This document shows positions 1-64,000 of a stretch of 64,000 bases of DNA, one piece after another (within the stretch, counting starts at the first letter, position 1; the number at the start of each line of letters is the position of its first letter). The notes under the pieces are model-generated. The model saw only the letters and a program-made list of their open reading frames with translations. It was not told where the DNA came from and ran no database searches. The stretch comes from Fluviicola taffensis DSM 16823 (GTDB lineage Bacteria > Bacteroidota > Bacteroidia > Flavobacteriales_D > Crocinitomicaceae), in the NCBI RefSeq assembly GCF_943372375.1, contig NZ_CALRYJ010000007.1, positions 85,128 through 149,127 of the forward strand, read 5' to 3'. The position numbers and the translations under genes are program-made.

Positions 1-1
1 A

Positions 2-139
2 GAATCTCAATTGAATGGCTTTATCGAAGAACAGTTTACGAGAGCCGAACAGGAAGCAAATTCGTTAAAAGCTCGTGTAGAAAAGCGAATTGATTTGGAC
101 ACTTTGTTTTTACAATTGTTGGGAGAAAAGGAATGCTGA
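2..139 (+). CDS. 3' end of an upstream gene (partial), possibly a second PolB-superfamily nucleotidyltransferase
   Basis: Frame open from nt 2 (ESQLNGFIEEQFTRAEQEANSLKARVEKRIDLDTLFLQLLGEKEC*), stop TGA 137-139 overlaps the ATG at 133. Product is inferred from context only. Confidence 0.5.
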   Translation, partial: ESQLNGFIEEQFTRAEQEANSLKARVEKRIDLDTLFLQLLGEKEC

Positions 140-1203
140 GTATTCACACTTTACACGAGGAGAATCAGTATTTACTGCTTAAATGTATCAGTGGAAGCCG
201 TGCTTATGGATTGGATACGCCTCAATCTGACACAGACTACAAGGGGATATTTCTCTCTCCCAAAAAGGAATTCTATGGTTCTGATTTCCAAGATCAGGTT
301 GCCAATGAAACGAATGATATTGTTTATTATGAGTGGAGGAAATTCGTTGACCTGCTAGGGAAAAACAATCCCACGATCCTCGAATTATTGGCAACTCCGT
401 CAGATTCCGTTTTATATAAACACCCGTTGATTGAATCATTGGATGCTTCCGAATTTTTATCCAAATTGTGTTGTCAAACTTTTGCCGGTTATGCACAATC
501 CCAAATAAAGAAAGCACGTGGTTTAAACAAGAAAATCAGCAATCCTATAGAGACTGTAAGAAAGGAAATTCCAGATTTCTGTTTCGTAATTGATGGAATG
601 AATGTGATTCCATTAACACAGTGGCTTGGTACAAGGAATTTGAATGAAACCGATTGTGGCTTGGTGAAAATTCCTCATATGAGAGATGTGTATGCTTTGT
701 TCCACAATTCTCAGGTCAATGAGATCTCTTTGAAGGGGATTTATTCGGGGACAGATTCAAATGATGTATTGCTTAGTTCTATTCCAAAGGGAATTCAACC
801 GTTGAGCCTGATGAGTTTCAATAAAGATGCCTATTCGATTCATTGTAAAGAATATGCGCAATATTGGGAATGGATTGAAAAACGCAATGAAAGCCGTTAT
901 CAAAGTACAGTTTCTCACGGTAAAAATTACGATGCAAAAAACATGATGCATACTTTTAGATTACTTCATATGGCTGAAGAAATTGCCAAAGAAGGAAAAA
1001 TCTTTGTACGCAGAACTGATCGTGATTTCTTAATGAATATCCGGGAAGGGAAATTTGAATACGAAGATTTACTTCTCAAGGCTGAAGAAAAGGTAGAATT
1101 AATTGAATCCCTGTTTGAAAAAAGTACACTTCCGCAAGAACCAAATTTGGATAGATTGGAAGAGTTGCTAGTTGAGGTGCGCGATAAATATTATTCATTT
1201 TAA
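133..1203 (+). CDS. DNA polymerase beta superfamily nucleotidyltransferase (RlaP/YcgL-like)
   Basis: SGSRAYGLDTPQSDTDYKGIF matches the GS-x-[AY]G-x5-SDxD NTase motif; C-terminal YDAKNMMHTFRLL helical region typical of this family. Confidence 0.8.
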   Translation: MLSIHTLHEENQYLLLKCISGSRAYGLDTPQSDTDYKGIFLSPKKEFYGSDFQDQVANETNDIVYYEWRKFVDLLGKNNPTILELLATPSDSVLYKHPLIESLDASEFLSKLCCQTFAGYAQSQIKKARGLNKKISNPIETVRKEIPDFCFVIDGMNVIPLTQWLGTRNLNETDCGLVKIPHMRDVYALFHNSQVNEISLKGIYSGTDSNDVLLSSIPKGIQPLSLMSFNKDAYSIHCKEYAQYWEWIEKRNESRYQSTVSHGKNYDAKNMMHTFRLLHMAEEIAKEGKIFVRRTDRDFLMNIREGKFEYEDLLLKAEEKVELIESLFEKSTLPQEPNLDRLEELLVEVRDKYYSF

Positions 1204-1205
1204 AA

Positions 1206-1239
1206 ACAGTAGGGGCGCGATTAATCGCGCCCCTACTGT
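1206..1239. repeat. Perfect 34-bp GTAG-type REP-like palindrome, probably also the terminator between convergent genes
   Basis: ACAGTAGGGGCGCGATTAATCGCGCCCCTACTGT equals its own reverse complement; core GCGCGATTAATCGC recurs at 5723-5736. Confidence 0.8.
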
Positions 1240-1366
1240 GTATATTCAAATTAATACGACTATATAAATTTTCTCGTTCAAGAGTTAGGGCTACTGGTAA
1301 GCGCCCTAAAAATTTACATTTGTGGGAAATAAAAAATGTTGGTCTTTTAAAAGATTCCTGCAGTTG

Positions 1367-3133
1367 TTAATTTGCCGCTAAGATCACATCATCCCGTCTT
1401 TCACCGATTTGTTGTCTCCACATCGCATAGTACAAGCCTTTTTCGTCTAACAATTCGCTGTGTTTTCCGGTTTCGATAATGACTCCCTTTTCTAAAACGA
1501 AAATACGGTCCGCATGCATGATAGTCGACAAACGGTGTGCGATCAGAACCGTAATGTGCTCTTTTTTGTCCGTAATCTCACGGATGGTGTTCGAAATCGC
1601 TTCTTCCGTCAAGGAATCCAAAGCCGAGGTTGCTTCGTCGAAAACCATCAATCTCGGTTGACGTAACAATGCTCTTGCAATCGACAAACGTTGTTTTTCA
1701 CCACCACTCAATTTCATTCCACCTTCTCCGATCACGGTATCCAATCCGTTTTCGCTGCGCGCGATGAGGTTGGTACAAGATGCTTTGCGCAATGCTTCAG
1801 TGATATCTTCCTCCGTTGCATCCGGTTTCACGAACAACAAGTTTTCTCTGATCGTTCCGGAGAACAACTGGGTGTCTTGTGTTACAAATCCTAGTTGCTG
1901 CTGCAATTCTTCTTTGTCGATTTCTTTACTGCTGACTCCGTTATAGGTAATATCACCGTTTGGAGCACTGTACAAACCAACCAATAATTTCACCAAGGTA
2001 CTTTTACCGGATCCACTTGGGCCGACGAAAGCGATGGTTTCTCCTTTATTTACTTCAAATGAAATGTTACTTAAAGCGTCGTAAGAAGCAGTTTTGTGAC
2101 GGAATCCTACATTTTGGAAAGCCAATTTTTCAATCGCATTCAATTTGGTTGGACTTACTGGTTTTTCCTCAATAGGAGTATTGATGATTTGCTCAAAGTT
2201 GTTCAAAGATGCTTCTGCTTCACGGTAGGAGATAATCACGTTTCCAACTTCCTGTAAAGGTCCGAAAACAAAGAAGGAATAGAAATTCAATGAAATGATC
2301 TGCCCGGGTGACAAGACATCTCCGAATACGAGATACATCAGGAAGAACATGATGGATTGGCGCATGAAATTCACAAAAGTTCCCTGTATGAAAGAAATAC
2401 TTCGGATTTGACGCACCTTTTTCAATTCCAATAACAGAATTTTACGTGTTGTATCGTTCAGACGTTCTGTCTCTTGTGTTGCCAATCCTAAACTCTTTAC
2501 TAACTCGATATTGCGCAAACTTTCCGTCGTACTTCCTGCCAATTGATTGGTTTCCTTCACAATGGTGGTTTGTACTTTCTTAATGCGTTTGGATAGTTTA
2601 TTGGTAATGAAACTTAGAAGCAATGCAGATCCAAGATAAACGGGGATCAATCCGGGATGAACGCTTGAAGCGTAGACGATTACAAAGACCAAACCGACCA
2701 AAGAAGTAAACAGGATATTTACAAAATTCATGATGAACTTCTCATTGTCGCCCCGAACTTTTTGCAGAATGTTTAATGTTTCACCACTTCGCTTGTCTTC
2801 GAATTCACTGAATGGAACCTGAAGGGTGTGTTTCAACCCATCGGTATAAATATCTGCACCCACTTTCTGAATAACGAGATTCACAGTATAATCCTGGAAT
2901 GCTTTTGCAATGCGGCTGACCATTGCAGCACCAATTGCCAGAGCGATTAGAGAACCAACTCCAATCAGAAATTCATTTTGAGTGAATCTTTCTTTGTGTA
3001 AGGCATATTTATCTAGAAGTCTCCCGAAGATGTAAGGATCTAATAAGGAGAAAATCATGTTGATACTGGCTAGTATCATGGAAAGGAAAACGAGTACCTT
3101 GTAACGTTTTAAATAGGATACGAGTATTTTCAT
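1367..3133 (-). CDS. ABC transporter, fused permease/ATPase (MsbA-like exporter)
   Basis: N-terminal TM helices; Walker A GPSGSGKST, signature LSGGEKQR, Walker B MVFDEATSALD. Confidence 0.92.
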   Translation of the reverse strand: MKILVSYLKRYKVLVFLSMILASINMIFSLLDPYIFGRLLDKYALHKERFTQNEFLIGVGSLIALAIGAAMVSRIAKAFQDYTVNLVIQKVGADIYTDGLKHTLQVPFSEFEDKRSGETLNILQKVRGDNEKFIMNFVNILFTSLVGLVFVIVYASSVHPGLIPVYLGSALLLSFITNKLSKRIKKVQTTIVKETNQLAGSTTESLRNIELVKSLGLATQETERLNDTTRKILLLELKKVRQIRSISFIQGTFVNFMRQSIMFFLMYLVFGDVLSPGQIISLNFYSFFVFGPLQEVGNVIISYREAEASLNNFEQIINTPIEEKPVSPTKLNAIEKLAFQNVGFRHKTASYDALSNISFEVNKGETIAFVGPSGSGKSTLVKLLVGLYSAPNGDITYNGVSSKEIDKEELQQQLGFVTQDTQLFSGTIRENLLFVKPDATEEDITEALRKASCTNLIARSENGLDTVIGEGGMKLSGGEKQRLSIARALLRQPRLMVFDEATSALDSLTEEAISNTIREITDKKEHITVLIAHRLSTIMHADRIFVLEKGVIIETGKHSELLDEKGLYYAMWRQQIGERRDDVILAAN

Positions 3134-3248
3134 AGAAATCTAAAATTGATGTTTTTTCCTGAAGAATGAATGTTTATTGAAAAAATTTGGCGTCTGAATT
3201 GTTATTTCAACAGGAGATGCAAAAGTAATAAAAAGTTGGGAAACAATA

Positions 3249-3279
3249 GGGCAGGGACACTTTATAATTGTCCCTGCCC
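3249..3279. terminator. Hairpin downstream of the TonB-dependent receptor gene
   Basis: GGGCAGGGACA-9nt-TGTCCCTGCCC, 11-bp stem. Confidence 0.6.
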
Positions 3280-3310
3280 GGTATAGGTCTCGTATCGAAA
3301 AAAAAACTTA

Positions 3311-5674
3311 TCAGAACTCCAAACGATAGCTCAATATCGGGATCAACGATGTTTGGTACCAGTACTTTACTTCTCCGGTTTTGTCATTGAAATATTGCCC
3401 TCCGACATTTTTCCGATTCGTTGTATTCTGAATGTCAAGCGCAACGGTACTAGTAATCCGTTTGTAGTTGCGTTTCAGACTTAAGCGGATATCCAATCTG
3501 TAATAATCGGGCATTCTTTTTTGATAGGTTTGCGCTGTGACGTATTTTGTTTCGCCGGCTGCGATTGATGCGTTCAGATCTATCGGTGTATAACGGAAGC
3601 CTCCGACGTATATGGATTTAATATTGCAACCAATGGTTCGCTTCTTTTCCTTGTTTTTCAAATTCCATTCTTTCCCAATAGTTAAGGAAGTAGCGTAATT
3701 GGTATTGAACCGTGTATCATACCAAGCTCCATCAGCCCCTTTGTATTTGGATTCATAAAGTGAAGCAGACAGTAAATAATAGAGATTTTTGAACAGGAAC
3801 CGCTCATAAGTCAATTCCACACCATAATTTCTCCCAAGTCCCGAATTACTGAGTGATTCAGAGGGAAAACCATCCGTAGAATTTAAGATCGAATAGGTAC
3901 TTGTGGGATCTTTACTGATAGGGATACCAAATAAATGCTGGTAATACACTTCCGTTTTGATGTGTTCGTGTTCGTTCAGGACAAAATCATAGCCGAAAAC
4001 AGCATGATGTGCTTTGCTCAGCTTCAAATCCCGGTTCGGAAGCGTCCTTACTCCATTGTCCGTATTCTCCACAAAGTAAACACCTATTGGCTGCAGCTGG
4101 CTGTGCAAACCATAACCCAGAGTAAGATGGTGTTTCGGATGAATGTCATAACGCATGGATGCCCGTGGTTCAAGCGAATTACTGTTGTTCAGGAATAGCT
4201 GAAAGTAATGAACTCCGACATTCGCTGTCAGCTTTTCAGTGATGTGGGTATTCCATTGAAAAAACACTTGCATGGTTTCAGTTCCGCCTTTCTCATTGAT
4301 CTGTTCCAATAGAACGGTTGAGTCGCCCATGTCGCTTTGTTTTAAGCTATAGCCAAGATGGTTCAGGATAAACCCGGTTCGGATGTTGTTTTTTGCGTTT
4401 ATCTTTTGAGTGTATGTACTTGAAAGTGTCAGTTTGTTCTGCACAAATCGCTGCTCGTATTCGCGCGTAAGGGAAGAATAATCAAGCCCCAATCTGTCCT
4501 GTTTATAGCCATTTTCAGTTCCGGAAAATACCAAAGCCGTTTTTAAGTATGATTTGTTTTTGAAAAGTTTGGTATTGGTAACTCCGACCGCTCCGGTATT
4601 ACTGTAAAAATTGGTATTTAACCGGAGAAAATCGTCTTCCTGCCAGCGCACAGAATCCTTTTCTGCAGTGGTTGTCTGGTAGCTCAATCCACCAAAACCA
4701 AATAGGGTGAACTTCCCCAGCTTCCTGGTCGGGAGATAAAAATTGAATGACAGGTCCTGGAAATTGGTATTTGCATCTCCAATCGGAATCCCTATTTTTC
4801 CGAGTATGTTTAATGTCGAATAGCGGTAATTAATGAGGTATGACCCTTCATATCCTTTTTTGAACGGACCTTCGGCAGCCACATCCATTCCCAGAATTCC
4901 GAGTTGAACGGTGTATTCCCGCTTTTCATTATTCCCCTTTCTCAAACGCAGGTCGAATACACCGGAAAGTGCATTTCCATATTCTGCGGCAAAAGCCCCG
5001 GTCGAAAAGTCTGAATTACTCAAAAGCTGTGCACTTAAAATAGAGATTCCGCCGCCGGCAGTTCCCACATTCGAAAAATGGTTCGGGTTCGGAATTTCCA
5101 CACCTTCCATGCGCCACAAAAGACCGTTTGGTGAATTTCCACGAATCGAAATATGATTGTTACCGTCACCCGCAACTACCACGCCTGCAAAAGAGGTTGC
5201 CATGCGAGCCGGGTCGTTGACCGCAGCTGCGAACTTCTGTGTCTCTTCCACGGAAAACGTTCGGGTACTGACAGTGGAAAGTTCGTTCAAGGGTTTGTTT
5301 TTATCTGTTTTGGCAGTAATCACCACTTCATTTATTTTTTTTAGGTCTTCTTCCATGTTGATAGTGAGAACCAATTCTTTTCCGGCATTCACCGTGACAT
5401 TCTGCATCACAACCGGTTTGTAATCGAAAGCAGTGATTTCAATGGTTCTGCTTCCCACCGGAACACGCGACAGGTTGAACCGACCGTTCTCGTCTGTTAC
5501 GGCATGAATAACAGAATCTAATCCGGTTATTTGAATGACCGCTCCCGGAATGGAAGACTGGGAAATATTGTCGACAACTGTGCCTCGAACCGTTTGTGTT
5601 TGGGAGAAACAGGTATTGACAATAAGGCATAGCAATCCTGATACGAAGAATTTCGTTAATGTTTTTTGAAACAT
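3311..5674 (-). CDS. TonB-dependent outer-membrane receptor with N-terminal carboxypeptidase-regulatory-like domain
   Basis: Signal peptide, VRGTVVD..IPGAVI N-domain, plug NDPARMATSFAGV/IRGNSP, beta-barrel ending in YRLEF. Confidence 0.9.
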   Translation of the reverse strand: MFQKTLTKFFVSGLLCLIVNTCFSQTQTVRGTVVDNISQSSIPGAVIQITGLDSVIHAVTDENGRFNLSRVPVGSRTIEITAFDYKPVVMQNVTVNAGKELVLTINMEEDLKKINEVVITAKTDKNKPLNELSTVSTRTFSVEETQKFAAAVNDPARMATSFAGVVVAGDGNNHISIRGNSPNGLLWRMEGVEIPNPNHFSNVGTAGGGISILSAQLLSNSDFSTGAFAAEYGNALSGVFDLRLRKGNNEKREYTVQLGILGMDVAAEGPFKKGYEGSYLINYRYSTLNILGKIGIPIGDANTNFQDLSFNFYLPTRKLGKFTLFGFGGLSYQTTTAEKDSVRWQEDDFLRLNTNFYSNTGAVGVTNTKLFKNKSYLKTALVFSGTENGYKQDRLGLDYSSLTREYEQRFVQNKLTLSSTYTQKINAKNNIRTGFILNHLGYSLKQSDMGDSTVLLEQINEKGGTETMQVFFQWNTHITEKLTANVGVHYFQLFLNNSNSLEPRASMRYDIHPKHHLTLGYGLHSQLQPIGVYFVENTDNGVRTLPNRDLKLSKAHHAVFGYDFVLNEHEHIKTEVYYQHLFGIPISKDPTSTYSILNSTDGFPSESLSNSGLGRNYGVELTYERFLFKNLYYLLSASLYESKYKGADGAWYDTRFNTNYATSLTIGKEWNLKNKEKKRTIGCNIKSIYVGGFRYTPIDLNASIAAGETKYVTAQTYQKRMPDYYRLDIRLSLKRNYKRITSTVALDIQNTTNRKNVGGQYFNDKTGEVKYWYQTSLIPILSYRLEF

Positions 5675-5759
5675 GATTTTTATTTTTTGTAATTATGAAT
5701 CCTTTGGTCATCACCCGTATGCGCGCGATTAATCGCCTGCCCAAGAGGTTCCTGAATTT

Positions 5760-6485
5760 TTATATGTGGATTACCGACCCCGAACCACTGATGGTTGTAT
5801 TCACAGCAGGATTCCCCCTGTATTTGATATCACCGCTTCCGGAAATGGTCGCATTTAACTGATTTAAGACCCAAACGGAAACAGATCCTGACCCACTGAT
5901 CTTCACTTTTGAAATGTTCGCAGTCAAATTGTCCATTTCAATGTCTCCGGATCCGCTTATTTCCGCTTCTTCATTGGTTACCGCTCCGCCAGAAATGGAG
6001 ATGTTCCCTGAACCGCTGATGTCGGCATCCAAATTGCCTGCCGTGAGACCGGTAATCCGGATATCGCCAGAACCACTTATTTCCAATTCGAGACCGGTAG
6101 TTGTAAGCATTCCTGTAGATTCAAAATTCCCGCTTCCATCCAAATCAATTTTACGTAGATCAGGGGAATGGATAATGATTTTAATTCCATTGTGCTTGCG
6201 AATCCATTTACGGGAATCAATCTTCAATTCTCCTCCCTCGATTTCAGTTGTAATCACATCCAATACATTTTGCTGTGCCGAAATCTCTACGAAATAAACC
6301 GAGTCCTGCGTATAAGTTACGTCTGCATTGATAGACAATGAAATTTTATCAAAACCACTCAAATTACGTGTTTCGGTAACAGTTGCTCCTTTTCCCTTAA
6401 TTGAATTAAACAGGTGTTTTTTACAAGATGTAATTGAAACTGCCAGAACCAAAACCACCAGGATCATCCATTTTAAATTTTTCAT
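5760..6485 (-). CDS. Lipoprotein with GIN/DUF2807 beta-helix domain
   Basis: Lipobox SITSC; repeated ISGSGDI/ISGSGNI motifs. Confidence 0.85.
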   Translation of the reverse strand: MKNLKWMILVVLVLAVSITSCKKHLFNSIKGKGATVTETRNLSGFDKISLSINADVTYTQDSVYFVEISAQQNVLDVITTEIEGGELKIDSRKWIRKHNGIKIIIHSPDLRKIDLDGSGNFESTGMLTTTGLELEISGSGDIRITGLTAGNLDADISGSGNISISGGAVTNEEAEISGSGDIEMDNLTANISKVKISGSGSVSVWVLNQLNATISGSGDIKYRGNPAVNTTISGSGSVIHI

Positions 6486-6515
6486 AAAGACTTTTATTTT
6501 GTTAGTTATCTCTAT

Positions 6516-6543
6516 GACAACTGAAGGAAGGTTTACCCCTATT
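6516..6543 (-). promoter_or_regulatory. Putative ECF sigma promoter, copy 1
   Basis: Minus strand AATAGGGGTAAA-N10-GTTGTC, 30 nt upstream of the GIN gene; same boxes and spacing at 10204-10231. Confidence 0.7.
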
Positions 6544-6581
6544 TGATGGTGTGTTTTTTGAAAAAAAACGAATTTTAGGTT

Positions 6582-6724
6582 TCTCCCCTTGAGGGGAGAT
6601 CAAGAGGGGTGGAGGGATTGATGATAGGTAAGCCACCCTCCTTAGTCCTCCTTACAACTTTCGCACTGACGTTTGTCGTTGTTACGCCTTCATCCGCCGC
6701 GACGGACTCTTCTCAAGGGAGGAA
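6582..6724. repeat. Inverted pair of CTCCCCTTGAGGGGAG-type repeats, right unit interrupted by a ~58-bp insert
   Basis: Left unit TTCTCCCCTTGAGGGGAGATCAAGAGGGGT; right unit ACCCTCCTTAGTCCTCCT[insert]TCTCAAGGGAGGAA; insert contains TCCGCCGCGACGGA (6693-6706). Confidence 0.55.
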
Positions 6725-6774
6725 ACTTTAATTTCCCTCCAAGGAAACAAAAATAAAATCTAGGTGGTTCAAAT

Positions 6775-8661
6775 CTAAAAAAACCGCAAAGCAAGTTTTG
6801 CACCAATCCACAACTGATTGGAATAATTACCAGCAACGGAATTCTCAAGGGTTTTCTGACTGATCTTACTCCAGATGGGATCCATTTCCGGGTCGGTAGT
6901 TTCGCTGCTGTACCAGTTCAAAGTTGGTCCGGCGGCAATACTGAAGTTCTTTCCAAAGCGGTATTCAATCCCTATGAAACTTTTCGTCAGTAGGTTGTAG
7001 CTAAAGGTGGTGTTATTTAAATACAGTTGCTGCGCCGTCAGGTCCAGATCCAAATACCATTTCTTTCCTAGTCGAACGGCGGATCCCACTCCGTAACCAA
7101 AGGTCCACAAGGAACGTCCTCCGGCAATTTGTACTCCACCCAGGAGTATATTGTGGAACGCATCCACACCGGTCCGGAAACTGAGAGTGGTCAGTAGATT
7201 CTCATCCGAGGCAAGCTCCACTTTGTGGTATCCGGTTTTTACAAAACTTAAAAATCCGACCGGTATTCCGGTGATTGAATCGGCCACATTGAGGAATCCA
7301 AGCTGTGACCCTTTGACCTTTCCTGCTCTGTTGAGTAACCCCGAAAGCTGGAAACCATGGATCACACGGGCAGAATTGACCAATCCGGAGATCTGAGCTC
7401 CGGAAACCGTATCGCCAACATTGGCAATTCCGGCAATCTGACCTCCAAATACATTTTTTGAATGATTGTAAATCCCTGCTACCTGAACTCCTTTCGTATA
7501 GGAATGGTTCAAATTCGCAATTCCACCAATCTGAACGGCAGTTACTGTGTCCTTCACCAAATTGGCAATTCCGGCAACCTGAACGGACTTCACTTTCCCA
7601 CGATCAAGATTGACTAAACCAGCAACCTGAACCCCGTTCACCTCTTTTCCAACAGTATTGATCAAACCTCCTACCTGCACTCCGGTCGATGTTCCTGAAA
7701 CCAGGTTAGCCAAGCCGCCAATCTGCACATATTTCACGTTTCCGTAATCGAAATTGACCAAACCACCCAATTCAAAAACGTCAATTCCCTTGGATGAACC
7801 AACCAGTAGATTAAATGAAAATTTATTCACGGTATTCACCGAAAGCAGGCGGTTGGTACTGATCGGTGGGAACAATGAAAACGAAACATTGGTGAATAAG
7901 GTGTCAGAAATGTTTCTCAGGTTTGCACGACGCTCTCCGAATCGTTTCCAAAACGGGCTTATAACCGGAGTCGTGTCCTTAATCAAAGTTTCTGCCGGTT
8001 TCACAGAGTCAATAGAAAGCGTTACCCGGATAGAATCATTCATTAGGACACTTATGGGCGCCGATTTTGGCTGCAGGTAAATGACAAGTGTATTCTGCTG
8101 TTTCGATACGATCACAACGGTGGTATCTTTAAAATCTTCCTTTGCTACCGAAATCGAAAGTACATCGGCAGTTTTCGGGAACGACATGTTGAAATAGCCA
8201 TATTCATTAGTGATAGCCGATTGCTTAGGCTGCCTCAGATAGACACTGGATTCGACAATTTCCGTTGAATCCTCCGCATTCAGGATGTAGCCGTTCACAA
8301 CGATCGTTGATTTACTTGCAACCGCATTCTCCGGCTTCGGTTTGGTCACCGATTTGCAATTCACGATCACGTATTTCCCTTTCAGTTTCCAGGTACAATT
8401 TCCATTATTGAAAAGGGTATTCAAAACTATCCGAAGAGGCTGTCTATCAAACTTTACCGATATTCGTTGCTTGTCGTCGAAACCGGTATACGAGAACACT
8501 ACTCCGGTTTGGTTCGAGATCAGTTTGAATAATTCTTCGTATGCATAGGTTCCAGATCGGATAATAACATCCTTCTCCAAATAAGGAGTTTGCGCGTTTG
8601 ATTGAAAAACGGCAAAACAGCAAAGGGAAACAATACTTAAAAAACGGATCATTGGTTGCAT
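6775..8661 (-). CDS. STN + carboxypeptidase-regulatory-like domain outer-membrane protein with GxQxxGxxN beta-solenoid repeats
   Basis: LFKLISNQTGVVFSY (STN); about ten GVQVGGLIN/GVQVAGLVN-like repeats; C-terminal ALRFF; overlaps the fecR stop. Confidence 0.75.
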   Translation of the reverse strand: MQPMIRFLSIVSLCCFAVFQSNAQTPYLEKDVIIRSGTYAYEELFKLISNQTGVVFSYTGFDDKQRISVKFDRQPLRIVLNTLFNNGNCTWKLKGKYVIVNCKSVTKPKPENAVASKSTIVVNGYILNAEDSTEIVESSVYLRQPKQSAITNEYGYFNMSFPKTADVLSISVAKEDFKDTTVVIVSKQQNTLVIYLQPKSAPISVLMNDSIRVTLSIDSVKPAETLIKDTTPVISPFWKRFGERRANLRNISDTLFTNVSFSLFPPISTNRLLSVNTVNKFSFNLLVGSSKGIDVFELGGLVNFDYGNVKYVQIGGLANLVSGTSTGVQVGGLINTVGKEVNGVQVAGLVNLDRGKVKSVQVAGIANLVKDTVTAVQIGGIANLNHSYTKGVQVAGIYNHSKNVFGGQIAGIANVGDTVSGAQISGLVNSARVIHGFQLSGLLNRAGKVKGSQLGFLNVADSITGIPVGFLSFVKTGYHKVELASDENLLTTLSFRTGVDAFHNILLGGVQIAGGRSLWTFGYGVGSAVRLGKKWYLDLDLTAQQLYLNNTTFSYNLLTKSFIGIEYRFGKNFSIAAGPTLNWYSSETTDPEMDPIWSKISQKTLENSVAGNYSNQLWIGAKLALRFF

Positions 8662-9599
8662 GCCATTCCTTTAATCAGATATCCATTATTCTTTTCCCTG
8701 ATGATGGTGACTTCGAGTGTTTGAGAGATCACTGTTAAAACGGTCTCCAATTCTTCATTCAAAAATTCCGTCGTGATCCGGCAATTATTCAACTCCGGAT
8801 TATCAATTCGAATGTTCACCTTATAGGTTTTGTTGAGAATGAGAACCACGTCCTCCAATCGCTGATCATCCAATATGATCGTTTTATACTTTGCTTTCAG
8901 GTCCTCTGTCAGAATATCCAGTTTCAGCTCCCCGCTGGAAATAACATAATGAGCACTTTCATTGGCATGAAGCGTGAGTTGCATCCCTTTGTTGTCATAG
9001 ATGACCACAATCCCTTCATCCACGCGGACATAAATGGTGTCGTCGGCTGTTTTCACATCGAACTTTGTTCCGAGATCTTTGATATGAATCGGTCCGGCAT
9101 CAATGATGAACGGAAGCTTCTCGCTGTGTTTTACAGAGAAATAACCGGAACCTTTCAGTGTTACCGAACGGTCTTTCTTTCCATAACCCGCCGACAATTC
9201 CACACTGGAATGGGCTGCCAGCTGAATATCCGTTCCGTCATTCAGTTCAATATTCTTTTTTCCCTTTCCGGCAATAAAAACAGTCGTTTCCCCGCCTGAG
9301 TTCATCAGATAGATAACCGCTCCGAAAGAGAGGATCAGTATGGCAGCAACGGCAGAGATCCATCCGACAGCAAGTTTTCGAACCGGAGCTTGTGCTAGTT
9401 GCCCCTGAACTTTTGTCCAGGCAGTATCTGTTGAAACGGCTTGCTCTACCAAACCGAAAGCTAAGGCACTTTGTTCGAAATACGTTTTATTGTCACTTGA
9501 TTCAGCAACACAGTCTTCCAGGAACATTGCTTCTTCGGGGCTCGCTTCGCCTGTGAGGAATTTGCCAATCAGCGCATCCATGTCATGTACTATTTTCAT
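8649..9599 (-). CDS. fecR: FecR-family anti-sigma factor
   Basis: N-terminal anti-sigma helix, one TM, LNDGTDIQLAAHS..VTLKGSGYF..DLGTKFDV FecR motifs. Confidence 0.88.
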   Translation of the reverse strand: MKIVHDMDALIGKFLTGEASPEEAMFLEDCVAESSDNKTYFEQSALAFGLVEQAVSTDTAWTKVQGQLAQAPVRKLAVGWISAVAAILILSFGAVIYLMNSGGETTVFIAGKGKKNIELNDGTDIQLAAHSSVELSAGYGKKDRSVTLKGSGYFSVKHSEKLPFIIDAGPIHIKDLGTKFDVKTADDTIYVRVDEGIVVIYDNKGMQLTLHANESAHYVISSGELKLDILTEDLKAKYKTIILDDQRLEDVVLILNKTYKVNIRIDNPELNNCRITTEFLNEELETVLTVISQTLEVTIIREKNNGYLIKGMACNQ

Positions 9600-10159
9600 A
9601 AAGTTTGAATGAAAAAAAGGATGAGTAATGGCAAATAGTCTTTCAACTCTTCGCGTACAATTTTGAGGGCTTTCCCCATTTGATTTTCTATGGTTTTCAC
9701 CGACAAGCCTAATTGGTCTGCAATTTCCTGATAACGCAGTTGTTCAAAACGGCTCATTTTAAAGATGCGTCCGCATTGTTCGGGCATATTTTCCACTGCC
9801 ACTTGAATCCGTTCATTGAGTTCATTCACCTGGACCGGATCAGAAGAATCATGTTGAACAACTGTCGCTTTTAAGTCTTCTGCATAACCAGCGCGAATTT
9901 TCAAATGTTTGATCTTATTCAAACAGGCATTCTGAACAGACTTGTATAAAACTGCCCGGATAGAGGTATGAATATCTAATTGCGTCCGCTTTTCCCAAAG
10001 AGAAACGAAAACCTGCTGAACAACGTCCTCCGCTTCATCTGAATCTTTCAGAAAGGTGCTGCCATAGCGAACCAGCGGTTTATAATAATCGCGAAATACC
10101 ATTTCAAATGTGTTTAAATCTCCTGTCACAACTTGTGTTATCACTTGTTTTTCTTCCAC
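9596..10159 (-). CDS. ECF sigma-70 factor (Bacteroidetes expansion type)
   Basis: FRDYYKPL, EAEDVVQQVFVSLWEKR, region 4 YQEIADQLGLSVKTIENQM. I prefer GTG at 10159 over the track start 10219, which lies inside the putative promoter. Confidence 0.92.
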   Translation of the reverse strand: MEEKQVITQVVTGDLNTFEMVFRDYYKPLVRYGSTFLKDSDEAEDVVQQVFVSLWEKRTQLDIHTSIRAVLYKSVQNACLNKIKHLKIRAGYAEDLKATVVQHDSSDPVQVNELNERIQVAVENMPEQCGRIFKMSRFEQLRYQEIADQLGLSVKTIENQMGKALKIVREELKDYLPLLILFFIQTL

Positions 10160-10203
10160 CCCGGTGTATTTCACTAGGGCAAAGTTATCATCTTTTATTT
10201 TAA

Positions 10204-10231
10204 GACAACCGAGAATCAATTTACCCCTATT
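10204..10231 (-). promoter_or_regulatory. Putative ECF sigma promoter, copy 2 (autoregulatory)
   Basis: Minus strand AATAGGGGTAAA-TTGATTCTCG-GTTGTC; boxes identical to 6516-6543. Confidence 0.7.
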
Positions 10232-10285
10232 GGGATAGCGATTTTTTTGAAATGGTCTAATTTCAAAAGTGGTAGGACATAAAAA

Positions 10286-10325
10286 AACCTTCTTTCCAAT
10301 GCCTATTCACATCGAAAGGAAGGTT
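10286..10325 (-). terminator. Terminator of the efflux operon
   Basis: AACCTTCTTTC..GAAAGGAAGGTT inverted repeat; A-run at 10281-10287 gives a U-tail on the minus strand. Confidence 0.6.
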
Positions 10326-10354
10326 CCTTTTTATTATTGGGGTGTAACTCAAAC

Positions 10355-11935
10355 TTAGTGATCTGCCACAACTGCTTTCGCACCTTTTTTGTAGCGGATC
10401 AGGAATACGACAGGAATACAGATCAGGATCAGGCAGGCAACCATGAAGAATCCGTGGTTGTAACTTATCAACATCTGTTGTCTGGTCATCAGTCCTTCCA
10501 TTTGGCGATTGGCCATTTCAGTAGCTTGAACCGAATCGAATCCTTTTGAAAGGAAATTTTGAGTAAGCAATTGAATGCGTTCGGAAACGGCATCGCTGTA
10601 TTGATTGATGTAACCGATCATGTTTCCGCGAACCAAGGCGTTGGTGTTTGTCAGATACACATTGATCAAAGCAATCCCAACCGATCCACCCAGCTGACGG
10701 ATCATGTTTGCCAAACCGATAGCCTGTGGCATATCCTTCGGATTCAATCCTTGAACTGCCAGGGAAAGAATCGGAGACATCATAAAGGCCATTCCGAAAC
10801 CACGCAATACGAATGGTAAATAGAAATTACTTTCCGAAGAGTCGGGTGAAGAGAATGCCAGCATCATCACGAAAGTGAAAGTCATTCCAACTCCGAAGAG
10901 GATAACCGTTTTCGGATTCATTCCACCTCCGAGCAATCGACCGACCAATGGCATGGCGACGGCTGTACAAAGTGCCCCAGGAATCATAAACATACCCGTT
11001 TGAGTAGCTGTCCAACCCAGTGAGATTTGTACGAACAAGGGGAAGATAAACACCGTCCCAAAAAGCATCAACCCGAGTAAGAAGTTCATAATGGAACCCA
11101 TGATCATGTTGTAGTTCTTGTACAGTCGGATGTTCACTGCAGGGTAATCAATCTTTAATTCCCGAATGATGAAAGCAGCCAAACTCGCCACCGCAATAAT
11201 GGTCATTGCAGTGATTTCATGACTTTCAAACCAGTCTTCAGCGGTTCCTTCCTCCAGAACGTATTGGATCGAACCGACCGACATGACCAGGAACAAGATT
11301 CCCCACCAGTCGATCTTCCTGGGCTTGACGGCCCCGGGTCGATTGGTCACATAGCGGAAACTTAAGATAGTTGCAGTAATTCCGATTGGAATATTCACGA
11401 AGAAAATCCAATGCCAGGAGAAATTATCCGTGATGTAACCACCTAGAGTTGGCCCGAAGGTTGGTCCAAGGATTAGTCCCATCCCGAAAATAGCATTCGC
11501 TGTAGAGATTTTTTCCGGAGGGAAGGCTCCGATGATAATGGATTGTGCTGTTGAAAGCAAACCACCACCACCTAAACCTTGCACGAATCGCCAGAAAACA
11601 AGTGTCCAAAGATTGGTGGAAAGACCACACATCAGAGACGCTATCGTAAAGATCACAACGGAGCCGGTAAAGTAATTTCGACGACCGAAGAAGTCGCTGA
11701 GCATACTCGTCAGTGGGATGATGATCACGTTTGAAATAGCATAAGCCGTTACGACCCAAGCAATTTCCGTTGTTGTTGCACCTACATTCCCACTGATTTC
11801 ACGTAATGAAACGTTTACAATGGTTGTATCGAGTAACTCGAGAATGGCACAACTGATTGCCGTGATGACCAAGATCCACTTTTCTGCTCCCGTCGGATAA
11901 ACGATAGGGGTTTTTAAAGCTGGAGCTCCTGTCAT
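10355..11935 (-). CDS. emrB: DHA2-family MFS efflux permease (EmrB/QacA-like)
   Basis: 14-TM pattern; LDTTIVNVSL, GPTFGPTLGGYITDNFSWHWIFFVNIPIG. Confidence 0.92.
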   Translation of the reverse strand: MTGAPALKTPIVYPTGAEKWILVITAISCAILELLDTTIVNVSLREISGNVGATTTEIAWVVTAYAISNVIIIPLTSMLSDFFGRRNYFTGSVVIFTIASLMCGLSTNLWTLVFWRFVQGLGGGGLLSTAQSIIIGAFPPEKISTANAIFGMGLILGPTFGPTLGGYITDNFSWHWIFFVNIPIGITATILSFRYVTNRPGAVKPRKIDWWGILFLVMSVGSIQYVLEEGTAEDWFESHEITAMTIIAVASLAAFIIRELKIDYPAVNIRLYKNYNMIMGSIMNFLLGLMLFGTVFIFPLFVQISLGWTATQTGMFMIPGALCTAVAMPLVGRLLGGGMNPKTVILFGVGMTFTFVMMLAFSSPDSSESNFYLPFVLRGFGMAFMMSPILSLAVQGLNPKDMPQAIGLANMIRQLGGSVGIALINVYLTNTNALVRGNMIGYINQYSDAVSERIQLLTQNFLSKGFDSVQATEMANRQMEGLMTRQQMLISYNHGFFMVACLILICIPVVFLIRYKKGAKAVVADH

Positions 11936-13026
11936 TAGTTAACTTTTACAGATACATACGCGCTTAATCCGGGGAAAAGGATTTTCAATTCCTCTTTCGT
12001 CAAATGATCAATCGTAATTTTTACCGGAACACGCTGTACAATTTTCACGAAGTTTCCGGTTGCATTATCAGGAGGCAATAAGGAAAATTTTGCTCCTGTT
12101 GCACCTACGAATGAATTCAATTTACCGGATAACTTGATGTGCGGATATGCATCAACTTTGATTTCAACCGGTTGACCGATTCGCATGTTTTCCAATTGTG
12201 TTTCCTTGAAGTTTGCACTTACCCAAAGGCTGGTGTTGTCAATTGCAGAACAAACCGACTGACCTGTTGAAACATATTGTCCCACTTCAATGCTTCTTTT
12301 TGAAACGATTCCGTCACAAGGAGCTTCAATGGTAGCGTAATCCAATTGTGTAACAGCCAATTTCAATTCTGCTTCACGTTGACGGATCATTGCTTCAGCC
12401 AAAGAGATCATCGATACCTGACCCATTGCCTGAGATCTGACTCCTGCAGATTGCGATTGCGACACTTTCAATTGTTTCAATGCGGAGTCGTATGTAGCCT
12501 GGGCAACTTCCAATTCCGCGTTGCTGTTATCCAGTTCCGATTGTGTTGCTGCTTTTGCCGCGAACATGTTTTTTGTACGCTTGTTGTCTTCTTTTGCTTT
12601 ATTCAATTTTGCTTTCGCCGAGTTGATAGTCTCTTGTGTTGACTCAGTGGAGAACATGGCAGCACTTGCACTTTGGTTGGAAGCCATTGCATTGCTTTTC
12701 ATTGCACCTAAGTTTGCTTTTGCATTTTCCAAAGCTGCTTCCGCCTGAGCTACTTTTGCCTTGTATTCCGTGTCGTCAATAACTACTAATAACTGACCTT
12801 TTTTCACTTCCTGGTTGTCTTCAAACAAGACCTCTTTGACATATCCTGAAATAGATGTGCGAACAGGAATGATGTTTGCGTCTAACTGTGCATTATCCGT
12901 TGATTGCGTGTTTCCGCCCATCATGAAAATCACGATTCCCACGACAACTGCTATTACGATACCTCCAACAACGAATTTCATTTTAGAGCCTTTTCCCTTT
13001 TTTTCTTTTTTGTTTTCCTTTTCCAT
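11935..13026 (-). CDS. emrA: HlyD/EmrA-family membrane fusion protein
   Basis: STDNAQLDA, lipoyl-like halves, FSLLPPDNATGNFVKIVQRVPVKI. Confidence 0.92.
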   Translation of the reverse strand: MEKENKKEKKGKGSKMKFVVGGIVIAVVVGIVIFMMGGNTQSTDNAQLDANIIPVRTSISGYVKEVLFEDNQEVKKGQLLVVIDDTEYKAKVAQAEAALENAKANLGAMKSNAMASNQSASAAMFSTESTQETINSAKAKLNKAKEDNKRTKNMFAAKAATQSELDNSNAELEVAQATYDSALKQLKVSQSQSAGVRSQAMGQVSMISLAEAMIRQREAELKLAVTQLDYATIEAPCDGIVSKRSIEVGQYVSTGQSVCSAIDNTSLWVSANFKETQLENMRIGQPVEIKVDAYPHIKLSGKLNSFVGATGAKFSLLPPDNATGNFVKIVQRVPVKITIDHLTKEELKILFPGLSAYVSVKVN

Positions 13027-13038
13027 GAGTGTTTTGAA

Positions 13039-14298
13039 TTAAAATTTGATTGAACCTGATGTTGCGTTGATTGTTGAAATGGCATTCATTCGTCTGATTT
13101 CGTGAACTTTCTTGTTGAGTTTTGCTTGAAGTTCAGCATTCAATTGAGACAAATAGTTTACGACGGTGATCTTGCCATTTTCCATTTGTGATGTTGCAGT
13201 GGTTGTGACGCTGTGTCTTTTTTCAATGATCACATCGTCTTTTTCGATCATCTGGGCAAGCGCACTTAATTGAGCCGTTTGTGTATTCAGAGAAGACTCG
13301 ATGTTGAATAAGAAAGCTTCTTTTTGAATGTCGATCAGGCTTTTGTTCAGTTCAACTTTCGTTTTCTCTCTTTTCAATCCGTACAAAGAACTGATGTTCC
13401 AACGAACGGTCAGGTTTGCACTTCCGAAGAAACGCAATTCCTGGTTAATGAAGTTTGGACCCGGGCGACCGTAGTTTCCTGCAGCTCCAACAGTTACTCT
13501 TGGAATTGCATTGACATTGATCTGTTTGAAACGTGCGTCCAACAACTTCGCTTGAAGATCGAAAATTTTCATTTCCGGACGTTGAATTTCAATTCGTGCG
13601 GCTGTTCCTCCAATTGGAGTTTCTGCAAGAACCGTGTTTTCATCAACCGGTTTGCCGATGTAGAGTGTCATTGTCTTGTAAAGTCCTTCCAATTGAAACT
13701 TGGATTCGATGATGTTCTGCTCAGTCTTCAGGATTTCTGCTTCTAACTCATCCAATGAACTGGATAGTACCAATCCATTGTCAACCCCGGCCTTCATGTT
13801 TTTAGCTCTGTTCGACAAGTCTTCTTTGTAGAGTTCCAGGATTCGCAAATTCTCGCGACCTAATAGTACATTGACATACAATTGATTTACCCGTTCAACC
13901 AATTTATAAAGCTCCACCTCATTTTGTTGAATGGTCAATTCAGAACTCAATTGTTCTACGCTGTGTTGCGATTTTGTGAGTCCACCATCGATGATTGTTT
14001 GCTCTAAGCTTAAGGAGGTCAAATAAGCATCGTGAGGAAACTTCAAATCCATTCCCGGGAAATCGAATTGAACGACCTCTGTATTGTAAGTTGCCTGTCC
14101 TAAGAATGAAAGTTTAGGTAGCCAGTTTTCACGGATTCCTTTTTCATTTTGTTCTGTCTGTTGTAGGGTAATTTCGTTCTGCTTGATTAATGGGTAGTTT
14201 TTCTTGGACCAAGAAATGCACGAGTCCAGTGAAATGGAGTTTTGCGAAAACCCAATCCCTGCTGTAGCAATGCTTAGTACTGTAAGTAATTTGCGCAT
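13039..14298 (-). CDS. TolC-family outer-membrane efflux protein
   Basis: Signal peptide, two OEP-like halves (NWLPKLSF / NAIPRVTV), position in the operon. Confidence 0.85.
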   Translation of the reverse strand: MRKLLTVLSIATAGIGFSQNSISLDSCISWSKKNYPLIKQNEITLQQTEQNEKGIRENWLPKLSFLGQATYNTEVVQFDFPGMDLKFPHDAYLTSLSLEQTIIDGGLTKSQHSVEQLSSELTIQQNEVELYKLVERVNQLYVNVLLGRENLRILELYKEDLSNRAKNMKAGVDNGLVLSSSLDELEAEILKTEQNIIESKFQLEGLYKTMTLYIGKPVDENTVLAETPIGGTAARIEIQRPEMKIFDLQAKLLDARFKQINVNAIPRVTVGAAGNYGRPGPNFINQELRFFGSANLTVRWNISSLYGLKREKTKVELNKSLIDIQKEAFLFNIESSLNTQTAQLSALAQMIEKDDVIIEKRHSVTTTATSQMENGKITVVNYLSQLNAELQAKLNKKVHEIRRMNAISTINATSGSIKF

Positions 14299-14309
14299 AA
14301 TTGTTTGTG

Positions 14310-14915
14310 TTATTGAAGTTTGAAGGAAATGAACTCTTTGACGGATTGTTTGATTTGGTCTTTTGCCTCAATATCCCAGTTGTATCCGTGTTTTTTCAGG
14401 ATTACCTTGTAAAGCGGAGACGCCAAAAATGGATAAGCGCAAAGAGAATGCAGATTAACCATGAAAATTACGGGATCGAAAGGCTTCAGCTCGCCCTTTT
14501 CAAATGCTTCTTCCAGGGATGGAATCAAGGAAGCTTTTTGTTGTTTGATGTGTTTCACCTTTTCATGAAACATCTCCGGGTTGATGGAAATCTCCTTGAT
14601 GATGAACATCGACATTTGAGGGTATTCGGTAAAGAACTCGAACATGTTGTCCACATAAAGCATCAAACGCTCTTTGATCGGAATGGACTTCTCTCCGATA
14701 ACAGTCATTTGAGAGAAATATTTTTCCAATGCTCCGTCAAAAACAGCGTCAAATAATTTCTCTTTGCTTCGGAAGTAATAGTGAAGTAATGCTTTGTTTA
14801 TTCCCGCTGTGTCAGCAATATCCTGCATGCGTGCACCGTAAAGACCATACTTCATAAAAACCTCTTTGGCAGCCTCCAAGATTTTTTCTTCCGTTGTTGA
14901 ATCTTTTAATCCCAT
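14310..14915 (-). CDS. TetR/AcrR-family regulator
   Basis: KILEAAKEVFMKYGLYGARMQDIADTAGINKALLHYYFRSKEKLF HTH. Confidence 0.93.
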   Translation of the reverse strand: MGLKDSTTEEKILEAAKEVFMKYGLYGARMQDIADTAGINKALLHYYFRSKEKLFDAVFDGALEKYFSQMTVIGEKSIPIKERLMLYVDNMFEFFTEYPQMSMFIIKEISINPEMFHEKVKHIKQQKASLIPSLEEAFEKGELKPFDPVIFMVNLHSLCAYPFLASPLYKVILKKHGYNWDIEAKDQIKQSVKEFISFKLQ

Positions 14916-14928
14916 AGTTTAATTATTA

Positions 14929-14950
14929 AGTTTAACCATATGGTTAAACT
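14929..14950. promoter_or_regulatory. Putative TetR operator, perfect 22-bp palindrome
   Basis: AGTTTAACCATATGGTTAAACT lies between the -7 box TAGTTTTG (minus strand, 14957-14964) and the tetR start. Confidence 0.75.
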
Positions 14951-15059
14951 GTTTTGCAAAACTACGTACTTAATTTTATTTCACGCTACTTGAATTGAAA
15001 AAAATTACTTAATAAGATTTAACAATCTGTAAATCAGATATTTTAGTTTGGGATGTAAA

Positions 15060-16364
15060 CTAAACGGGTTGACGTAAAAATTCCTGTGGATTTTCCCGTG
15101 TCAGCAAATCATGGAAATCAGCGAGTTCTTCTTTTGCAAGTTTGTATAGATCACTTTCGCATTTTTCCTGTTCAGTCATAAAGAAATCTGTTCCGAACAA
15201 TACGCGTTTTGCCAAAGGCTGCCCTTGATTATCTGAGGTATTCAGGAACCGAACAATTGCTGCTCGGATATCTTTGTCATCCAAATCACTCAATGTATAT
15301 GAGATATCTGTATACAGATTCGGATAATGCACCATCATTTCCAGGATCCTATCGCACCACAATTGGCTGTCAAAGCGACGAATTTGTTTCAAATCCGGAT
15401 CTTTATCACTTTTGTCAATTAGTTCATTGGAACCACCCATATGGGCTAGACAGATTTTCAGCCGGGGAAATTTTTCCAAAAGCGGAATGTAGTTTTCCGG
15501 ATGAGTGAATAGGTCACAAGCTTTATCGTTGTCTCCCTGTTTATTGTCAATGACCCACTTTTGGTCATAGTAGATTTGAATCCGGGTGTAAATATTGTCC
15601 CGTGCAGTTAAAACTTCTTGTGATGGATTTTCGGGTAAGATCATGGATGGTTTCAAAGGAATCAATTCTGTGATTTTACTTCCGATATATTGTGATCCGA
15701 CGCGTGTTACATGGGTCACTATAGGTAATTGATTTGCTTCGGAATAAGCATATAGCTCATCCAATCGCGGATCAAAGGCAAAAAATCCTAAAGCCGGGTA
15801 CAATTTGATGCCTGAAAAATACGGAAAAACCATTCCATCCTTTTGAAGTCCCATTTCAAAATACGATTTGGACCAATTCACCAAATCCATTCCTGATTTA
15901 TGGCGCGGATCAATTCCTAAGAACGGGAAGAAATTTTTTGGGTAATATCTTTTGATGTCTTTAACTGCTTCCAATTGGGTTTCAAATGAGATTTGACGGC
16001 TGGAGAATCGATTGTCCATAAAATCCATGTTCATCGTTAATCCGACAATTCGAACCTGAGAATCGTACTGCTTCCCCACTTCAAATTCCAATTCAAAGAC
16101 ATCGAGTTGTTTGCGTTGAGTGGCAACATTCAGGAAGGCAATGTATTTATCAAAGCTGTTTCGCTTATTACTGTCTTTTTTGGAGGCAATTTTTGAGAAT
16201 CCGACAATCAGTTTCCGTGCCCATTTACTATCCAAAATTACTTTAATCGCTTTTGGCATGCGGCGCACCACTTTAAATGGCAGAATACGCAAGAAGTTAT
16301 CAGGAACACATTCACTGTTAAAAACATGTGCATGAATATTTGAAAACGGGTACTGTTTCATCAT
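15060..16364 (-). CDS. Amidohydrolase_2-family metal-dependent hydrolase
   Basis: NIHAH, GIKLYP, THVT, LAHMGG, YTDISY, VLFGTDF TIM-barrel motifs. Confidence 0.82.
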   Translation of the reverse strand: MMKQYPFSNIHAHVFNSECVPDNFLRILPFKVVRRMPKAIKVILDSKWARKLIVGFSKIASKKDSNKRNSFDKYIAFLNVATQRKQLDVFELEFEVGKQYDSQVRIVGLTMNMDFMDNRFSSRQISFETQLEAVKDIKRYYPKNFFPFLGIDPRHKSGMDLVNWSKSYFEMGLQKDGMVFPYFSGIKLYPALGFFAFDPRLDELYAYSEANQLPIVTHVTRVGSQYIGSKITELIPLKPSMILPENPSQEVLTARDNIYTRIQIYYDQKWVIDNKQGDNDKACDLFTHPENYIPLLEKFPRLKICLAHMGGSNELIDKSDKDPDLKQIRRFDSQLWCDRILEMMVHYPNLYTDISYTLSDLDDKDIRAAIVRFLNTSDNQGQPLAKRVLFGTDFFMTEQEKCESDLYKLAKEELADFHDLLTRENPQEFLRQPV

Positions 16365-16388
16365 GTGTTATTTTAAGGTTTTGCCTGT

Positions 16389-17612
16389 TTATTTTTTATT
16401 TTCTTCAGGAACCTTGCCTGATCTTCTGATATTGACGAATTTGACAAGTATTTCGAACCAGAATGGCGCACCAAAGCTTAATGAAACTCCGGAAATAATG
16501 ATTCCGATAAGATACCTCCAAAAATTCCCGCCTCCGGAAGTACTGTTCCGGTTTTTCAAGTAAGCTACCAATCCGGATTTGCTGCCGGCTTGAGGTTTAG
16601 AAAGACTGTCTGTAGCTGTTTTGGTTTTATTACATTTTAACCAGGATAGGGGAGCGGTTGCAGAAGACCAGCCGATAGGAATATTGAGTTCTGAAACCAG
16701 ATTGATTGCACTGTCCAATTGATACAGGTTTCTTTTAGCTTCCAGGTTCGAGCTGTCAATTGATTTTATCAGATTGCTAATTTTAACGCGTTTAATTGAA
16801 TCATCCGAATTATTGGCGGTGTCTTTAGAGGATCTGACTATTTCAACAGATTTCAGGATTAAACTCAAATTGTTTCGTGCCAGGGAATCTTTTTTCAGGT
16901 TATCTGCTGTTTGTTCCGCACTTGCGACCAATCTATTTCTCAGATTGTCGTCCAGACTCAAGACCTTTATTAGGTGTAAACTATCTACATTGAGCGAAAT
17001 GGCAACAACGAATCCTACAAAGAGAAATTTTTTGCGCTGTTTGGTTTTATACCAACCCGAAACACGATCCATGTAATCATTGAACCATTGTTCTATATGT
17101 GTTTTTAATTTGGAGTAATCAAGTTCGGATTTGTCATTTAGGGACTTATCTAAAAACGATTGCATTAAATCGGAAAACTGGCTGGTGTTCATGTTGTTGA
17201 TTCCCAGTTGAAAGCGTTTAAGTATATCAGCAGGAATTTCAGTGCTGTCTATTTGATATTGTTTTGCTCCCTCCGGACCGATTACAACTTGAACTTTTCG
17301 TTCATGAATAGCCTGCTGAGCAATAACATCAATCAAAACCTCAGCAAACATGCGGGAAGAAATGTATTGAGGATTTTTATCTTTCGCACTTTTTAATCCG
17401 GCAATGGTGACATGATTATAGAACAGATAGCCGTAATCTTTATTTAGGGGATCTTTCAATAATTTATAAATAGCGTCCTTTAGGAAAATTCCGCGTTCTT
17501 TTGAATAAGAATTCCACCATTCTGTCAAAATGGATACGAGAATACTCAAAACGGCATAAATAAATGCCAGCGAAATTAAAATGAGGAGAATGTTGTTATT
17601 GGCAAAATCCAT
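16389..17612 (-). CDS. Uncharacterised multi-pass membrane protein (GAPFWF motif)
   Basis: 407 aa; N-terminal TM, central QWFNDYMDRVSGWYK plus TM, C-terminal TM ending SFGAPFWFEIL. Confidence 0.75.
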   Translation of the reverse strand: MDFANNNILLILISLAFIYAVLSILVSILTEWWNSYSKERGIFLKDAIYKLLKDPLNKDYGYLFYNHVTIAGLKSAKDKNPQYISSRMFAEVLIDVIAQQAIHERKVQVVIGPEGAKQYQIDSTEIPADILKRFQLGINNMNTSQFSDLMQSFLDKSLNDKSELDYSKLKTHIEQWFNDYMDRVSGWYKTKQRKKFLFVGFVVAISLNVDSLHLIKVLSLDDNLRNRLVASAEQTADNLKKDSLARNNLSLILKSVEIVRSSKDTANNSDDSIKRVKISNLIKSIDSSNLEAKRNLYQLDSAINLVSELNIPIGWSSATAPLSWLKCNKTKTATDSLSKPQAGSKSGLVAYLKNRNSTSGGGNFWRYLIGIIISGVSLSFGAPFWFEILVKFVNIRRSGKVPEENKK

Positions 17613-17931
17613 AGCAGTGAATAATTGAAGGTTAGAACCAAGTGAGTGGTTTGAAAATTAAATTCCATAAATAAGTTGAACCAAAAATATAAAATAATCG
17701 ATAACGTGAGTTCGATTTTTAAATTATTTTTTTGTAAATTTTTAATTCTATATGATTGATAATCAAAACAATTGAAAATAAATAGTTAGTTGAAACAGAA
17801 AACGTGTTATTCGAAGTATCAATTTTAAAATCGAGCTAAAATGAAACATGCTAAAATGTCATTTTCATTTAAAATAACAGCTTGTTTTTGTATCTTTACA
17901 ATCCTTTTAATTTTAGAAATCAAAGAAGTGT

Positions 17932-19101
17932 ATGAACAATTTTGAAATAACAACTCCAACGACGGTCGTTTTTGGTAAAGATCAATTACCACGTATTTCT
18001 CAGTTGCTCAAAACACAGGCGGTTGATGGAAAAGTGATTGTTTTAACGGGTGGAGGATCCATTGAAAAATCGGGCTTTTTAGACAAGTTGAAAGCTGAAT
18101 TGAGCGATTTGGAATTGCACTTTTTTAAAGGAATTGAAGCAAATCCAGAATTCACCACCTTAATGAAAGCGGTGGAATATATCCGTGAGCATCAGATTGG
18201 TTATATGCTGGCTGTTGGTGGCGGATCTGTAATTGATGGTGCGAAATTTATTTCCGGAGCGGTAAATTATGCCGGTGATCCATGGGAAGTATTAACTCAA
18301 GTTCCAGGATCTGTTTTTACATCTGCCGTTCCTTTCGGATGCATTCTGACTATCCCGGCAACAGGATCCGAATCGAATTCAGGGGCGGTGATCAGTCGTT
18401 CCGAATTGAAAGAGAAACGAACGATGGGCGGACCATTGTTCTTCCCGAAGTTTGCATTATTGGACCCGACTTTCGTTGCGACCTTGCCAAAACGCCAGAT
18501 TGCCAACGGAGTAATTGATGCATATACACATACGATGGAGCAATACCTGACTTTTAAAGGAGAGAATCTCTTGCAGGAACGGTATGCGGAAGGAATTCTT
18601 TCCACTTTGATTGAAATCGGGGAAAAGGTTTTGGAAAACCCGGCTGATTATGATTTGGCTGCAAACCTGATGTGGTGCGCCAATCAGGCATTGAATGGTG
18701 TTTTGCGCTGTGGGGTCACCACGGATTGGGCTACGCACATGATCGGTCACGAACTGACTGCTTTACATGGAATCGACCACGCACAATCATTAGCGATCAT
18801 TGCTCCGAGGTTGTATGAGGTGAAATTTGAAAGCAAAAAAGCAAAACTGACACAATACGGAAAACGCGTTTGGAACCTGGAAGGTTCGGATGATCAGATT
18901 GCCAGAAAAGCAATTGCAAAAACGGAAGCGTTTTTTCATAAGTTGAGTGTGAAGACACGTATTTCGGAATATACGAACGATTATCATGACACGGCTAAAA
19001 TGGTGCATGACCGATTTGTTCAGCGAGGCTGGTTAGGACTTGGGGAGAATAAGGATTTAACCCCGAAGGAAGCAGAATACATTGTTAATCAAGCTATTTG
19101 A
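17932..19101 (+). CDS. Iron-containing alcohol dehydrogenase (YqhD/BdhA-like)
   Basis: GGGSIEK, AVGGGSVIDGAK, PATGSE, DWATHMIGHELTALHGIDHA. Confidence 0.9.
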   Translation: MNNFEITTPTTVVFGKDQLPRISQLLKTQAVDGKVIVLTGGGSIEKSGFLDKLKAELSDLELHFFKGIEANPEFTTLMKAVEYIREHQIGYMLAVGGGSVIDGAKFISGAVNYAGDPWEVLTQVPGSVFTSAVPFGCILTIPATGSESNSGAVISRSELKEKRTMGGPLFFPKFALLDPTFVATLPKRQIANGVIDAYTHTMEQYLTFKGENLLQERYAEGILSTLIEIGEKVLENPADYDLAANLMWCANQALNGVLRCGVTTDWATHMIGHELTALHGIDHAQSLAIIAPRLYEVKFESKKAKLTQYGKRVWNLEGSDDQIARKAIAKTEAFFHKLSVKTRISEYTNDYHDTAKMVHDRFVQRGWLGLGENKDLTPKEAEYIVNQAI

Positions 19102-20135
19102 TGGGACTTTCAGACAGATACACCATTCGTAGGGAAGCAACTCCTGCTTTGTTGGATTTATTGACTCAAACAACTTTGGGTACAAATGGTGCGCGTTATA
19201 AGCATCTGGACACACCAACACGCATACATGATGCGGATAATCCCCTGTTTATCTCTTTGGAAAGGGATGGAAAAGTGCAAGGAAATCTGACCTTATGTGA
19301 TCGCGGGAAACAATGGTATGTGCGTTATTTTGCATTTGCCAATCAGAAACAGGCATCCAAGAATGTGAATCGTGTTCCTAAAAGCAATTCCCGCCTGAAA
19401 ATGGAAATGGCGAGTTTTTTTGATGAAATTTTCGATGGAAAACTAGGCGAAGCACCAGATGCTTTTTACGCCTATATCGACCCGGCAAATGACCGCAGTA
19501 AATGGATGTCTGAACAATTCGGTTTCCACACAGAAGCACAATTGATCTCGCAGTCATTCAGTCGTACCAAACCACGCAGCGTTGCACATGTCAAACAAAT
19601 TGAATCGGAAGATGAGATCAATGAATGTTTGGCTAAAGTATCGCATTCACACGCTTATTTCGTGGAACATCATGCAAAGAAAGGTCCGTTCTACGGGTAT
19701 TTTAACCATGCAGGTGAAATAACAGGATTTGTTAAAGTGACCAAAGCCAATTGGGTGATTGAACGTTTACCAGGTCTTTTAGGTGGAATTTTCACCAAGT
19801 TGATCACTATCACCCCGGGAATACGTCGTATCGTAAAACCCAAAAGTCACAGTTTTCTGGTTCCGGAATCACTTTGGATCAAGGACAATGATCCGGGCGT
19901 ACTATCAGCTTTACTGGAAGGAATCTTAGCTGCGGAAAAAGTGAATATGATGCTGTGGTTTGTTGACAGACGGGAGTCACTTTGGAGAGAAAGTCGCCAA
20001 TACGTTGATTGGGGATTGTTTCATAAAATGACACCGCAACCTATTGTGGATGTGGTTGTTTTACGAAAGAACCCCTTGAAGATGGATGAATTGCGATCGA
20101 AGCCAATTTTTGTGGCTGGTTGGGATATGGTGTAG
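19101..20135 (+). CDS. Hypothetical protein, possible tandem GNAT-like fold
   Basis: ATG overlaps the adh stop (TGATG). GNAT fold is only a weak impression. Confidence 0.6.
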   Translation: MGLSDRYTIRREATPALLDLLTQTTLGTNGARYKHLDTPTRIHDADNPLFISLERDGKVQGNLTLCDRGKQWYVRYFAFANQKQASKNVNRVPKSNSRLKMEMASFFDEIFDGKLGEAPDAFYAYIDPANDRSKWMSEQFGFHTEAQLISQSFSRTKPRSVAHVKQIESEDEINECLAKVSHSHAYFVEHHAKKGPFYGYFNHAGEITGFVKVTKANWVIERLPGLLGGIFTKLITITPGIRRIVKPKSHSFLVPESLWIKDNDPGVLSALLEGILAAEKVNMMLWFVDRRESLWRESRQYVDWGLFHKMTPQPIVDVVVLRKNPLKMDELRSKPIFVAGWDMV

Positions 20136-20170
20136 GCAAGAAAACTGCAATTTACATTCATTTTTGTTTC

Positions 20171-20327
20171 ACCACAAATGCCAAATATTTGAGGCACTTA
20201 CCAGTCACCTCCTTACTTTATGTATGGATTTATTATTTAATCCTTATGCTCAAAAGCGAGTGCGGTGCGCCTATGCTGAAGCTTCAGCGTAAGCATTAGC
20301 CGAGCCAATAATTTGTGCATTTGCGGT
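20171..20327. repeat. Imperfect inverted repeat pair enclosing a GCTGAAGCTTCAGC palindromic element
   Basis: ACCACAAATGCCAAAT (20171-20186) vs ATTTGTGCATTTGCGGT (20311-20327); internal CTATGCTGAAGCTTCAGCGTAAGCA (20271-20295). Confidence 0.55.
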
Positions 20328-20417
20328 AAATGACATTTGTTTTGGTTTATACTTTCTACGCTATTATTTCCGAAAAATAGTTAAATTCAAATCCGGACAA
20401 AATAAAGCCCTCGTTTG

Positions 20418-20449
20418 TTTGTTAACCAAAGAACGAAGACGTAACTTTG
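20418..20449 (+). promoter_or_regulatory. Bacteroidota housekeeping promoter of dxs
   Basis: TTTG-N20-TAACTTTG. Confidence 0.6.
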
Positions 20450-20453
20450 AATA

Positions 20454-22427
20454 TTGAACTCTGATTTTATGCATCCATATAAAGCAGGACCCTTGTTGGA
20501 ACAAATCGTTATCCCTCAGGATTTAAGGGATAAAATGAGTGTGGAACAATTGCCACAAGTTGCCGATGAATTGCGCCAATACATCATAGACGTTATTTCT
20601 GAAATTGGAAATTCTCACTTTGGCGCAAGTTTGGGGGTTGTGGAATTGACGGTTGCTTTGCATTATGTGTTCAATACACCGGATGACCAGTTGGTTTGGG
20701 ATGTCGGTCATCAGGCTTACGGACATAAGATCCTGACCGGTCGCAGAGAAGTTTTTCATACAAATAGAACAAAAGGAGGAATCTCCGGATTTCCAAAACG
20801 TTCCGAGAGCGAATACGATACCTTTGGTGTCGGTCACTCGTCCACCTCTATTTCTGCTGCTTTGGGAATGGCTGTTGCAAGTCGTTACAAAGGAGAAAAA
20901 AATCGGCAGCACATTGCCGTAATCGGGGATGGGGCGATGACAGCAGGAATGGCATTCGAAGGAATGAATCATGCAGGATTTGAAAAGGATGCCAATCTAT
21001 TGGTTATTCTGAATGACAATTGCATGTCCATCGACCCGAATGTGGGAGCATTGAAAGAATACCTGACAGATATCACCACTTCACATACTTACAATAAGGT
21101 AAAAGATGAGGTGTGGAAATTGCTTGGAAAAGTGAGCAAATTCGGACCCGATGCACAATCTGTCGTTTCAAAGATCTCAACAGCTTTAAAAGGATCCATC
21201 CTGAAACAAAGTAATTTATTTGAATCACTCAAATTCCGTTATTTTGGACCGGTAGATGGGCACGACGTTATCAGTTTGGCGAAAGTATTGGAAGATTTGA
21301 AAGATATTCCGGGACCTAAAATTTTGCATTGTATCACTAGAAAAGGTGCCGGATATAAGTTTTCCGAAGAAGGAAATCCGACCAAATGGCATGCACCCGG
21401 TGTTTTCAATAAGGAAACAGGAGAAATTGTGAAGATTGTTCCAAAATCACCACAACCTCCGAAATACCAGGATGTATTCGGACATACGATTGTGGAATTG
21501 GCCGAGCAAAATGAGAATGTAATGGGAGTAACTCCTGCAATGCCAACGGGTTGTTCATTGACTTTCATGATGGAAGCAATGCCGGATCGCGCATTTGATG
21601 TGGGAATTGCGGAGCAACATGCCGTCACTTTTTCAGCAGGTTTAGCCACGCAGGGATTGATTCCGTTTTGTAATATTTACTCTTCATTCATGCAGCGTGC
21701 TTATGATCAAGTATTGCATGATGTGGCTTTGCAAAACCTTCCCGTTGTTTTCTGTTTGGATCGCGGTGGATTGGTTGGAGCTGACGGAGCAACACATCAT
21801 GGAGCTTATGACATTGCCTATATGCGCAGCATTCCGAATATGATCGTTTCTGCACCGATGAATGAAGCAGAGTTGCGTAATTTGATGTTTACGGCTCAGG
21901 CAGAAAACCATGGACCGTTCTCTATTCGTTATCCACGTGGAAATGGGGTGATGACGGAATGGAAAACTCCGATGAAAGCCATTCCGATCGGACAGGGTCG
22001 AAAAGTGACCAATGGCGAAGATATTGCATTAGTTACAATTGGTCATGTAGGGAATTTTGCCCAGGATGCGATTCAATCATTGAAGGAAACCGGAGCTTCT
22101 GTTGCGCATTACGACATGCGTTTCGTAAAACCATTGGATGAAACCTTATTGCATGAAGTATTCTCCAAATTTGATAAAGTGATCACCATTGAAGATGGTT
22201 GTGTCATGGGTGGATTTGGTTCGGCAATCATTGAGTTTATGGTCGATCACAACTATCACTCAAAAGTGGTTCGCTTAGGGATTCCGGATAAATACGTTCA
22301 TCATGGAACTCCTGAAGAACTGCATGCGGATTGTGGTTTTGATGCGAATGCAATTGCCCTGAAAGTGAAAGAAATCCTCCAGATATCTTCTTCTGAAGAG
22401 CAAACTCCTAAGAGTGAGGTGGGTTAG
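20454..22427 (+). CDS. dxs: 1-deoxy-D-xylulose-5-phosphate synthase
   Basis: HFGASLGVVELTVALH, WDVGHQAYGHK, GDGAMTAG, DVGIAEQHAVT, DGATHHG. Confidence 0.97.
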   Translation: MNSDFMHPYKAGPLLEQIVIPQDLRDKMSVEQLPQVADELRQYIIDVISEIGNSHFGASLGVVELTVALHYVFNTPDDQLVWDVGHQAYGHKILTGRREVFHTNRTKGGISGFPKRSESEYDTFGVGHSSTSISAALGMAVASRYKGEKNRQHIAVIGDGAMTAGMAFEGMNHAGFEKDANLLVILNDNCMSIDPNVGALKEYLTDITTSHTYNKVKDEVWKLLGKVSKFGPDAQSVVSKISTALKGSILKQSNLFESLKFRYFGPVDGHDVISLAKVLEDLKDIPGPKILHCITRKGAGYKFSEEGNPTKWHAPGVFNKETGEIVKIVPKSPQPPKYQDVFGHTIVELAEQNENVMGVTPAMPTGCSLTFMMEAMPDRAFDVGIAEQHAVTFSAGLATQGLIPFCNIYSSFMQRAYDQVLHDVALQNLPVVFCLDRGGLVGADGATHHGAYDIAYMRSIPNMIVSAPMNEAELRNLMFTAQAENHGPFSIRYPRGNGVMTEWKTPMKAIPIGQGRKVTNGEDIALVTIGHVGNFAQDAIQSLKETGASVAHYDMRFVKPLDETLLHEVFSKFDKVITIEDGCVMGGFGSAIIEFMVDHNYHSKVVRLGIPDKYVHHGTPEELHADCGFDANAIALKVKEILQISSSEEQTPKSEVG

Positions 22428-22497
22428 AAACCAGCTATAGCTTTTTAGCAATTTATTTCTCTTTCAATTCGCTGATAAGCCCTAATTTTGGGGTAAT

Positions 22498-23403
22498 ATG
22501 TCAAATTTTGTCCTGATAGCTGTCTGTTTTCTTGCCGGTTTTTTACTTCGTAAAACAAGCATCCTTGCAAAAGGAAGTCATCAGGGAATCAATGTTTGGA
22601 TTATTTATGTAGCTCTACCGGCTGCTACCCTCAAGTACCTTCCGAATATCACCTGGTCGAGCGATCTGTTGATTCCACTTCTAACACCTTTGATTTGCTG
22701 GTTTGGAGCCTGGTTACTTACTGAATTGCTTTCCAAACGCTTTCATTTCGACCGTAAAACAAAAGCGGCTTTTTGGATTGTAACCGGGTTGGGAAACACT
22801 TCCTTCATAGGTTTTCCGTTAATTTCAGCTTATTATGGCGAAAAATACCTGTCGATAGCTGCAGTAACGGATCAAATGTCTTTTTTCGTGTTAGCAGTAT
22901 TTGCATCTATTGTTGCCATGCGGGCTTCAGGAACAGCAAAAGCGGATTTCAGGACAATCAGTTTGAAACTACTTAAATTTCCGCCTTTCTTAGTTATTAT
23001 TGTTGCATTGATCTTACCTCATTTTGTTTCTTTTGAACCCATTAATCCATTGGTGACCACTTTGGCGGCAACACTTTCTCCCTTGGCTATTTTCTCAGTT
23101 GGATTGCAGTTTGAATTGGGTAAAATGCGCGACGTACTGAAACCCATTTTGGCCGCTTCAATCTATAAACTGATTCTTTCACCGTTGATTATTCTTGGAT
23201 TGGCTTTCGCTTTTCAAACCGGTGAAATGAATACAAAAATTTCTGTTTTTGAGGCTTCAATGGGAACGATGATCAGCGCCGGAATTCTGAATGATCAATT
23301 CGGATTGAATCCACGATTGAGTAACTTGATTGTGTTTATGACGATTCTGCTTTCGTTTATTACGAGTGGAGTTTGGTATTTGGTTCTGGAAACAATTGTT
23401 TAA
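22498..23403 (+). CDS. AEC (auxin efflux carrier) family transporter
   Basis: ~10 TM; IYVALPA, GNTSFIGFPLI..YG motifs. Confidence 0.85.
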   Translation: MSNFVLIAVCFLAGFLLRKTSILAKGSHQGINVWIIYVALPAATLKYLPNITWSSDLLIPLLTPLICWFGAWLLTELLSKRFHFDRKTKAAFWIVTGLGNTSFIGFPLISAYYGEKYLSIAAVTDQMSFFVLAVFASIVAMRASGTAKADFRTISLKLLKFPPFLVIIVALILPHFVSFEPINPLVTTLAATLSPLAIFSVGLQFELGKMRDVLKPILAASIYKLILSPLIILGLAFAFQTGEMNTKISVFEASMGTMISAGILNDQFGLNPRLSNLIVFMTILLSFITSGVWYLVLETIV

Positions 23404-23466
23404 TAAAACGGACATTAGCTTCTTTTTGCAGATTCATGATATACTTGTCTAAGTAATAAGCTATTA

Positions 23467-23496
23467 AATCTGCGTTTTCAGCGAAATCTGCGTGAA
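23467..23496. repeat. Short tandem AAATCTGCGT repeat, degenerate intergenic element
   Basis: AAATCTGCGTTTTCAGCGAAATCTGCGTGA; complementary GCAGATT about 35 nt upstream. Confidence 0.4.
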
Positions 23497-23578
23497 CTGA
23501 AGAAGCCCAAATCGTCACCAAAATCAATCCTTTCCTCTTTCAAATTTCTTCCTATTTTTGCATTCATAGAAAAACAAC

Positions 23579-25030
23579 ATGAAACGAACAAAAATTGCTG
23601 ATTTATTAAGTCAACCGAAAGTCGGGGAAAAGTATCTTGTGAAAGGTTGGGTGCGTGCATTTCGCAGCAACCGATTTATTCAATTGAATGACGGTTCTAC
23701 CATCAATAATTTACAAGCGGTAGTTGACTTTGAGAATTTTGACGAGGCAATTTTAAAGAAAATCACAACGGCTGCGTCTGTTGGATTGACGGGTGTTGTA
23801 ATTGAGTCGCAAGGAAGTGGACAAGCTGTTGAATTGCAGGTTACTGAAATTGAGATCATCGGTGAAGCTCATCCGGACGATGTTCAGAAAACCATTTTAC
23901 AGCCGAAAAAACACAGTTTGGAAGTTTTGCGTGAGCAAGCACATTTGCGTTTCAGAACAAACTTGTTCGGAGCGGTTTTCAGAGTGCGCCATGCGGTAAG
24001 TTATGCCATTCACCAATTCTTTAACGACCAGGGATTCTATTACATCCACACGCCGATCATCACAGGTTCGGATGCGGAAGGAGCAGGAGAAATGTTCCGT
24101 GTAACAAACCTGGATGCAAAGAATCCGCCGTTGAATGAAGACGGGTCGGTAAATTATACAGAAGACTTTTTTGGTAAACAGGTGAATTTAACCGTTTCCG
24201 GTCAGTTGGAAGGCGAATTGGCAGCTTTGGCTTTGGGTCAGATCTATACATTCGGACCAACTTTCCGTGCAGAGAATTCAAATACGTCTCGTCACTTGGC
24301 TGAGTTTTGGATGATTGAGCCGGAAGTAGCTTTCAATGATATTCACGACAACATGGATTTGGCAGAAAACATGCTGAAATACATTTGTGATTACGTGATG
24401 AAGCATTGTGCGGATGATTTGAAATTCCTGAATGAGCGTGAAGCGCAGGAGCAACAATCCAAACCGCAAAACGAACGCAATGAATTGGGATTGATCGAGC
24501 GACTTCAGTTTGTTACCACGAATGATTTCAAACGAATCACGTATACGGAAGCGATTGATGTTTTGATGAACTCGAACCATTACAAAAAGAAAAAATTTAA
24601 ATACGATGTGAATTGGGGAACTGATTTGCAATCGGAGCATGAACGTTATTTGGTAGAAAAAGAGTTCAAACGCCCGGTGATCATTACGGATTATCCTGCA
24701 TCATTCAAAGCATTCTACATGCGTGCAAACGACGGATGTGAACCAGGTAAGGAAACTGTTGCCGCAATGGATATTTTATTCCCGGGAATCGGTGAAATGG
24801 TTGGCGGATCCCAACGCGAAGAACGTTTAGATGTGTTGAAGAAAAAATGTGCCGATTTCGGAATTCACGAAGAAGATTTGTGGTGGTATTTGGATACACG
24901 TCGCTTCGGATCGGTTCCACATGCAGGCTTCGGATTAGGTTTTGAACGCATGGTGATGTTCGTTACGGGTATGACAAATATCCGCGATGTAATTCCATTC
25001 CCAAGAACGCCACAAAATGCGGAATTTTAA
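23579..25030 (+). CDS. asnS: Asparagine--tRNA ligase
   Basis: OB-fold [46 protein letters not shown]. Confidence 0.97.
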
Positions 25031-25048
25031 GCAGGAAATATATTAGTG

Positions 25049-25077
25049 AAAAAGGCTCAGAATTTCTGAGCCTTTTT
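25049..25077. terminator. Bidirectional intrinsic terminator
   Basis: AAAAAGGCTCAG-AATTT-CTGAGCCTTTTT between convergent genes. Confidence 0.85.
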
Positions 25078-25083
25078 AGTTTA

Positions 25084-28000
25084 TTATAGTTTTGTCCATT
25101 TGTAATTCGAACCTCCTATTCGCACAAAATAGATTCCACTCTGCAAATGCGATACATCAATCTGATGATGAGCGGAAATTTCATCCTGATAAATGAGAGT
25201 TCCGTCCAACCCGATTAATTCGACCGATGATTCTTTATTGGTTTCGACAAACAAGAGGTTTTCCGCCGGATTCGGATATATTTTCACAAAGGAGTTTTCA
25301 GGATTTTTTAAACCCAAACCGGTTGTATCAATGATCACTTTCATTCTACCTTCATTATTTAACTCATTGGTTTCATTATATGCCCAAACCCCGTCAACTC
25401 GGTGAAAAAGGTAATAGGTAGCCTGTTGAATCGGATTTGGCAAGCTTACGAACCGGGAAAATGTGGCTGTATCTCCAACCGGTAAAGGTCCGTCTGTAAA
25501 TTGATTCGCATAAGAATCTCCGGTATCAAAAATGGAATCTGTCGACCAGAAGAATGTTGTAACGGCGGACGGAAGATTCGAATTCCCCAAATTTGCAATG
25601 GAGTATTGTGTATTGAACGAAGATGGAATCATAGGAATGTAGATCTCAGGCTCATTGTATGCTTCCAGGTCAAAGGTTCTTCCGTTAATTTTAAAGTTGT
25701 CCATTCTAAAGCCGGTTAGCATACCTCCATTATTATAATTTGCGCGTTGTGCAAAGCGAAATTTCACATTTTGCTGCCCTTCTAGAAAACTCATTTCTGC
25801 GGAAGCATGTGTCCAATTAGGAATGAGTCCCCAACCTGGCTGTTGGTCCAGATTTGGAATATTGGGAGAATTGTACCAATTCAGAGCCTGAGTAAGTTGG
25901 TTAGCAGTAAGTACACTCCAAGTGTTTCCACCATCAATCGAATAAGATAAGTTCGATCCGTTTTCGCTTGGAGAATTGGCTTGAGTTCCAAAACTTCGGA
26001 AGTCGAATTCAATCTTCAACTGATCGACATGACTGAAATTATAAGAAGGAGATTCTAAGTAATAAATGGAATACAGATTTTGCCATCCGCTTCCCCAAAC
26101 GTTCATATAATCCATAAACCATTCGCCGGATGCAGCATCAGTGACATAATCACCGGTTACAAGCTGTGTTCTGAATGTTCCATCTGAATAACCCGTTGAA
26201 TCGTTGTACTGATTCCACCCATCAATATAAGTTTCCTCAAATTGATAATGGAGCGGATAGTGATAATTCACGTTTGAGTCCATTGCGAGATCAAATACAT
26301 GGAAATTATTTGTCTCATTAGATTCTGTGTTGGCATTCAATGGGTCAATCTGACAAATCACATAATTATAACTGGAATAACTGGCAGGCATCTGTTTTCT
26401 AATACCGACAATCTTCTTTTCGAAAGGCTTAATTGCGTTAAGGCTCTTGGTGGCTACCAAATTATCTGCCGCATTTAGTATGGTGTCAACACTCAGGTAA
26501 ACTTTTAATTGGGATGGGTTACTGATGTAATTTTCATTATTCTTTACATGGAAATAGAAACCTAAGTATTTATCGGTTCCGGATGCCATTATTTTTTTCT
26601 GTGTGGGGATCATTAAATCAATTTTCTTCTCCGTAATCTTAAAGTTATCAAGCAGTAATCCTTCAAGTTCCAGAGAATCTGTATTGACCAATACATTCGT
26701 GGCGAACATGAACTGAATAAATTGATCTCCAAGAGGTTTTAAATCCATCGCATAATGAGTGTGATCGTCATATAAACGCGACTGGTATTCATCATTATCA
26801 GCAATGAATGCCATTTCATGATTCGTAAACCCGATATAACCGGGAGCAGATTGAATGATTGAATAAGTTAGATTATTCCCATCCACTCCAACTAATGGGT
26901 CATAAGTAGTCTGGCGCATCATTTCTTTATAGGATTCATTCAGAGGTAATAACGCTTTCCAATTCATTCCGCCATCAACTGAATAGAGAATTGTTGCTAG
27001 GGATTGGTTGGATGTACTATTGTGCATATCAGCTAAAAGATCAAACTCCAGAACGGGATTAGCCAATTCTGCCAAGTTGTAAACAGGCGAAAATAAATGC
27101 GATCTGGAGAAACTGCTTAATTTGTTTCCGTTCGAGTTGGTGATAAAAGCCTTATTTCCGGAAAAACAGGTGTCCAAAGTGTTTCCATTTCCATTAGCAG
27201 CTCCCCAATTCCAATCATTTTCAAACAAAGATGAGGTACTGCTCCAACCGGAGATGTTATTTTCAAAATCGTTCTCATAGGGTAAACTTCTAAGCGAATC
27301 CATTGCAAATTCAAAATAACCTTCGTTATTCCATTCGCGCATCTCATCTGCTACCTGGTTTGCATCCGTTTTAAAAAAAATGTAATAATTACCCGGTACT
27401 GTTGTCGGTTTCGTAAAGGTGAATGTTCTTGAAACAAATGTCGTATCTCCGACTTGTGGTTCGAAATTGGATCCCAAATCGGTATCGCCCGAATCCAAAA
27501 TAGAATCATTAGACCAGTAAAAATGTGTTTCTGTCGGTGGCAGGTCAGCCAACCCAGAGTTGAATAGGTGATAATGCAAAGTGTCAATGGTCAATGAATT
27601 AGGCATAAAACGATGCAGTAGTTCCTTTTCAATTGAAGCATCACATTTTGTAGGGCCTATATAAATATCATCAATTGCCGAACGGTCTATCATGGCTGTG
27701 TTATACCAAGATTGGGCATTCAATCCCTGTATCCGGATTTTAGTACTGGCTTGTGTAGAATAAGCAGCCAGATCCGTACAATGACATTCCCAACCATCAA
27801 GACGTGGCAATGGAGTAGTAGAGATACTACTTCCGAAAATAGGATAACTCACTGTTGGGCCTTGAATTCCGGGCATGACAACTGCAAGGTTGTAATGATA
27901 AGATTTATACCAAAAACAGATCGAATTGGAAGGGCTTCCTGTGAGATCCACATATGGACTTTCTATGGTCAATGCATTTATTGCCAGATTCGGATTCAAA

Positions 28001-29091
28001 TCCTGAAACCAGCAACTATCTCCTGAATGTGCATTTTCGCTATAACTTCCATTCGGATCGCCTAAGTGCCATGGTTCGGGTGAGCCGACTGATTGAATTT
28101 TCCAAAAACTGCCTCCTTCGAAATCATCATCCAAAACCTGGAAAATGGGATCAACCTCCACCCGGGTAAAATTAGCATTGTTCAATTCATTGTATTCCTG
28201 AACGACGTTGGAAGTATCGAGCACATAAAACACGTAATAAGTTCCGGGATTTAATCCTTGTGGTAAAGGCAAAATCTTTGTCAATAAAATCGTATTCGTA
28301 GTGAGCACAAATTGTCCTTCATGTCCAAGTGAAATATCTCCGGCATCTAAAATGGTGTCATTCGACCAATAATAAGCAGTCTGGAAGTTGATGCCCTGAT
28401 TGTATTCACCAGTATAAATGCGGTTGTATTTTACCGTGAATTCTGTAAAATTCGGACTTAGACCCAATATGGGTAGATCCGGAGTAGCAGTTAGATCGAT
28501 TTGCTGGTCACGGATAACAAAATCATCGATCATCCATCCGCGAAGGCTTGCCATATTGTTTTGTGCCAGAAAACGGAATGTTACGGAAGGAGATCCTTGT
28601 AAAAATGCCAGTGAGATGACCGAATATTGAAAAGCGGAACTAGAAGAATAAAAACCGGCTGCAGCTGTTTGCCAATTATAGGATGGTGATCCGGCATTGA
28701 TCAATAAATTCCATGTCGTCCCTCCGTCTAAAGAATATTCCAGTTTGCGCATGATATTCCCTCCTTGCATAGCATGGTAAAAACTAAGAATTTTAGGGTG
28801 TGTTACATCCGACAAATCAAATTCAGGAGTTTGAATATAGCAGGTAGTATTGGGCGCCATATCACCTGTTAGGTTCGTTACCCAAGCGTTTATCGGAGAA
28901 TGCGCACTTGAAAAAGCACCGAAATTCGGTTGTCCAATCTGCCACTGATTTGCTCCCGAAACAGCAACTGCACTCCACGAAGTCATTTCTGAGGCGGTTT
29001 CAAATTGATTCGAATAAGGAAACGTCGAAATCTGACTAAATAGATTGCTGAATGAAAAGATTGCTGAACAAAGGAGAAGAACGATTTTCAT
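25084..29091 (-). CDS. T9SS type A substrate with four CARDB-like domains alternating with jelly-roll-like domains
   Basis: Four YWSxDxILDxGD..ExNExNN blocks; three SxDGGxxW motifs; CTD IYPNPAENLL..LQSGIYFVRI. Confidence 0.85.
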   Translation of the reverse strand: MKIVLLLCSAIFSFSNLFSQISTFPYSNQFETASEMTSWSAVAVSGANQWQIGQPNFGAFSSAHSPINAWVTNLTGDMAPNTTCYIQTPEFDLSDVTHPKILSFYHAMQGGNIMRKLEYSLDGGTTWNLLINAGSPSYNWQTAAAGFYSSSSAFQYSVISLAFLQGSPSVTFRFLAQNNMASLRGWMIDDFVIRDQQIDLTATPDLPILGLSPNFTEFTVKYNRIYTGEYNQGINFQTAYYWSNDTILDAGDISLGHEGQFVLTTNTILLTKILPLPQGLNPGTYYVFYVLDTSNVVQEYNELNNANFTRVEVDPIFQVLDDDFEGGSFWKIQSVGSPEPWHLGDPNGSYSENAHSGDSCWFQDLNPNLAINALTIESPYVDLTGSPSNSICFWYKSYHYNLAVVMPGIQGPTVSYPIFGSSISTTPLPRLDGWECHCTDLAAYSTQASTKIRIQGLNAQSWYNTAMIDRSAIDDIYIGPTKCDASIEKELLHRFMPNSLTIDTLHYHLFNSGLADLPPTETHFYWSNDSILDSGDTDLGSNFEPQVGDTTFVSRTFTFTKPTTVPGNYYIFFKTDANQVADEMREWNNEGYFEFAMDSLRSLPYENDFENNISGWSSTSSLFENDWNWGAANGNGNTLDTCFSGNKAFITNSNGNKLSSFSRSHLFSPVYNLAELANPVLEFDLLADMHNSTSNQSLATILYSVDGGMNWKALLPLNESYKEMMRQTTYDPLVGVDGNNLTYSIIQSAPGYIGFTNHEMAFIADNDEYQSRLYDDHTHYAMDLKPLGDQFIQFMFATNVLVNTDSLELEGLLLDNFKITEKKIDLMIPTQKKIMASGTDKYLGFYFHVKNNENYISNPSQLKVYLSVDTILNAADNLVATKSLNAIKPFEKKIVGIRKQMPASYSSYNYVICQIDPLNANTESNETNNFHVFDLAMDSNVNYHYPLHYQFEETYIDGWNQYNDSTGYSDGTFRTQLVTGDYVTDAASGEWFMDYMNVWGSGWQNLYSIYYLESPSYNFSHVDQLKIEFDFRSFGTQANSPSENGSNLSYSIDGGNTWSVLTANQLTQALNWYNSPNIPNLDQQPGWGLIPNWTHASAEMSFLEGQQNVKFRFAQRANYNNGGMLTGFRMDNFKINGRTFDLEAYNEPEIYIPMIPSSFNTQYSIANLGNSNLPSAVTTFFWSTDSIFDTGDSYANQFTDGPLPVGDTATFSRFVSLPNPIQQATYYLFHRVDGVWAYNETNELNNEGRMKVIIDTTGLGLKNPENSFVKIYPNPAENLLFVETNKESSVELIGLDGTLIYQDEISAHHQIDVSHLQSGIYFVRIGGSNYKWTKL

Positions 29092-29287
29092 GGCAGTTTA
29101 AAATCAAATGTATTCGACAAAAGTAAACTATTTTACTAGATGTTTTGGTGGATTTCAATGCAAAGCTTCCTCTTTCTTGCAGAAGAGTTAATGAGTTGAA
29201 TTCGATAAATAATCCGTTAACTTTCCTGTGTTTTAAAAATTAAATCCGCCTATTTAGCTTATATTTGGATAAATATTTAGGGCAACT

Positions 29288-30739
29288 ATGGCATTACGAC
29301 AGCAGCTCACCCAGAAACTGGAACAAAGACTTTCTCCTCAGCAAATTCAATTGATGAAGTTGTTGCAGGTTCCGACTATGGAATTGGATCAACGCATCAA
29401 ACAAGAGTTGGAGGAAAATCCTGCGTTGGATGAAGGAGCTGAAGAAGTCGATGAATATGATAACGATCCGGAAGACGATTACAAGGATGATGAAAACGAA
29501 TTTGATACCGATTTCGATATCAGTGATTACTTCGACGACGATACTCCGGATTACAAAACACAGGTAAACAATAAGAGTAAGGATGATGAAGAGCGAGGAG
29601 TTCCACTTTCTGTAGACTCATCTTTTCAGGATAAATTGACGGAACAATTGCACTTATTGGATTTGGATGATACCCAATTTCAAATTGCAGATACCATTAT
29701 TGGGAATTTGGATGAATCAGGGTATTTGAATCGCGAATTGGATGCGATTGTGGATGATTTAGCATTCTCTTCGAATCTAATGGTCACCGAATCCGAGATA
29801 GAGCATGTGCTTAAAATTGTTCAGGAATTAGATCCGGCTGGAATTGGTGCGCGTGATTTGAGAGAATGTTTGTTGCTACAGATTGAGCGGATTCAGGAAG
29901 GAAACATCACGTTGTTTACTGCGCGAAAAATCTTGGAAGATCATTTCGAAGAGTTTACGAAAAAGCACTACGACAAGATTCAGAAGAAATTGGAAATTGA
30001 GGATGAAGATCTGAAAGAAGCAATTGATGCGATCATTCGATTGAATCCCAAACCAGGAGGTTCGTTGAAAGACAATTCAAAAAGTATCCAACAAGTCATT
30101 CCGGATTTTATGATTGCGGAATTTGATGGGAAATTAGAGTTGTCAATCAATGGCAGAAATACTCCGGACTTGAAAGTTTCGAAGGAATATGAACAATTAC
30201 TCAGAAGTTACGGAGAAGGTGCAAAAACATCCAAATCAGATAAAGATGCACTCTTGTTCGTGAAAACGAAGTTGGAAGGTGCAAAATGGTTCATTGATGC
30301 AATTCGTCAACGTCAGCAGACCTTGTTTACGACCATGCATGCGATCATGATGTATCAGTATCAATTCTTCTTAACAGGAGATGAAACGAATATGAAACCA
30401 ATGATTTTGAAAGACATTGCAGAAATCGTAGGTCTTGATATTTCTACTGTTTCCCGCGTTGCAAATTCAAAATATGTTCAAACGGCTTTTGGGGTGTATT
30501 CATTGAAATACTTTTTCTCCGAGTCCCTTTCAACCGATTCAGGTGAAGAGGTTTCTACAAGAGAAGTAAAGAAGATCTTAACAGATGCCATTGAAGCAGA
30601 AAACAAAAAGAAACCCTTAACGGATGAACATTTGGCAAAGCTGCTCAACGATAAGGGATACAATATTGCCAGAAGAACCATTGCAAAATACAGGGAGCAA
30701 TTGAATGTACCGGTTGCACGCTTACGAAAAGAATTGTAA
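29288..30739 (+). CDS. rpoN: RNA polymerase sigma-54 factor
   Basis: LSPQQIQLMKLLQ, DISTVSR, RpoN box ARRTIAKYREQL. Confidence 0.97.
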   Translation: MALRQQLTQKLEQRLSPQQIQLMKLLQVPTMELDQRIKQELEENPALDEGAEEVDEYDNDPEDDYKDDENEFDTDFDISDYFDDDTPDYKTQVNNKSKDDEERGVPLSVDSSFQDKLTEQLHLLDLDDTQFQIADTIIGNLDESGYLNRELDAIVDDLAFSSNLMVTESEIEHVLKIVQELDPAGIGARDLRECLLLQIERIQEGNITLFTARKILEDHFEEFTKKHYDKIQKKLEIEDEDLKEAIDAIIRLNPKPGGSLKDNSKSIQQVIPDFMIAEFDGKLELSINGRNTPDLKVSKEYEQLLRSYGEGAKTSKSDKDALLFVKTKLEGAKWFIDAIRQRQQTLFTTMHAIMMYQYQFFLTGDETNMKPMILKDIAEIVGLDISTVSRVANSKYVQTAFGVYSLKYFFSESLSTDSGEEVSTREVKKILTDAIEAENKKKPLTDEHLAKLLNDKGYNIARRTIAKYREQLNVPVARLRKEL

Positions 30740-31398
30740 TGAAGATTTTCTCCAAGGTTCTTTCATGGATTTTCTTACCACTTCTTACTCCGGTTTATGC
30801 GGTGGCTATAGCCATGTATGTTGAAAGTTGGGAAGCTGATTTTTACCAAGGTGAAAGTCTGTTTTCACTGGATCCGAGGGCGAAGGAATTTTTCATGTAT
30901 CTCTTCACTTCCTTTTCATTTCTTGCTCCGGCATTAACTGTTCTCTTTCTTCAAACCAGGGGTTCTGTGAGTTCCGTTATGATGGAAAAAAGAACAGAAC
31001 GCATTGTTCCATCAATCATGGTCGTGCTATTCGGAATTTCGTTATTGACGATTCTCCTTTTTAAGGTTCCGGAGTTTCTTCCCGGAGCGCGATTCATATT
31101 CGGATTATCCCTGGGATCATTGATTTCAGTCATTGTTTGTACCATTCTTACCTTTCGTTGGAAAGTTTCCCTTCACGCCACAGGAATGGGTATTTTGACC
31201 GGATTCCTATACATGTACTATAGCAAAATGCTCATTTTCCCATTGTGGATCCTGATTCTTGCATTCATCGCCAGTGGAATAGTCATGTCTGCCAGAATGT
31301 ATCTGAAACTCCATACCTTAACTCAACTGGTAGTGGGTTTTGCAATCGGATTTACAGGTCTTGTCTTGGGAATCAAATTCTTCTTTGCTTATTATTAG
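30739..31398 (+). CDS. Membrane protein, PAP2-like C-terminus
   Basis: Six hydrophobic segments; KVSLH and SAR..LKLHTLTQL motifs; start overlaps the rpoN stop. Confidence 0.65.
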   Translation: MKIFSKVLSWIFLPLLTPVYAVAIAMYVESWEADFYQGESLFSLDPRAKEFFMYLFTSFSFLAPALTVLFLQTRGSVSSVMMEKRTERIVPSIMVVLFGISLLTILLFKVPEFLPGARFIFGLSLGSLISVIVCTILTFRWKVSLHATGMGILTGFLYMYYSKMLIFPLWILILAFIASGIVMSARMYLKLHTLTQLVVGFAIGFTGLVLGIKFFFAYY

Positions 31399-31529
31399 GA
31401 TTTAAAGAATCTTTGCTATTGTTGTTAAGTTCGATGACAAAAAATAGTCTTTTTTGTTAAATTTGTTTCACTTGATGACAACCTCTCCAACATTTTGTTG
31501 TCTAGCATGTACAGAACTTAAAACAAACC

Positions 31530-31943
31530 GTGTTGAAAAAACTAGTTATCCTAACGGGATTCCTTATTTCCGCAACTTTCTCTTTCTCCCAAGAGATTGA
31601 TCCAAGGATCCTCAAGAACAAAGGCAAAGAAGCCGAAAAGATGTATGAATACAACAAGAATTCATACAATTATCTCTTATTCGAATTGGATCATTCTTAT
31701 GAGATTGTCTCCAAAAACGGACTTTCAAAGGAACAACGGATTTCGATAAAGAAAGACATTCATTTTACGGATGCAGCGTTGGTTAATATTGGAACTTCCA
31801 ATTTTAACTTTTATGATTTCGGTATTAAATTATCCAAATCGGAAAGACAATACGTCCAGCTTGATAAAGAACGCGTATTGGTTTTTTACGCCATTCCTGA
31901 AATCACCAAGGCTTTTATCGCAAGCCCTTCCAATACTAAATAG
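31530..31943 (+). CDS. Hypothetical exported protein
   Basis: Signal peptide ending SFS-Q; 137 aa; 11 nt before the next gene. Confidence 0.7.
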   Translation: MLKKLVILTGFLISATFSFSQEIDPRILKNKGKEAEKMYEYNKNSYNYLLFELDHSYEIVSKNGLSKEQRISIKKDIHFTDAALVNIGTSNFNFYDFGIKLSKSERQYVQLDKERVLVFYAIPEITKAFIASPSNTK

Positions 31944-31954
31944 ACCTGATCCTT

Positions 31955-34900
31955 ATGAAGAATTTTCTTTTTGTGCTACTAGCATTAGTAGCTAATAACG
32001 CATTCTCCCAGCAGACAACCATTCCGATTTCGGCGGCAAGCAATAACCAGACGTTTAATACGTGTAATGGATTTGTTATCGATTCAGGAGGACAAGGTGG
32101 TCCTGGATATGGAAATAATGAAACAGTTGTTGTAACGATTTGCCCGGATACTCCCGGAGATATTATTTCCATCGTGTTTAATTTGTTCCAGTTGAGTAAT
32201 ACGGATGACAATCCTGCACCCAACATCACCAATGTAGATTACATGGATGTATATGATGGAAACTCTACTGCGGCACCAACTTTGGGAACTTATTCAGGTA
32301 CTCAATTGCAAGGTGTCATCATAATGGCAACAGCATTGAATCCGACAGGTTGTATCACTCTAAGATTCAGATCAAATACCGTGGGGACAGGAATGTTCAC
32401 AGCAAGTGCTACTTGTACGACACCTTGTGCGACACCAACTGCTGCAGGTATAATTGTCGGTGGTGAAACAGTGGATAGTACCCGTGTTTGCGTTGGAGAT
32501 TTGGTTGATTTTTCAGGGATTGCTTCATTTGCAGCACCTGGATTTACGATAACAAATTACGAATGGGATTTTATGGACGGAGGTACGGCAACCGGAGCAA
32601 CGGTTTCTCATGCCTTTGATACTCCCGGACAATATCTGGTGCAGTTATTCCTTACAGATAATAATGGCTGTGGAAACACCAATTTGATTGACCTTCAGGT
32701 TTTCGTGGCTACAATTCCAACATTTATTGGATTCCCCGGAGATACTACCCTTTGTTTAGGTGAAAATGCAACATTGACAGCAGATCCTGATTTTTATGAA
32801 GTACTGTGGAATGGATTCCCGGGTTCTCAAACCATTGATGACGGGTGTTTACCTGATACCTTACTTGGAGTATCACAAGATATCGAAATCATGCAAACAG
32901 GATTTGCAGCCGGGTCGACAATTACTCAGTTGAGCGATATTCAAAGTTTGTGTCTGGACTTAGAGCATTCATTCATGGGAGATTTAGTACTCATTGTCGA
33001 ATGTCCGAATGGTCAAAATCAGATTTTACACCAACAAGGTGGAGGTGGTACCCAAATCGGAGAACCGAATCCTGCAGATGATGTGGATTGCAGTGACCCA
33101 GCAACTCAAGGTATTCCATATACTTATTGTTTCACGCCAACAGCAACAGAAACCTGGGTAGAATGGGCCAATAATAATGGTTTTGGAGGAACAATTCCAG
33201 CGGGAAATTATGAACCAATTCAACCATTTACGAATTTGATAGGTTGTCCTTTGAATGGAATCTGGACACTTACAGTTATTGATAACTGGGCTGCTGATGA
33301 CGGTACTTTATTTTCTTTTGATATCAATTTAGATCCTTCATTATACCCGCCTGTAACGGTTTTCGAGCCACAAATTGGATTGGGAAGTGATTCATCTTAT
33401 TGGGTGATGCCCGCAACCTTTGCAACGGTTTCTGCTGACGGTGATGTGTTGTCAGTTAATCCGACAGCTGCAGGAACGTTTACTTATACGTATGTGGTTA
33501 TGGACAACTACGGTTGTCAGAATGATTCCAGTGTAACGGTTACGGTAAATGCAAATCCGCAAGCAGATGCAGGACCGGATGCCACCATTTGTAACGGAAC
33601 ACCGATTCAATTGGACGGAAATATCATCGGAGGAAATAATAGTTGTGATTACACCTTCAATTTGGAGGATTCCTGGGGTGATGGATGGAATGGGAATAGT
33701 TTGATTGTGGTTGTCAATGGCGTAACTTCAACATTCACAATTCCGGGAGGTCTGACTTCAACATTCACCTTATCTATTCCAAATGGCGCTGCGTTTACTG
33801 TTCAGTTTGATGGTGCAGGATCATTTATCAATGAGTGTTCATATGAAGTGTTGGATGCTGCAGGGGCAGTGGTATTGTCTGATGGAACCAATGGAAATGC
33901 TTCAACAACAGTGCACAATTTGACCGGAAATTGCCTGGGTAACTTGACTTATGCATGGACTCCTGCCGGGTCGGTTTCAAATCCGGCTATTTTAGATCCG
34001 ATAGCTACTGTAAACGGAAACACCACATTGACTTTGTCCGTTTATCCGACTGGACATCCTTTGTGTGTAACTACAGACCAGGTGAACGTAAATATTTCAG
34101 CTTCTGCAAATCCGGGAACAAATAATACCTTGACAACTTGTGCGCAAGGAACACCGACGGATTTATTCCCGCTTTTGGGACCAGGAGCTTCTCCAAACGG
34201 AACTTGGCAAAATCCTGCCGGAGCTGCAGTTACCATGCCTTATGATCCGATTACAATGAACCCGGGGATTTATACCTATACTGTGGATTCGAATGGATGT
34301 GTTTCTTCTGCAACGATTACAGTTACTGAAATCAATCCTACGGTTACAGCGGTTCCAACTGCTTCCAACTGTCATGGAATGCCAAATGGATCAGCAGTTT
34401 TAACAAGTACCAATGCTTCCGAATACTCTTTGAACGGAGGACCGAATACACCAATTCTGTCACCAGATGTAGTGAACGGACTTGCGGCCGGAAATTACCA
34501 AGCTATTGTTTACAATGTTGGAGGATGTACGGATACGGTAGATTTCGTAATCAATGAACCACCCGCTTTATCCATTGCATCGATTACTCCGGATTTGGTA
34601 ACTTGTTCAGGTGATGCTGCAACATTGACCACTGCGGGAACAGGAGGTTCAACAGCTTATACTTTTACATGGATCACCAATACCGGAATTCAAGGTGTCG
34701 GTTCCACGATAACAGTTAATACCGTTTCAACAACGCAATATTGTGTGGTATTGACAGAAGCGTGCGGGTCAATGCCTGATAGTGCTTGTATGATTGTAAC
34801 AGTTCCTCAACCACTCGATTTGGTGCTTACACCGGATGATGCGGATGGCTGTTATCCTCATCATGTGATTTTTTCCAATAATACTCCAGGTCCCGGAGCA

Positions 34901-35620
34901 CCTTTGCTTAGTACCATTGATTTTGGTGATGGAACACCAACTATCACAACAAATGCATTGGATACGTGTTCACATACCTACGAGCATCCGGGAGTTTATA
35001 CCGTAAGCATGGTGTCTGTTTCGGATACAGGATGTACCTATTCGAACACATTTACAAATATGATTACGGTATTTGACAAACCGCTTGCTGATTTCAATAT
35101 TTCCCCTAATCCGACAACGATTTTTGAAACCCAGGTTATGCTGAACAATAATAGTTCGACAGATGTGGTGGGGTATAGTTGGTCAATACCCGGTGCTACT
35201 CCAAATCAATCGTTCTTTGAGGATGTAAGTGTTGATTTTCCGGAAGGAGTTGTTGGAAATTACAATGTCACCTTGATCGTTACCAATGCGAACGGATGTA
35301 TTGATTCCGTGACTAAGATTGCACAGGTAGTGAGTGATGTGATTTTATATGCACCGAACACATTTACTCCGGATGGGGATGAGTTTAACCAAACCTGGTT
35401 CTTACACATTGATGGAATTGATATTTTCCAATTTAACCTGAAAGTATTTAACCGTTGGGGAGAAGTGGTTTGGGAAAGTAACGATCCGAAAGGTTCATGG
35501 GACGGAACTTACCAAGGGAAAATCGTTCCTTATGGTGGATATACCTGGACTTTGGAAACAAGAGAGCTTACAAGCGATAAAAAGTATACCTTTAATGGAC
35601 ATATCAATGTAATTCGCTAA
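31955..35620 (+). CDS. PKD-domain protein with gliding-motility (T9SS type B) C-terminal domain
   Basis: PKD motifs WDFMDG/IDFGDG, P-domain-like LDLEHSFMGDL..NGIWTLTVID, SprB-like repeats, CTD YAPNTFTPDGDEFN..FNRWGE. Confidence 0.88.
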   Translation: MKNFLFVLLALVANNAFSQQTTIPISAASNNQTFNTCNGFVIDSGGQGGPGYGNNETVVVTICPDTPGDIISIVFNLFQLSNTDDNPAPNITNVDYMDVYDGNSTAAPTLGTYSGTQLQGVIIMATALNPTGCITLRFRSNTVGTGMFTASATCTTPCATPTAAGIIVGGETVDSTRVCVGDLVDFSGIASFAAPGFTITNYEWDFMDGGTATGATVSHAFDTPGQYLVQLFLTDNNGCGNTNLIDLQVFVATIPTFIGFPGDTTLCLGENATLTADPDFYEVLWNGFPGSQTIDDGCLPDTLLGVSQDIEIMQTGFAAGSTITQLSDIQSLCLDLEHSFMGDLVLIVECPNGQNQILHQQGGGGTQIGEPNPADDVDCSDPATQGIPYTYCFTPTATETWVEWANNNGFGGTIPAGNYEPIQPFTNLIGCPLNGIWTLTVIDNWAADDGTLFSFDINLDPSLYPPVTVFEPQIGLGSDSSYWVMPATFATVSADGDVLSVNPTAAGTFTYTYVVMDNYGCQNDSSVTVTVNANPQADAGPDATICNGTPIQLDGNIIGGNNSCDYTFNLEDSWGDGWNGNSLIVVVNGVTSTFTIPGGLTSTFTLSIPNGAAFTVQFDGAGSFINECSYEVLDAAGAVVLSDGTNGNASTTVHNLTGNCLGNLTYAWTPAGSVSNPAILDPIATVNGNTTLTLSVYPTGHPLCVTTDQVNVNISASANPGTNNTLTTCAQGTPTDLFPLLGPGASPNGTWQNPAGAAVTMPYDPITMNPGIYTYTVDSNGCVSSATITVTEINPTVTAVPTASNCHGMPNGSAVLTSTNASEYSLNGGPNTPILSPDVVNGLAAGNYQAIVYNVGGCTDTVDFVINEPPALSIASITPDLVTCSGDAATLTTAGTGGSTAYTFTWITNTGIQGVGSTITVNTVSTTQYCVVLTEACGSMPDSACMIVTVPQPLDLVLTPDDADGCYPHHVIFSNNTPGPGAPLLSTIDFGDGTPTITTNALDTCSHTYEHPGVYTVSMVSVSDTGCTYSNTFTNMITVFDKPLADFNISPNPTTIFETQVMLNNNSSTDVVGYSWSIPGATPNQSFFEDVSVDFPEGVVGNYNVTLIVTNANGCIDSVTKIAQVVSDVILYAPNTFTPDGDEFNQTWFLHIDGIDIFQFNLKVFNRWGEVVWESNDPKGSWDGTYQGKIVPYGGYTWTLETRELTSDKKYTFNGHINVIR

Positions 35621-36262
35621 ATGAAAGTTGAGATTTTTACAGGTAATCCCATTCAGCAAAACGGTTCGATTGTTTATAACGGACAAGGTGACGCGGTAAT
35701 CATCGATCCGAGTTGTTATGAGCGATATGAGCAGCAGGAATGGATTGATTTCATTCAGGAAAACAACCTGAAGGTTCACGCCGTGTTGAATACGCATTGT
35801 CACATTGATCACATTACCGGGAATGCCTTTTTTGTAAATCATTTTGGGATTCCTTTGATGGCGCACAAAGAAGAGTTGTTTACATTGAGTTTTGCGGATC
35901 GTTCGGCACAGATGTACGGATTATCTGCTTATGTTCCATCTCCTGAACCAACAGATTATTTAACGGATAATCAGGTTTTGAAGTTCGGTGATCTGGAATT
36001 GAAAGTAATTTTCGGACCCGGACATGCAGTTGGACATGTCGCTTTTTACAGTGAAGCGGATCAGTTGCTTATCGGTGGCGATATCCTGTTCAAAGGAAGT
36101 TTTGGCAGGGTTGATTTACCGGGAGGATCGATGGAAGTATTGAAGAAGACGATTCTGGAGCGCATATTCACTTTGCCGGACAATACGGTTGTTTATCCGG
36201 GACATGGACCAACGACTACTGTTGGAGAGGAAAAGCGAACGAATTATATATTGCAGTTTTAG
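35621..36262 (+). CDS. Metallo-beta-lactamase-fold hydrolase (glyoxalase II-like)
   Basis: THCHIDH, PGHAVGH, GDILF, YPGHG. Confidence 0.92.
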   Translation: MKVEIFTGNPIQQNGSIVYNGQGDAVIIDPSCYERYEQQEWIDFIQENNLKVHAVLNTHCHIDHITGNAFFVNHFGIPLMAHKEELFTLSFADRSAQMYGLSAYVPSPEPTDYLTDNQVLKFGDLELKVIFGPGHAVGHVAFYSEADQLLIGGDILFKGSFGRVDLPGGSMEVLKKTILERIFTLPDNTVVYPGHGPTTTVGEEKRTNYILQF

Positions 36263-36279
36263 AAAATATATAATTAATT

Positions 36280-36316
36280 GAAACAAGTCGGGGCGAAAAA
36301 TTTTTCGCCCCGACTT
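36280..36316. repeat. GTCGGGGCG REP-like hairpin/terminator, copy 1
   Basis: GAAACAAGTCGGGGCGAAAAATTTTTCGCCCCGACTT; 36/37 identical to 42191-42227. Confidence 0.8.
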
Positions 36317-36519
36317 TTGTTTTTAACCCCTTTTACAATCACACCTGTAAAAACACCCAAACCATGTTTTATAGTTTAACTTAGAATCTAGTTATTTGAT
36401 ATATTTCGCTTCAATATTGTGAGAAATTCATAATCTTGCTTACATTTAGTAGTGAATAACAAATAAAAATGTTGAATTTTCAGCTTGTTGAATTTCGCTT
36501 AATTTAATCCAATGAATAC

Positions 36520-38376
36520 ATGAAAATTCAGGCACTATTCGCGGTATTAATTGTGCTAACTTCTTGTACGACAAATCACGTGAATGAAAAACCAATTTCA
36601 TCACGAAATAGTATCGATTCTGCTCAAATAGTCGAATATTATACTCGTGCCACGTTATTTGCAGATTCCAATCAATATTACAGAGAGAAGGCATTGGAGC
36701 TTGCAATTAAAAATGGATCTACCAATTGCAAAGCAACCAGGTTGTTTTTGGAGGGAAAAGCCTATTTGTACGTAGGAAAATTGGATTCTGTTGATTCCAT
36801 TGCAAATGAGGGTTTAAATCTTCATTATCAGGCAAATGAAAAAGGATTTCGGGGTAAATTTTACAATCTGAAAGGAAATACAAATGGTTATAGACGGAAT
36901 CTTTATGCTTCATTAGAATATTATGTGAAAGCTGAACGGATTTTTAGATCGGTGAATGATTTGAGTTCTCTTGCGGGGATTTATAACAACATTGCAAATA
37001 ACTATTTCAGTCTGAAGGATTATAATACAGCATTAGAATATGCGTCCAAAGCATACCAATTGCTCGGTAATGTTCAGGAAGATCGAATAAAAGCTAATAT
37101 TTTGTCAACCTACGCCATCACGCTTAATAAGACCAAACAACCAAAAAAAGCATTGGTCATTGAAGCCAAGGCAGATAGCATTGCAAATTCAACAGATGAC
37201 GTATTGGCCAAATTAGCGGCAACAATCGGATATGCGGAGATTTATAAAACAGACAAACAATTTGACAGTGCCAAGTTGTACTACAATCAATGCATTCGAT
37301 TAAGCAGGAAGTCCGGAGTGAAGCATTTTGAGCTGATGGGACAAATGGGCTTATTGAGTATTTATGATGAGCAAAATGACTTTCAGAAAATTATTGCAAA
37401 TAGTGATACCATTCTCCTACTTGCAAAGGAATTAAACAATCTGGATGTAGCACATACTTCCAAGCGAATTATTGGGCGGGCATATGCAGAAAAAGGGGAT
37501 TATAAAAAGGGGTTCATATTCTTGAATGAATCATATAATTTGTACAGCGAAACCGCTGGGGTTGAAAACCAAAAAAACATCAATGAGCTGCGTTTAAAAT
37601 ATGAGTCAGAAAAAAAGGCGAAAAAGATCTTGAAACAACGTTACCAATTAGCGAAACAACAAAAGGAAATTGGTGAAAAACAAACATTCATTGGAATGTT
37701 ACTACTGCTTTTGCTGATTGCTTTATTGGTACTGTTTTTTGTACGCAAATTAGCACGAAATAAACAAGCTATTTTAGTATTGCAAGCGAATCAAAAGATA
37801 GCAGAATCCATGATTCAAGGTGAAGAGAAGGAACGTACCCGAATTGCTTTTGAAATTCATGATGGAATTGCGGCAACAGTTGCTGGAATCAGTTATAAAC
37901 TAGGTGCTGATGGGGATAAAAAAGAGGTCATTGAATTGTTGAAGGGATTACAAGAAGATAGTCGCAAAATCGCCCATAATTTGATGCCAATTGATTTTGA
38001 TAAGGTTGGTTTAATAGAAGCCGTTGAGCTCTTTTCAAAAAAAATGTCTACGCCACTTACTGAAATCATCATTCTAAGTCATCCAATGAATTTGAAATTT
38101 AGCACTACCAAAAGTCATTTGATTTATAGGGTATTGCAAGAACTAATAGGAAATGCGCTTAAGCATGCTCGCTGTAATTCTATTTTTGTGAAATTTGAAT
38201 TGCTAAATAATGAGTTGATCATTCAAGTTGAAGACGACGGTTTAGGAATGACCAAATCTCAAATTGAATCAGGCTTGAAGAGCGTGAAGGAACGTATCTC
38301 AGACTTACGAGGTAAAGTCACCGTTCAATCTTCAGAAAACAGGGGTACAACGGTTAAAATTCAACTAGAAGCATGA
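36520..38376 (+). CDS. TPR-repeat sensor histidine kinase (HisKA_3)
   Basis: Lipoprotein-like signal, TPR helices, TM, ERTRIAFEIHDG, ELIGNALKHA, EDDGLG. Confidence 0.9.
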   Translation: MKIQALFAVLIVLTSCTTNHVNEKPISSRNSIDSAQIVEYYTRATLFADSNQYYREKALELAIKNGSTNCKATRLFLEGKAYLYVGKLDSVDSIANEGLNLHYQANEKGFRGKFYNLKGNTNGYRRNLYASLEYYVKAERIFRSVNDLSSLAGIYNNIANNYFSLKDYNTALEYASKAYQLLGNVQEDRIKANILSTYAITLNKTKQPKKALVIEAKADSIANSTDDVLAKLAATIGYAEIYKTDKQFDSAKLYYNQCIRLSRKSGVKHFELMGQMGLLSIYDEQNDFQKIIANSDTILLLAKELNNLDVAHTSKRIIGRAYAEKGDYKKGFIFLNESYNLYSETAGVENQKNINELRLKYESEKKAKKILKQRYQLAKQQKEIGEKQTFIGMLLLLLLIALLVLFFVRKLARNKQAILVLQANQKIAESMIQGEEKERTRIAFEIHDGIAATVAGISYKLGADGDKKEVIELLKGLQEDSRKIAHNLMPIDFDKVGLIEAVELFSKKMSTPLTEIIILSHPMNLKFSTTKSHLIYRVLQELIGNALKHARCNSIFVKFELLNNELIIQVEDDGLGMTKSQIESGLKSVKERISDLRGKVTVQSSENRGTTVKIQLEA

Positions 38377-39017
38377 AGCAATTGAACATTTTATTGGGAG
38401 ACGATCATCAGTTGATTCTTAATGGGTTGAAAGAAGCACTGCTTAAAGTTCCAGCTGTTTCAAATGTGGATTGCGCTAATAACGGAGCAGACTTGTTAGA
38501 AGCCGCAAAACAAAGCAACTATGACATCGTTTTTTTGGACATTCATTTTGGCAATGCCGATGGAAGGGAAATTGCGTCCCAATTGTTGAAGACACAAGCT
38601 CATCTGATACTTGCTGCACTGACTAGTTTTGATGATCCAGAAACCATTCAAACTACTGTTAACGCAGGATTTAAAGCATTTTTCTTAAAATCGGATGACA
38701 TCACTGAATTGGTGGATTGGATCGAAAAAATGTCGTTTGATACCTTTTATTTGAGTCAACAAACGAAAGCATCGTATACTAATCAAGCTCTTTTTAATGA
38801 TGCAAAAAGGAAGGCTCATATTCAGCTTACTTCGCGCGAAAAACAGGTGTTGACGTTAATAATGGCGGAATACACTACCAAAAAAATTGCAGAAGAATTA
38901 TTTCTTTCAGAAAAAACAATTGAAAATTACCGGTCAAGTTTGATGTTAAAATTAGAGGTAACTAATTTAACTGGCTTGGTGAAAAAGACTCTTTTATTGG
39001 GCTTGTTACACGAGTAA
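38373..39017 (+). CDS. NarL/LuxR-family response regulator
   Basis: REC (DDHQLI, FLDIH) plus LTSREKQVL..SEKTIENYRSSLMLKL. Confidence 0.92.
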   Translation: MKQLNILLGDDHQLILNGLKEALLKVPAVSNVDCANNGADLLEAAKQSNYDIVFLDIHFGNADGREIASQLLKTQAHLILAALTSFDDPETIQTTVNAGFKAFFLKSDDITELVDWIEKMSFDTFYLSQQTKASYTNQALFNDAKRKAHIQLTSREKQVLTLIMAEYTTKKIAEELFLSEKTIENYRSSLMLKLEVTNLTGLVKKTLLLGLLHE

Positions 39018-39020
39018 ACA

Positions 39021-39088
39021 AGGGTATTCCCTAGTTTGAAAAAGGAGAATTCCCCCCTGAATCATTTTCTTAAGTAGGTGTAGCTTTG
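39021..39088 (+). promoter_or_regulatory. Possible regulator boxes plus -7 promoter element
   Basis: AGGGTATTCCCT (39021-39032), AGGAGAATTCCCCCCT (39043-39058), TAGCTTTG (39081-39088). Confidence 0.4.
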
Positions 39089-39223
39089 CATGATACTTCA
39101 ATCTTTAGAATCGAGTAGTAGGTTCTGATTTTTTGGTCGGAAAATGAATAATAGCTCATTATTCAACGATCATTAAAATGCACGATTGAGTTAGCATAGT
39201 TGTCAACGAATAAACTTTAAAAA

Positions 39224-40930
39224 ATGAAGAAAATAATCTCATCACTAGCACTGATTTGTGCATCACAGTCACTTATCGCACAAATGCAAAACCATCATTG
39301 GACCAGGACTGTAGACGGAGGCGCTTCGGCAATGGGAAAATGCATGGCAGTTGATGCTGCCGGAAATGTTTACACGGCAGGTGTATTCGGATCTACGTCA
39401 GATTTTGACAATTCTCCAGCAGTTAGCAACCTCACATCGAATGGCGGGAATGATGTTTTTTTGGTAAAAATGAGTCCGGAAGGAAACTTTTTGTGGGCGA
39501 AAAATTTTGGCGGTTCTGATGCTGATATTCCCTCAGAAATGGTGTTGGACCAGGCAGGAAATGTATACATCACAGGAATTTTTGCTGGAACTGCTGATTT
39601 TAATCCGGATGCTGGCGTAACCAACTTGACATCGGCAGGTATGGAGGATGTTTTTGTGATAAAGGTAAATTCATCTGGTCAATTGGATTGGGCGAAAAGT
39701 GTTGGAGGAACAGATAGCGACGAAGGTAATGCGATTGACATTGATGATTTTGACGGATCTGTTTTTGTTTTTGGGACTTTTAGAGCGACCGTAGATTTTG
39801 ATCCGGGAGCAGGTATTCAAAATGGAACAAGTAACGGAAGTTCAGATATTTTCATGTTAAAACTATCTGCAGCGGGCAATTATGTTACTTCCAAAACGGT
39901 TGGAAGTATTAGTGCAGACCGGGGTAGAGATATTGTAGTTGATGCTTCATCCGGAGATCAATTTATGACAGGAATGTTTGGCGGAGATACTGATTTTAAT
40001 CCGGGCATTCCGGTTGTTGAGTTAACCGGTGCCAATGATATTTTTGTCTTAAAATTGGATTCGTCTAATGACTTTGTATTTGCCAAAAAAATGGGTGGCA
40101 TTGCCGTGGATGAGGGCAGAAGTATTGATATCGATAACAATGGGTTTATTTATATACACGGCTCATTTATCTCAACCTGTAATTTTGACCCGAATGGTGG
40201 AACGACCAATGTAACATCCAATGGAAGTGATGATGTTTTTGTGGTGCAGTTAGCACCAAATGGATCTTTGAATTGGGTAAAAACGGTTGGAAGTATAGGA
40301 ACAGAAGATTTTATGGACATGGATGTCACCAATTCGGGGGATATTTACATCACCGGCGAAATGGCCAATAATATGGATGCAAATCCGGATTTAGCGACTA
40401 CTACTACATTAACAAAACTTGGTGCTGAGGACGCTTATATCATTGCGTTAAATTCAGATGGAACGTTTGATTGGGCAACAAGTTATGGAACTGCAGACGT
40501 TGCTGCATATACAAGAGGATATGGAATTTATGCAGACGAGTCAAGCAATGTTTACATCACCGGATCCTTTACAGGCACTGTTGATTTTAACGCTTCTCCA
40601 AGTACTAACAGCATTACAGCAGTTGCTGGTTCAGATAGTTGGTGTCAAAAATTGGGATTGGGAACAACTAGTTTGAATGATTATCAATCGCTTTCTCACT
40701 TATCGGTAAGTCCAAATCCAAGTACAGGACTTTTTAGCCTTAATTCAGATGTTCAGCTAGAAAATGCCCAAATGACTATTACAAATTTGAGAGGTGAAGT
40801 GATTCAAACAACAACCGGTTTAGACAATCCAAATTTTAAAATTGATTTGGAAAACACAGCGAGTGGGGTTTATTTGATAACGATTGTTTCGGATACGTTC
40901 CAGGAGGTAATCAAGGTTGTGAAAGAATAG
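39224..40930 (+). CDS. T9SS type A substrate, seven SBBP-like beta-propeller repeats
   Basis: Seven xDxxGNVYITGxF-type repeats; CTD VSPNPSTGLF..SGVYLITI. Confidence 0.88.
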   Translation: MKKIISSLALICASQSLIAQMQNHHWTRTVDGGASAMGKCMAVDAAGNVYTAGVFGSTSDFDNSPAVSNLTSNGGNDVFLVKMSPEGNFLWAKNFGGSDADIPSEMVLDQAGNVYITGIFAGTADFNPDAGVTNLTSAGMEDVFVIKVNSSGQLDWAKSVGGTDSDEGNAIDIDDFDGSVFVFGTFRATVDFDPGAGIQNGTSNGSSDIFMLKLSAAGNYVTSKTVGSISADRGRDIVVDASSGDQFMTGMFGGDTDFNPGIPVVELTGANDIFVLKLDSSNDFVFAKKMGGIAVDEGRSIDIDNNGFIYIHGSFISTCNFDPNGGTTNVTSNGSDDVFVVQLAPNGSLNWVKTVGSIGTEDFMDMDVTNSGDIYITGEMANNMDANPDLATTTTLTKLGAEDAYIIALNSDGTFDWATSYGTADVAAYTRGYGIYADESSNVYITGSFTGTVDFNASPSTNSITAVAGSDSWCQKLGLGTTSLNDYQSLSHLSVSPNPSTGLFSLNSDVQLENAQMTITNLRGEVIQTTTGLDNPNFKIDLENTASGVYLITIVSDTFQEVIKVVKE

Positions 40931-40981
40931 AAGCGACAGCTTGAAAAGTAAGTCTTTTAAATTTTATTAAATGATACCGTT

Positions 40982-42184
40982 ATGAAAGTTACGATGAAAA
41001 ACACACTGACGCTCACTTGTTTTTTAGTGATAAGCATTCTTGCTGGAGCGCAAAGTCTTCCTCCGAGAGTACCGAGTGCTTTTAATGTAAAACAGCTGCA
41101 TTGTGGTCATAGTTTAACCTCTCCGCTGTTTGGACCCTGGCCCGGTCAGTATACCGAGTTAGTTGCTGATGAAAATGGATTGGCAGGTTGGCAGATTTTG
41201 GGGTCGATGGTTGGAAAGGCAGATTTGCCAGGTGCTTGGTTAACGATGCATTGGAATTATACCACCTCACCCTGTTGGCCAAATTGTTACGAACCGAATA
41301 GTAATCCCGCAGCGGAAATTTCCAATTGGGAGTTATTGGTGGTCACAGAGAATTTTGAAGGTCCAGCGAATAACAGTTTGAACCTTTCAAGAGAGAACTT
41401 ACTGAACTTTGTAAATAATTCTTGGCAGAATGGAGCTAGTGGAGCAGGAGCACCAACGATGCTTTGGACCAATTGGCCAGGAATAGATGGTTCTGCTTAC
41501 TTTTTTGACGGTTATGGAATACCTGAATCAACAGATGGAAGTGCTGCCGGATGGAGACAAATGCTCGATTTTCTAGAAGTTGGTGGCATGGGAGGAACAA
41601 ACGGTTGGCAAGCAATGCAGGACTATGCGAATGATAATAGAACGAGTGGTTGCCCGCCTGTTTATATTATTCCGGGTAATCGAATGATGGCGCGTTTTTA
41701 TGATGATGTACAGGCAAATTTGGTACCTACCATTACCCATGTGAATCAAATTTTCACGGATGGTGTTCATACAAATGATATTGGAGCTTACATGATTTCA
41801 ATGATACATTATGCCTGTATTTTTGGACAATCACCCGTTGGGATTTCAAATAATCTTCACGCTAGTGTGACGATCGATCCGAATTTGGCAACTTACATCC
41901 AAAATATGGTTTGGGATGTTGTAACCAATTATCCAAGAAGTGGAATTGTTGGAACATTGAACGTGCAAGAAGTTGCTCAATCGCAAATTAAGGTGTTTCC
42001 AAATCCAGTTTCAGATGTTTTGAATGTGGAGGTAGCCGATGCTTCGCACAGCAAAGAAATTTTTGATCTATTGGGAAATAGGTTAATGATAACAGATGCT
42101 AACACGATTGATTTGAGCAATTTGGCTAAAGGATCTTATCTATTAGTCATTGGTGATGAGCAGCAGCTGATTGTTAAACAGTGA
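40982..42184 (+). CDS. T9SS type A substrate, SGNH-hydrolase-like
   Basis: GHSLT (putative Ser block I), DGVHTNDIGAY (block V DxxH); CTD VFPNPVSDVL..LAKGSYLL. Confidence 0.7.
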   Translation: MKVTMKNTLTLTCFLVISILAGAQSLPPRVPSAFNVKQLHCGHSLTSPLFGPWPGQYTELVADENGLAGWQILGSMVGKADLPGAWLTMHWNYTTSPCWPNCYEPNSNPAAEISNWELLVVTENFEGPANNSLNLSRENLLNFVNNSWQNGASGAGAPTMLWTNWPGIDGSAYFFDGYGIPESTDGSAAGWRQMLDFLEVGGMGGTNGWQAMQDYANDNRTSGCPPVYIIPGNRMMARFYDDVQANLVPTITHVNQIFTDGVHTNDIGAYMISMIHYACIFGQSPVGISNNLHASVTIDPNLATYIQNMVWDVVTNYPRSGIVGTLNVQEVAQSQIKVFPNPVSDVLNVEVADASHSKEIFDLLGNRLMITDANTIDLSNLAKGSYLLVIGDEQQLIVKQ

Positions 42185-42190
42185 GAGTAG

Positions 42191-42227
42191 GAAACAAGTC
42201 GGGGCGAAAATTTTTTCGCCCCGACTT
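42191..42227. repeat. GTCGGGGCG REP-like hairpin/bidirectional terminator, copy 2
   Basis: GAAACAAGTCGGGGCGAAAATTTTTTCGCCCCGACTT. Confidence 0.8.
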
Positions 42228-42247
42228 GTTGTTTATTGGTATCGTAA

Positions 42248-43558
42248 TTATTTCTTACGGAAGTAGATCCGAACAGGAACCCCTTCAAAATCGTACATTT
42301 CACGTAAACGATTCTCTAGGAAACGCTTATAAGAATCCGGAATATACTGTGGTAAATTACAGAAGAATGCAAATGCAGGAGCATGTGTTGGCAACTGTTG
42401 CACGTATTTGATCTTCACGTATTTTCCTTTTAATGATGGCGGTGGATTGCTATCGATAATCGGAAGTAACCGGTCATTCAATTCGGAAGTTGAGATTTTG
42501 CGTGTACGATTTGCGAAAACATCCATTGCTTTTTCCAAAGCTTTATGGATCCGTTGTTTGGTAAGCGCAGAAGTAAAGATGATCGGAACATCGTTGTATG
42601 GAGCCAAATCATTTCTCAAATTCTTTTCATATTCAACAGCAGTCATCGTATCTTTCTCTACCAAATCCCATTTATTGACCAAAACAACCACTCCTTTGTG
42701 ATTCTTCTCAATCATATAATAGATAGTCAGATCCTGTTTTTGGATTCCTTCAGTAGCATCGATCATAAAGATACAGATATCTGAATCTTCAATAGTACGA
42801 ACCGAACGCAAGACCGAATAGTACTCAATGTCTTCCGTTACTTTCGCTTTCTTTCTGATTCCTGCCGTATCAATCAACATGAAATCAAAACCAAAAGCTT
42901 TGTAGCGTGTATCGATAGAATCTCTGGTTGTTCCGGAGATATCTGTTACAATATTTCTTTCTTCACCGGTAAAGGCATTGATCATGGAGGATTTCCCAAC
43001 ATTTGGTTTTCCAACGACAGCAATGCGCGGTAAATTCGCTTCTTCTTCTCCACGAGGGTCTTCCTTGTCAAAGTATTTGACCACTTCGTCCAGAATTTCT
43101 CCCGTACCGGAACCATTTGCAGCAGATAGATCGAAGACTTCTCCCAATCCGAAAGACCAGAATTCAGCAGACATTCCGACACGGTCGTTGTTGTCCACTT
43201 TATTGGCAATTACCAATACTTTCTTTTTGGATTTGCGTAGAATTCTAGCAACAGTTTCATCCAAATCGACGATTCCTGTTGTAGCATCCACTACAAATAA
43301 AATGACGTTTGCTTCTTCGATCGCAATTTCAACTTGTTTGCGGATTTCTCCTTCAAAAATATCTTCTGAACCTTTTACGTAACCCCCAGTGTCAATCACT
43401 GAAAATGGAATTCCGTTCCATTCACCACGACCATAGATGCGATCGCGTGTCACCCCACTGATTTCCTTTACGATGGCATGATTACTTTCAGTTAAGCGGT
43501 TGAATAGGGTGGACTTTCCTACATTTGGGCGTCCTACGATGGCAATAATATTTCCCAT
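42248..43558 (-). CDS. der: Ribosome biogenesis GTPase Der/EngA
   Basis: Two G-domains GRPNVGKS and [17 protein letters not shown]-terminal KH-like domain. Confidence 0.97.
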
Positions 43559-43611
43559 TTTTTGTTTTTTAGACGTACTTCACAGCACTGCGTTATAGAT
43601 AATCCCGGGTA

Positions 43612-44487
43612 CTAATACCCGTACTTTTTCAATTTTTGTTCACTGGCTCTCCAGTCTTTGTCCACTTTCACAAAGGTTTCCAAAAATACTTTTTGACCCA
43701 GGAAAGCTTCCATATCCAGGCGGGATTCGCGACCAATGCGTTTCAACATATCTCCTCCCTTACCGATTAGAATTCCTTTTTGGGAATCCCGTTCCACGAT
43801 AATCAATGCGCGAATGTGCGTGATGTTCTCTGCTTCCTGATAGGATTCGATTTCCACCTGACAAGCATATGGAACTTCTTTATCACAATGCAAGAAGATC
43901 TTTTCACGGATCATTTCAGAAATAAAGAAACGAACCGGACGATCTGACAATTCATCCTTGTCAAAGTAAGCAGGACCTTCAGGAGCCAATTGTAGAATTC
44001 GATCCCAAATTACATCGATATTGAATTTATGCAAGGCAGAAGTTGGAATGATTTCCGCATTGGGAACTTTTTCTTTCCAATATTGCACACGCTCTTCCAA
44101 TTTCGTTTGGTCAGCCAAATCAATCTTATTCAAGATTAATAAAACCGGAATTTTCAATTTCACAATTCGCTCAAGCGTTTCCTTGTGATTCATTTCGTTT
44201 TCGGTCATATCTGTGATGAACAACAAAATATCGGCATCCTTGAACGAATTTTCCACGTAACTCATCATGGCTTCATGTAACTTGTAAGAAGCGTTGACAA
44301 CTCCGGGAGTATCTGAAAAAACGATTTGATGATCATCCCCATTCACTAATCCGTGAATACGGTGACGTGTCGTTTGTGCCTTGGAAGTGACGATGGAAAG
44401 CTTTTCACCAACCAATCCATTCATAAGGGTCGATTTACCAACATTTGGGCTACCAACAATATTTACGAAAGCTGATTTGTGAGACAT
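43612..44487 (-). CDS. era: GTPase Era
   Basis: GSPNVGKST, KAQTTRHRI, DTPG, NKID, KH domain; -7 box TACCTTTG at 44505-44512. Confidence 0.97.
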   Translation of the reverse strand: MSHKSAFVNIVGSPNVGKSTLMNGLVGEKLSIVTSKAQTTRHRIHGLVNGDDHQIVFSDTPGVVNASYKLHEAMMSYVENSFKDADILLFITDMTENEMNHKETLERIVKLKIPVLLILNKIDLADQTKLEERVQYWKEKVPNAEIIPTSALHKFNIDVIWDRILQLAPEGPAYFDKDELSDRPVRFFISEMIREKIFLHCDKEVPYACQVEIESYQEAENITHIRALIIVERDSQKGILIGKGGDMLKRIGRESRLDMEAFLGQKVFLETFVKVDKDWRASEQKLKKYGY

Positions 44488-44606
44488 ATACTAGAAATTT
44501 GGTGCAAAGGTACGCTTCTTATTCTAAAAAATAGCCGAAACGGGTGAATTCCTGCGTTAATAATCCCAAATTTCGAGACTTTTAATTCGGATTTCAATAA
44601 AACATA

Positions 44607-44693
44607 AAAACCTGTTTATCAGACTTCGACTTAGCTACTCTTATGCTAAAGCTTCAGCGTAAGCATGCAGTCGCCTCCAACAAACAGGTTTCT
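44607..44693. repeat. Hairpin enclosing a GCTAAAGCTTCAGCGTAAGC element
   Basis: AAACCTGTTT..AAACAGGTTT flanks; CTTATGCTAAAGCTTCAGCGTAAGCA (44640-44665) nearly identical to 20271-20295. Confidence 0.6.
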
Positions 44694-44716
44694 TTTCATT
44701 CTATTGTTGATTTAGG

Positions 44717-45118
44717 CTAGAATGGTTTCTCTTTGGAAATCGAGTCGCGGGTATTTTTCTGGACGGCTATTGCTCCAAACAGGGCAAGTACAAATGAAAA
44801 GGCGAAGAATCCTTTCTCGCTTCCCCACATGTTGGCATTCCACAAACCAACAACCAGTAGCGCGATAGATAAGATGGTACAAAACCAGCTGATCCCATAA
44901 TACAGATCGGTCACCGGAATTCCTTCCAATCGGTCGCGCACACTTTTTTGAACACTGATTACAGAAAACAACGCGAACATGATCACAGTGAAATAATATC
45001 CCTTATCGGATAATTGAAGTTCCTGGTTTCCGAAAATACCGGAGAAGTATCCGATTATTCCTGTTCCAAATGCTACCCAACTGGCAGCAATAAATGCAAA
45101 TGAAGGTTTCTGAGTCAT
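44717..45118 (-). CDS. yiaA: Inner membrane protein YiaA (YiaAB two-helix family)
   Basis: KPSFAFIAASW, EKGYYF/EKGFF, SVQKSVRD and AVQKNTRD duplicated halves. Confidence 0.88.
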   Translation of the reverse strand: MTQKPSFAFIAASWVAFGTGIIGYFSGIFGNQELQLSDKGYYFTVIMFALFSVISVQKSVRDRLEGIPVTDLYYGISWFCTILSIALLVVGLWNANMWGSEKGFFAFSFVLALFGAIAVQKNTRDSISKEKPF

Positions 45119-45294
45119 CCCTTTAAGTTTAAAAGTTTTGACAAAGATGCATCTTGCTAATTATTTAGTAAAACGGTTTAGTAATACTTGAGAAGAGTGA
45201 GTTGCGATTTTCCGTACAAGAGCCAGCCGCGGCTGGCGATAATGTAACAAACGTTAGTGCGGTTACCAAACAGCGAAGCTTGCGATAAATACAA

Positions 45295-45329
45295 TAAAAA
45301 AAGACCGCCAGCAGTTTCTGACGGTCTTA
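45295..45329 (-). terminator. Intrinsic terminator after the FG-GAP protein gene
   Basis: AAAAAAAGACCGCCAG-CAGTTT-CTGACGGTCTT. Confidence 0.7.
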
Positions 45330-45351
45330 AGTAAAGTAGCAGTATTGGGAA

Positions 45352-48300
45352 TTATCTCGTAAGAATTATTTTTTGCGCAGATTGCTTCCCGTTACTATCC
45401 GTAAAAGTTGCAAAATAGACCCCACTTTCAATACCGTCAAGTTCCAGCATTGTTTTTCCTGATTGTAATGCTTCGGTGTGAATCAATTGACCCGCTGCAT
45501 TGGTGATAACAACTGAAAGCGGATTAACAGTTTCAATGTAGATTGTACCGGCAGTTGGGTTGGGATAGACGCTGAATGCATTTGCTTCCAATTCGTTGAC
45601 AGCAAGATTTGTCAATAGAAAACAACTCGAAGAAACCGAACAAGATCCATTGCTGATAGTAACACCATAATTTCCATTTGCAGTAGGAACATACGTTTGA
45701 CTTGTCGCTCCGGGGATTGTATTTTCCGAATCGCAATCAAACCATTCGTAAGTAGCATTTGCTTGGGTAGCCATGAACGTAGTACCATCAAAGGTGATTT
45801 GGTCGCTCAGTGGAGTATAAATGACCGTTTGCGTTTGTGTAGAACTGTTTCCGGATGCGTCCGTAAAAGTCCAGGTGATGTTGGTTGTACCAGGAGTTGT
45901 GATTGGCAAATCTGAAGTAGTTCCGGTTATTACACCACTACAATTATCTAGTGCTGTCGGAATGACACTCACCGAAATAATCGGGCAATTATCTGTAATA
46001 GTTGGCAAGCTTGCACTTGGAGTTGGTGCAGTAATATCTTGGATAATCACCAATTGTGTTTGGGTGGTTACAAATCCATTAGGACTTGTGTATGTCCAAA
46101 CTACTTCCGTAGTATCCTGCAGTGTTATTGGGAATACCTGAGTAGTCGTACCTGTTGTTAAACCCGTACAATTCATCGTGGCTGTTGGTGCTGTAAGACT
46201 TACAACTTCACATTCTGATAGAACATTCGCAAGATTTGCAACCGTAGGTACAGCAATCGCATCACCGATCGTTAGGTGAAGAATTGCTACTGAATCACAT
46301 CCTTCACTATTTGGCATGGGGTAAACCATCGTAGCTGTAGAAGTGCTTTGAGTATATATATTTCCATCAATCCAAGTATATGGTCCACAAGCATACTGTA
46401 CATCGATAACATTCGATTGCTGGCAGTTGTTGTTTCTGTAGACATTTGATTGAAGACCTGTTACTTCATCATTTCCGCAAATAATTACATCCGGATCAAT
46501 GTCGCCGTCAATATCTCCGAAGGCAGCCATCCCATAAGAAGCTCCAATGAAAGGTGTCCCGGTAATCTCAGTGAATATACCTGAGCCATCATTGGCAAAC
46601 ATTTTCGCAATCGATCCACCTAAACTACTGTGTCCGATGGTCAATAAATCCGAATCTAAATCATTATCGATATCTGCAAACAAAAGCCCGCTTGTAATGG
46701 TCGGTTCGAAAGGCGTTCCTGCAACTAGTGTGAAGGTTCCTGTTCCATCGTTTGTATACAATTGTGCTGCATAGGTGCTTGGAGATCCGATTTCACCGGC
46801 AATGGCTAAATCCATGTCCTGATCATTATCAATATCTGCAAAGGCAATCGAACCTTGCTGTATCCCTGGAAATGGAGAAGGAATCAAGGTGAATGTTCCG
46901 GATCCGTCATTGGTGTATAAATGTGCGATGCGACCAAGATCACCATAACCTGTCAACAACAAATCATCGTCATTATCACCGTCGATATCTGCAAAAGCAA
47001 TATTTCCGTTATTTGAACCCTCAAATGTATTGGAAGCGGATAAAGTAAATGATCCTGAACCATCGTTTAACCAAAGTTGACCAACATTTCCAACGAAAAT
47101 GGTAAATCCGTTAATAAAGACATCTTGATCTCCATCACTGTCCACATCGTTAAACTGGATCGCTCCGGAAGAAACGGGTGGGAATGGAGTATTGGCAACT
47201 TCTGTAAACAATCCGGTTCCATCATTTGTAAACAACTTGACCACCTGACCAGTACCATATCCTGACATCATTAAATCATCATCTCCATCATTATCAATAT
47301 CGGCAAAATCGGCTGCAGCATTGGCAAGACCCGGGAATATATTCGCCGGATCAACTGTGAATCCCCCGTTACCATCGTTGAGGTAAATAAGCGAGTGGAA
47401 ACCTGATGCACCCTGACCATTCATAAACGCATCCAAATCACCGTCGTTATCCACATCTGCCAATTCTACTGCACCATAACTAAGTCCTGTAAACGGAGAT
47501 GTGCTGATTGCTGCAAAAACGCCGTTTCCGTCATTTTGATACAATTTTGCTGTTGAAGAACCGGTAACAACCAGGTCGTCATCTGCATCACCATCTATGT
47601 CTTCAAACGAAACACAGCCATTATAAACGCCTGTAAATGGCGTTCCTGTAACTGGTGTAAACAATCCACTTCCATCGTTGGAATACAAGATCGTATTATT
47701 CCCTAACCCTGGTACACTTCCGCAAATAACAAGGTCTTCGTCACCGTCGCTATCTACATCATTAAAATCGAGCCAGGCACTTCCGAAATCAGAAAAAGAA
47801 CTCGTATTATCCAATGTAAATGCACCAGTACCGTCATTGAAATACAATTTTGTTGTTCCACCTGTATTCGGATCGTTACCTGCAATTACCATATCCATAT
47901 CGGTATCATCATCAATATCCGAAAATGCAATGTCTGAACCGTTTAGTTGAGGGAAACTACTCGCCGTAACGGTGAAAACACCATTTCCGTCATTGAGGTA
48001 CATCCCGGAAAAAGTACCTGAATCCGCATAACCCATCAAGACTAAATCCGCATCACCGTCACCGTCCACATCACCGAATTCTGAGGTACCAAGGTATATT
48101 CCTGTAAAAGTAGCGCTTGCGATCGGATCCAAAGTGAAGTTCCCGGATCCATCATTCAGGTACAAATTTGCTTTTACACCACTGCTTGCTTGTCCGCAAA
48201 TCAGCACATCCATATCGGTATCGCCATCTACATCAGCTGTAGAAATTGAACTGTATCCGACACCATCAAAAGGAGTGCTGGCAACAGTAAATCCTCCCGA

Positions 48301-48693
48301 ACCGTCATTCGTATATAAAACGGCTGTCCAGTTCGAACTGCTTTGTCCACTAACAATTGCATCCTGATCGCCATCATCTTCCACATCTAAAAAGACAATA
48401 GATCCGTCGAAAACGCCTGTAAATGGAGTCGTAGGATCTAATTGGAATGCACCCGAACCGTTATTCAAATACAGGTTACATTTCATCGCGCCTTGCGCAT
48501 TTTGACCGGCAATGAGTAAATCGGCATCCCCGTCATTATCAACATCCGCAGATGCATGAGTACTACCGTTCAATCCTTCCAATTCATCAATGGTTTGAAT
48601 TGCCGGAGGCGGAGGTCCGATCTTTTGAAAATTATTTTGAGCTGTCAGTTGACTGCTCACTGCTAACGCAACTAAAAAGGAAAATCGTTTCAT
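45352..48693 (-). CDS. T9SS type A substrate with 14 FG-GAP/VCBS repeats and Ig-like stalk
   Basis: 14 DxDxDxDxD motifs counted; CTD VYPNPTAGTI..ESGVYF. Start ATG 48693 preferred over 48711. Confidence 0.9.
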   Translation of the reverse strand: MKRFSFLVALAVSSQLTAQNNFQKIGPPPPAIQTIDELEGLNGSTHASADVDNDGDADLLIAGQNAQGAMKCNLYLNNGSGAFQLDPTTPFTGVFDGSIVFLDVEDDGDQDAIVSGQSSSNWTAVLYTNDGSGGFTVASTPFDGVGYSSISTADVDGDTDMDVLICGQASSGVKANLYLNDGSGNFTLDPIASATFTGIYLGTSEFGDVDGDGDADLVLMGYADSGTFSGMYLNDGNGVFTVTASSFPQLNGSDIAFSDIDDDTDMDMVIAGNDPNTGGTTKLYFNDGTGAFTLDNTSSFSDFGSAWLDFNDVDSDGDEDLVICGSVPGLGNNTILYSNDGSGLFTPVTGTPFTGVYNGCVSFEDIDGDADDDLVVTGSSTAKLYQNDGNGVFAAISTSPFTGLSYGAVELADVDNDGDLDAFMNGQGASGFHSLIYLNDGNGGFTVDPANIFPGLANAAADFADIDNDGDDDLMMSGYGTGQVVKLFTNDGTGLFTEVANTPFPPVSSGAIQFNDVDSDGDQDVFINGFTIFVGNVGQLWLNDGSGSFTLSASNTFEGSNNGNIAFADIDGDNDDDLLLTGYGDLGRIAHLYTNDGSGTFTLIPSPFPGIQQGSIAFADIDNDQDMDLAIAGEIGSPSTYAAQLYTNDGTGTFTLVAGTPFEPTITSGLLFADIDNDLDSDLLTIGHSSLGGSIAKMFANDGSGIFTEITGTPFIGASYGMAAFGDIDGDIDPDVIICGNDEVTGLQSNVYRNNNCQQSNVIDVQYACGPYTWIDGNIYTQSTSTATMVYPMPNSEGCDSVAILHLTIGDAIAVPTVANLANVLSECEVVSLTAPTATMNCTGLTTGTTTQVFPITLQDTTEVVWTYTSPNGFVTTQTQLVIIQDITAPTPSASLPTITDNCPIISVSVIPTALDNCSGVITGTTSDLPITTPGTTNITWTFTDASGNSSTQTQTVIYTPLSDQITFDGTTFMATQANATYEWFDCDSENTIPGATSQTYVPTANGNYGVTISNGSCSVSSSCFLLTNLAVNELEANAFSVYPNPTAGTIYIETVNPLSVVITNAAGQLIHTEALQSGKTMLELDGIESGVYFATFTDSNGKQSAQKIILTR

Positions 48694-48835
48694 GAAAATG
48701 TTATAAATCATACTTGTTCACGAAAGTATTGAAAGGATTTGCCGCGATAAAAAATATGGTACGAACGACCAAGTGCTGTACATGAACTTCCTGTTGGGGA
48801 AAAGAACGGTGTTGATGAGGTGCGGAATGCGAAGG

Positions 48836-50905
48836 TTAAACCTTGTCCTTAAAGACGATGATAACGGCCATTTGCTGATCGCTATGGATAGTTATGGTAC
48901 CTGCAATTTGTTTCACCATCAATTGAACCAAGGTAAGTCCGAGGCTGGATTGATCCACAGGGGTGTTTTTTGTTTGCAATCCTACTCCGTTGTCTTTCAC
49001 GCTGAAAATCCAGCTGCCCGAATCGGTTTCGGGAGACAGTGAAACTTGTATTTCACCTTCTCCATTGGGGAAGGCATATTTCAAGGAGTTGGTAATTAAT
49101 TCATTCAGGATGATGGCCAAAGGCATGGCTAGTTTCGTGTGAAAAGAGACAGATGGAACGAAGACCTTCAATTTTACTTGAGGTTTGGACTCCAACAACG
49201 ATGAGTAAAAATCGATCACTCCGTTGAAATAATCTTGCATATTGACTTCCAGTTTCGACTCTCCAAGATGCAGCAGCTGGTGCATTACGGACATAGATTG
49301 GATGCGATTTTCACTTTTCAACAGGTAATCACGGATCTCATTATTTTCCGTTGAATCGGCCTGAATAGACAATAAAGAGGAAATCATCTGTAGACTATTA
49401 TTGACCCGATGATGGACTTCTTGAAGCAACATTTCTTTGTGTTGGTTTTCATTGGCAAGGAAGGCGGCTAATTTCTTTCGGTTGTTAATCGAACGTCGGG
49501 CAAAGTACCAAATAACAAGTCCCGATAGTGAAAAAACAATCAAAATAAGGATGAGGTACCTTTTTTGCTGGCTGCTCAGTTTGTTTTGCTGATTGAGTTG
49601 GGAGATTGCTTTATCGTGTTTGCGTTGCTCCAGATCAGCTTTCTTGTCAAATGAATATTGGAGAACCGTCTGGTAACTTTTTTCTTCTGCCTCCTGATTA
49701 ATAATACTGTCTCTATAAGAAAGCCACTGTTTTTGATGTTGGAAGGCAGATTTAAAATCGTTTGATGCACTATCCAATTGTATCAATGCCGCGTATGAGT
49801 CTCTAATATTTTGCTTCTCACGGATATCAAAACTTTGCCGGAGTGATAAATCAATCAGTGATTTTGCTTTTTTCAATTCTCCAAGTTTGATGTAAACTTT
49901 GGACATAGTCAAATAGGAATTCGTTGTTTCACTAACCTCGTTAACATACACGCTGTTTTTCAAAGAGGTCTCACAAATCGCAATCGCTTCCTGATATTTA
50001 CCGGTGTTGTAATACAATTTTGCTTTGTCGTTGTAAGCGATGGATAAACCAAGTCGATCATCGATGGATGAATAAACACGAATTGCCTTATCATACATTT
50101 TCAGGGCTTCCGGATACCTTTTCAGATCCTTGTAAACGATTCCGATGTTTACATAGGCATTTCCTATTCCATCTTTATCTTGTAAGCGAAGAGCGAGTTT
50201 CAAGGATTTTTGGTACATTCCTAGAGCTGATTCTTCGTTGCCCAGATCAGCATAAACATTGCCAATCGAATTGTATTCGTCCACCTTTCCGCTATCGTCC
50301 CTCAACTTGTCATAGTTTCTTAAGGATTTGAAATGCATTTTCAGCGATTCCGGAAGATTCCCTAAGGCATAGTAGGTAACGCCCAAATTCTGATAGACAT
50401 CCGCAAGTAGATCCGTGTTTTTTGTGCGTTTACCATATTTAAGTGCGTAAAAGTAGCAGCGCAATGAATTTTTATAATCGCTGTTGATATCATAGATTGT
50501 TCCAATATTCACCAAAGCATTCACAAAAGAAAGTTCTTGCTTATACTTTCTGCTATATTCCAGAGAACGGCGATACATTTTTAGAGCTTTATCATATTTC
50601 CCGTCGTATCCATAGGTAAACCCCAGATTTGAATAAGAGATGATAATGCCATTTTTATCATCAATTTTTTTTGATAAAGTCAGTGCTTTCCAACCGTATT
50701 TTAGAGAATTGTAAACATCGCCTTCATCTACAAGATCTGTGCACAAATGATTCAACAAATTAACTTGATTGCTGTCTAATTTAGCGACTTTCAACTCGCT
50801 CAACAGCTTTTGTTGCTTGGCATTTTGCCCGAAACAAGCAGATAAACAGGAGATTACAACAATCAATGAAGTAAGAAGAAAAGAAGCTAATGATCGATTG
50901 TTCAT
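48836..50905 (-). CDS. TPR-repeat sensor histidine kinase (HisKA_2 type)
   Basis: TPR repeats, TM, EVHHRVNNSLQ, ELITNSLKYAF, DNGVG. Start ATG 50905 (MNNRS) preferred. Confidence 0.9.
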   Translation of the reverse strand: MNNRSLASFLLTSLIVVISCLSACFGQNAKQQKLLSELKVAKLDSNQVNLLNHLCTDLVDEGDVYNSLKYGWKALTLSKKIDDKNGIIISYSNLGFTYGYDGKYDKALKMYRRSLEYSRKYKQELSFVNALVNIGTIYDINSDYKNSLRCYFYALKYGKRTKNTDLLADVYQNLGVTYYALGNLPESLKMHFKSLRNYDKLRDDSGKVDEYNSIGNVYADLGNEESALGMYQKSLKLALRLQDKDGIGNAYVNIGIVYKDLKRYPEALKMYDKAIRVYSSIDDRLGLSIAYNDKAKLYYNTGKYQEAIAICETSLKNSVYVNEVSETTNSYLTMSKVYIKLGELKKAKSLIDLSLRQSFDIREKQNIRDSYAALIQLDSASNDFKSAFQHQKQWLSYRDSIINQEAEEKSYQTVLQYSFDKKADLEQRKHDKAISQLNQQNKLSSQQKRYLILILIVFSLSGLVIWYFARRSINNRKKLAAFLANENQHKEMLLQEVHHRVNNSLQMISSLLSIQADSTENNEIRDYLLKSENRIQSMSVMHQLLHLGESKLEVNMQDYFNGVIDFYSSLLESKPQVKLKVFVPSVSFHTKLAMPLAIILNELITNSLKYAFPNGEGEIQVSLSPETDSGSWIFSVKDNGVGLQTKNTPVDQSSLGLTLVQLMVKQIAGTITIHSDQQMAVIIVFKDKV

Positions 50906-51041
50906 TCTGTTTCTGGTGTAGAAGCGTACGTTATTTTTGTATTTGGGGTGCAAGCAACAAATTTTAATGCATTTGTACAAAAGAATGGGATGAACTGCTT
51001 GATTTTGTATGTATCCTACCAGATTTAACCATTGCTGTTCT

Positions 51042-51743
51042 TTATTTGATGAGTTCCATCAGGTTTTCCCGGTAGGTTCTTCCGACTGGTAATTTGATGT
51101 TTTTGATTACAACATGCCCGGAAGCAAATTCCATTATTTTTTTTCGATTCACAACAAATGACCGATGAATGCGGATAAAATCGTTTTCGGGTAATTGTTG
51201 GTGTAAATCAGTGATTACGAATCTCAGCAGACGTTTTTTTTGTGTTTCGGTATGTAACAGGGTGTAATTTCCATCGGCCTCTAGCCATAAAATTTCTTCA
51301 TACGGAACTTGAGCCGTAGCTCGTCCGTCTTTCACCAGTAAGTATTGATCTGCAAGCCTCGATTCAGTGCTTGAATTGAACAGAGCCAATTCCATGGCTA
51401 TCAGCAAATCTTCCCTTTTAAAAGGTTTTACCAAGTAAGCATTCGGATGCGTGAATTTTGCCTTCGTGATCACATCGATACCAGAATGAGAAGTGATGTA
51501 AATAAAAGGGATCTGATACTTTTGGTGCAATAAGTTTCCCAAATCGATTCCCGTTTGCTTCCCTAACAGCATGATGTCGGTTAATACCATTTGAGGGTTT
51601 TCGTTTTCGATAACGGAAATGGCATCTTCTACATTGGTGACGCAGATCGTAGATGTATAACCAACACTCGTTAAGACCCTGGAAATATGCTCTGCTATAA
51701 GCAGCTCATCTTCAACAATTAATATCAGTCCTTTCGAGTACAT
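51042..51743 (-). CDS. LytTR-family response regulator
   Basis: ILIVEDE, TDIML REC; FIRIHRSFVVN LytTR. Confidence 0.92.
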   Translation of the reverse strand: MYSKGLILIVEDELLIAEHISRVLTSVGYTSTICVTNVEDAISVIENENPQMVLTDIMLLGKQTGIDLGNLLHQKYQIPFIYITSHSGIDVITKAKFTHPNAYLVKPFKREDLLIAMELALFNSSTESRLADQYLLVKDGRATAQVPYEEILWLEADGNYTLLHTETQKKRLLRFVITDLHQQLPENDFIRIHRSFVVNRKKIMEFASGHVVIKNIKLPVGRTYRENLMELIK

Positions 51744-51946
51744 TTAATAAAATGAAAAGACGTTCATAAACCTTGAATTCATATGTGTTCCGCGCTTTTT
51801 CTAAAGCACAACGAAGGTATGAAACTTTCGGATGGATGATGTTAGTTTCTCCTGTTTTTTCATTGAAAAAAGTGAAAAAATAAGTTGAAAACGAAAAGGT
51901 TAAATCTGAAACAAAAGCGACAATACATTATTTTTTGAGTGGATGC

Positions 51947-51976
51947 TTGCATTTCAATAAAAAGCGTGTATCTTTG
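51947..51976 (+). promoter_or_regulatory. Housekeeping promoter of the tRNA gene
   Basis: TTG-N19-TATCTTTG. Confidence 0.7.
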
Positions 51977-52040
51977 CAGTCCAATAGCGGAAACGTCTGT
52001 TAGGAATAAAGAAGAAATAGCAATAGTTATAACGATATAT

Positions 52041-52113
<73 letters not shown>

Positions 52114-52118
52114 CAAAG

Positions 52119-52149
52119 AAAAGGTTGTCAAGTTTTGGCAACCTTTTTT
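52119..52149 (+). terminator. tRNA terminator (duplicated at 62723-62756)
   Basis: AAAAGGTTGTCA-AGTTT-TGGCAACCTTTTTT. Confidence 0.8.
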
Positions 52150-52171
52150 GTTTTTATAGAAATCACTATTC

Positions 52172-52417
52172 ATGTTTGTCACCTATGTTTTATACTCTGC
52201 CACTTACAACAAAATCTATGTTGGTTATACATCGGATCTGATTGACCGCTTTCATTCTCACAACCAATTTGCATCAAAAGGTTACACGGTTAAATTTCGC
52301 CCGTGGGAAGTAATCTATGTTGAATTTTTTGACTCAAAGGAAGAAGCCATGAAGCGTGAGAAAGAACTAAAATCTTCCAGAGGAAGGGATTTTATAAAAA
52401 ATAAGATTTTAGAATAG
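52172..52417 (+). CDS. Stand-alone GIY-YIG nuclease
   Basis: TYVLYS..KIYVGYTSDL..R..HN, AMKREKELKS; 81 aa; stop TAG is the start of a tRNA-derived repeat. Confidence 0.9.
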   Translation: MFVTYVLYSATYNKIYVGYTSDLIDRFHSHNQFASKGYTVKFRPWEVIYVEFFDSKEEAMKREKELKSSRGRDFIKNKILE

Positions 52418-52483
52418 CTCGTCGGGCTCATATCCGTCAGCTGACGGACGCACGTTTCCGCCGCGGCGGATGTCCCCGCTACA
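52415..52483 (+). pseudogene. Partial tRNA-fMet copy with two palindromic replacements
   Basis: TAGCTCGTCGGGCTCATA[TCCGTCAGCTGACGGA]CGCACGTT[TCCGCCGCGGCGGA]TGTCCCCGCTACA, followed by a hairpin and T-run at 52487-52517. Confidence 0.9.
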
Positions 52484-52635
52484 AGGAAAAAAGGTTAATC
52501 GCAAGATTAGCCTTTTTTTATGCGCAATTTTTTGAAACGACGAGAAGTTTATGCCGACATGATTTTCAGGGAACGCGGAAGGTGTCTAGTCCTAAAATAG
52601 CGATACACAAAAAGAATAGGACTAAGACATCCGAA

Positions 52636-54183
52636 TCACACTGCCGGAATCGATTGAAAACTATTGAAGTAATCGGTCGGGTCCCAACATTTTTTAACCT
52701 CTTTCAGACGCGGAAGATTTTCGCCAAAATACAGTTGTAGAGCACCTTCCAATCCACCGAAGGCATTCAGATCAGAATCGGGATAATTGTAATAGCAGCC
52801 ATCCACGTTATCTGTCGGATCGAGTTGAGGATTGGGGGTTCCGCCTGTCTCTATGTAAACAGTCGTATAGAATTCATTCATCCAATCCAGAAAAGCATGA
52901 TCATCTTTTTCTTCTGTCCAATAAGCCTGATATTGCAATTTGAGGATTGATGAGCGTTGAGGAATTGCTGTTTCTGTAGGAGAAACCGTATTTATTTCCC
53001 CTCCGTAAGTATCCACTTGCAGCAAACACTGCGTCATGTCTTGCGGTGTGAGCGATTGAGGAACAAGCGTAAGATATTTGTAAATTGCTTCGATCTGATA
53101 CATCGGGAATCCTTTCCGCATATAAGCGGATTTGTATTTTCCGCGTTGATTGGCTCCTGAACCGTTTAACGTTTGAACTGCCTCATAAAATGTATAACTC
53201 AAGGTATGAGCTACCGGCTGAGCAAATCCGCCCAGGTGAGTTGCAGAAGGCCTTGTGTTGAGTTGGTAGGTTACCAATCCGCTTAAGTCCTCAAGTATAT
53301 TGTTGATGTAACGTTGCCTGATTATTTCCGGGTTTTCGGATTTTAAAACTGCCGTTTGAATCGTCATGACAATTGCTCCTTGAGCCTGATGATGCAGTGC
53401 TAAAATTCCAAATTGCCTCCAGTTATCAGACCCTTCTGCAATTGCAGTAAAACGAGTCAAAACTGCATCTAAAATTTCTGGTGTGAGCTCACTCCAATCG
53501 ATACTTAGTTGCGTGATAAAAGCAGAAACGGGACTGTCTGGTAAGTCTTTGAAATAATATCGGGTAATAACTCCGAAATTTCCACCTCCACCGCCTTGAT
53601 GTCCCCAAAAAAGGTTTTGTTCATCGGGATCTTCAGATTCCTTTGAAACATAGATCACAGACGCGGGTTCTTCCGGATTTGGCTTAACCACCACTTCTAC
53701 TCCCGTCAACCAATCAACAGTTAATCCGTTCAGGCGCGATAGCAATCCGTAACCACCACCGCAAATATGTCCACCCAAACCGACAGAATAACATGATCCG
53801 GCAGGAAGTACTTTTCCGTAATCCCGGAAAAGGCTATTGAAAGCACTCCAATTTGTTCCGCCCGAATCCAGATAATATCCTTTTTCCGGATCATATCCGC
53901 AATCACTCATTGCGGAAACATCAATAATCGCCTTGGTTTTAGCACTGAAAACAAAGTTTTCATAACAATGCCCTCCGCTTTTGATTTTAACGTTTTTCCC
54001 ATACAGGGAAATCGCTTCTTCCAAAGCAACAGCTACTCCTTGAGGAGAATAGCATACATAAACGACTTCGCAGAAACCTGCCTGCCAACGTTGGTTAAAA
54101 CCTTGTAAAAAACTGGGAAATCTTGGGTCTGTTGCTGAGATAGGGTATTTGGAAAAACCTTTTGTATTGCTTTGTTGGTTCAT
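52636..54183 (-). CDS. FAD-linked oxidase (BBE/VAO family), hexose-oxidase-like, predicted bicovalent FAD
   Basis: KSGGHCYENF, PAGSCYSVGLGGHICGGG, GGGGGNFG, BBE domain YYNYPD..WDPTDYF. Confidence 0.88.
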   Translation of the reverse strand: MNQQSNTKGFSKYPISATDPRFPSFLQGFNQRWQAGFCEVVYVCYSPQGVAVALEEAISLYGKNVKIKSGGHCYENFVFSAKTKAIIDVSAMSDCGYDPEKGYYLDSGGTNWSAFNSLFRDYGKVLPAGSCYSVGLGGHICGGGYGLLSRLNGLTVDWLTGVEVVVKPNPEEPASVIYVSKESEDPDEQNLFWGHQGGGGGNFGVITRYYFKDLPDSPVSAFITQLSIDWSELTPEILDAVLTRFTAIAEGSDNWRQFGILALHHQAQGAIVMTIQTAVLKSENPEIIRQRYINNILEDLSGLVTYQLNTRPSATHLGGFAQPVAHTLSYTFYEAVQTLNGSGANQRGKYKSAYMRKGFPMYQIEAIYKYLTLVPQSLTPQDMTQCLLQVDTYGGEINTVSPTETAIPQRSSILKLQYQAYWTEEKDDHAFLDWMNEFYTTVYIETGGTPNPQLDPTDNVDGCYYNYPDSDLNAFGGLEGALQLYFGENLPRLKEVKKCWDPTDYFNSFQSIPAV

Positions 54184-54287
54184 GTGAATAGTTTAAGAGT
54201 CTAAATATATCATTTTGCGCCCAAATGCAGTCGTTTGAAAAAGCTTGCCCTTTGAAAAACCAATATATACGTTTTGCGGCGGGAACG

Positions 54288-54377
54288 CATAACCCGAAGG
54301 ATGCACGTTTCCGCCGCGGCGGATGTCCCCGCTACACCGAACGAAGGGCATCATTTCTGATGCCCTTCGTTATTTTT
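54288..54377 (+). pseudogene. Partial tRNA-fMet copy with TCCGCCGCGGCGGA replacement, plus 14-bp-stem hairpin
   Basis: CATAACCCGAAGGATGCACGTT[TCCGCCGCGGCGGA]TGTCCCCGCTACA; AACGAAGGGCATCA/TGATGCCCTTCGTT. Confidence 0.88.
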
Positions 54378-54412
54378 GCATCTTCCGAAACCCTTGCCAT
54401 TGCTGAGATTCT

Positions 54413-54600
54413 CTAAAAAAAGACATTCACTCTCAATGTTCGATACTCGCCTTTTTTGAAGTCATACACCAAACCCTCAGGAAATAGCATTTTTTGAATT
54501 CGCTTTTTACTTTCTTCGCTCAATTCGTCGAAAGATTCTAACAGGATAGCCTTCATCGGTTCAATGAATTTAGGATTAGCGAGTGTATATGCGACTAATC
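54413..54600 (-). pseudogene. Decayed C-terminal fragment resembling a large serine recombinase
   Basis: Own translation: ..KKRIQKMLFPEGLVYDFKKGEYRTLRVNVFF*; no catalytic domain; points toward the tRNA-derived repeat. Family call from recalled similarity. Confidence 0.55.
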
Positions 54601-54701
54601 TGTTACCAACACAATTGCTCCGACCAGCGGAAAGATCAGCGGCAGATGATTTACCACCAAATGAAAATGAGCATCATTCATAATAATACAATTTTATTTT
54701 A

Positions 54702-55421
54702 TTAAACATTCACTCCAAAGAGATAACCGACCAATGCGGATAAGCCCATTGCCAGCGTTCCCCAAATAGTAATTCTCAAAACGGCCTTTGGTACTTTTGA
54801 ACCACCTGTTCTTGCCGAAATTATTCCCAAGGTAGCCAGGAACAAGATGGTAAAACCATATAGCCAATATTCCATAACTTGAACTGGAGCAAACAAAACA
54901 ACCAATAACGGTAAAGCTCCTCCGATTGTAAATGCTCCACACGATGCCATAGCTGCCTGTATTGGTTTCGCTTGACTTACCTCATTTATTCCTAATTCAT
55001 CTCTTACATGAGCATCCAGCGCATTGTGCTCCGTCAACTCCATAGCAACCTGCATAGCAGTTTCCTTTTTCAACCCTCTCTTTTCATAAATCTGAGCTAA
55101 AATATTCAATTCCTGTTCAGGCATTTCCTTCAGTTCTTCAATTTCCCGTTCAATATCTGCCTTTTCGGTATCGGTTTGAGAACTTACAGAAACATATTCG
55201 CCGGCAGCCATAGATAAAGCTCCGGCTACCAAACCGGCTACAGTCGCCAAAACTATAGGTTCTCTTGAATCACTTGCTGTTGCAATTCCTATTGCAAGAC
55301 TGGATAATGAAATAATCCCATCATTTGCACCCAAAACAGTTGCTCTTAACCAATTACTGCGATGAATAAAGTGATTATCCAAATAGTTGTCAATTGTCAG
55401 TAATTCAGATTTCTTTTTCAT
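54702..55421 (-). CDS. VIT1/CCC1-family Fe/Mn transporter
   Basis: WLRATVLGANDGIIS, SMAAGEYVSVSSQ, IGGALPLL. Confidence 0.92.
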   Translation of the reverse strand: MKKKSELLTIDNYLDNHFIHRSNWLRATVLGANDGIISLSSLAIGIATASDSREPIVLATVAGLVAGALSMAAGEYVSVSSQTDTEKADIEREIEELKEMPEQELNILAQIYEKRGLKKETAMQVAMELTEHNALDAHVRDELGINEVSQAKPIQAAMASCGAFTIGGALPLLVVLFAPVQVMEYWLYGFTILFLATLGIISARTGGSKVPKAVLRITIWGTLAMGLSALVGYLFGVNV

Positions 55422-55660
55422 AGTTTCTACAAATTCATCAGTGATGGGGTTACTCGATATCTTCCTTAGCTATATTTAGCTGATTCCTAACATGAAGTTT
55501 TAAATTAGGAAAAGGGATTTAATAAACAAGGATATCCAGAATAAATCAAGTTTACAATGATATAAATCAGTTAATTAATTCAATTTCCGGCTTCAAAGCT
55601 ATTATTAGTTATTATGTTGAACTTTTTGAATCTACGAATTGTTAAAATTCAAATCAAAAG

Positions 55661-55720
55661 GAAAATGACCAGGTAAACTTCGATTTGGAAGAAGGTCCGA
55701 AAGGATTCAATGCAGTGAAT
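55661..55720 (+). pseudogene. Cold-shock protein (Csp) remnant
   Basis: Own translation ENDQVNFDLEEGPKGFNAVN matches a CSD C-terminal half; no intact start or N-terminal half. Confidence 0.6.
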
Positions 55721-55751
55721 GGTTTCCCTCTTTTTATTAAAAGTTATCTCG

Positions 55752-55858
55752 CTAAAGTAAACTTATATTGTTTATGTCCTCAGCCACTTCCTTGTTCGAT
55801 ACCGGTCGTTTATCCGCGACTAGTGAAACGGTAATCAATTTTTGGTTACCGTTTTTTT
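55752..55858 (-). other. att-arm-like junction 1 (hairpin plus conserved arm)
   Basis: Minus frame VADKRPVSNKEVAEDINNISLL*; 25/29 nt identical to 62678-62706; hairpin AAACGGTAATC..GGTTACCGTTT. Confidence 0.55.
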
Positions 55859-55873
55859 ATGTCTAAGATTTTT

Positions 55874-55953
55874 GAAGGTCGCACGTTTTCGCGGTGGCGT
55901 ATGTCCCCTCTACACCGAACGACAGGGTATCAGAAAGATGCCCTTCGTTATTT
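55874..55953 (+). pseudogene. Degenerate partial tRNA-fMet copy plus hairpin related to 54288-54377
   Basis: GAAGGTCGCACGTT[TTCGCGGTGGCGTA]TGTCCCCTCTACACCGAACGA..GATGCCCTTCGTTATTT; insert is 10/14 identical to TCCGCCGCGGCGGA. Confidence 0.8.
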
Positions 55954-55959
55954 CATGCA

Positions 55960-57024
55960 TTAGATATCCGAAGGATTTGTGTCGAAGACCTTCTTAAAAA
56001 CCGCCGAAAACTTACTCGCATTTTCGTAACCGAATAAGCCGGCAACCTCTTTGATAGCGTATTTCCTCTGTAAAAGGAGCTCTCTGGCAGCCATCATTTG
56101 TTTTTTACTAAAAAACTGATACACACTTGTACCATGCATTCCCTTAAAATCATTTTTGAGTTTGGTTGGAGAAACACCTACTTTCCGGGCTATTTTTTCA
56201 ATCCCGGGGAAATCACCGAACAAGTGATCATTTAAGAACTGTTCTGCACGCTGAATGTTCTTGCGGTCATTATCGTTGAGTTTGAAGTGATTCTCCGAAA
56301 TGATCTCTGTATTGAGCTTTTCGATGAACTCAAACAAGATCCGATAGGTCAACTGCTGAATGACTTCCTTATTTTGATCGACACCCTTCTGTGCCAACTC
56401 CATCATTTCATGCCAGATGGATTCATAGACCGGGTCTGTTTCGTCTAAAATCAAAAAGGTATTCGGTGATTCAAAGAAATCAGCTAGCTTGCTGTTCCGG
56501 GACACCTGGTTCGCCTCTTTTTGTTGCTCCAACCACCTGCTGGTAAAAAAAACGGTGATATTCTTTTCTTCCGAATTCTTAAAGTGGTACTCGGTTTGTG
56601 AACATCCGGCTTTAAACAGGGACCAGGTATTTCCTTTGGTCACCAATCCGTTGACCATGGATTTATTGACGAGTGTGGTTGTTTTGACGTGTAAATTGAT
56701 AAAGTGATATTCCAGAGGAAGTTTCTCGTCATACAAGTTGCGCATGAGGAGGTTTTTTTGGAAATGCAGGTTAGAAATCATGACCCAGAGTTCGGTTTCC
56801 GGGTTGCAATAGTACATCATCGATTTCAGGAAAATACTGGCAGATGACAGTGATTTTCGGATCGGATCATGCTTGGTGAAAGGCATTTGATCAAAACTCT
56901 CAATCATGGTTTCAGGCGACTGAAACAAATTATTCAACTGATAACTTCCATCCTTATAACCGACTTTATAACGCTGAAACTTTTTATACCAGGCGGCCAA
57001 GATGTTCGAAAACGTTCCTTCCAT
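55960..57024 (-). CDS. AraC-family transcriptional regulator
   Basis: C-terminal IEKIARKVGVSPTKLKNDFKGMHG..IKEVAGLFGYENASKFSAVFKK. Start 57024 preferred; 57105 possible. Confidence 0.9.
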   Translation of the reverse strand: MEGTFSNILAAWYKKFQRYKVGYKDGSYQLNNLFQSPETMIESFDQMPFTKHDPIRKSLSSASIFLKSMMYYCNPETELWVMISNLHFQKNLLMRNLYDEKLPLEYHFINLHVKTTTLVNKSMVNGLVTKGNTWSLFKAGCSQTEYHFKNSEEKNITVFFTSRWLEQQKEANQVSRNSKLADFFESPNTFLILDETDPVYESIWHEMMELAQKGVDQNKEVIQQLTYRILFEFIEKLNTEIISENHFKLNDNDRKNIQRAEQFLNDHLFGDFPGIEKIARKVGVSPTKLKNDFKGMHGTSVYQFFSKKQMMAARELLLQRKYAIKEVAGLFGYENASKFSAVFKKVFDTNPSDI

Positions 57025-57158
57025 GGGCGAAAGATACTTCAAGGATTTCGTTTTTCGAAGACTTCCGTTCTCCTTTTTGAAAAAACAAATGTCTTTTTGG
57101 AGCATGCTCCCTTTCCGATTCCACCTTAATTTCGAACCGGATTACAACTTATTCAATA

Positions 57159-60100
57159 ATGAAAAAACTACGCACTGGCCATTGGTCGCTAAACTCCGTA
57201 CAATGGAACCGGAAAGGATTCTTTTCACGGATCATCGCCGCTCTTATTTTTCTCTTAACCTTCCAGAATGCCTCTGCTCAACTGATTGCTCAGGTAAGTG
57301 ACTATGTGGGAAGTGGGTTGAATGAAAGCCAGGATGGAACTTTAACACAGGCGGGATTTAAAGACGTAACCAGTATTTGTAGCGATGGAAATAACAACTT
57401 GTATGTACTTGAGATAGTTAATGGTAAGATCCGAAAAATTACCCCATCGGGAATCGTCACAACTATTTATAGCGATCTGAATCAAAACTTTTTCGGTTCA
57501 GGTGGACTATCCGCCGCAATCCACGTGGATGCATTCTCCAATATCTATGTGTCCAGAGGGTACACAATTGCAAAAATAACCGGTCAGCACACATTCCAGA
57601 TCATTGCAGGTTCTCTTACAGAAGTAGGGTATACAAACAACAACATCGCCGGTCAAGGTCAAAATGCACGCTTTTCGTTCCTAAACTCCATGACATCGGA
57701 TATCTTTGGGAATCTGTATATTTCTGAAATAGGAGAAATAGCTTCAACTGAACGTTTTAGAATCAGACGGATCAATCCGTTTAATCAAAAAGTTGAAACA
57801 CTGTTTACGAGCCAAAAACCGATTTACGGTTTATGTTTCGATGCAAACGGAAATTTTGTTTTTGGAGAAGGGTTTTCGGTTGTGAAACTAAATCCACAAA
57901 CAATGGTAAAAACGGTAGTTGCCGGACATCCAACAGAAAGTAATCATATTAGCGGCCCCGGCACTGCTGCTCGTTTTCGCTCTATCGCTGATATTAAAGT
58001 GGTAAACAACGATATCTACGTCTTGGAGTGTGTTCCCAGGGTAATCAGGAGCTTTTCGAGTGCGTTTTCGAATGATTATAAATATGCTAAAAACTATTGT
58101 TATATCACGAAAATTTCCAATACGAATGTGGTTACCGATATTGCAGGAGGAGAAATAGGTGATGCAAATGGTGTAGGATTAAATGCCCGTTTCTATGGTC
58201 CATGCGGAATGGTAAAGAACTCTTCCGGAGATTTATTTATCTTGGATGATATGAAGAACTTGATCCGCAAGATCACATTTGTACCTCCAGCTCCAGCTCC
58301 CACACCTACTTATGTAAATGCTACTCCTTCTATTTGTTTGGGAAGTACGGTAGACCAACCGGCAACCATCACAGGGGCTGAGATGAGTCTTCAAATAACG
58401 AATGAAACTGTTCCTGTTTCCAGTGGGATTAAGGCCGCTTGCCGCAACCAGAATTTTGCATTTGTAGCAACGTCAAATGATGAAATCAAAAAATACGATT
58501 TTAACGGGAATCTGGTCGAAACCCTGCCTGCCATGCTGACGAATATTACCGGTATAGCTGCAGATTCCGTTAACCAGATTTATGCCGTTGCACAGGATAA
58601 TTCACTTCCTTCCTTAACTGCTGTTTATCGCCTACAGCCTAGCGGTAACATCGATCTTTCATGGGGTCCCACGACGTCAGGAGTTCTGAACAATGTATCT
58701 GCCATTGCCATGGGTAGTGACGACGGATTGATTTATGTGGCCGATACCTCAACGAGCTATATTTCATCCATTAATCCGGTAACTGCTGCCATCACCAACT
58801 TACCTGCTCCCGGGAACCTGCAATTGAGTTATTTCAAACCGGTGAGCATGGCCTTTGACGTCTTCGGGGACATGTACCTGGCAGATATCGGCGGAAACCA
58901 AATCCTGAAACGCAGCAAAGCAGACAACAATTACTACCCGGTATTCCCGGGATTGGAGAACGATACGCTGAAGATCGACGGAATCAGCATTGCACACTCC
59001 GAATCCGGATACATGTACTTGTCTTCCTCTGCCCGAAATGTGGTGTATGAATTGGGTGCGAATGCAGCCTATGATACCACAGTTGTCGGAAGAAAATTTT
59101 CGAATACGACCGAATTCAGTACGGGTTTCTCTCTGGATGAACCGATCAACGTCATCGCTATGAGTTCGAATAATGCGGGTGTACTCCTAATTCCCAATAA
59201 AGCAAGCGGTGAGATGAGAAAACTCGCCTACTTTATGATGAAAATTGCTCCGAGATTGCCGAAAGGCTTATTCTTCGATCCTAACACCGGAACCATTCAC
59301 GGAACTCCACTACAGGTTGCGCCATACACCACTTACACCATTACTGCGTATGGACCAACAGATAGCACGATGACAAATCTTGCATTCTCTGTAGACCCTT
59401 CGAGCCTGGTTTCCAACAATATCGGGAATAAAACCTCTGCAATCATCAACACGGGTGATGGATTGGCAGTGAATTTCTACGACAATTCCGGTTGTGAGCC
59501 TTTGGCTACCATCACGGACATCACGGACGGAAATCCAACAGGAAGCACGCAAGTGAAGCAAACAGTAGCAACCAACCTTCCGTTCTTCACTACCAGCGCA
59601 GGAGATACCAAATTTGTACGTCGTACAACGGAAGTCAATTCTCAGAAAATGGATTCCGCGAACGTACGCATCGAGTTGTATTTCACACACGCGGATATTG
59701 TGCATTACAATGCCAACAACGGAACTCAAACCGATTTCTCGAACGACACCACTGCAGGCACCATGGCAATGAGTATCCTGCAATTGCATACGGCTTCAAG
59801 CGGAAATACCCAACCTATTACACATAATACAACCGCAACGTGGAACACTTCCAAACAAGTGTGGGCAGCGAATTTCCCGGTAACCAAGTTCAGTACCTTC
59901 ATGGCCACCACACCGGATGCTTTGACTACGTTTGAATGTGAAAGCACCGAATCCACGGAATTTGCTTTCGGCTGTACCTCTGCCGAATACAACGGAGTTA
60001 GCTACACCGTAGACGGAGAGTATACGCTGAATTACCAAAACCAATACGGTTGTGACAGTATTGTGCACTTAATCGTGTTCCTGGATAACAACTCCGAAAT

Positions 60101-60572
60101 TACCATGATCGGCTCAGACACCCTGAAAGCATTGAATACGGCCAGCGGAACAACTTACCAGTGGGTAAATTGTGATAACAACTATGCAATTATTCCAGGA
60201 GCAACTGACAGTCTTTTCTTCGCAGCGGATACCGGAAGCTATGCTTGTATCATTACAAACACCGTTTGTGCAGACACTTCGGTTTGTGCGTACATTCAGG
60301 AGATTGGTGGAACCACCGGAATTGATCCGAATGGAAACATCTTTAACTATAAGATTTCACCGAACCCAACCAACGGTTTGGTACAGATCAGTTCCAGTTT
60401 CAATCAGCTGAACATTGAAATTTACAATGCACTGGGTGTGAAAGTCTTTGAAAAACGAACAGATTCCGGAATTACTTCGTGTAACCTATCGGAATTCGAT
60501 GCGGGGATTTACCTGATTCGTATGAGCAACGAAAGAGGTCAGATCATCACCGACCGAATCATCAAACAATAA
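57159..60572 (+). CDS. T9SS type A substrate with NHL/SMP-30-like propeller repeats
   Basis: DGNNNLYV, GQNARF, GLNARFYGPCG NHL-type repeats; LPKGLFFDPNTGTIHGTP Ig-like domain; CTD ISPNPTNGLV..AGIYLIR. Confidence 0.85.
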   Translation: MKKLRTGHWSLNSVQWNRKGFFSRIIAALIFLLTFQNASAQLIAQVSDYVGSGLNESQDGTLTQAGFKDVTSICSDGNNNLYVLEIVNGKIRKITPSGIVTTIYSDLNQNFFGSGGLSAAIHVDAFSNIYVSRGYTIAKITGQHTFQIIAGSLTEVGYTNNNIAGQGQNARFSFLNSMTSDIFGNLYISEIGEIASTERFRIRRINPFNQKVETLFTSQKPIYGLCFDANGNFVFGEGFSVVKLNPQTMVKTVVAGHPTESNHISGPGTAARFRSIADIKVVNNDIYVLECVPRVIRSFSSAFSNDYKYAKNYCYITKISNTNVVTDIAGGEIGDANGVGLNARFYGPCGMVKNSSGDLFILDDMKNLIRKITFVPPAPAPTPTYVNATPSICLGSTVDQPATITGAEMSLQITNETVPVSSGIKAACRNQNFAFVATSNDEIKKYDFNGNLVETLPAMLTNITGIAADSVNQIYAVAQDNSLPSLTAVYRLQPSGNIDLSWGPTTSGVLNNVSAIAMGSDDGLIYVADTSTSYISSINPVTAAITNLPAPGNLQLSYFKPVSMAFDVFGDMYLADIGGNQILKRSKADNNYYPVFPGLENDTLKIDGISIAHSESGYMYLSSSARNVVYELGANAAYDTTVVGRKFSNTTEFSTGFSLDEPINVIAMSSNNAGVLLIPNKASGEMRKLAYFMMKIAPRLPKGLFFDPNTGTIHGTPLQVAPYTTYTITAYGPTDSTMTNLAFSVDPSSLVSNNIGNKTSAIINTGDGLAVNFYDNSGCEPLATITDITDGNPTGSTQVKQTVATNLPFFTTSAGDTKFVRRTTEVNSQKMDSANVRIELYFTHADIVHYNANNGTQTDFSNDTTAGTMAMSILQLHTASSGNTQPITHNTTATWNTSKQVWAANFPVTKFSTFMATTPDALTTFECESTESTEFAFGCTSAEYNGVSYTVDGEYTLNYQNQYGCDSIVHLIVFLDNNSEITMIGSDTLKALNTASGTTYQWVNCDNNYAIIPGATDSLFFAADTGSYACIITNTVCADTSVCAYIQEIGGTTGIDPNGNIFNYKISPNPTNGLVQISSSFNQLNIEIYNALGVKVFEKRTDSGITSCNLSEFDAGIYLIRMSNERGQIITDRIIKQ

Positions 60573-60582
60573 TTAACAAACA

Positions 60583-60610
60583 AAGAGGATGTGTCTAGAC
60601 GCATCCTCTT
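60583..60610. terminator. Intergenic hairpin
   Basis: AAGAGGATGTGTCTAGACGCATCCTCTT. Confidence 0.55.
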
Positions 60611-60643
60611 CCTGTTTCAATCACATAATCAGTTATTTAAAAA

Positions 60644-62620
60644 ATGAAACAATTCTTTACACTCCTCTTTTTGGTTATCAGCAGTGCAGGTATTGCACAA
60701 AGCTATTCCGGTGGTTCCGGTACGGTAGCTGACCCGTATTTGATTGCCAACAAAGCCGATTTAAAATACTTAAGCGAAAATGTGAGTGAAGTAGGTTACC
60801 ACTTCAAACAAACAGCAAATATCGTATTCACATCCGCTGATTTTGCTCCGGGTGGTGACTTTTACAATGGTGGATCCGGGTTTGATCCGATCGGAGGAAA
60901 CATCAACCAGTACTTTATCGGGACGTATGACGGTAACCATTTCTTTATTGATAGCTTGTATATCAACAGACCAAACGAGGACGGTATCGGATTTTTCGCA
61001 TCTGTTAATCATCCCAATGCTGAAGTACGTGCTGTGGATTTAAGAAACGTAACGATTACCGGACAGAGTTATATTGGGGTGATTTCAGGAATAGTAAGTT
61101 CTGGGGCTTCTATTTTAAATTGTTCGGTTACCGGAACCATTTCAGGACAAACAACCATTGGTGGGTTGATCGGAGAGGTTGACTTAGCCACCGTTAACAA
61201 CTGCTTCACCCGTGTAAACGTGAACGGAGGCGATCTCGTTGCCGGATTGATTGCTTATGCTTCTGAGGTAACCATCAGCAATTGTTCGACTTCCGGAAAT
61301 TTAACCGGTCAGGAACAAGTAGGAGGACTTGTTGCTACTATACATGACTCCTTCATTACCAATTGCTATTCCCTTGCAGCCGTTAGCGGAACTAATTATG
61401 TGGGTGGTTTGGTGGGTAATTTTGGTTTGGGTTCAATAGTCATTACCAATTGCTACGCCGCAGGAGCAGTAAGTGGTACTTCATTTGTGGGCGGTTTAAT
61501 TGGTACTTTAACCAGCGGTAATACGGTTAATAATTCTTTTTGGGATGTGGAAACAACCGGACAATTGGTCAGCAGCGGCGGAACTCCGAAATCCACCCTG
61601 GAAATGAGATCACAAAGCACGTTTACAACTGCTACCTGGGATTTCATCAATGAATCTGCCAACGGAACCGACGACATCTGGAAAATGGGGGAATGTAAAA
61701 ACAACGGTTACCCGGTTTTTAGCTGGCAGGCCAGTGAAGTATATCCGGATCTAACATTTGGCTCAATTAACGGGAATGTTTTGGATTCAACAACTATTTG
61801 TTACAATGAGTCTGCTAATATACATGCAATGTCCTGGTACAATGTCACTTGGCATGACAGTATTACTGCCGGTAATTTAGTATCATCCAGTAGTCCGTTC
61901 ACTACACCAAATCTAACAGATACAACAATTTACTACGCTCAGGCAGATAACGGAACATGTATCAATCCGTTTCGTTTAGCATTTACAGTTGTGGTTCGAC
62001 CTGAAAACATTACCAATCAAACGTTTGAGTTCTGTGGAAGCGGATCTGTTACTGTAGGAACCAATACCTACACCACTACCGGAGTTTATACGGATGTTTT
62101 TACAGATGCCCATTCATGCGATAGTACCATCATTACAACTCTGACCATTCATCCGGATGTGAATACCGGAGTAACAGTGGACAGTTTGACGATTTCTGCT
62201 CTGGGAACCGGAACTTACCAATGGATCAATTGTGCTACTAACGCTGCTATTTCAGGAGAAACAGCTCAAAGTTTTACAGCAACAGCCAACGGATCTTATG
62301 CTGTTATTGTTTCCAATGGCAACTGTAGCGATACTTCTGCCTGCGTGAACATTACAACGGTTGGTTTAACTGACCTTACTGCTAATTCCAACTTCCGGGC
62401 TTACCCGAATCCAACGAAGGGTTCTGTTACCATTGACCTTGGAGCTGCGTACGCTGATGCAACGGTTGTGATTAAAAATGCGATCGGTCAGGTTGTTTGC
62501 TCCCAATCAATTGGTTCATCCGGAAAAACAGATTGCTCGATTGCAGGCGAAGCCGGAATTTATTTCCTGGAAGTGAAAACCGACAGTCAGCAGACCGTTT
62601 TGAAACTGATAAAAGAATAG
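60644..62620 (+). CDS. T9SS type A substrate with GLUG-repeat beta-helix
   Basis: GSGTVADPYLI, repeated VGGLVG/IGGLIG, SFWDVETTGQ; CTD AYPNPTKGSV..AGIYFLEV. Confidence 0.88.
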   Translation: MKQFFTLLFLVISSAGIAQSYSGGSGTVADPYLIANKADLKYLSENVSEVGYHFKQTANIVFTSADFAPGGDFYNGGSGFDPIGGNINQYFIGTYDGNHFFIDSLYINRPNEDGIGFFASVNHPNAEVRAVDLRNVTITGQSYIGVISGIVSSGASILNCSVTGTISGQTTIGGLIGEVDLATVNNCFTRVNVNGGDLVAGLIAYASEVTISNCSTSGNLTGQEQVGGLVATIHDSFITNCYSLAAVSGTNYVGGLVGNFGLGSIVITNCYAAGAVSGTSFVGGLIGTLTSGNTVNNSFWDVETTGQLVSSGGTPKSTLEMRSQSTFTTATWDFINESANGTDDIWKMGECKNNGYPVFSWQASEVYPDLTFGSINGNVLDSTTICYNESANIHAMSWYNVTWHDSITAGNLVSSSSPFTTPNLTDTTIYYAQADNGTCINPFRLAFTVVVRPENITNQTFEFCGSGSVTVGTNTYTTTGVYTDVFTDAHSCDSTIITTLTIHPDVNTGVTVDSLTISALGTGTYQWINCATNAAISGETAQSFTATANGSYAVIVSNGNCSDTSACVNITTVGLTDLTANSNFRAYPNPTKGSVTIDLGAAYADATVVIKNAIGQVVCSQSIGSSGKTDCSIAGEAGIYFLEVKTDSQQTVLKLIKE

Positions 62621-62650
62621 GACTAGTGTGATTAAACATAGGGTCTCCTG

Positions 62651-62761
62651 TTAAAAGCAGGTAATAATGTCTGCATCTTCAGCGAGTTCATTGTTCGATA
62701 CCGGTAGCCTTCCCGCTACAAAGAAAAAGGTTGTCAAGTTTTGGCAACCTTTTTTTGTTTT
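62651..62761. repeat. Right junction: conserved arm plus tRNA 3' end and terminator repeat
   Basis: Minus frame VAGRLPVSNNELAEDADIITCF*; CCCGCTACAAAGAAAAAGGTTGTCAAGTTTTGGCAACCTTTTTTTGTTTT. Confidence 0.85.
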
Positions 62762-62938
62762 CATTCTTATTCTAAGTTAAAATGCCTTAATTAAAATAGG
62801 TCATTTGAAGTGTATGATTTCATTAGCTATTATTAGCTTTGAATACCGAGTGATCTTGATAAGAACATCTGAATCCTTGGTTTGTGCCAATTGTTTTATT
62901 GTGAAAATCTTTTTTTTGAGTTGTTATTCTAAACTTTT

Positions 62939-64000
62939 ATGATTAAATATCTTCTAATTCAGATTTTACTTTCGTTCTCATTCATCGGTTTTTCGCAGGG
63001 ATATCTTTCAAAAACCTATAACCAAAATAATGGCTTACCAAGCTATGAAATTTATCGTTGTATAGAGGATAAACAAGGTTTAATGTGGTTTGCCACATTG
63101 AACGGGGTAGCGAAATTTGATGGCAAAAAGTTCAAAGTTTTTAATACGGAAGATGGGCTGCCAATAAACGATATATGGCATATCAATGTTGATAGTAAAA
63201 ATCGAATCTGGCTCGGAGGCTATTTTTCTGGGATCTATTACATAGAAAACGATCGTGTTAAAAAAATCAAATCATCAGAAACAGTGTGTAAAGATTTTAC
63301 GATGCTTTTTAAAAGTGAAAAGGGAAAAACACTCTCGTTTATCAGTGCTGATGGAAAATTCAAAGTTACTTATGACGGGCAAAAGTTAGTAAAACTGAAG
63401 CAAGATAAAAATGACTTATTTTCTATATACGATGTAAAAACGACTCGAAACTTAGATGAAATAATTCTACAGAATTTAAAAGCATTTAAACAAATTTTAA
63501 AAAAAGAAATAGGAGGTAAGACTTTCATCAATCAAAACGTGTTTTTTATTAATCCGACAAGTGATTTTGTAATAATAAAAAATGGTAAGTCAAGAGTATA
63601 TAGAGGTTTTGATTTAAGTAAAAGAGTAAAGTGGATTGAATCGAAACTGGATAGTTATTTAAAACACACTAAGTCGATCAAATGGATTTATATTGATTCG
63701 AAACAAAATTTATGGGTGATCAATCGTTCTGGTTCGGTAACAATAATTCCACGATTTAAACATGTTTTAAATGTGCAACAGTATAATTTCCCAAACTCAG
63801 ATTTGGTGGCAAAATTTTTCACCTTTGATAACCAGAATATTTTTGTTGCAAATAGAAATTCAACTCTGATTAAGTATTCAAAATCGGATTACAGCAATTC
63901 TGTTTTTTTTGTCCCCGGTGTAACAAATATTCAATCCATCAATTCCGTAGGAAGTTACATTTATGTTTTAAAATTGGATAGTGTACTGGTTCTTGACAAG
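62939..64000 (+). CDS. 5' part of a Reg_prop beta-propeller sensor protein (runs off the window)
   Basis: Own translation, open to the end: MIKYLLIQ.. NGLPSYEI..EDKQGLMWFAT..FDGKKF..DGLPINDIW..DSKNRIW; visibly AT-rich. Confidence 0.8.
   Translation, partial: MIKYLLIQILLSFSFIGFSQGYLSKTYNQNNGLPSYEIYRCIEDKQGLMWFATLNGVAKFDGKKFKVFNTEDGLPINDIWHINVDSKNRIWLGGYFSGIYYIENDRVKKIKSSETVCKDFTMLFKSEKGKTLSFISADGKFKVTYDGQKLVKLKQDKNDLFSIYDVKTTRNLDEIILQNLKAFKQILKKEIGGKTFINQNVFFINPTSDFVIIKNGKSRVYRGFDLSKRVKWIESKLDSYLKHTKSIKWIYIDSKQNLWVINRSGSVTIIPRFKHVLNVQQYNFPNSDLVAKFFTFDNQNIFVANRNSTLIKYSKSDYSNSVFFVPGVTNIQSINSVGSYIYVLKLDSVLVLDK

Follow-up and report, generated by a model that had tools for sequence, protein, structure and literature searches.

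A minimal GIY-YIG nuclease unit with a hairpin-bearing tRNA copy at initiator tRNA genes of Bacteroidota: a candidate selfish element that targets and regenerates tRNA genes

GIY-YIG nucleases encoded in tRNA clusters are known from phages, where the free-standing homing endonuclease SegB of T-even phages cuts inside tRNA genes at the T-psi-C motif, drives homing, in which its gene is copied through recombinational repair, and causes nuclease-dependent tandem amplification of the tRNA-plus-nuclease segment (PMC2330249, PMC13096335). A literature search for the bacterial module described here found no paper, and the SegB work was the sole analogue. Integrative elements and islands that target tRNA genes carry their own tRNA 3' part, so that the gene is regenerated and the host 3' part is moved to the far junction, and their serial relics pile up downstream of the tRNA; both traits recur in the present case. 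The nearest solved relatives of the nuclease studied here are UPF0213/Slx1 proteins (1ZG2, 1YWL, 4XLG), which share its small size and single GIY-YIG domain and are not homing enzymes; no tRNA linkage or mobility turned up for UPF0213/Slx1 proteins in the present analysis. In REP/RAYT systems, in IS200/IS605 elements with TnpB guide RNA and in MITEs, a conserved hairpin at the 3' end is linked to a protein gene, structured sequence and ORF end overlap, and short derivatives that lack the protein multiply.

The window analyzed here is a 64-kb stretch of DNA derived from a lake-water metagenome. Its sole tRNA is tRNA-Met(CAT) at 52041-52114, on which ARAGORN and Rfam agree, and the initiator features can be read off the sequence, namely an anticodon stem with three G-C pairs and a mismatch at 1-72. 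This tRNA-fMet gene serves the element as target or anchor, and its 3' part may stem from the element when the site is filled. The features of the locus and of its downstream region, all on the forward strand, are as follows.

52041..52114, + strand: functional initiator tRNA-Met(CAU) gene (ARAGORN; Rfam tRNA model, 61.9 bits)
52117..52149, + strand: terminator hairpin 1 with T-run, in the interval between tRNA and ORF (terminator scan)
52172..52417, + strand: ORF for an 81-aa stand-alone GIY-YIG nuclease, UPF0213/Slx1-like clade (PF01541, E = 1.1e-18)
52415..52432, + strand: left part of relic A, tRNA nt 20-37 (3' D-loop/D-stem to anticodon), 18/18 identical to 52060-52077
52433..52448, + strand: hairpin 1, TCCGTCAGCTGACGGA, in place of tRNA nt 38-47; position kept in 68/80 loci, arms covary
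52449..52456, + strand: relic A, copy of tRNA nt 48-55, CGCACGTT
52457..52470, + strand: hairpin 2, TCCGCCGCGGCGGA, in place of T-loop nt 56-62
52471..52483, + strand: relic A, copy of tRNA nt 63-75 (3' strands of T-stem and acceptor stem), 13/13 identical to 52103-52115
52487..52518, + strand: terminator-like hairpin 2, 3' of the relic (inverted repeat and RNA fold)
54275..54371, + strand: relic B, tRNA-fMet pseudogene, 5' end acceptor-like
55778..55953, + strand: two more degenerate tRNA-fMet 3' relics, a terminator after each
55778-55823, + strand: relic E, within the preceding interval
55874-55914, + strand: relic C, with decayed hairpin 2, within the same interval
62677..62756, + strand: relic D, degenerate T-loop and CCCGCTACA, then a terminator 1 copy

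The stop codon TAG of the ORF (52415-52417) is at the same time the D-loop TAG of the tRNA copy and the first three bases of a tRNA-derived stretch of 69 nt (52415-52483), which contains two perfect palindromes. The order given in the preliminary description of this locus, i.e., tRNA, terminator, 81-aa GIY-YIG ORF and 69 nt of tRNA-derived sequence beginning at the stop codon, is therewith confirmed. By analogy with the Aquirufa pair described below, the terminator-like hairpin 2 (52487-52518) is probably the original tRNA terminator of the host. The collinear matches between tRNA and relic A gave BLAST E-values of 9e-5 and 1e-3 with the window as search space, exact further copies of either palindrome outside tRNA relics were absent from the 64 kb of the window, and the same layout was found in 68/80 homologous loci; for these reasons chance is excluded as the origin of the arrangement. 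The confinement of the exact hairpin copies to tRNA relics within the window also differs from the genome-wide dispersal of REP sequences.

Downstream of the tRNA, at least five tRNA-fMet 3' relics are spread over ~10.6 kb, with unrelated cargo genes interspersed (FAD oxidase, VIT family protein, AraC regulator and secreted proteins). Relic B has lost the D-arm and the 5' anticodon stem and retains nt 34-55; it shares the T-loop hairpin 2 with relic A, its final 34 nt are identical to those of relic A, and it has a terminator of its own (54340-54371). Relic D forms the distal end of the relic-punctuated stretch, and the copy of terminator 1 found there extends over 44 nt with 97.7% identity. 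An ORF for 47 aa (54413-54556) was considered as a recombinase fragment and rejected, as Pfam gave no support. Such a series of relics with unrelated genes between them is what would be expected if the relics were attL/attR-type tRNA 3' duplications left by elements with tyrosine or serine recombinases and the GIY-YIG gene were incidental cargo, and islands classically regenerate the tRNA from a 3' part that they carry themselves. We regard this explanation as hardly credible. A 356-nt insert found in Aquirufa (see below) codes solely for the 81-aa nuclease, no recombinase family is shared among 79 GIY loci, whose only common neighbours are era and der, and the duplication extends back to the D-loop and bears a hairpin, unlike the att sites of integrases. 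In the same way, the element differs from tRNA-targeting islands in that it has no tyrosine or serine integrase, measures ~350 bp in total, and carries a copy in which nt 38-47 are a conserved hairpin.

Comparison of the 81-aa protein with Pfam PF01541 gave 67.8 bits (cut-off 22.6; E = 1.1e-18) over profile positions 2-73 of 78. In an alignment of 72 homologues, the catalytic Tyr, Gly, Arg and Glu residues of GIY-YIG enzymes are kept, and Y5, Y16, G18, R26, H30/N31 and E63 are conserved to at least 95%. As judged from its sequence, the protein belongs to the UPF0213/Slx1-like clade with a single domain of ~80-110 aa. The top-ranked matches of a PDB sequence search were weak, 1ZG2 (BH0048) with E = 2e-4 and 1YWL (EF2693) with E = 2e-3, as was that to SLX1 (4XLG), with E = 0.28-0.35. 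Slx1 has a partner, Slx4, and a RING domain, unlike the 81-aa protein, in which the catalytic domain occupies the entire length and a DNA-binding domain for the recognition of a long site is absent. NCBIfam models did not match, PADLOC models of defence-system proteins yielded no family, no toxin-antitoxin model matched, PHROGs gave weak matches to generic endonucleases only, and close homologues were not found in phage and plasmid collections. As with SegB, the GIY-YIG gene resides among tRNA genes, and the SegB precedent fits what is seen of the element, namely its linkage to tRNA genes, polymorphism of insertion and tandem arrays. In contrast, SegB is phage-borne, has ~220 aa with a DNA-binding part and belongs to another GIY-YIG clade, and SegB loci are without a hairpin-substituted partial tRNA copy; the element is chromosomal.

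The unit of ~350 bases next to an initiator tRNA gene is spread across Bacteroidota. A same-strand tRNA(CAU) gene is located upstream in 61/80 homologous loci, in about 50 of these at a distance of 27-104 nt, and a hairpin-substituted copy of the local tRNA follows 3' of the ORF in 68/80, the start of the relic coinciding with or overlapping the 3' end of the ORF. Homologues therefore lie overwhelmingly beside tRNA duplications, a point on which the preliminary description had staked its proposal, and the tandem amplification for which it had suggested scoring was encountered as arrays at at least 22 loci, with copies mostly 94-100% identical. Its view of a minimal self-contained unit made of a nuclease gene and a tRNA-derived copy is supported. 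The tRNA hosts are mostly initiator tRNA-Met, in some cases elongator-type tRNA(CAU) and in one lineage tRNA-Asn, on which two contigs labelled Cloacimonadota show the same design. A genome usually carries a single locus. At 32 of 55 loci, the right part of the copy (27 nt) and the local tRNA agree with 100% identity despite T-arms that vary between lineages. The type of the local tRNA also tends to be reflected in the relic's left part, a match that simple homing predicts only with later gene conversion. No Rfam family was found for the relic, and the sole Rfam match was the tRNA itself. The LytTR regulator upstream in the window was rejected as a conserved neighbour, having no homologue in the other loci.

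The hairpin in place of nt 38-47 has the form TCCGYC-N2-4-GRCGGA, in which the arms covary and the loop drifts. The arm pairs were TCCGCC/GGCGGA (37 cases), TCCGTC/GACGGA (23), TCCGCT/AGCGGA (3) and TCCGGC/GCCGGA (2), in addition to TCAGTC/GACTGA. The motif was counted 130 times in 811 kb of GIY loci versus 4 times in shuffles, and 3 times in 488 kb of control loci, there never in tRNA context. Hairpin 1 is a conserved hallmark of the element family and takes the place of exactly nt 38-47 in each lineage. Hairpin 2, a member of the same hairpin family, is a secondary substitution in the T-loop that is specific to lineages, missing in the closest relative (L002) and with counterparts in L001, L021, L044, L054, L058, L061 and L068. 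Of the idea that both palindromes are edits of a tRNA copy, the part concerning hairpin 2 was retained and the part concerning hairpin 1, a conserved covarying component of the element, had to be given up. The element also differs from REP/RAYT, IS200/IS605 and MITEs in its class of enzyme and in having no terminal inverted repeats; its hairpin is found only inside tRNA relics and not dispersed over genomes, as REP sequences are. Some restriction enzymes, Eco29kI among them, are of the GIY-YIG type. Restriction sites at the palindrome centres (CCGCGG and CAGCTG) were considered and rejected, since the centre of the hairpin varies freely among lineages and the arms are conserved.

Near-identical Aquirufa genomes differ in the presence of the unit. 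Between the empty allele L160 and the filled allele L011, there are 3 differences in 4074 nt upstream, none in 2856 nt downstream, and an insert of 356 nt which comprises a tRNA 3' part of its own, a terminator, the 81-aa ORF and a hairpin, and no other coding sequence. A three-way alignment shows no difference between the empty allele and the L011 relic from C48 through its terminator, and assigns the counterpart of terminator hairpin 1 to the element. In L011, the left relic part and the tRNA-side terminator have diverged from the empty allele and are therefore element-borne; this element terminator is 95% identical to that of L008, the flanks of which are merely 86% identical and the host terminator of which is unrelated. 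Insertion leaves the host tRNA intact, and the host 3' part (nt 48 to terminator) is displaced distally to become the relic's right half. The earlier notion that the duplication arises from the target upon insertion did not survive this comparison, as the tRNA 3' part and the terminator come with the element and the 3' part of the host is what is displaced. Target-site duplication by a staggered cut was likewise rejected, because terminator and spacer on the tRNA side of L011 differ from those on the relic side, which match the empty allele exactly. The filled/empty pair is compatible with gain of the element or with its precise loss via the 43-nt direct repeat. In metagenome X46, read depth over the element was 12 versus 24-25 in the flanks, and in metagenome X47, it was 0 versus 17-18. 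All seven Aquirufa loci found via Era (L160-L166, from four named species or lineages) and all ten tRNA-fMet/era sites of an Era-seeded metagenome sample were empty. An assembly collapse is an unlikely cause of the empty allele, since isolate genomes of other Aquirufa species are empty and metagenome depth over the element was zero or half.

The phylogeny of the nuclease is decoupled from that of its hosts. Aquirufa pairs with Era proteins 97-98% identical have GIY proteins just 72-76% identical, whereas between Fluviicola and Aquirufa the values are 51% for Era and 74% for GIY, i.e., the closest hosts bear the most different ORFs and vice versa. In the Flavobacterium clade of the GIY tree, elements on both types of tRNA(CAU) are interleaved. 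At the level of orders and families, the tree largely follows taxonomy. Presence/absence polymorphism at a fixed site and decoupled phylogeny, which characterize homing genes of the Seg type, are both observed, and a DNA-binding domain, which also characterizes them, is not. Together, polymorphism between near-identical genomes and decoupled phylogeny support the earlier suggestion of a spreading element.

The decoupling of the trees could also come from exchange by ordinary homologous recombination, and an accessory cassette might move solely in this way, at the conserved tRNA, after transformation or conjugation between relatives. Arrays would then be products of unequal crossing-over, and the GIY-YIG protein would serve the host, for instance in structure-specific DNA repair or in defence, with no role in spread. 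Membership in a clade of structure-specific or uncharacterized nucleases, long-term conservation of the catalytic residues, a GIY tree that broadly tracks taxonomy at order level and the single locus per genome would agree with such a passive cassette, and direct repeats of at least 43 nt suffice for both precise loss and unequal crossing-over. However, it leaves unexplained why a covarying hairpin sits exactly at nt 38-47 and why the D-loop TAG junction is fixed on three tRNA types. Frequently decayed ORFs and a very patchy distribution speak against a benefit for the host, known defence families did not match, and transfer between hosts would depend on recombination within only ~27 nt of right-side homology, which is inefficient without a break. 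We therefore consider a passive cassette unlikely.

The reading that we prefer, and to which we give an even chance of being right, is that the unit is a minimal autonomous selfish element of ~330-360 bp, of the homing-endonuclease type, which targets and regenerates tRNA genes. The nuclease activity, the cut site and the role of the hairpin are inferred. Points that tell against this reading are the missing DNA-binding domain, the nearest solved relatives, which are not homing enzymes, the agreement of the GIY tree with taxonomy at the level of orders and families, the usually single locus per genome and the match between local tRNA type and left part of the relic. In order, the element consists of a replacement tRNA 3' part, its own terminator with a short spacer, the GIY-YIG gene, pseudo-tRNA nt 20-37 and the hairpin. 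The nuclease might be expressed at a low level through read-through from the tRNA promoter and would nick or cut tRNA-gene DNA in or near nt 38-47. Both broken ends would then match the donor, the left one its functional tRNA and the right one the relic from nt 48, and owing to this terminal homology recombinational repair would copy the whole unit into the empty tRNA gene. Repeated hits on the resident tRNA would produce the tandem arrays, and internal deletions could give rise to mini-units with a hairpin relic and no ORF; truncated or frameshifted copies are many, and relic arrays without an ORF occur at several loci. More speculatively, the hairpin may mark and disable the displaced copy and push crossovers to its 3' side, whereby a working tRNA would always be regenerated.

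Extended to the whole family, the proposal becomes more tentative, and we hold it at somewhat less than even. It envisages a new class of minimal selfish elements in Bacteroidota, with relatives elsewhere, in which an Slx1/UPF0213-type domain would read the structure of tRNA genes and introduce breaks near nt 38-47; the element would home, rebuilding the tRNA from the element-borne 3' half, the hairpin would mark the displaced half, mini-elements without a protein would consist of hairpin relics, and the hairpin would spread into other arms of pseudo-tRNAs. The unit may be among the smallest self-contained selfish DNA elements in bacteria and, should the mechanism hold, ~350 bp with an 81-residue nuclease would come near the minimum size of self-propagating DNA elements that still encode an enzyme of their own. 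An essential single-copy initiator tRNA gene could then be targeted without death of the host by means of the replacement half-gene that is carried along. Also, the large orphan family UPF0213, whose widespread stand-alone members have solved structures only, would receive a first biological role, and recognition of tRNA-gene structure by a nuclease, in place of a long sequence, would be of interest to enzymology. The link recently demonstrated in phages between tRNA-associated GIY-YIG nucleases and segmental amplification would reach bacterial chromosomes, and a recurrent annotation puzzle in Bacteroidota, small GIY-YIG genes with tRNA fragments and tandem repeats near tRNA-Met, would be accounted for.

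Several properties of the relic could alternatively point to a module acting at the level of RNA. Type III toxin-antitoxin repeat RNAs and guide RNAs overlapping TnpB genes at their 3' ends are analogues of such a module. Produced together with the nuclease mRNA or after it, the relic would act as a functional RNA (a 3' stabilizer, a processing signal, a decoy or an antitoxin that binds the nuclease), and the unit would persist by addiction or regulation rather than by homing. In line with this, compensatory changes keep the hairpin stems and the loops drift, the relic begins at or overlaps the 3' end of the ORF and folds better than shuffled sequences (z = -4.5), and units of relic plus terminator are tandemly repeated, often upstream of the ORF. 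Full-length hairpin tRNAs with promoters lie immediately upstream of the ORF at locus L022, and low-depth metatranscriptome contigs, which could include DNA, span from the tRNA 3' end to the ORF and from the ORF to the relic. However, the palindromes are symmetric and their covariation equally fits DNA hairpins, no Rfam family, defence or toxin-antitoxin model matches, and an RNA role by itself accounts for neither the insertion polymorphism nor the tRNA 3' part that the element brings along. We consider this explanation decidedly unlikely.

The state of the tRNA genes at filled loci counts against the preferred reading of a homing element. The displaced copy is disrupted at nt 38-47, and the adjoining functional tRNA is intact and retains the presumed target. 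An intact tRNA thus stands beside an intact ORF, which argues against simple self-immunity, and simple target immunity is therefore not the full explanation of the design. At locus L055, three intact copies of tRNA-fMet are present.

In the window, the order of a tRNA gene, a terminator, an 81-aa GIY-YIG open reading frame (ORF) and a 69-nt tRNA-derived stretch starting at the TAG stop codon, as proposed in the preliminary description, was borne out exactly by coordinates and by nucleotide-by-nucleotide mapping.

Features of the tRNA-fMet locus in the window
52041-52114, + strand: tRNA-Met(CAT), found by ARAGORN and Rfam, the sole tRNA gene of the window
52117-52149: terminator hairpin 3' of the tRNA (terminator 1)
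52172-52417: 81-aa ORF, matching the Pfam GIY-YIG domain over nearly its full length (E = 1.1e-18)
52415-52483: relic A, a 69-nt partial, altered tRNA copy collinear with tRNA nt 20-75
relic A, nt 20-37: exact copy of the tRNA
relic A, nt 38-47: replaced by the 16-nt perfect palindrome TCCGTCAGCTGACGGA (palindrome 1)
relic A, nt 48-55: copied from the tRNA
relic A, nt 56-62: replaced by the 14-nt perfect palindrome TCCGCCGCGGCGGA (palindrome 2)
relic A, nt 63-75: copied from the tRNA
52487-52518: second terminator-like hairpin, 3' of relic A

Direct reading revealed the initiator features of this tRNA, a GGG/CCC anticodon stem and a 1-72 mismatch, and the TAG stop of the ORF forms the opening triplet of relic A. 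Both palindromes share TCCG/CGGA arms and, for this reason, two separate hairpins do not form in the minimum-energy RNA fold of 52415-52483, where the left arm of the first base-pairs with the right arm of the second; as DNA, hairpin 1 folds by itself. A near copy of palindrome 2 with one mismatch (TCCGCCGCGACGGA), located at 6691-6706 in a hairpin-rich intergenic stretch without tRNA-like context, may be due to chance.

A homologue scan restricted to one genome for each species yielded 79 loci (48-83% identity), almost all from Bacteroidota (Flavobacteriales, Cytophagales, Chitinophagales, Sphingobacteriales, Bacteroidales and Balneolales), with two contigs labelled Cloacimonadota. The record titles of five loci (L010, L015, L027, L032 and L071) name Planktophila, Chryseobacterium gleum, Rhizobium or Caulobacter; these loci are clearly of the Bacteroidota type and their labels probably reflect mis-binning of metagenome-assembled genomes or mislabelling. 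When the window was included (n = 80), a same-strand tRNA(CAU) was encountered upstream of the ORF in 61 loci, in about 50 of these at a distance of 27-104 nt, and many of the loci lacking it are cut by a contig end. The duplication of tRNA sequence next to homologues, for which a search had been suggested, was found in 68 of the 80 loci, where the ORF is followed by a partial tRNA copy that has a hairpin, TCCGYC-N2-4-GRCGGA, in place of nt 38-47. Most of the ORFs end at the D-loop TAG, and elsewhere the ORF continues to a TGA in the hairpin loop. On either side of the hairpin the copy follows the local tRNA, reading GGGCTCATA beside initiator tRNAs and GGATTCATA beside a second, elongator-type tRNA(CAU). 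Although the T-arm and acceptor strand vary from lineage to lineage, all 27 nt of this part of the copy match the local tRNA in 32 of 55 loci. In the two Cloacimonadota-labelled loci (L068, 5700-6455, and L073) the module uses tRNA-Asn(GUU) instead; here, too, the replaced positions are exactly nt 38-47, and hairpins TCCGGC..GCCGGA occupy these positions plus part of the T-arm and acceptor.

The arms of the conserved hairpin covary and its loop, for which AGCT is the apparent ancestor, drifts.

Arm pairs of the conserved hairpin and number of occurrences
TCCGCC/GGCGGA: 37
TCCGTC/GACGGA: 23
TCCGCT/AGCGGA: 3
TCCGGC/GCCGGA: 2
TCAGTC/GACTGA: in other loci

The motif occurred 130 times in 811 kb of GIY-YIG loci versus 4 times in shuffled sequence, and 3 times in 488 kb of control loci, never in a tRNA context. 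Palindrome 2 of the window belongs to the same hairpin family but is sited in the T-loop, and it is absent from L002, the closest relative. Secondary hairpins are found independently across several lineages, in the T-loop (L001, L021, L044, L054, L058, L061 and L068), in the D-arm (L067) or inside a terminator (L034). At L067 (1-200), full-length pseudo-tRNAs were observed whose D-arm (nt 12-23) is also swapped for a hairpin of this family, so that substitution is possible in all three tRNA arms.

Housekeeping genes era and der adjoin many loci. In an Era-seeded sample of 80 metagenome loci, both the nuclease and the hairpin were absent from all 10 sites with an adjacent tRNA-fMet, which makes the unit sporadic and not a core feature. 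Likewise, all seven Aquirufa loci fetched through Era proteins (L160-L166) were empty. Comparison of empty L160 with filled L011 revealed 3 differences in 4074 nt upstream, none in 2856 nt downstream, and 356 additional nt in L011. In a three-way alignment, L011 is identical to the empty allele starting at C48 in the relic and continuing past the terminator, whereas the terminator and spacer 3' of its functional tRNA are a diverged version; in the left part of the relic (TAGCTCGCTGGGATCATA) two positions are unlike the host tRNA. Thus, the element contributes a tRNA 3' part, a terminator and spacer of its own, the ORF, pseudo nt 20-37 and the hairpin, thereby regenerating the tRNA, and the host's original 3' part is displaced downstream. 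The exact left junction is masked by identical sequence. An identical direct repeat of 43 nt, consisting of nt 48-74 and 16 further nt, is common to the two copies in L011. Terminator and spacer of the L011 element are 95% identical to those of another Aquirufa locus, L008, whose flanks share only 86% with those of L011; the terminator after the L008 relic is unrelated. Read depth over the element was 12 versus 24-25 over both flanks in metagenome X46 and 0 versus 17-18 in X47, which supports a genuine presence/absence polymorphism. The empty sites L163-L165 (Aquirufa beregesia and A. ecclesiirivi) carry a different, unrelated tandem-repeat family (GGTGGCTTCGAGAACCTCAGCCACC...) between tRNA-fMet and a LytTR gene, a gap of 345 to 2033 nt depending on the species.

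The histories of element and host are decoupled. The nuclease proteins share only 72-76% in Aquirufa pairs whose Era proteins are 97-98% identical, whereas Fluviicola and Aquirufa share 51% in Era and 74% in the nuclease. For the closest Aquirufa hosts (L003 and L011; flanks 91%) the ORFs gave no detectable blastn match, but for the most distant pair (L008 and L011) they are 91.7% identical. In the nuclease tree, the Flavobacterium clade has elements of initiator and elongator-type tRNA(CAU) interleaved, implying changes of target. Tandem amplification, which was also to be looked for among homologues, occurs in at least 22 loci, mostly with 94-100% identical copies (one pair only 62%), and decay is evident from many frameshifted or truncated copies. 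ORF-less units of relic and terminator form arrays with periods of about 90-175 nt at L057 (5440-6500; 174-nt period), L017, L039, L054, L063, L065, L066 and L067, both upstream and downstream of an intact ORF, and look like non-autonomous derivatives formed by internal deletion. Only L022 (1380-2760) shows a reversed layout, with two tandem units, each consisting of a promoter, a full-length tRNA-fMet with the hairpin for nt 38-47 and a nuclease ORF, followed by two intact, spare tRNA-fMet genes. Such hairpin tRNAs are the product expected from recombination on the other side of the hairpin, and would kill a host with only one copy of the tRNA.

The window protein is a bare GIY-YIG catalytic domain, and a Pfam search found no DNA-binding domain in its 81 aa. 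Judged by its sequence, it falls within the GIY-YIG superfamily and a UPF0213/Slx1-like clade, the closest solved relatives being the uncharacterised UPF0213 proteins BH0048 and EF2693, then SLX1. Across 72 homologues, the catalytic residues (Tyr, Tyr/Gly, Arg, His/Asn and Glu) show conservation of 95% or more. Bacteroidota promoters follow the consensus TAnnTTTG, and direct reading against it found no obvious promoter of this type between tRNA and ORF. At an Aquirufa locus, low-depth metatranscriptome contigs cross the terminator between the tRNA 3' end and the ORF, and also connect the ORF with the relic, which hints at expression by read-through. We favor a nuclease that would break tRNA-gene DNA in or near the hairpin-replaced segment, leaving ends at about nt 37 and from about nt 48 that would match the donor's functional tRNA and the donor's relic, respectively, so that repair could copy all sequence between them. 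Acting on the resident tRNA, the same nuclease might yield tandem gain of units. Among rival readings, a passive cassette seems unlikely to us, a module acting at the RNA level is still less probable, and integrase scars are highly improbable. The best experimental precedent is phage SegB, a GIY-YIG enzyme of tRNA clusters; it cleaves inside tRNA genes, undergoes homing, and brings about segmental amplification dependent on nuclease and recombination (PMC2330249, PMC13096335). In function, the unit would unite features of a free-standing homing endonuclease gene with the way in which tRNA-targeting islands regenerate the tRNA. However, Seg-type homing enzymes are defined by a DNA-binding domain that the window protein lacks, and integrative islands by a recombinase that is missing from the unit. 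No account of this bacterial module emerged from full-text searches of the literature, and there is a substantial chance that it constitutes a distinct class of minimal element.

Downstream in the window, on the same strand, we found additional degenerate copies of the 3' part of tRNA-fMet, each with its own terminator, which the preliminary description did not include.

Further tRNA-fMet relics in the window
54275-54336 (with terminator to 54371): relic B, last 34 nt including palindrome 2 identical to relic A
55778-55823: relic E, degenerate 3' copy
55874-55914: relic C, degenerate 3' copy
62677-62756: relic D, ending in a 97.7% copy of terminator 1

The stretch of about 10.6 kb that follows the tRNA (52115-62756) is interspersed with five tRNA-fMet 3' relics, terminator 1 being duplicated at the far end, and between the relics lie unrelated genes for a FAD/BBE oxidase, a VIT-family protein, an AraC regulator and two secreted proteins. 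Several terminator-bearing relics separated by unrelated genes identify this tRNA-fMet locus as a hot spot of repeated remodelling. In the Fluviicola contigs L001 and L031 the nuclease unit is placed after a D-type relic and not after the tRNA, and the same blocks are thus ordered differently between relatives. Relic B looks like an entire tRNA-fMet pseudogene, with an upstream region similar to that of the tRNA, an acceptor-like 5' end, an internally deleted D-arm and the same T-loop palindrome. The 5' stretch of relic B, GCGGCGGGAACG, is able to pair with CGTTTCCGCCGC over 12 bp, in competition with the palindrome hairpin.

Follow-up and report, generated by a model that had tools for sequence, protein, structure and literature searches.

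We found that the palindrome at 52433 is the canonical hairpin, kept by selection, of a conserved Bacteroidota module, and that the palindromes at 52457, 54310 and 55888 are copies of a second hairpin from that family, located in the T-loops of three pseudo-tRNA copies (Table 1). Throughout, the window is the whole 64-kb stretch of DNA that was analysed. The module, which spans 51968-52519 in the window, comprises in order a promoter, an intact tRNA-Met(CAU), a terminator, a gene of ~80 aa encoding a GIY-YIG protein of the Slx1/UPF0213 type, a disabled copy of the tRNA and a second terminator. It is widespread in Bacteroidota and apparently undescribed so far, since our literature search found no paper that describes this combination of tRNA-Met, GIY-YIG gene and pseudo-tRNA.

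A tRNA-Met/GIY-YIG module and its remnants in the window

Table 1 Features of the module, its hairpins and its downstream remnants (window coordinates)
Feature	Position	Strand	Description
13/14 variant	6693-6706	.	TCCGCCGCGACGGA; intergenic, hairpin-rich surroundings
Putative promoter box, Bacteroidetes-type -7	51968..51975	+	TATCTTTG; ~65 nt 5' of the tRNA; read from sequence
Intact initiator-type tRNA-Met(CAU)	52040..52114	+	ARAGORN 52041-52114; Rfam tRNA model, 61.9 bits
Terminator T1	52117..52149	+	Terminator scan: 15-pair stem then T run; immediately 3' of the tRNA
GIY-YIG nuclease gene	52172..52417	+	81 aa, Slx1/UPF0213 clade; Pfam PF01541, E 1e-18
Pseudo-tRNA 1	52415..52483	+	Copy of tRNA positions ~21-76; two segments swapped for hairpins
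Canonical hairpin (16-mer)	52433-52448	.	TCCGTCAGCTGACGGA = TCCGTC-AGCT-GACGGA; in place of tRNA A38-T47
Secondary hairpin (14-mer)	52457-52470	.	TCCGCCGCGGCGGA = TCCGCC-GC-GGCGGA; in place of C56-G62, T-loop and T-stem
Terminator T3	52491..52519	+	3' of pseudo-tRNA 1; stem, loop and T run read from sequence
Pseudo-tRNA 2	54276..54336	+	T-loop hairpin 54310-54323, same 14-mer TCCGCCGCGGCGGA; A38-T47 intact; 5' part rearranged
Terminator T2	54340-54371		Directly after pseudo-tRNA 2
Decayed second module	55765..55857	+	Degenerate tRNA remnant psi' and T1-like terminator 55825-55855 (73% identical to T1); repeat families D7, D9
Pseudo-tRNA 3	55874..55914	+	tRNA positions ~42-76; decayed T-loop hairpin TTCGCGGTGGCGTA at 55888-55901, agreeing with the 14-mer at 10/14 positions
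T2-like terminator	55924-55944		3' of pseudo-tRNA 3
Third tRNA-3'-end remnant psi''	62664..62761	+	With T1 copy 62725-62761 (95% identical); repeat families D7, D9

The tRNA-Met (anticodon CAT) is the sole real tRNA in the window, and its sequence shows the GGG/CCC anticodon stem and 1:72 mismatch of an initiator. The box upstream of it recurs in a related locus (L010, 2800-2807), and the block conserved with relatives begins at this box, with similarity setting in at ~51942; the box probably acts as a promoter. Only 22 nt separate T1 from the GIY-YIG start codon. Pseudo-tRNA 1 opens at the stop codon (TAG) of the GIY-YIG ORF, a detail overlooked in an earlier note on this DNA, and is called as a tRNA by neither ARAGORN nor Rfam. 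Its terminator aligns with, and is orthologous to, the one that follows the pseudo-tRNA of L003.

Alignment of pseudo-tRNA 1 with the intact tRNA revealed that ACCCGAAGGT, comprising the anticodon stem's 3' strand and the variable loop, was replaced by the 16-mer (predicted folding energy, -8.1 kcal/mol) and CGAGTCG by the 14-mer. The three flanking blocks match the tRNA at 18/18, 8/8 and 13/13 positions (BLAST: identical blocks of 18/18 and 12/12), and no target duplication was found at the replaced segments. The palindromes are real, and the coordinates, sequences, tRNA-segment replacements and intact flanks reported in the earlier note all hold. Chance is excluded as their origin: the window contains 10 occurrences of TCCG-N6-8-CGGA where 1.8 are expected, and none of 100 shuffled sequences reached 10. 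Three strict members of the hairpin family occur in the window, every one in a pseudo-tRNA, and the remainder holds none apart from the broken variant at 6693. That variant had been proposed as a relative, but no link to the module was found, its stem being broken, its flanks unrelated, and its vicinity free of GIY-YIG and tRNA genes.

Pseudo-tRNAs 2 and 3 carry a replacement at the T-loop only and have a terminator in common, which makes plausible the suggestion that the three T-loop copies reflect one event followed by duplication. The initial 12 nt of pseudo-tRNA 2 are predicted to pair with the T-stem and the left arm of the hairpin. Remnants resembling a tRNA 3' end, together with terminator copies, lie at 55765-55857 and 62664-62761 and had previously been missed. 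The former is 82% identical to positions 2869-2972 of L001, where the segment lies 5' of an intact GIY-YIG gene; in the window, the ORF expected after it appears to have been deleted and the hairpin has decayed. This joint decay parallels L010, where the nuclease gene has become a pseudogene and no pseudo-tRNA is left. The latter remnant marks the end of a 10-kb stretch of cargo genes 3' of the tRNA.

Conservation of the module across Bacteroidota

Relatives of the nuclease are encoded in 433 genomic stretches, and 80 loci (labelled L001 and so on) were analysed in detail. In 63 of these 80 loci, an intact tRNA-Met lay within 200 nt 5' of the nuclease gene and on its strand (median spacer, 56 nt), and the modules used either initiator-type tRNAs or a second type of CAU tRNA. 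The hairpin occupied exactly the A38-T47 position in 70 of the 80 loci and in 71 of 81 sources from several Bacteroidota orders; in those 71 it stood immediately 3' of ..CATA in a copy of the source's own tRNA. The canonical consensus is TCCGYC-N2-4-GRCGGA, with a 6-bp stem. Overall, 131 family hairpins were counted in 423 kb of related loci versus 0.78 expected, with 130 falling within tRNA-Met/GIY-YIG modules and a single one in ~400 kb of flanks. The association of one palindrome family with a GIY-YIG gene, raised in the earlier note, is thus borne out.

At the canonical site, 98.6% of stem cells were paired and two stem positions showed compensatory changes (U-A to C-G in 12 sequences), while loops drifted around AGCT; 61 of 113 hairpin copies were perfect DNA palindromes with the loop included. 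Hairpin type was TC in 41 loci and CC in 24, with none containing both, and it followed the nuclease lineage (nearest-neighbour concordance, 59/65). The hairpin and its tRNA-like flanks were identical across the window, L001, L002 and L003, and the genes 5' of the tRNA in five loci (L002, L010, L012, L022 from Wandonia, and L037) matched those at 42248-45118 of the window with 75-96% amino-acid identity. Stems are conserved and covary while synonymous sites of the nuclease gene are saturated (0.6-0.9 differences per site), which points to purifying selection on the canonical hairpin. Judged from these comparisons, the hairpin at 52433 is old, has been passed down with its syntenic locus in Crocinitomicaceae and is under purifying selection, and the view of it as a recent insertion has to be abandoned given the same A38-T47 replacement in so many sources.

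A small Slx1/UPF0213-type nuclease

The 81-aa protein consists of a catalytic GIY-YIG domain and nothing else. Its best sequence and fold matches are the structure-specific GIY-YIG nucleases: profile searches of the PDB returned the UPF0213 proteins EF2693 and BH0048 first and SLX1 next, and the AlphaFold model (pLDDT 95.8) best matched UPF0213, plant HIGLE and Slx1, with I-TevI much weaker. Y5, Y16, G18, R26, H30 and E63 are invariant, and dN/dS of the gene against L003 is 0.07. The gene is chromosomal and was not found in the phage and plasmid collections searched, and PADLOC defence models gave no match. No promoter box was found before the nuclease ORF, with a gap of just 14-56 nt between terminator and ATG. 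In the literature that we searched, bacterial UPF0213 proteins have been assigned neither a function nor a link to tRNA genes nor a cognate hairpin.

T-loop lesions and hairpins at other positions

The T-loop palindrome is one among many lesions concentrated in pseudo-tRNA T-loops. Alignment of orthologous sites showed it to be present in the window and in L023 (as TCCGACGTGGCGGA) and absent from L003, L012 and L037, so that filled and empty pairs do exist for this palindrome. Half of the mapped breakpoints (21/42) fell in the 7-nt T-loop, which makes up 28% of the span compared, and 15 of 16 scored upstream pseudo-tRNAs were truncated within or just past the T arm, the other being intact. The T arm was intact in 49 of 78 downstream pseudo-tRNAs, indicating that its disruption is frequent but not required. 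Insertion points within the T-loop differed between loci, which reduces the idea that small palindromes are the targets to a resemblance. Several T-loop insertions measured exactly 20 nt. Tandem arrays occurred with periods of ~365 nt and 90-120 nt.

Family hairpins also occupied non-homologous places, namely the T-loop, the D arm, a terminator loop (L009) and the interior of another hairpin (L009, L053 and L075), and neither flanking homology nor target duplication was found at these varied pseudo-tRNA sites. Of the earlier proposal of an ultra-short mobile family, the occupation of several pseudo-tRNA positions stands, but free movement across the genome does not, given the confinement to modules. 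On two metagenome contigs, the same 16-mer replaced the anticodon arm of a pseudo-tRNA-Lys (L143) and of a pseudo-tRNA-Gly (L111); no GIY-YIG gene was seen in the contig sequence examined for L143 and L111. In many metagenome contigs the 16-mer also formed the tip of a larger REP-like hairpin, and it was present in 28 viral contigs, whereas two control palindromes of matched composition were present in 7 and 1. After removal of near-duplicates, the viral matches came down to ~19 unrelated contexts, mainly coding.

Resemblance to known systems

SegB, a protein of ~220 aa from the I-TevI/Seg clade, has a DNA-binding region. This free-standing GIY-YIG homing endonuclease is encoded among the clustered tRNA genes of T4/T6-like phages. 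Its cleavage motif inside tRNA genes, RAWTSGAAC, is the T-loop sequence GTTCSAWTY read on the opposite strand, and the breaks that it makes lead to recombination-dependent tandem amplification of nuclease-plus-tRNA segments, with no tRNA isotype preference reported (PMC13096335). Our module likewise places a GIY-YIG gene among tRNA genes and shows tandem arrays of nuclease plus pseudo-tRNA and T-loop breakpoints. Unlike the phage-borne SegB, however, its protein has 81 aa and an Slx1/UPF0213 fold, is chromosomal and vertically inherited, and is tied to CAU tRNAs; moreover, the module always has a conserved hairpin-substituted pseudo-tRNA, which has not been reported for SegB loci. The cleavage of branched and stem-loop DNA by Slx1 itself accords with the position of our nuclease gene beside a conserved hairpin, although the eukaryotic enzyme carries a RING domain and requires Slx4.

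Other systems share single aspects of the arrangement. Like REP/RAYT systems (REPINs), the module pairs a single nuclease-type gene with one family of short, GC-rich palindromic hairpins that have covarying stems, but RAYTs are HUH/Y1 enzymes rather than GIY-YIG proteins, and REPs are dispersed over tens to hundreds of extragenic sites whereas the module hairpins are confined. In layout alone the module resembles type III toxin-antitoxin systems (ToxIN), in which an RNA gene or an array of repeats is followed by a terminator limiting read-through and then by a nuclease ORF; the ToxIN toxin is a ToxN-type endoRNase and its repeats are 34-36 nt. In fungal mitochondria, mobile endonuclease ORFs bring along a replacement for the 3' end of the gene that they invade (as in Allomyces atp6), and this duplicated 3' part allows the essential target gene to keep working. 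A 3' copy that has been displaced and no longer functions remains downstream, as in the module, and short mobile hairpins (GC clusters and double-hairpin elements) occur in the same mitochondrial genomes. These cases differ in being organellar, in targeting protein-coding genes and in the decay of the displaced copy, which has no conserved hairpin under selection.

Origin of the hairpin-bearing tRNA copies

With the hairpins shown to be hallmarks of the module, the best explanation for the tRNA copies, on which our judgement is evenly balanced, is that they result from nuclease-driven breakage of the tRNA gene followed by recombinational repair. Read-through of the tRNA terminator would allow low-level expression of the nuclease, which would attack the stem-loops or branched structures that DNA of the strongly transcribed tRNA gene adopts, mainly in the T-loop, as does SegB. 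Repair by recombination would then produce partial tandem duplicates: upstream copies ending in the T-loop, downstream copies starting in the D arm and arrays of nuclease plus pseudo-tRNA. Selection would keep the essential tRNA copy intact, and spare copies would persist once a family hairpin had taken the place of cloverleaf arms, a change that may take away both tRNA-like structure and break sites and may also interrupt the direct repeat through which recombination would delete the nuclease gene. Gene conversion could spread hairpins among the tRNA-derived copies. The sequence conservation of the hairpin suggests that it is also a cis element recognized by the nuclease, in DNA or RNA.

Several observations sit uneasily with this explanation. 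It is not obvious how an 81-aa catalytic domain could be directed to specific sequences, and the intact tRNA retains all putative break sites, so that any logic of immunity is valid for the spare copies only. Breakage and repair do not account for the use of one hairpin sequence throughout or for its arrival at sites without flanking homology. Intact T arms in many downstream pseudo-tRNAs and 16-mers in the non-Met pseudo-tRNAs of L143 and L111, without a visible GIY-YIG gene, also count against it, and the stable rather than patchy inheritance in Crocinitomicaceae is more in line with a function being maintained than with active homing.

In a serious rival, which we nevertheless consider unlikely, the pseudo-tRNA with its hairpin would work as an RNA, co-transcribed with the nuclease: an antitoxin-like inhibitor, an autoregulatory binding site or a decoy, with the hairpin as protein-binding element and with extra hairpins and arrays adding binding sites, as in a type III toxin-antitoxin locus. 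The layout agrees with this, running from an RNA gene or repeat array through a terminator and an ORF without its own promoter to a structured RNA and terminator, and in L026 and L058 upstream pseudo-tRNA arrays with 90-120-nt periods have a separate leader for each unit. All but one of the hairpins counted lie within the transcribed module, stem sequence is conserved and covaries while loops vary, hairpin type tracks nuclease lineage, and hairpin and nuclease decay together. The Slx1-like fold includes HIGLE, which is reported to cut RNA hairpins. An Slx1-like domain has also been noted in fusion with the tRNA methylase TrmH (PMC1564403). However, the GIY-YIG domain is classically a nuclease of DNA, in the ancestral hairpin even the loop is part of a perfect DNA palindrome, something that an RNA hairpin would not need, and the strict link to CAU tRNA genes and the clustering of breakpoints in T-loops are left without a reason; nor do PADLOC defence models match the protein.

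Improbable, in our assessment, are autonomous ultra-short palindromes that move genome-wide by swapping hairpin tips, with tRNA copies as one kind of target. The non-homologous positions (including terminator-loop and nested sites), the 20-nt T-loop insertions, the identical 16-mers in L143 and L111 and in REP-like hairpins, and the excess in viral contigs would all be explained. Nearly all hairpins nevertheless lie inside modules, the canonical site is constant everywhere, hairpin type is lineage-specific, and GIY-YIG proteins have no known transposase-like activity; the viral matches shrink as described, and exact 16-mer matches are expected by chance at that collection size and in palindrome-rich repeats. 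There is very little to recommend a last reading of the pseudo-tRNAs as attL/attR remnants of serial island integration at the tRNA 3' end, with the palindromes in att sites. tRNA genes are classic integration sites, and cargo genes (a BBE oxidoreductase, a VIT-family protein, an AraC regulator and two T9SS-secreted proteins) do lie between successive tRNA-3'-like remnants. This reading is largely refuted by the lack of any integrase or recombinase gene in the part of the window from 45 to 63 kb, by replaced segments lying inside a copy that begins in the D arm and takes in a terminator copy, and by recurrence of the arrangement in at least 70 loci with the 81-aa nuclease gene alone in between.

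Organization of the module in the window

A single real tRNA was found in the window, an initiator-type tRNA-Met(CAT) (ARAGORN; Rfam, 61.9 bits) that was also the sole Rfam match there at gathering thresholds; both programs detected this gene alone and called no cloverleaf in the three pseudo-tRNA copies. The gene has a Bacteroidetes-type -7 box upstream and a terminator (T1, from a terminator scan) on its 3' side, and 22 nt after T1 begins an ORF for an 81-aa GIY-YIG nuclease, at whose stop codon pseudo-tRNA copy 1 starts. Because a promoter box was found before the tRNA and none in front of the ORF, the nuclease is likely expressed through read-through of the tRNA terminator.

On inspection, TCCG..CGGA palindromes were present where an earlier note had placed them, and alignment to the tRNA bore out the precise replacement of tRNA segments that it described. 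In copy 1, ACCCGAAGGT (positions 38-47) is replaced by TCCGTCAGCTGACGGA and CGAGTCG of the T-loop (positions 56-62) by TCCGCCGCGGCGGA, and the three flanking blocks equal the tRNA sequence exactly, leaving intact flanks and no target duplication. Copies 2 and 3 share the T-loop replacement and lack the other one, with a decayed palindrome (10/14 matches) in copy 3. Over-representation of TCCG-N6-8-CGGA was likewise seen within the window (10 occurrences versus 1.8 expected). A P-nucleotide or fold-back origin of the hairpins was rejected, as their arms do not repeat the flanks in inverted orientation. The copy was likewise not read as a class II tRNA with its long variable arm, since it lacks the 3' strand of the anticodon stem.

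Features of the window discussed in the text
Feature	Position (nt)	Remarks
Hairpin-rich intergenic stretch	6560-6775	TCTCCCCTTGAGGGGAGA at 6582-6599; broken palindrome at 6693-6706
Terminator-like hairpins	36280-36323, 42191-42234	GAAACAAGTCGGGGCGAAAA..TTTTCGCCCCGACTT
Genes with orthologues upstream of related tRNAs	42248-45118	75-96% amino-acid identity
Block absent from five related loci	45230-51940	6.7 kb
tRNA-Met(CAT)	52041-52114	initiator type
Terminator T1	52117-52149	3' of tRNA
GIY-YIG nuclease ORF	52172-52417	81 aa
Pseudo-tRNA 1	52415-52483	hairpins 52433-52448 and 52457-52470
Cargo with tRNA-3'-like remnants	52484-62761	~10 kb
Further TCCG-N-CGGA matches	53115-53130, 53327-53340, 53815-53828	within BBE oxidoreductase ORF
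Pseudo-tRNA 2	54276-54336	hairpin 54310-54323; 5' pairing within 54276-54323
Decayed second module	55765-55960	degenerate tRNA remnant, T1-like terminator, deleted GIY-YIG ORF, pseudo-tRNA 3 with degenerate hairpin, T2-like terminator
Stretch similar to L001 2869-2972	55752-55856	82% identical
Pseudo-tRNA 3	55874-55914	hairpin 55888-55901
Last remnant	62664-62761	terminator 95% identical to T1

Two smaller features lie between or within these copies. Pseudo-tRNA 2 opens with 12 nt (GCGGCGGGAACG) that are complementary to its T-stem together with the left arm of the T-loop hairpin (CGTTTCCGCCGC), giving a long predicted helix (z = -4.0), and another hairpin-bearing copy may have left this 5' part behind. 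Three more TCCG-N-CGGA matches, one of which, TCCGCATATAAGCGGA, has a 5-bp stem, fall within the BBE oxidoreductase ORF between pseudo-tRNAs 1 and 2 and are probably driven by codon usage.

Conservation across related loci

A scan of one genome per species recovered 433 stretches encoding nuclease relatives, of which 80 loci were analysed. In 63 of the 80, the same strand carried an intact tRNA-Met(CAT) within 200 nt upstream (median spacer, 56 nt), and the others were mostly array members or truncated contigs. The co-occurrence with a GIY-YIG gene raised in the earlier note is not confined to copy 1, which abuts the ORF: 71 of 81 sources have, after the ORF, a copy of the same genome's tRNA in which ~10 nt after ..CATA are replaced by TCCGYC-N2-4-GRCGGA, here termed the canonical hairpin. 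Its variants include TCCGTCAGCTGACGGA (41 copies), TCCGCCAGAGGCGGA, TCCGCCGCGGCGGA (the Flavobacterium form), TCCGCCAGCTGGCGGA and TCCGCCTGAGGCGGA. The host tRNAs comprise the initiator type and a second CAU tRNA type, the module is found in several orders, and degenerate copies exist. Flavobacterium circumlabens, Pedobacter ureilyticus, Aquirufa echingensis and Wandonia haliotis are among the carriers that can be cultured. A dozen loci carry tandem arrays of nuclease, pseudo-tRNA and terminator (period ~365 nt) or ORF-less pseudo-tRNA arrays (90-120 nt). The module is conserved and is not a local accident.

A phage or plasmid origin was rejected on the basis of database searches: the module was absent from the IMG/VR phage collection, where one match of 14 residues was spurious, and from the PLSDB plasmid collection, where one distant match fell in a 2.6-Mb Acetoanaerobium noterae record. 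A full-text literature search, covering part of the journals, turned up no account of the module. It would belong to a kind already known, the tRNA-linked free-standing GIY-YIG nucleases, and its hairpin partnership may well be new.

Age and inheritance of the canonical hairpin

Genes upstream of the tRNA in five related loci (L002, L010, L012, L022 from Wandonia and L037) are orthologues of those at the corresponding place in the window, and the locus is therefore vertically inherited within Crocinitomicaceae. The window and loci L001-L003 do not differ in the hairpin or its tRNA-like flanks, despite synonymous saturation of the nuclease gene. Among 48 distinct sequences of the 16-nt class, 98.6% of stem cells are paired, with compensatory changes at two stem positions (U-A to C-G in 12 sequences); loops vary around AGCT, and 61 of 113 canonical-site copies are perfect DNA palindromes. 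Canonical-site hairpins are of TC type in 41 loci and CC type in 24, with no locus having both, and the type tracks nuclease relationships (nearest-neighbour concordance, 59/65). As judged from these alignments, the canonical hairpin is old and under selection.

Loss of the nuclease is accompanied by decay of its partner. At L010 (3001-3240), the GIY-YIG gene is a pseudogene with an in-frame stop and the downstream pseudo-tRNA and hairpin are gone, with the tRNA and T1 intact. The window itself holds a decayed second module (see table), and an overlapping stretch has its counterpart in L001, where an intact nuclease gene follows.

The five loci with orthologous upstream genes also lack a 6.7-kb block of the window that encodes a 1119-aa repeat-rich protein, a TPR-HisKA_2 histidine kinase and a LytTR response regulator; there, the counterparts of the upstream genes adjoin the tRNA-fMet promoter.

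Secondary hairpins and other lesions

Orthologous pseudo-tRNAs were matched through their downstream terminators (alignment A3), which revealed the filled and empty sites that the earlier note had called for: the T-loop palindrome is present in the window and in L023 (TCCGACGTGGCGGA, same site) and missing from L003, L012 and L037. Loci L001 and L002 carry a different hairpin insertion in the orthologous pseudo-tRNA. As a lesion, the T-loop palindrome is secondary and lineage-specific. More broadly, the 3' part was disrupted in 29 of 78 downstream pseudo-tRNAs, upstream copies terminate in or just past the T arm, and the 7-nt T-loop holds 21 of the 42 breakpoints that were mapped.

Hairpins of the same family account for many lesions (TCAGTC..GACTGA, TTCGYC..GRCGAA and ACAGTC..GACTGT are examples), several of exactly 20 nt. 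Family hairpins also replace the D arm in L053, L058 and L072, are nested inside the primary hairpin in L009, L053 and L075, and in one case (L009) lie within the terminator loop. In type (TC or CC), most secondary hairpins agree with the primary hairpin of their locus, an exception being the 14-mer of the window, L009 and L023.

Mobility of the palindromes

The earlier note had read the palindromes as an ultra-short mobile family, which the wider survey does not bear out. The strict hairpin family is strongly concentrated, with 131 members in 423 kb of loci versus 0.78 expected, but 130 of these lie inside modules (110 at the canonical site, 20 elsewhere in pseudo-tRNAs or terminators) and a single one in the ~400 kb of flanks of the 80 loci. 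The HUH (RAYT) partner suggested for the palindromes was not found either, the GIY-YIG nuclease being the only conserved gene. Hallmarks of MITEs or insertion sequences were lacking, with no target duplication at the junctions examined and with segments replaced rather than inserted into.

A metagenome scan for the 16-mer TCCGTCAGCTGACGGA matched at least 120 contigs. Among the matches listed, only L134 and L140 are canonical modules, and many lie at the apex of unrelated REP-like hairpins, as expected for any palindrome in a collection of such size; since the matches are mostly chance-like or in other palindromic repeats, the scan is uninformative on mobility. The 16-mer also occurred in 28 viral-contig stretches versus 7 and 1 for two matched control palindromes, a raw excess of 4- to 28-fold that was smaller after removal of near-duplicates and came from unrelated contexts. 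On these metagenome and viral-contig tests, therefore, free genome-wide mobility is not supported.

Two contigs bear on the breadth of the process, which may reach beyond tRNA-Met. A pseudo-tRNA-Lys (L143, 511-585) and a pseudo-tRNA-Gly (L111, 1-60), each just upstream of the intact gene, have the anticodon arm replaced by TCCGTCAGCTGACGGA, and in the former TCCGCCGGTTGGCGGA also interrupts the T arm. The contig DNA examined showed no GIY-YIG gene in either case.

The 13/14 variant at 6693, which had been linked to the family, shares no flanks with it, and its surrounding repeat has no copy in the window or the loci; the stretch folds no better than shuffled sequence, and a permissive Rfam scan of 6450-6800 gave nothing credible. 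It lies in a hairpin-rich intergenic stretch together with TCTCCCCTTGAGGGGAGA. A similar CTCTCCCC..GGGGAGAGGGTG motif directly adjoins TCCGTCAGCTGACGGA in metagenome contigs L105 and L164.

The GIY-YIG nuclease

The 81-aa protein matches Pfam PF01541 (E = 1e-18), with Y5, Y16, G18, R26, H30 and E63 invariant across 28 relatives. Profile searches of the PDB matched EF2693 (6e-6), BH0048 (1e-5) and SLX1 (9e-4), and the predicted model (pLDDT 95.8) fits UPF0213, HIGLE and Slx1 (Foldseek TM 0.55-0.73) far better than I-TevI (E = 0.39) or UvrC. Profile and model together place the protein in the bacterial Slx1/UPF0213 clade of the GIY-YIG superfamily. It consists of the catalytic domain alone, with no DNA-binding domain for a long recognition site. 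A dN/dS of 0.07 against L003, with synonymous differences saturated (0.6-0.9), indicates strong purifying selection. PADLOC and NCBIfam models did not match the nuclease, and its profile matches 1,208 clusters (50% identity) at E <= 1e-10.

The GIY-YIG proteins of the UPF0213/Slx1-like type in bacteria form a large family to which, to our knowledge, no role has been assigned. One subfamily now gains a precise, testable context, an essential tRNA-Met gene and a hairpin-substituted tRNA copy, and with it a candidate substrate, namely the hairpin or tRNA-gene stem-loops. The module might also account for the arrays of tRNA pseudogenes and the small genes labelled 'GIY-YIG family protein' in Bacteroidota annotations. 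Distant UPF0213-type genes in other contexts give hints of a wider link of the clade to hairpin repeats or tRNA genes. At L086 (whole locus), the gene is flanked by TTGCGAGGA(TCCG..CGGA)CGACGAAGCAATC hairpins; at L100 (about 3970-4450), it lies directly 3' of a class II tRNA and a long hairpin; and at L192 (8797-9350), it is followed by four ATCCTGAG..CGAAGGAT hairpins.

Mechanism and alternative explanations

The data above show the module, its conservation, the hairpin selection, the breakpoint pattern and the nuclease fold. The likeliest mechanism to join them would be that a structure-specific nuclease attacks stem-loops in the DNA of the tRNA gene, that recombinational repair then yields partial duplicates and arrays, and that spare copies would persist once their arms are replaced by the hairpin, which might double as a cis element for the nuclease. 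The closest precedent is SegB, a GIY-YIG nuclease of phages. Its cutting site in tRNA genes, RAWTSGAAC, is the T-loop sequence in reverse complement, and the enzyme drives recombination-dependent tandem amplification of segB and tRNA (PMC13096335); the module would be a chromosomal counterpart. The gene of a Seg-type homing endonuclease lies beside its target, which is altered in the carrier allele. In the module, the nuclease gene lies beside tRNA-Met, the duplicated copy is altered and the functional tRNA is unchanged; the DNA-binding domain of such enzymes is lacking. Homing endonucleases are sporadically distributed and spread horizontally between otherwise syntenic genomes. The module is syntenic and vertically inherited in Crocinitomicaceae, and it also occurs at two CAU tRNA types, in several orders and as degenerate copies. 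REP/RAYT (REPIN) systems combine an HUH/Y1 transposase with dispersed extragenic palindromes, and the module has neither in the 423 kb of loci.

The main rival is that the pseudo-tRNA is an RNA partner of the nuclease, in a type III toxin-antitoxin-like or decoy arrangement. This would fit the operon layout and the stem covariation, as well as the RNA links of the nuclease clade, which include HIGLE and a TrmH fusion (PMC1564403). Type III systems are ordered repeats-terminator-ORF; the order here is tRNA-terminator-ORF in 63 of 80 loci, with true upstream arrays in few (for example, L026 and L058). The window derives from a lake metagenome, and in RNA runs searched for carriers the only shared words were those of the tRNA. 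Neither the nuclease-driven mechanism nor the RNA partner explains how hairpins arrive at new positions without flanking homology.

A bolder reading, which we put forward as tentative and on balance doubtful, is that the minimal Slx1-like nuclease and the conserved 14-16-nt hairpin form a two-part system for remodelling tRNA genes. The hairpin would be the cognate element, actively written into cloverleaf-arm loops of spare copies, and maybe of other isotypes, because the same 16-mer replaces the anticodon arm in the pseudo-tRNA-Lys and pseudo-tRNA-Gly. Such a system would give rise to a selfish element of a new, hairpin-based class or, alternatively, to expressed RNAs that act as anticodon-loop decoys and shield initiator tRNA. 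Active placement of the hairpins would make them the shortest sequence-specific mobile unit yet described from bacteria, and pseudo-tRNAs that proved to be expressed decoys would have a bearing on the protection of initiator tRNA in the cell.

Cargo and integration

Downstream of copy 1, tRNA-3'-like remnants, each with a terminator copy, alternate with unrelated cargo over ~10 kb. The cargo products are a BBE/FAD oxidoreductase, a VIT-family transporter, an AraC regulator and two T9SS-sorted surface proteins. A tRNA-targeting integrative island is defined by a recombinase next to its att site, which the module locus lacks: no tyrosine or serine recombinase gene was found between 45 and 63 kb of the window, and none is conserved across related loci. 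Elsewhere in the window, two terminator-like hairpins (GAAACAAGTCGGGGCGAAAA..TTTTCGCCCCGACTT) that are 91% identical stand 5.9 kb apart.

Follow-up and report, generated by a model that had tools for sequence, protein, structure and literature searches.

SSV1-type archaeal integrases carry attP within the integrase gene, and their integration into a tRNA gene rearranges that gene. These enzymes are tyrosine recombinases whose gene is split into two large parts, whereas in the family described here only a short tail is swapped. The large serine recombinases (LSRs) of phages (Listeria A118/LI, phiC31, Bxb1, and SPbeta) share with this family the domain order and a 5-bp shift of a motif in attP. 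However, they target mostly protein-coding genes rather than the tRNA 3' ends used here, and we know of no att site inside the integrase gene of any of them. The Mx8 integrase resembles our family in having attP within its coding sequence and a tRNA gene as its target, although it is a tyrosine recombinase on a phage and ours is an LSR on islands with defence and other cargo. In Mx8, integration at the tRNA gene gives the integrase gene a new 3' end and changes the properties of the protein (IntP/IntX; PMC6070905).

Further likenesses are found in the ssrA-specific islands of Dehalococcoides, which have the serine recombinase DsiB (McMurdie et al. 2011; PMC3146451). As described in that paper, and as at our locus, these islands stand in tandem downstream of a small-RNA gene whose 3' end is repeated, a CcrB/LSR-type gene always overlaps attL and reaches its stop only past the junction, and each repeat has a conserved motif immediately upstream. 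The authors suggested there that the enzyme is perhaps fully functional only on the circle. The DsiB islands target tmRNA, whereas the targets here are tRNA genes (fMet, Met, Leu, His, Val, and Arg) in Flavobacteriales, and no second small recombinase resembling DsiA was seen in our islands. In-frame continuation of the open reading frame (ORF) by the arm at the far end, together with coding-like evolution of that arm, is found here and is not reported in the passages of PMC3146451 that we compared. A recombinase gene spanning attP has published precedents in Mx8 IntP/IntX and Dehalococcoides DsiB; in the Fluviicola taffensis genome studied here, only a fossil of this design is present.

Fossil islands behind tRNA-fMet

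The window, by which we mean the whole 64,000-nucleotide stretch analysed, contains the chromosomal target of this island family. This attB-bearing gene is tRNA-fMet (CAT) at 52041..52114 on the plus strand (ARAGORN; Rfam, 61.9 bits), in which three G-C pairs of the anticodon stem can be read directly. Its native terminator hairpin, the B' flank, lies behind it at 52117..52149 (+) and was identified by sequence comparison and a terminator scan.

Farther along are two arms. Arm A (55752..55820, minus strand) and arm B (62651..62719, minus strand) are assigned as attR-side P arms, belonging to fossil islands 2 and 3, respectively. Each holds 22 codons and a stop (TAG and TAA, respectively) of what would be the circular-form recombinase ORF. 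The first-pass annotation had placed the pair correctly, at 55779-55807 and 62678-62706, but its identity count of 25/29 is in fact 24/29. The ungapped repeat is longer, 93 nt (55765-55857 versus 62664-62756) at 72% identity, and only these two sites in the window fit a 28-nt consensus pattern with at most three mismatches (shuffle expectation, 0). The minus-strand translations are as originally read, VADKRPVSNKEVAEDINNISLL then stop at 55820..55752 and VAGRLPVSNNELAEDADIITCF then stop at 62719..62651. Within the ten-codon stretch that begins with CCG (P) and ends with GAC/GAT (D), the arms differ at four codons. Two of the differences (GAG/GAA and GAC/GAT) are synonymous; the other two are K/N (AAG/AAT) and V/L (GTG/CTC, with two base changes). 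Both arms contain GTTCGA and are followed, as had been noted, by a tRNA-fMet-like 3' end (CCGCGAC and CCCGCTAC, respectively) and then a hairpin with a T-run. The terminator scan places these hairpins on the plus strand at 55825..55855 (a B'-type flank) and 62722..62756. The second is 95-98% identical to the hairpin of the live tRNA; when the closing ~44 nt of arm B are taken together with it, identity to the real tRNA-fMet 3' end and terminator is 97.7%. A third copy lies at C7:164528-164598, 16.7 kb past the window end, and the arm family has at least 17 copies across Fluviicola-like genomes. Stops or frameshifts mark about 6 of 17 copies as decayed.

Also present are remnants of the opposite island ends. 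A tRNA-fMet 3'-half-like fragment, D1b (54288..54335, +), forms the left, B-type side of a fossil attL, and its T-loop is swapped for the palindrome TCCGCCGCGGCGGA. The tRNA-like fragments D1a, D1b, and D1c all have perfect palindromes in place of T-loops. Directly after D1b is an LSR pseudogene (54336..54598, -), recognized by six-frame translation, by tblastn with the intact relative P0001, and by the terminator scan. It corresponds to residues 354-384 and 470-542 of P0001 and is interrupted by an in-frame stop and by a 1-nt deletion; inside it, the P' hairpin (54340-54371) doubles as a tRNA terminator. The fossil attL of island 3 (55874..55957, +) consists of D1c (55874-55913) and a degraded P' hairpin (55914-55957), which is all that remains of a deleted recombinase gene. 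The cargo of this island (55960..62620; Pfam) is an AraC regulator (55960-57105, -) and two T9SS-secreted proteins (57159-60572 and 60644-62620, +). Arms A and B are not the two ends of one element; they are the same-side (attR) ends of two successive decayed islands. An own-genome search with tblastn located no intact member of the recombinase family, only the pseudogene, so both arms are fossils and nothing can be assembled in this genome. This explains the puzzling repeat: it is the fossil record left by islands turning over at a tRNA-fMet hot spot.

Could tyrosine-integrase islands simply have left the arms behind as ordinary direct repeats of the tRNA 3' end, now decayed and alike through descent from the tRNA? 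They do sit among tRNA-fMet 3'-like fragments arrayed in tandem, and arm B does end in a tRNA-fMet-like 3' end and the native terminator. However, Pfam found no tyrosine integrase among 18 ORFs from the genes immediately before the tRNA (window position 48836) to about 21 kb past the window, a span of about 36 kb, the arms have in common 45 nt to the left of GTTCGA that are without a tRNA counterpart, and GTTCGA itself is shifted by 5 nt relative to the tRNA. We consider this origin very improbable. Reading the arms as plain tRNA T-arms was rejected directly, as the surroundings of GTTCGA cannot form a T stem.

Intact recombinases in relatives and rebuilt attP sites

A search for intact elements at tRNA-Met genes in relatives, which the first-pass annotation had put forward, found them in G024, G419, and G340. 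In each, an intact 542-amino-acid (aa) LSR gene adjoins tRNA-fMet, and its ORF meets no stop ahead of the junction but runs 42 nt antisense into the tRNA, giving the integrated-form C terminus VAGTRLERATFGL followed by a stop. At GTA GCG GGx, the LSR and the arm peptide share one reading frame. This geometry extends beyond tRNA-fMet: in 11/11 homologous loci with a tRNA (fMet, Met, and three Leu anticodons), the ORF continues 37-87 nt antisense into the tRNA without an earlier stop. The tRNA targets of the family are fMet, Met, Leu, His, Val, and Arg genes of Flavobacteriales, and the islands carry defence and other genes.

The protein P0001 (from G024) has a Resolvase domain (PF00239, E=6e-26) and a Recombinase domain (PF07508), and the catalytic domains of TP901-1 and TnpX were matched by sequence. 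The pseudogene in the window lacks the catalytic part. An AlphaFold model of the homologue P0027, with a mean pLDDT of 80.7, can be aligned with the full-length SPbeta, Bxb1, and phiC31 integrases over about 520-550 columns (probability 1.0) and also matches the LI integrase C-terminal domain 4KIS (probability 1.0). The modelled domain order is catalytic domain, recombinase domain, and a zinc-ribbon-like domain with an inserted coiled coil. The protein sequence has only three cysteines, in which a zinc-binding set is not evident, which makes zinc binding doubtful. In the P0027 model, the C-terminal ~43 residues fall below pLDDT 50, and thus no folded role is visible there.

Three elements of 25-32 kb carry both ends on one contig. 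In LSRs, exchange takes place at a 2-bp central dinucleotide and excision depends on a directionality factor. The attL/attR identity blocks are 17-22 nt in G024 and G340, and the exchange point is confined to identity blocks of 16-22 nt. In G419, the core of the arm does not match the tRNA, which makes it uncertain that this arm pairs with the intact element. We rebuilt attP in silico from arm and recombinase end, as had been suggested, and the two fused in frame in 3/3 elements (G024, G419, and G340). The open frame is 557 aa with the rebuilt attP versus 548 aa when integrated, the circle-form enzyme would have 551 aa against 542 aa for the integrated form, and the predicted circular-form tail is ...VAGTRPxSNKELAEDIxNIxLx, then stop. 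The rebuilt attP of the tRNA-Leu element of G064 is likewise in frame, with the tail QISNLNIGEDIRLCL. In the tRNA-His and tRNA-Val lineages the rebuilt ORFs also join, but with very short or unrelated tails, which means that not every lineage of the family has the SN..EDI tail. A search for attR in G059, G048, and G148 gave no repeat within 80 kb.

Contiguous genes of the attP-like form, with no tRNA nearby, are present in related lineages as P0027, P0100, and the truncated P0065; P0027 and P0100 have the geometry GTAC, 17 nt, TCGAAY. No circle or attP junction of the Fluviicola type turned up: a strict pattern scan returned 32 matches in metagenome contigs, all of them chance, and 0 in viral contigs. 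The fused tail scored nothing as a protein-search query, and Logan contigs break at the tRNA.

The GTTCGA motif and the coding signal of the arms

GTTCGA had been described as T-loop-like. The sequence is present, but given its position it is probably not a tRNA relic. From GTTCGA to GCTAC there are 16 nt in the tRNA versus 21 nt in the arms, and from GTTCGA to the core 12 nt in tRNAs versus 17 nt in P arms; the G064 tRNA-Leu element has an extra TATTT. In attP, the distance from the centre to the motif bound by the LSR zinc ribbon domain is 5 bp greater than in attB (PMC3783163). Since GTTCGA stands 5 bp farther out in the arms, equal to this published offset, it is most likely the distal DNA-binding motif of the recombinase, as predicted from spacing.

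We then considered the arms as coding sequence. Among 12 well-kept arms, the minimum numbers of changes at codon positions 1/2/3 are 12/9/22, which is the codon-position bias that the first-pass annotation had looked to. In the LSR frame pN/pS is 0.24, a value reached by 0/1000 column shuffles. It is 0.42 in the plus frame that shares the LSR wobble positions and 1.3-2.3 in the remaining four. In a comparison of 17 arm copies, the stop codon column is constant among the full-length well-kept ones, and arm-to-arm homology ends exactly at the stop. Leu is encoded by TTG, TTA, CTG, CTC, and CTA, and Ala by GCT, GCC, and GCA. This codon-level pattern shows purifying selection on the arm tails as coding sequence. 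Together with the rebuilt in-frame attP and the shared frame, it supports the original proposal that the arms encode the last residues of a recombinase whose gene spans the att core. We consider it probable that the arms are the element-side (P) halves of attR and that attP lies within the last ~50 codons of the recombinase gene, with the ORF ending swapped on integration.

One alternative is that the arms are maintained purely at the DNA level, for the P half-site and perhaps accessory sites, and that the ORF runs to a chance stop with a tail peptide that has no role. The S-N codons fall on GTTCGA, a binding-type motif held at a fixed distance in five lineages, and the DNA motif by itself could account for the S-N pair. 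Moreover, the tail belongs to a low-confidence, probably disordered extension in the P0027 model, other lineages have different tails, and the same trivial reading was weighed for dsiB by the Dehalococcoides authors (PMC3146451). However, conservation goes about 45 nt past GTTCGA, beyond the ~25-bp LSR half-site; the three-base periodicity, the varied Leu and Ala codons, and the low pN/pS are coding features; homology stops at the stop codon; and one copy with TCT AAC keeps S-N while its GTTCGA is broken. We regard the DNA-only explanation as quite unlikely.

Nor do we give much credence, indeed hardly any, to the possibility that the arms specify a short peptide on the plus strand (MSSATSLFDTGR...) or a small RNA ending at the hairpin terminator. 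Its lowish pN/pS of 0.42 comes in a frame that shares the LSR wobble positions. An ATG happens to occur in arms A and B, a terminator follows each, and three of the four differences between them are synonymous in the plus frame. Against this, the start column is variable (M, I, V, or L), several copies have in-frame stops just upstream, and the C-terminal part differs with each flank. The micro-ORF was dropped on account of its unconserved start codon and these stops; for a small RNA, no Rfam family matched at E<=1.

Two predicted C termini of the recombinase

If attP does lie within the recombinase gene, the ORF would first pass the P' hairpin, which would give the tRNA a new terminator, and would next cross the exchange point near the tRNA 3' end. 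On the circle it would end in the P arm, with a tail of the form ...VAGxRPxSNKELAEDIxNIxLx. Integration would move the P arm to the far island end, and the ORF would then end in the antisense tRNA. The geometry, the common frame, selection on the tail, and recombinase decay in this genome are established here, whereas excision of the elements, the exact exchange dinucleotide, and any difference in behaviour between the two protein isoforms are inferred.

The first-pass annotation had spoken of a directionality or stability switch, which is a conjecture. One version is that the tail swap acts as a state sensor: only the circle isoform, with its conserved acidic SNKELAEDI-type tail, would be competent or sufficiently stable for attP x attB integration, and the isoform ending in antisense tRNA would be altered. 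We find this rather doubtful. If true, a DNA rearrangement would set the direction of the enzyme, perhaps without or alongside a classical directionality factor. The tail is under purifying selection although it is cut off from its gene for as long as the island stays integrated. This provides a concrete, testable case, with a bearing on the old idea from Mx8 and Dehalococcoides that the integrase is regulated by being rewritten upon integration.

The protein that performs integration would also end differently from the annotated one, which matters for mining LSRs from integrated copies as genome-engineering tools. C termini of the antisense-tRNA type (GLEPTTFGL, GFEPPTLRAEI) occur in most among the 120 database homologues listed, and more than 1000 Flavobacteriales "recombinase family proteins" have annotated C termini that are read off antisense tRNA.

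Repeated arms and the tRNA-fMet array

The first-pass annotation had described a repeat at 55779-55807 and 62678-62706 that encodes, on the minus strand, a peptide of the form PVSNxExAED. The repeat exists, but our recount gave 24 identical positions of 29, not 25; re-translation returned exactly the same peptides. Both stretches lie within an ungapped 93-nt repeat (55765-55857 versus 62664-62756). We confirmed that arm A (55752-55820, minus strand) and arm B (62651-62719, minus strand) each run into a tRNA-like 3' end, beyond which lies a hairpin with a T-run. Scanning the window with the arm consensus pattern found these two sites only, where chance predicts none.

The source genome, a member of the Flavobacteriales, is 4.86 Mb in size, and the window occupies C7:85128-149127. 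Downstream of the tRNA-fMet gene (52041-52114) lies a series of fragments resembling the tRNA-fMet 3' part, every one with a terminator-like hairpin behind it, and the arms are members of this array. The array also holds fragments D1a (52414-52494), D1b (54288-54335), and D1c (55874-55913), and further copies lie outside the window on the same contig, at C7:161500 and C7:164528. Cargo genes between the members encode a GIY-YIG protein, a BBE-type oxidase, VIT1, an AraC regulator, and T9SS substrates.

A recombinase-like pseudogene at 54338-54673 is directed into D1b on the minus strand; its translation reads ...QKMLFPEGLVYDFKKGEYRTLRVNVFF, stop, ...AKITKGIRNDALRSV, stop. Arms A and B mark the same side of two different islands. 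Island 2 starts with D1b and the recombinase pseudogene (54288-54598), continues through VIT1, and finishes at arm A; island 3 starts with D1c and a decayed P' hairpin (55874-55957), continues with AraC and a pair of T9SS genes, and finishes at arm B. Pfam searches of 18 ORFs, from just upstream of tRNA-fMet to about 21 kb past the window, found no integrase. A tblastn search of the whole genome found no recombinase family member beyond the pseudogene. Therefore, both arms are fossils.

A recombinase family that reads into tRNA genes

Many of the 200 genomes of the order that we searched with the pseudogene peptide contain open frames of about 530-580 aa. In G024, a genome of the same genus, an intact 542-aa ORF with Resolvase and Recombinase domains lies directly after an intact tRNA-fMet. 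It extends 42 nt antisense into the tRNA, ends ...DALSFGVAGTRLERATFGL, and stops at a TGA in the anticodon loop. Over the tRNA 3' end the ORF reads GTA GCG GGx, and PVSNxExAED in the arms shares this frame. Once the element has integrated, the tRNA is terminated by a hairpin that is itself part of the recombinase ORF, at codons ...TKGIRNDAL... (54340-54371 in the window; 6500-6540 of locus L036 in relatives). Thus, one stretch is at once terminator, att half-site, and coding sequence.

In all 11 homologous loci with a tRNA (fMet, elongator Met, and three Leu isoacceptors), the ORF stays open into the tRNA and covers 37-87 nt of it in antisense before its first stop. A protein search returned more than 1,000 relatives, named "recombinase family protein" and for the most part from Flavobacteriales. 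In most of the 120 matches listed (P0002-P0121), the C termini are antisense-tRNA peptides (GLEPTTFGL, GFEPPTLRAEI, GIEPTRP...); annotated C termini in this family vary with the integration site. The predicted structure of one member matches the SPbeta, Bxb1, phiC31, and LI integrases over its full length. Given the antisense run and this structural match, the family consists of large serine recombinases (LSRs) targeting tRNA 3' ends. Their attP sits within their own 3' coding end.

The intact G024 element spans 32 kb (C2:604-634 kb; loci L036 and L037). Encoded on it are a type I restriction-modification system and an AAA_21/AbiEii-like ATPase, together with a pair of giant ORFs of 2389 and 3305 aa; none of the genes tested was a phage structural gene.

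Reconstructed attP and the detached tail

We derived a sequence model from six arm copies, and searching the genus and family with it found 17 distinct copies. An intact recombinase and an arm lie on one contig, 25-32 kb apart, in three relatives (G024, G419, and G340). The attL/attR identity blocks, 17 nt in G024 and 22 nt in G340, set the only limits on the putative exchange point; the core of the G419 arm has diverged. We rebuilt attP in silico by joining the arm to the recombinase end at the common GCTAC. It had been proposed that the recombinase ORF would continue into the arm after excision, and in all three rebuilt sites it does so in frame. The predicted circular-form tails end ...VAGTRPPSNKELAEDIHNIQLF, ...VADIRPVSNKELAEDIHNISLL, and ...VAGTRPLSNKELAEDINNISLL, and the integrated form of all three elements ends ...VAGTRLERATFGL. 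The same reconstruction of a tRNA-Leu element in G064 gave the tail ...QISNLNIGEDIRLCL. In the tRNA-His and tRNA-Val lineages the rebuilt attP also joins, with tails that are very short or unrelated. A pattern scan of metagenome and viral contigs and a search for fused-tail proteins found no circular junction of the Fluviicola-type lineage. The tail falls in a C-terminal extension of low confidence in the predicted structure.

The coding selection suspected earlier was borne out in 12 well-kept arms, where the Pro-to-stop stretch required a minimum of 12, 9, and 22 changes at codon positions 1, 2, and 3. Pairwise pN/pS was 0.24 in the recombinase frame, a value reached by 0 of 1,000 column shuffles. 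It was 0.42 in the plus frame with the same wobble positions, for which no conserved start codon was found across the arm copies; the remaining four frames gave 1.3-2.3. The stop column (TAG or TAA) is constant, the stop codon is the exact limit of alignability between arms, and one copy has a 3-nt, in-frame deletion. About 6 of the 17 copies are interrupted by stops or frameshifts, which fits ends that have been abandoned.

The GTTCGA motif and attP geometry

The distance from GTTCGA to GCTAC is 16 nt in the tRNA and 21 nt in the arms, and the G064 element has the extra 5 nt likewise. Three genes in the databases, P0027, P0100, and P0065, have no neighboring tRNA and continue directly into an arm of this kind. 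In P0027 and P0100, 17 nt separate GTAC from TCGAAY, compared with 12 nt in tRNAs; in P0065 the motif at this distance is TCTAAC. In LI integrase, the zinc-ribbon-domain motif lies 5 bp farther out in attP than in attB (PMC3783163), and the extra 5 nt of the arms matches this outward shift. On this spacing, the arm GTTCGA is best read as a recombinase-binding motif rather than a tRNA relic. It also sets the S-N residues of the tail.

An integrase gene that spans its own attP is already a known design. IntP/IntX of Mx8 has it (PMC6070905), but is a tyrosine recombinase, whereas the Fluviicola-type family are LSRs. For DsiB, the serine recombinase of Dehalococcoides ssrA islands, the design has been noted, and the authors raised the same idea, that the enzyme may work fully only in the circular form (PMC3146451); the target there is ssrA rather than tRNA 3' ends. 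Our analysis adds evidence of coding-sequence evolution in the detached tail and of LSR attP geometry in the arm.

Other features of the array

Found after tRNA-fMet or an arm is a conserved module that comprises a terminator, a gene (52172-52417) for a GIY-YIG nuclease of 81 aa, and a partial tRNA-fMet copy, in that order. It occurs at 52117-52494, at C7:161500-161800 outside the window, and on C7 of G419 (locus L072); the second copy in the source genome is a pseudogene. The partial tRNA begins in the D-arm, exactly at the nuclease gene's TAG stop, and carries a perfect palindrome, TCCGTCAGCTGACGGA, in place of the anticodon-stem and variable region. The module looks like a homing-type cassette with its own replacement tRNA 3' part.

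D1a, D1b, and D1c resemble the tRNA-fMet 3' half, but a GC-rich palindrome replaces the T-loop in each (52443-52494, 54296-54347, and 55874-55925). It is TCCGCCGCGGCGGA in two of the three and degenerate in the third; relatives have other hairpins at this position. Finally, the native tRNA terminator hairpin is interrupted at one fixed position, in several copies and in several genomes, by an insert of about 105-115 nt that starts AGCGTCATTACGAAAGTGGTTACGC and ends GAGAGCGT; it is seen past the window at C7:161577-161680 and C7:164606-164712, and in loci L014 and L012 of G024 and G023. A small mobile insertion is a possible reading.
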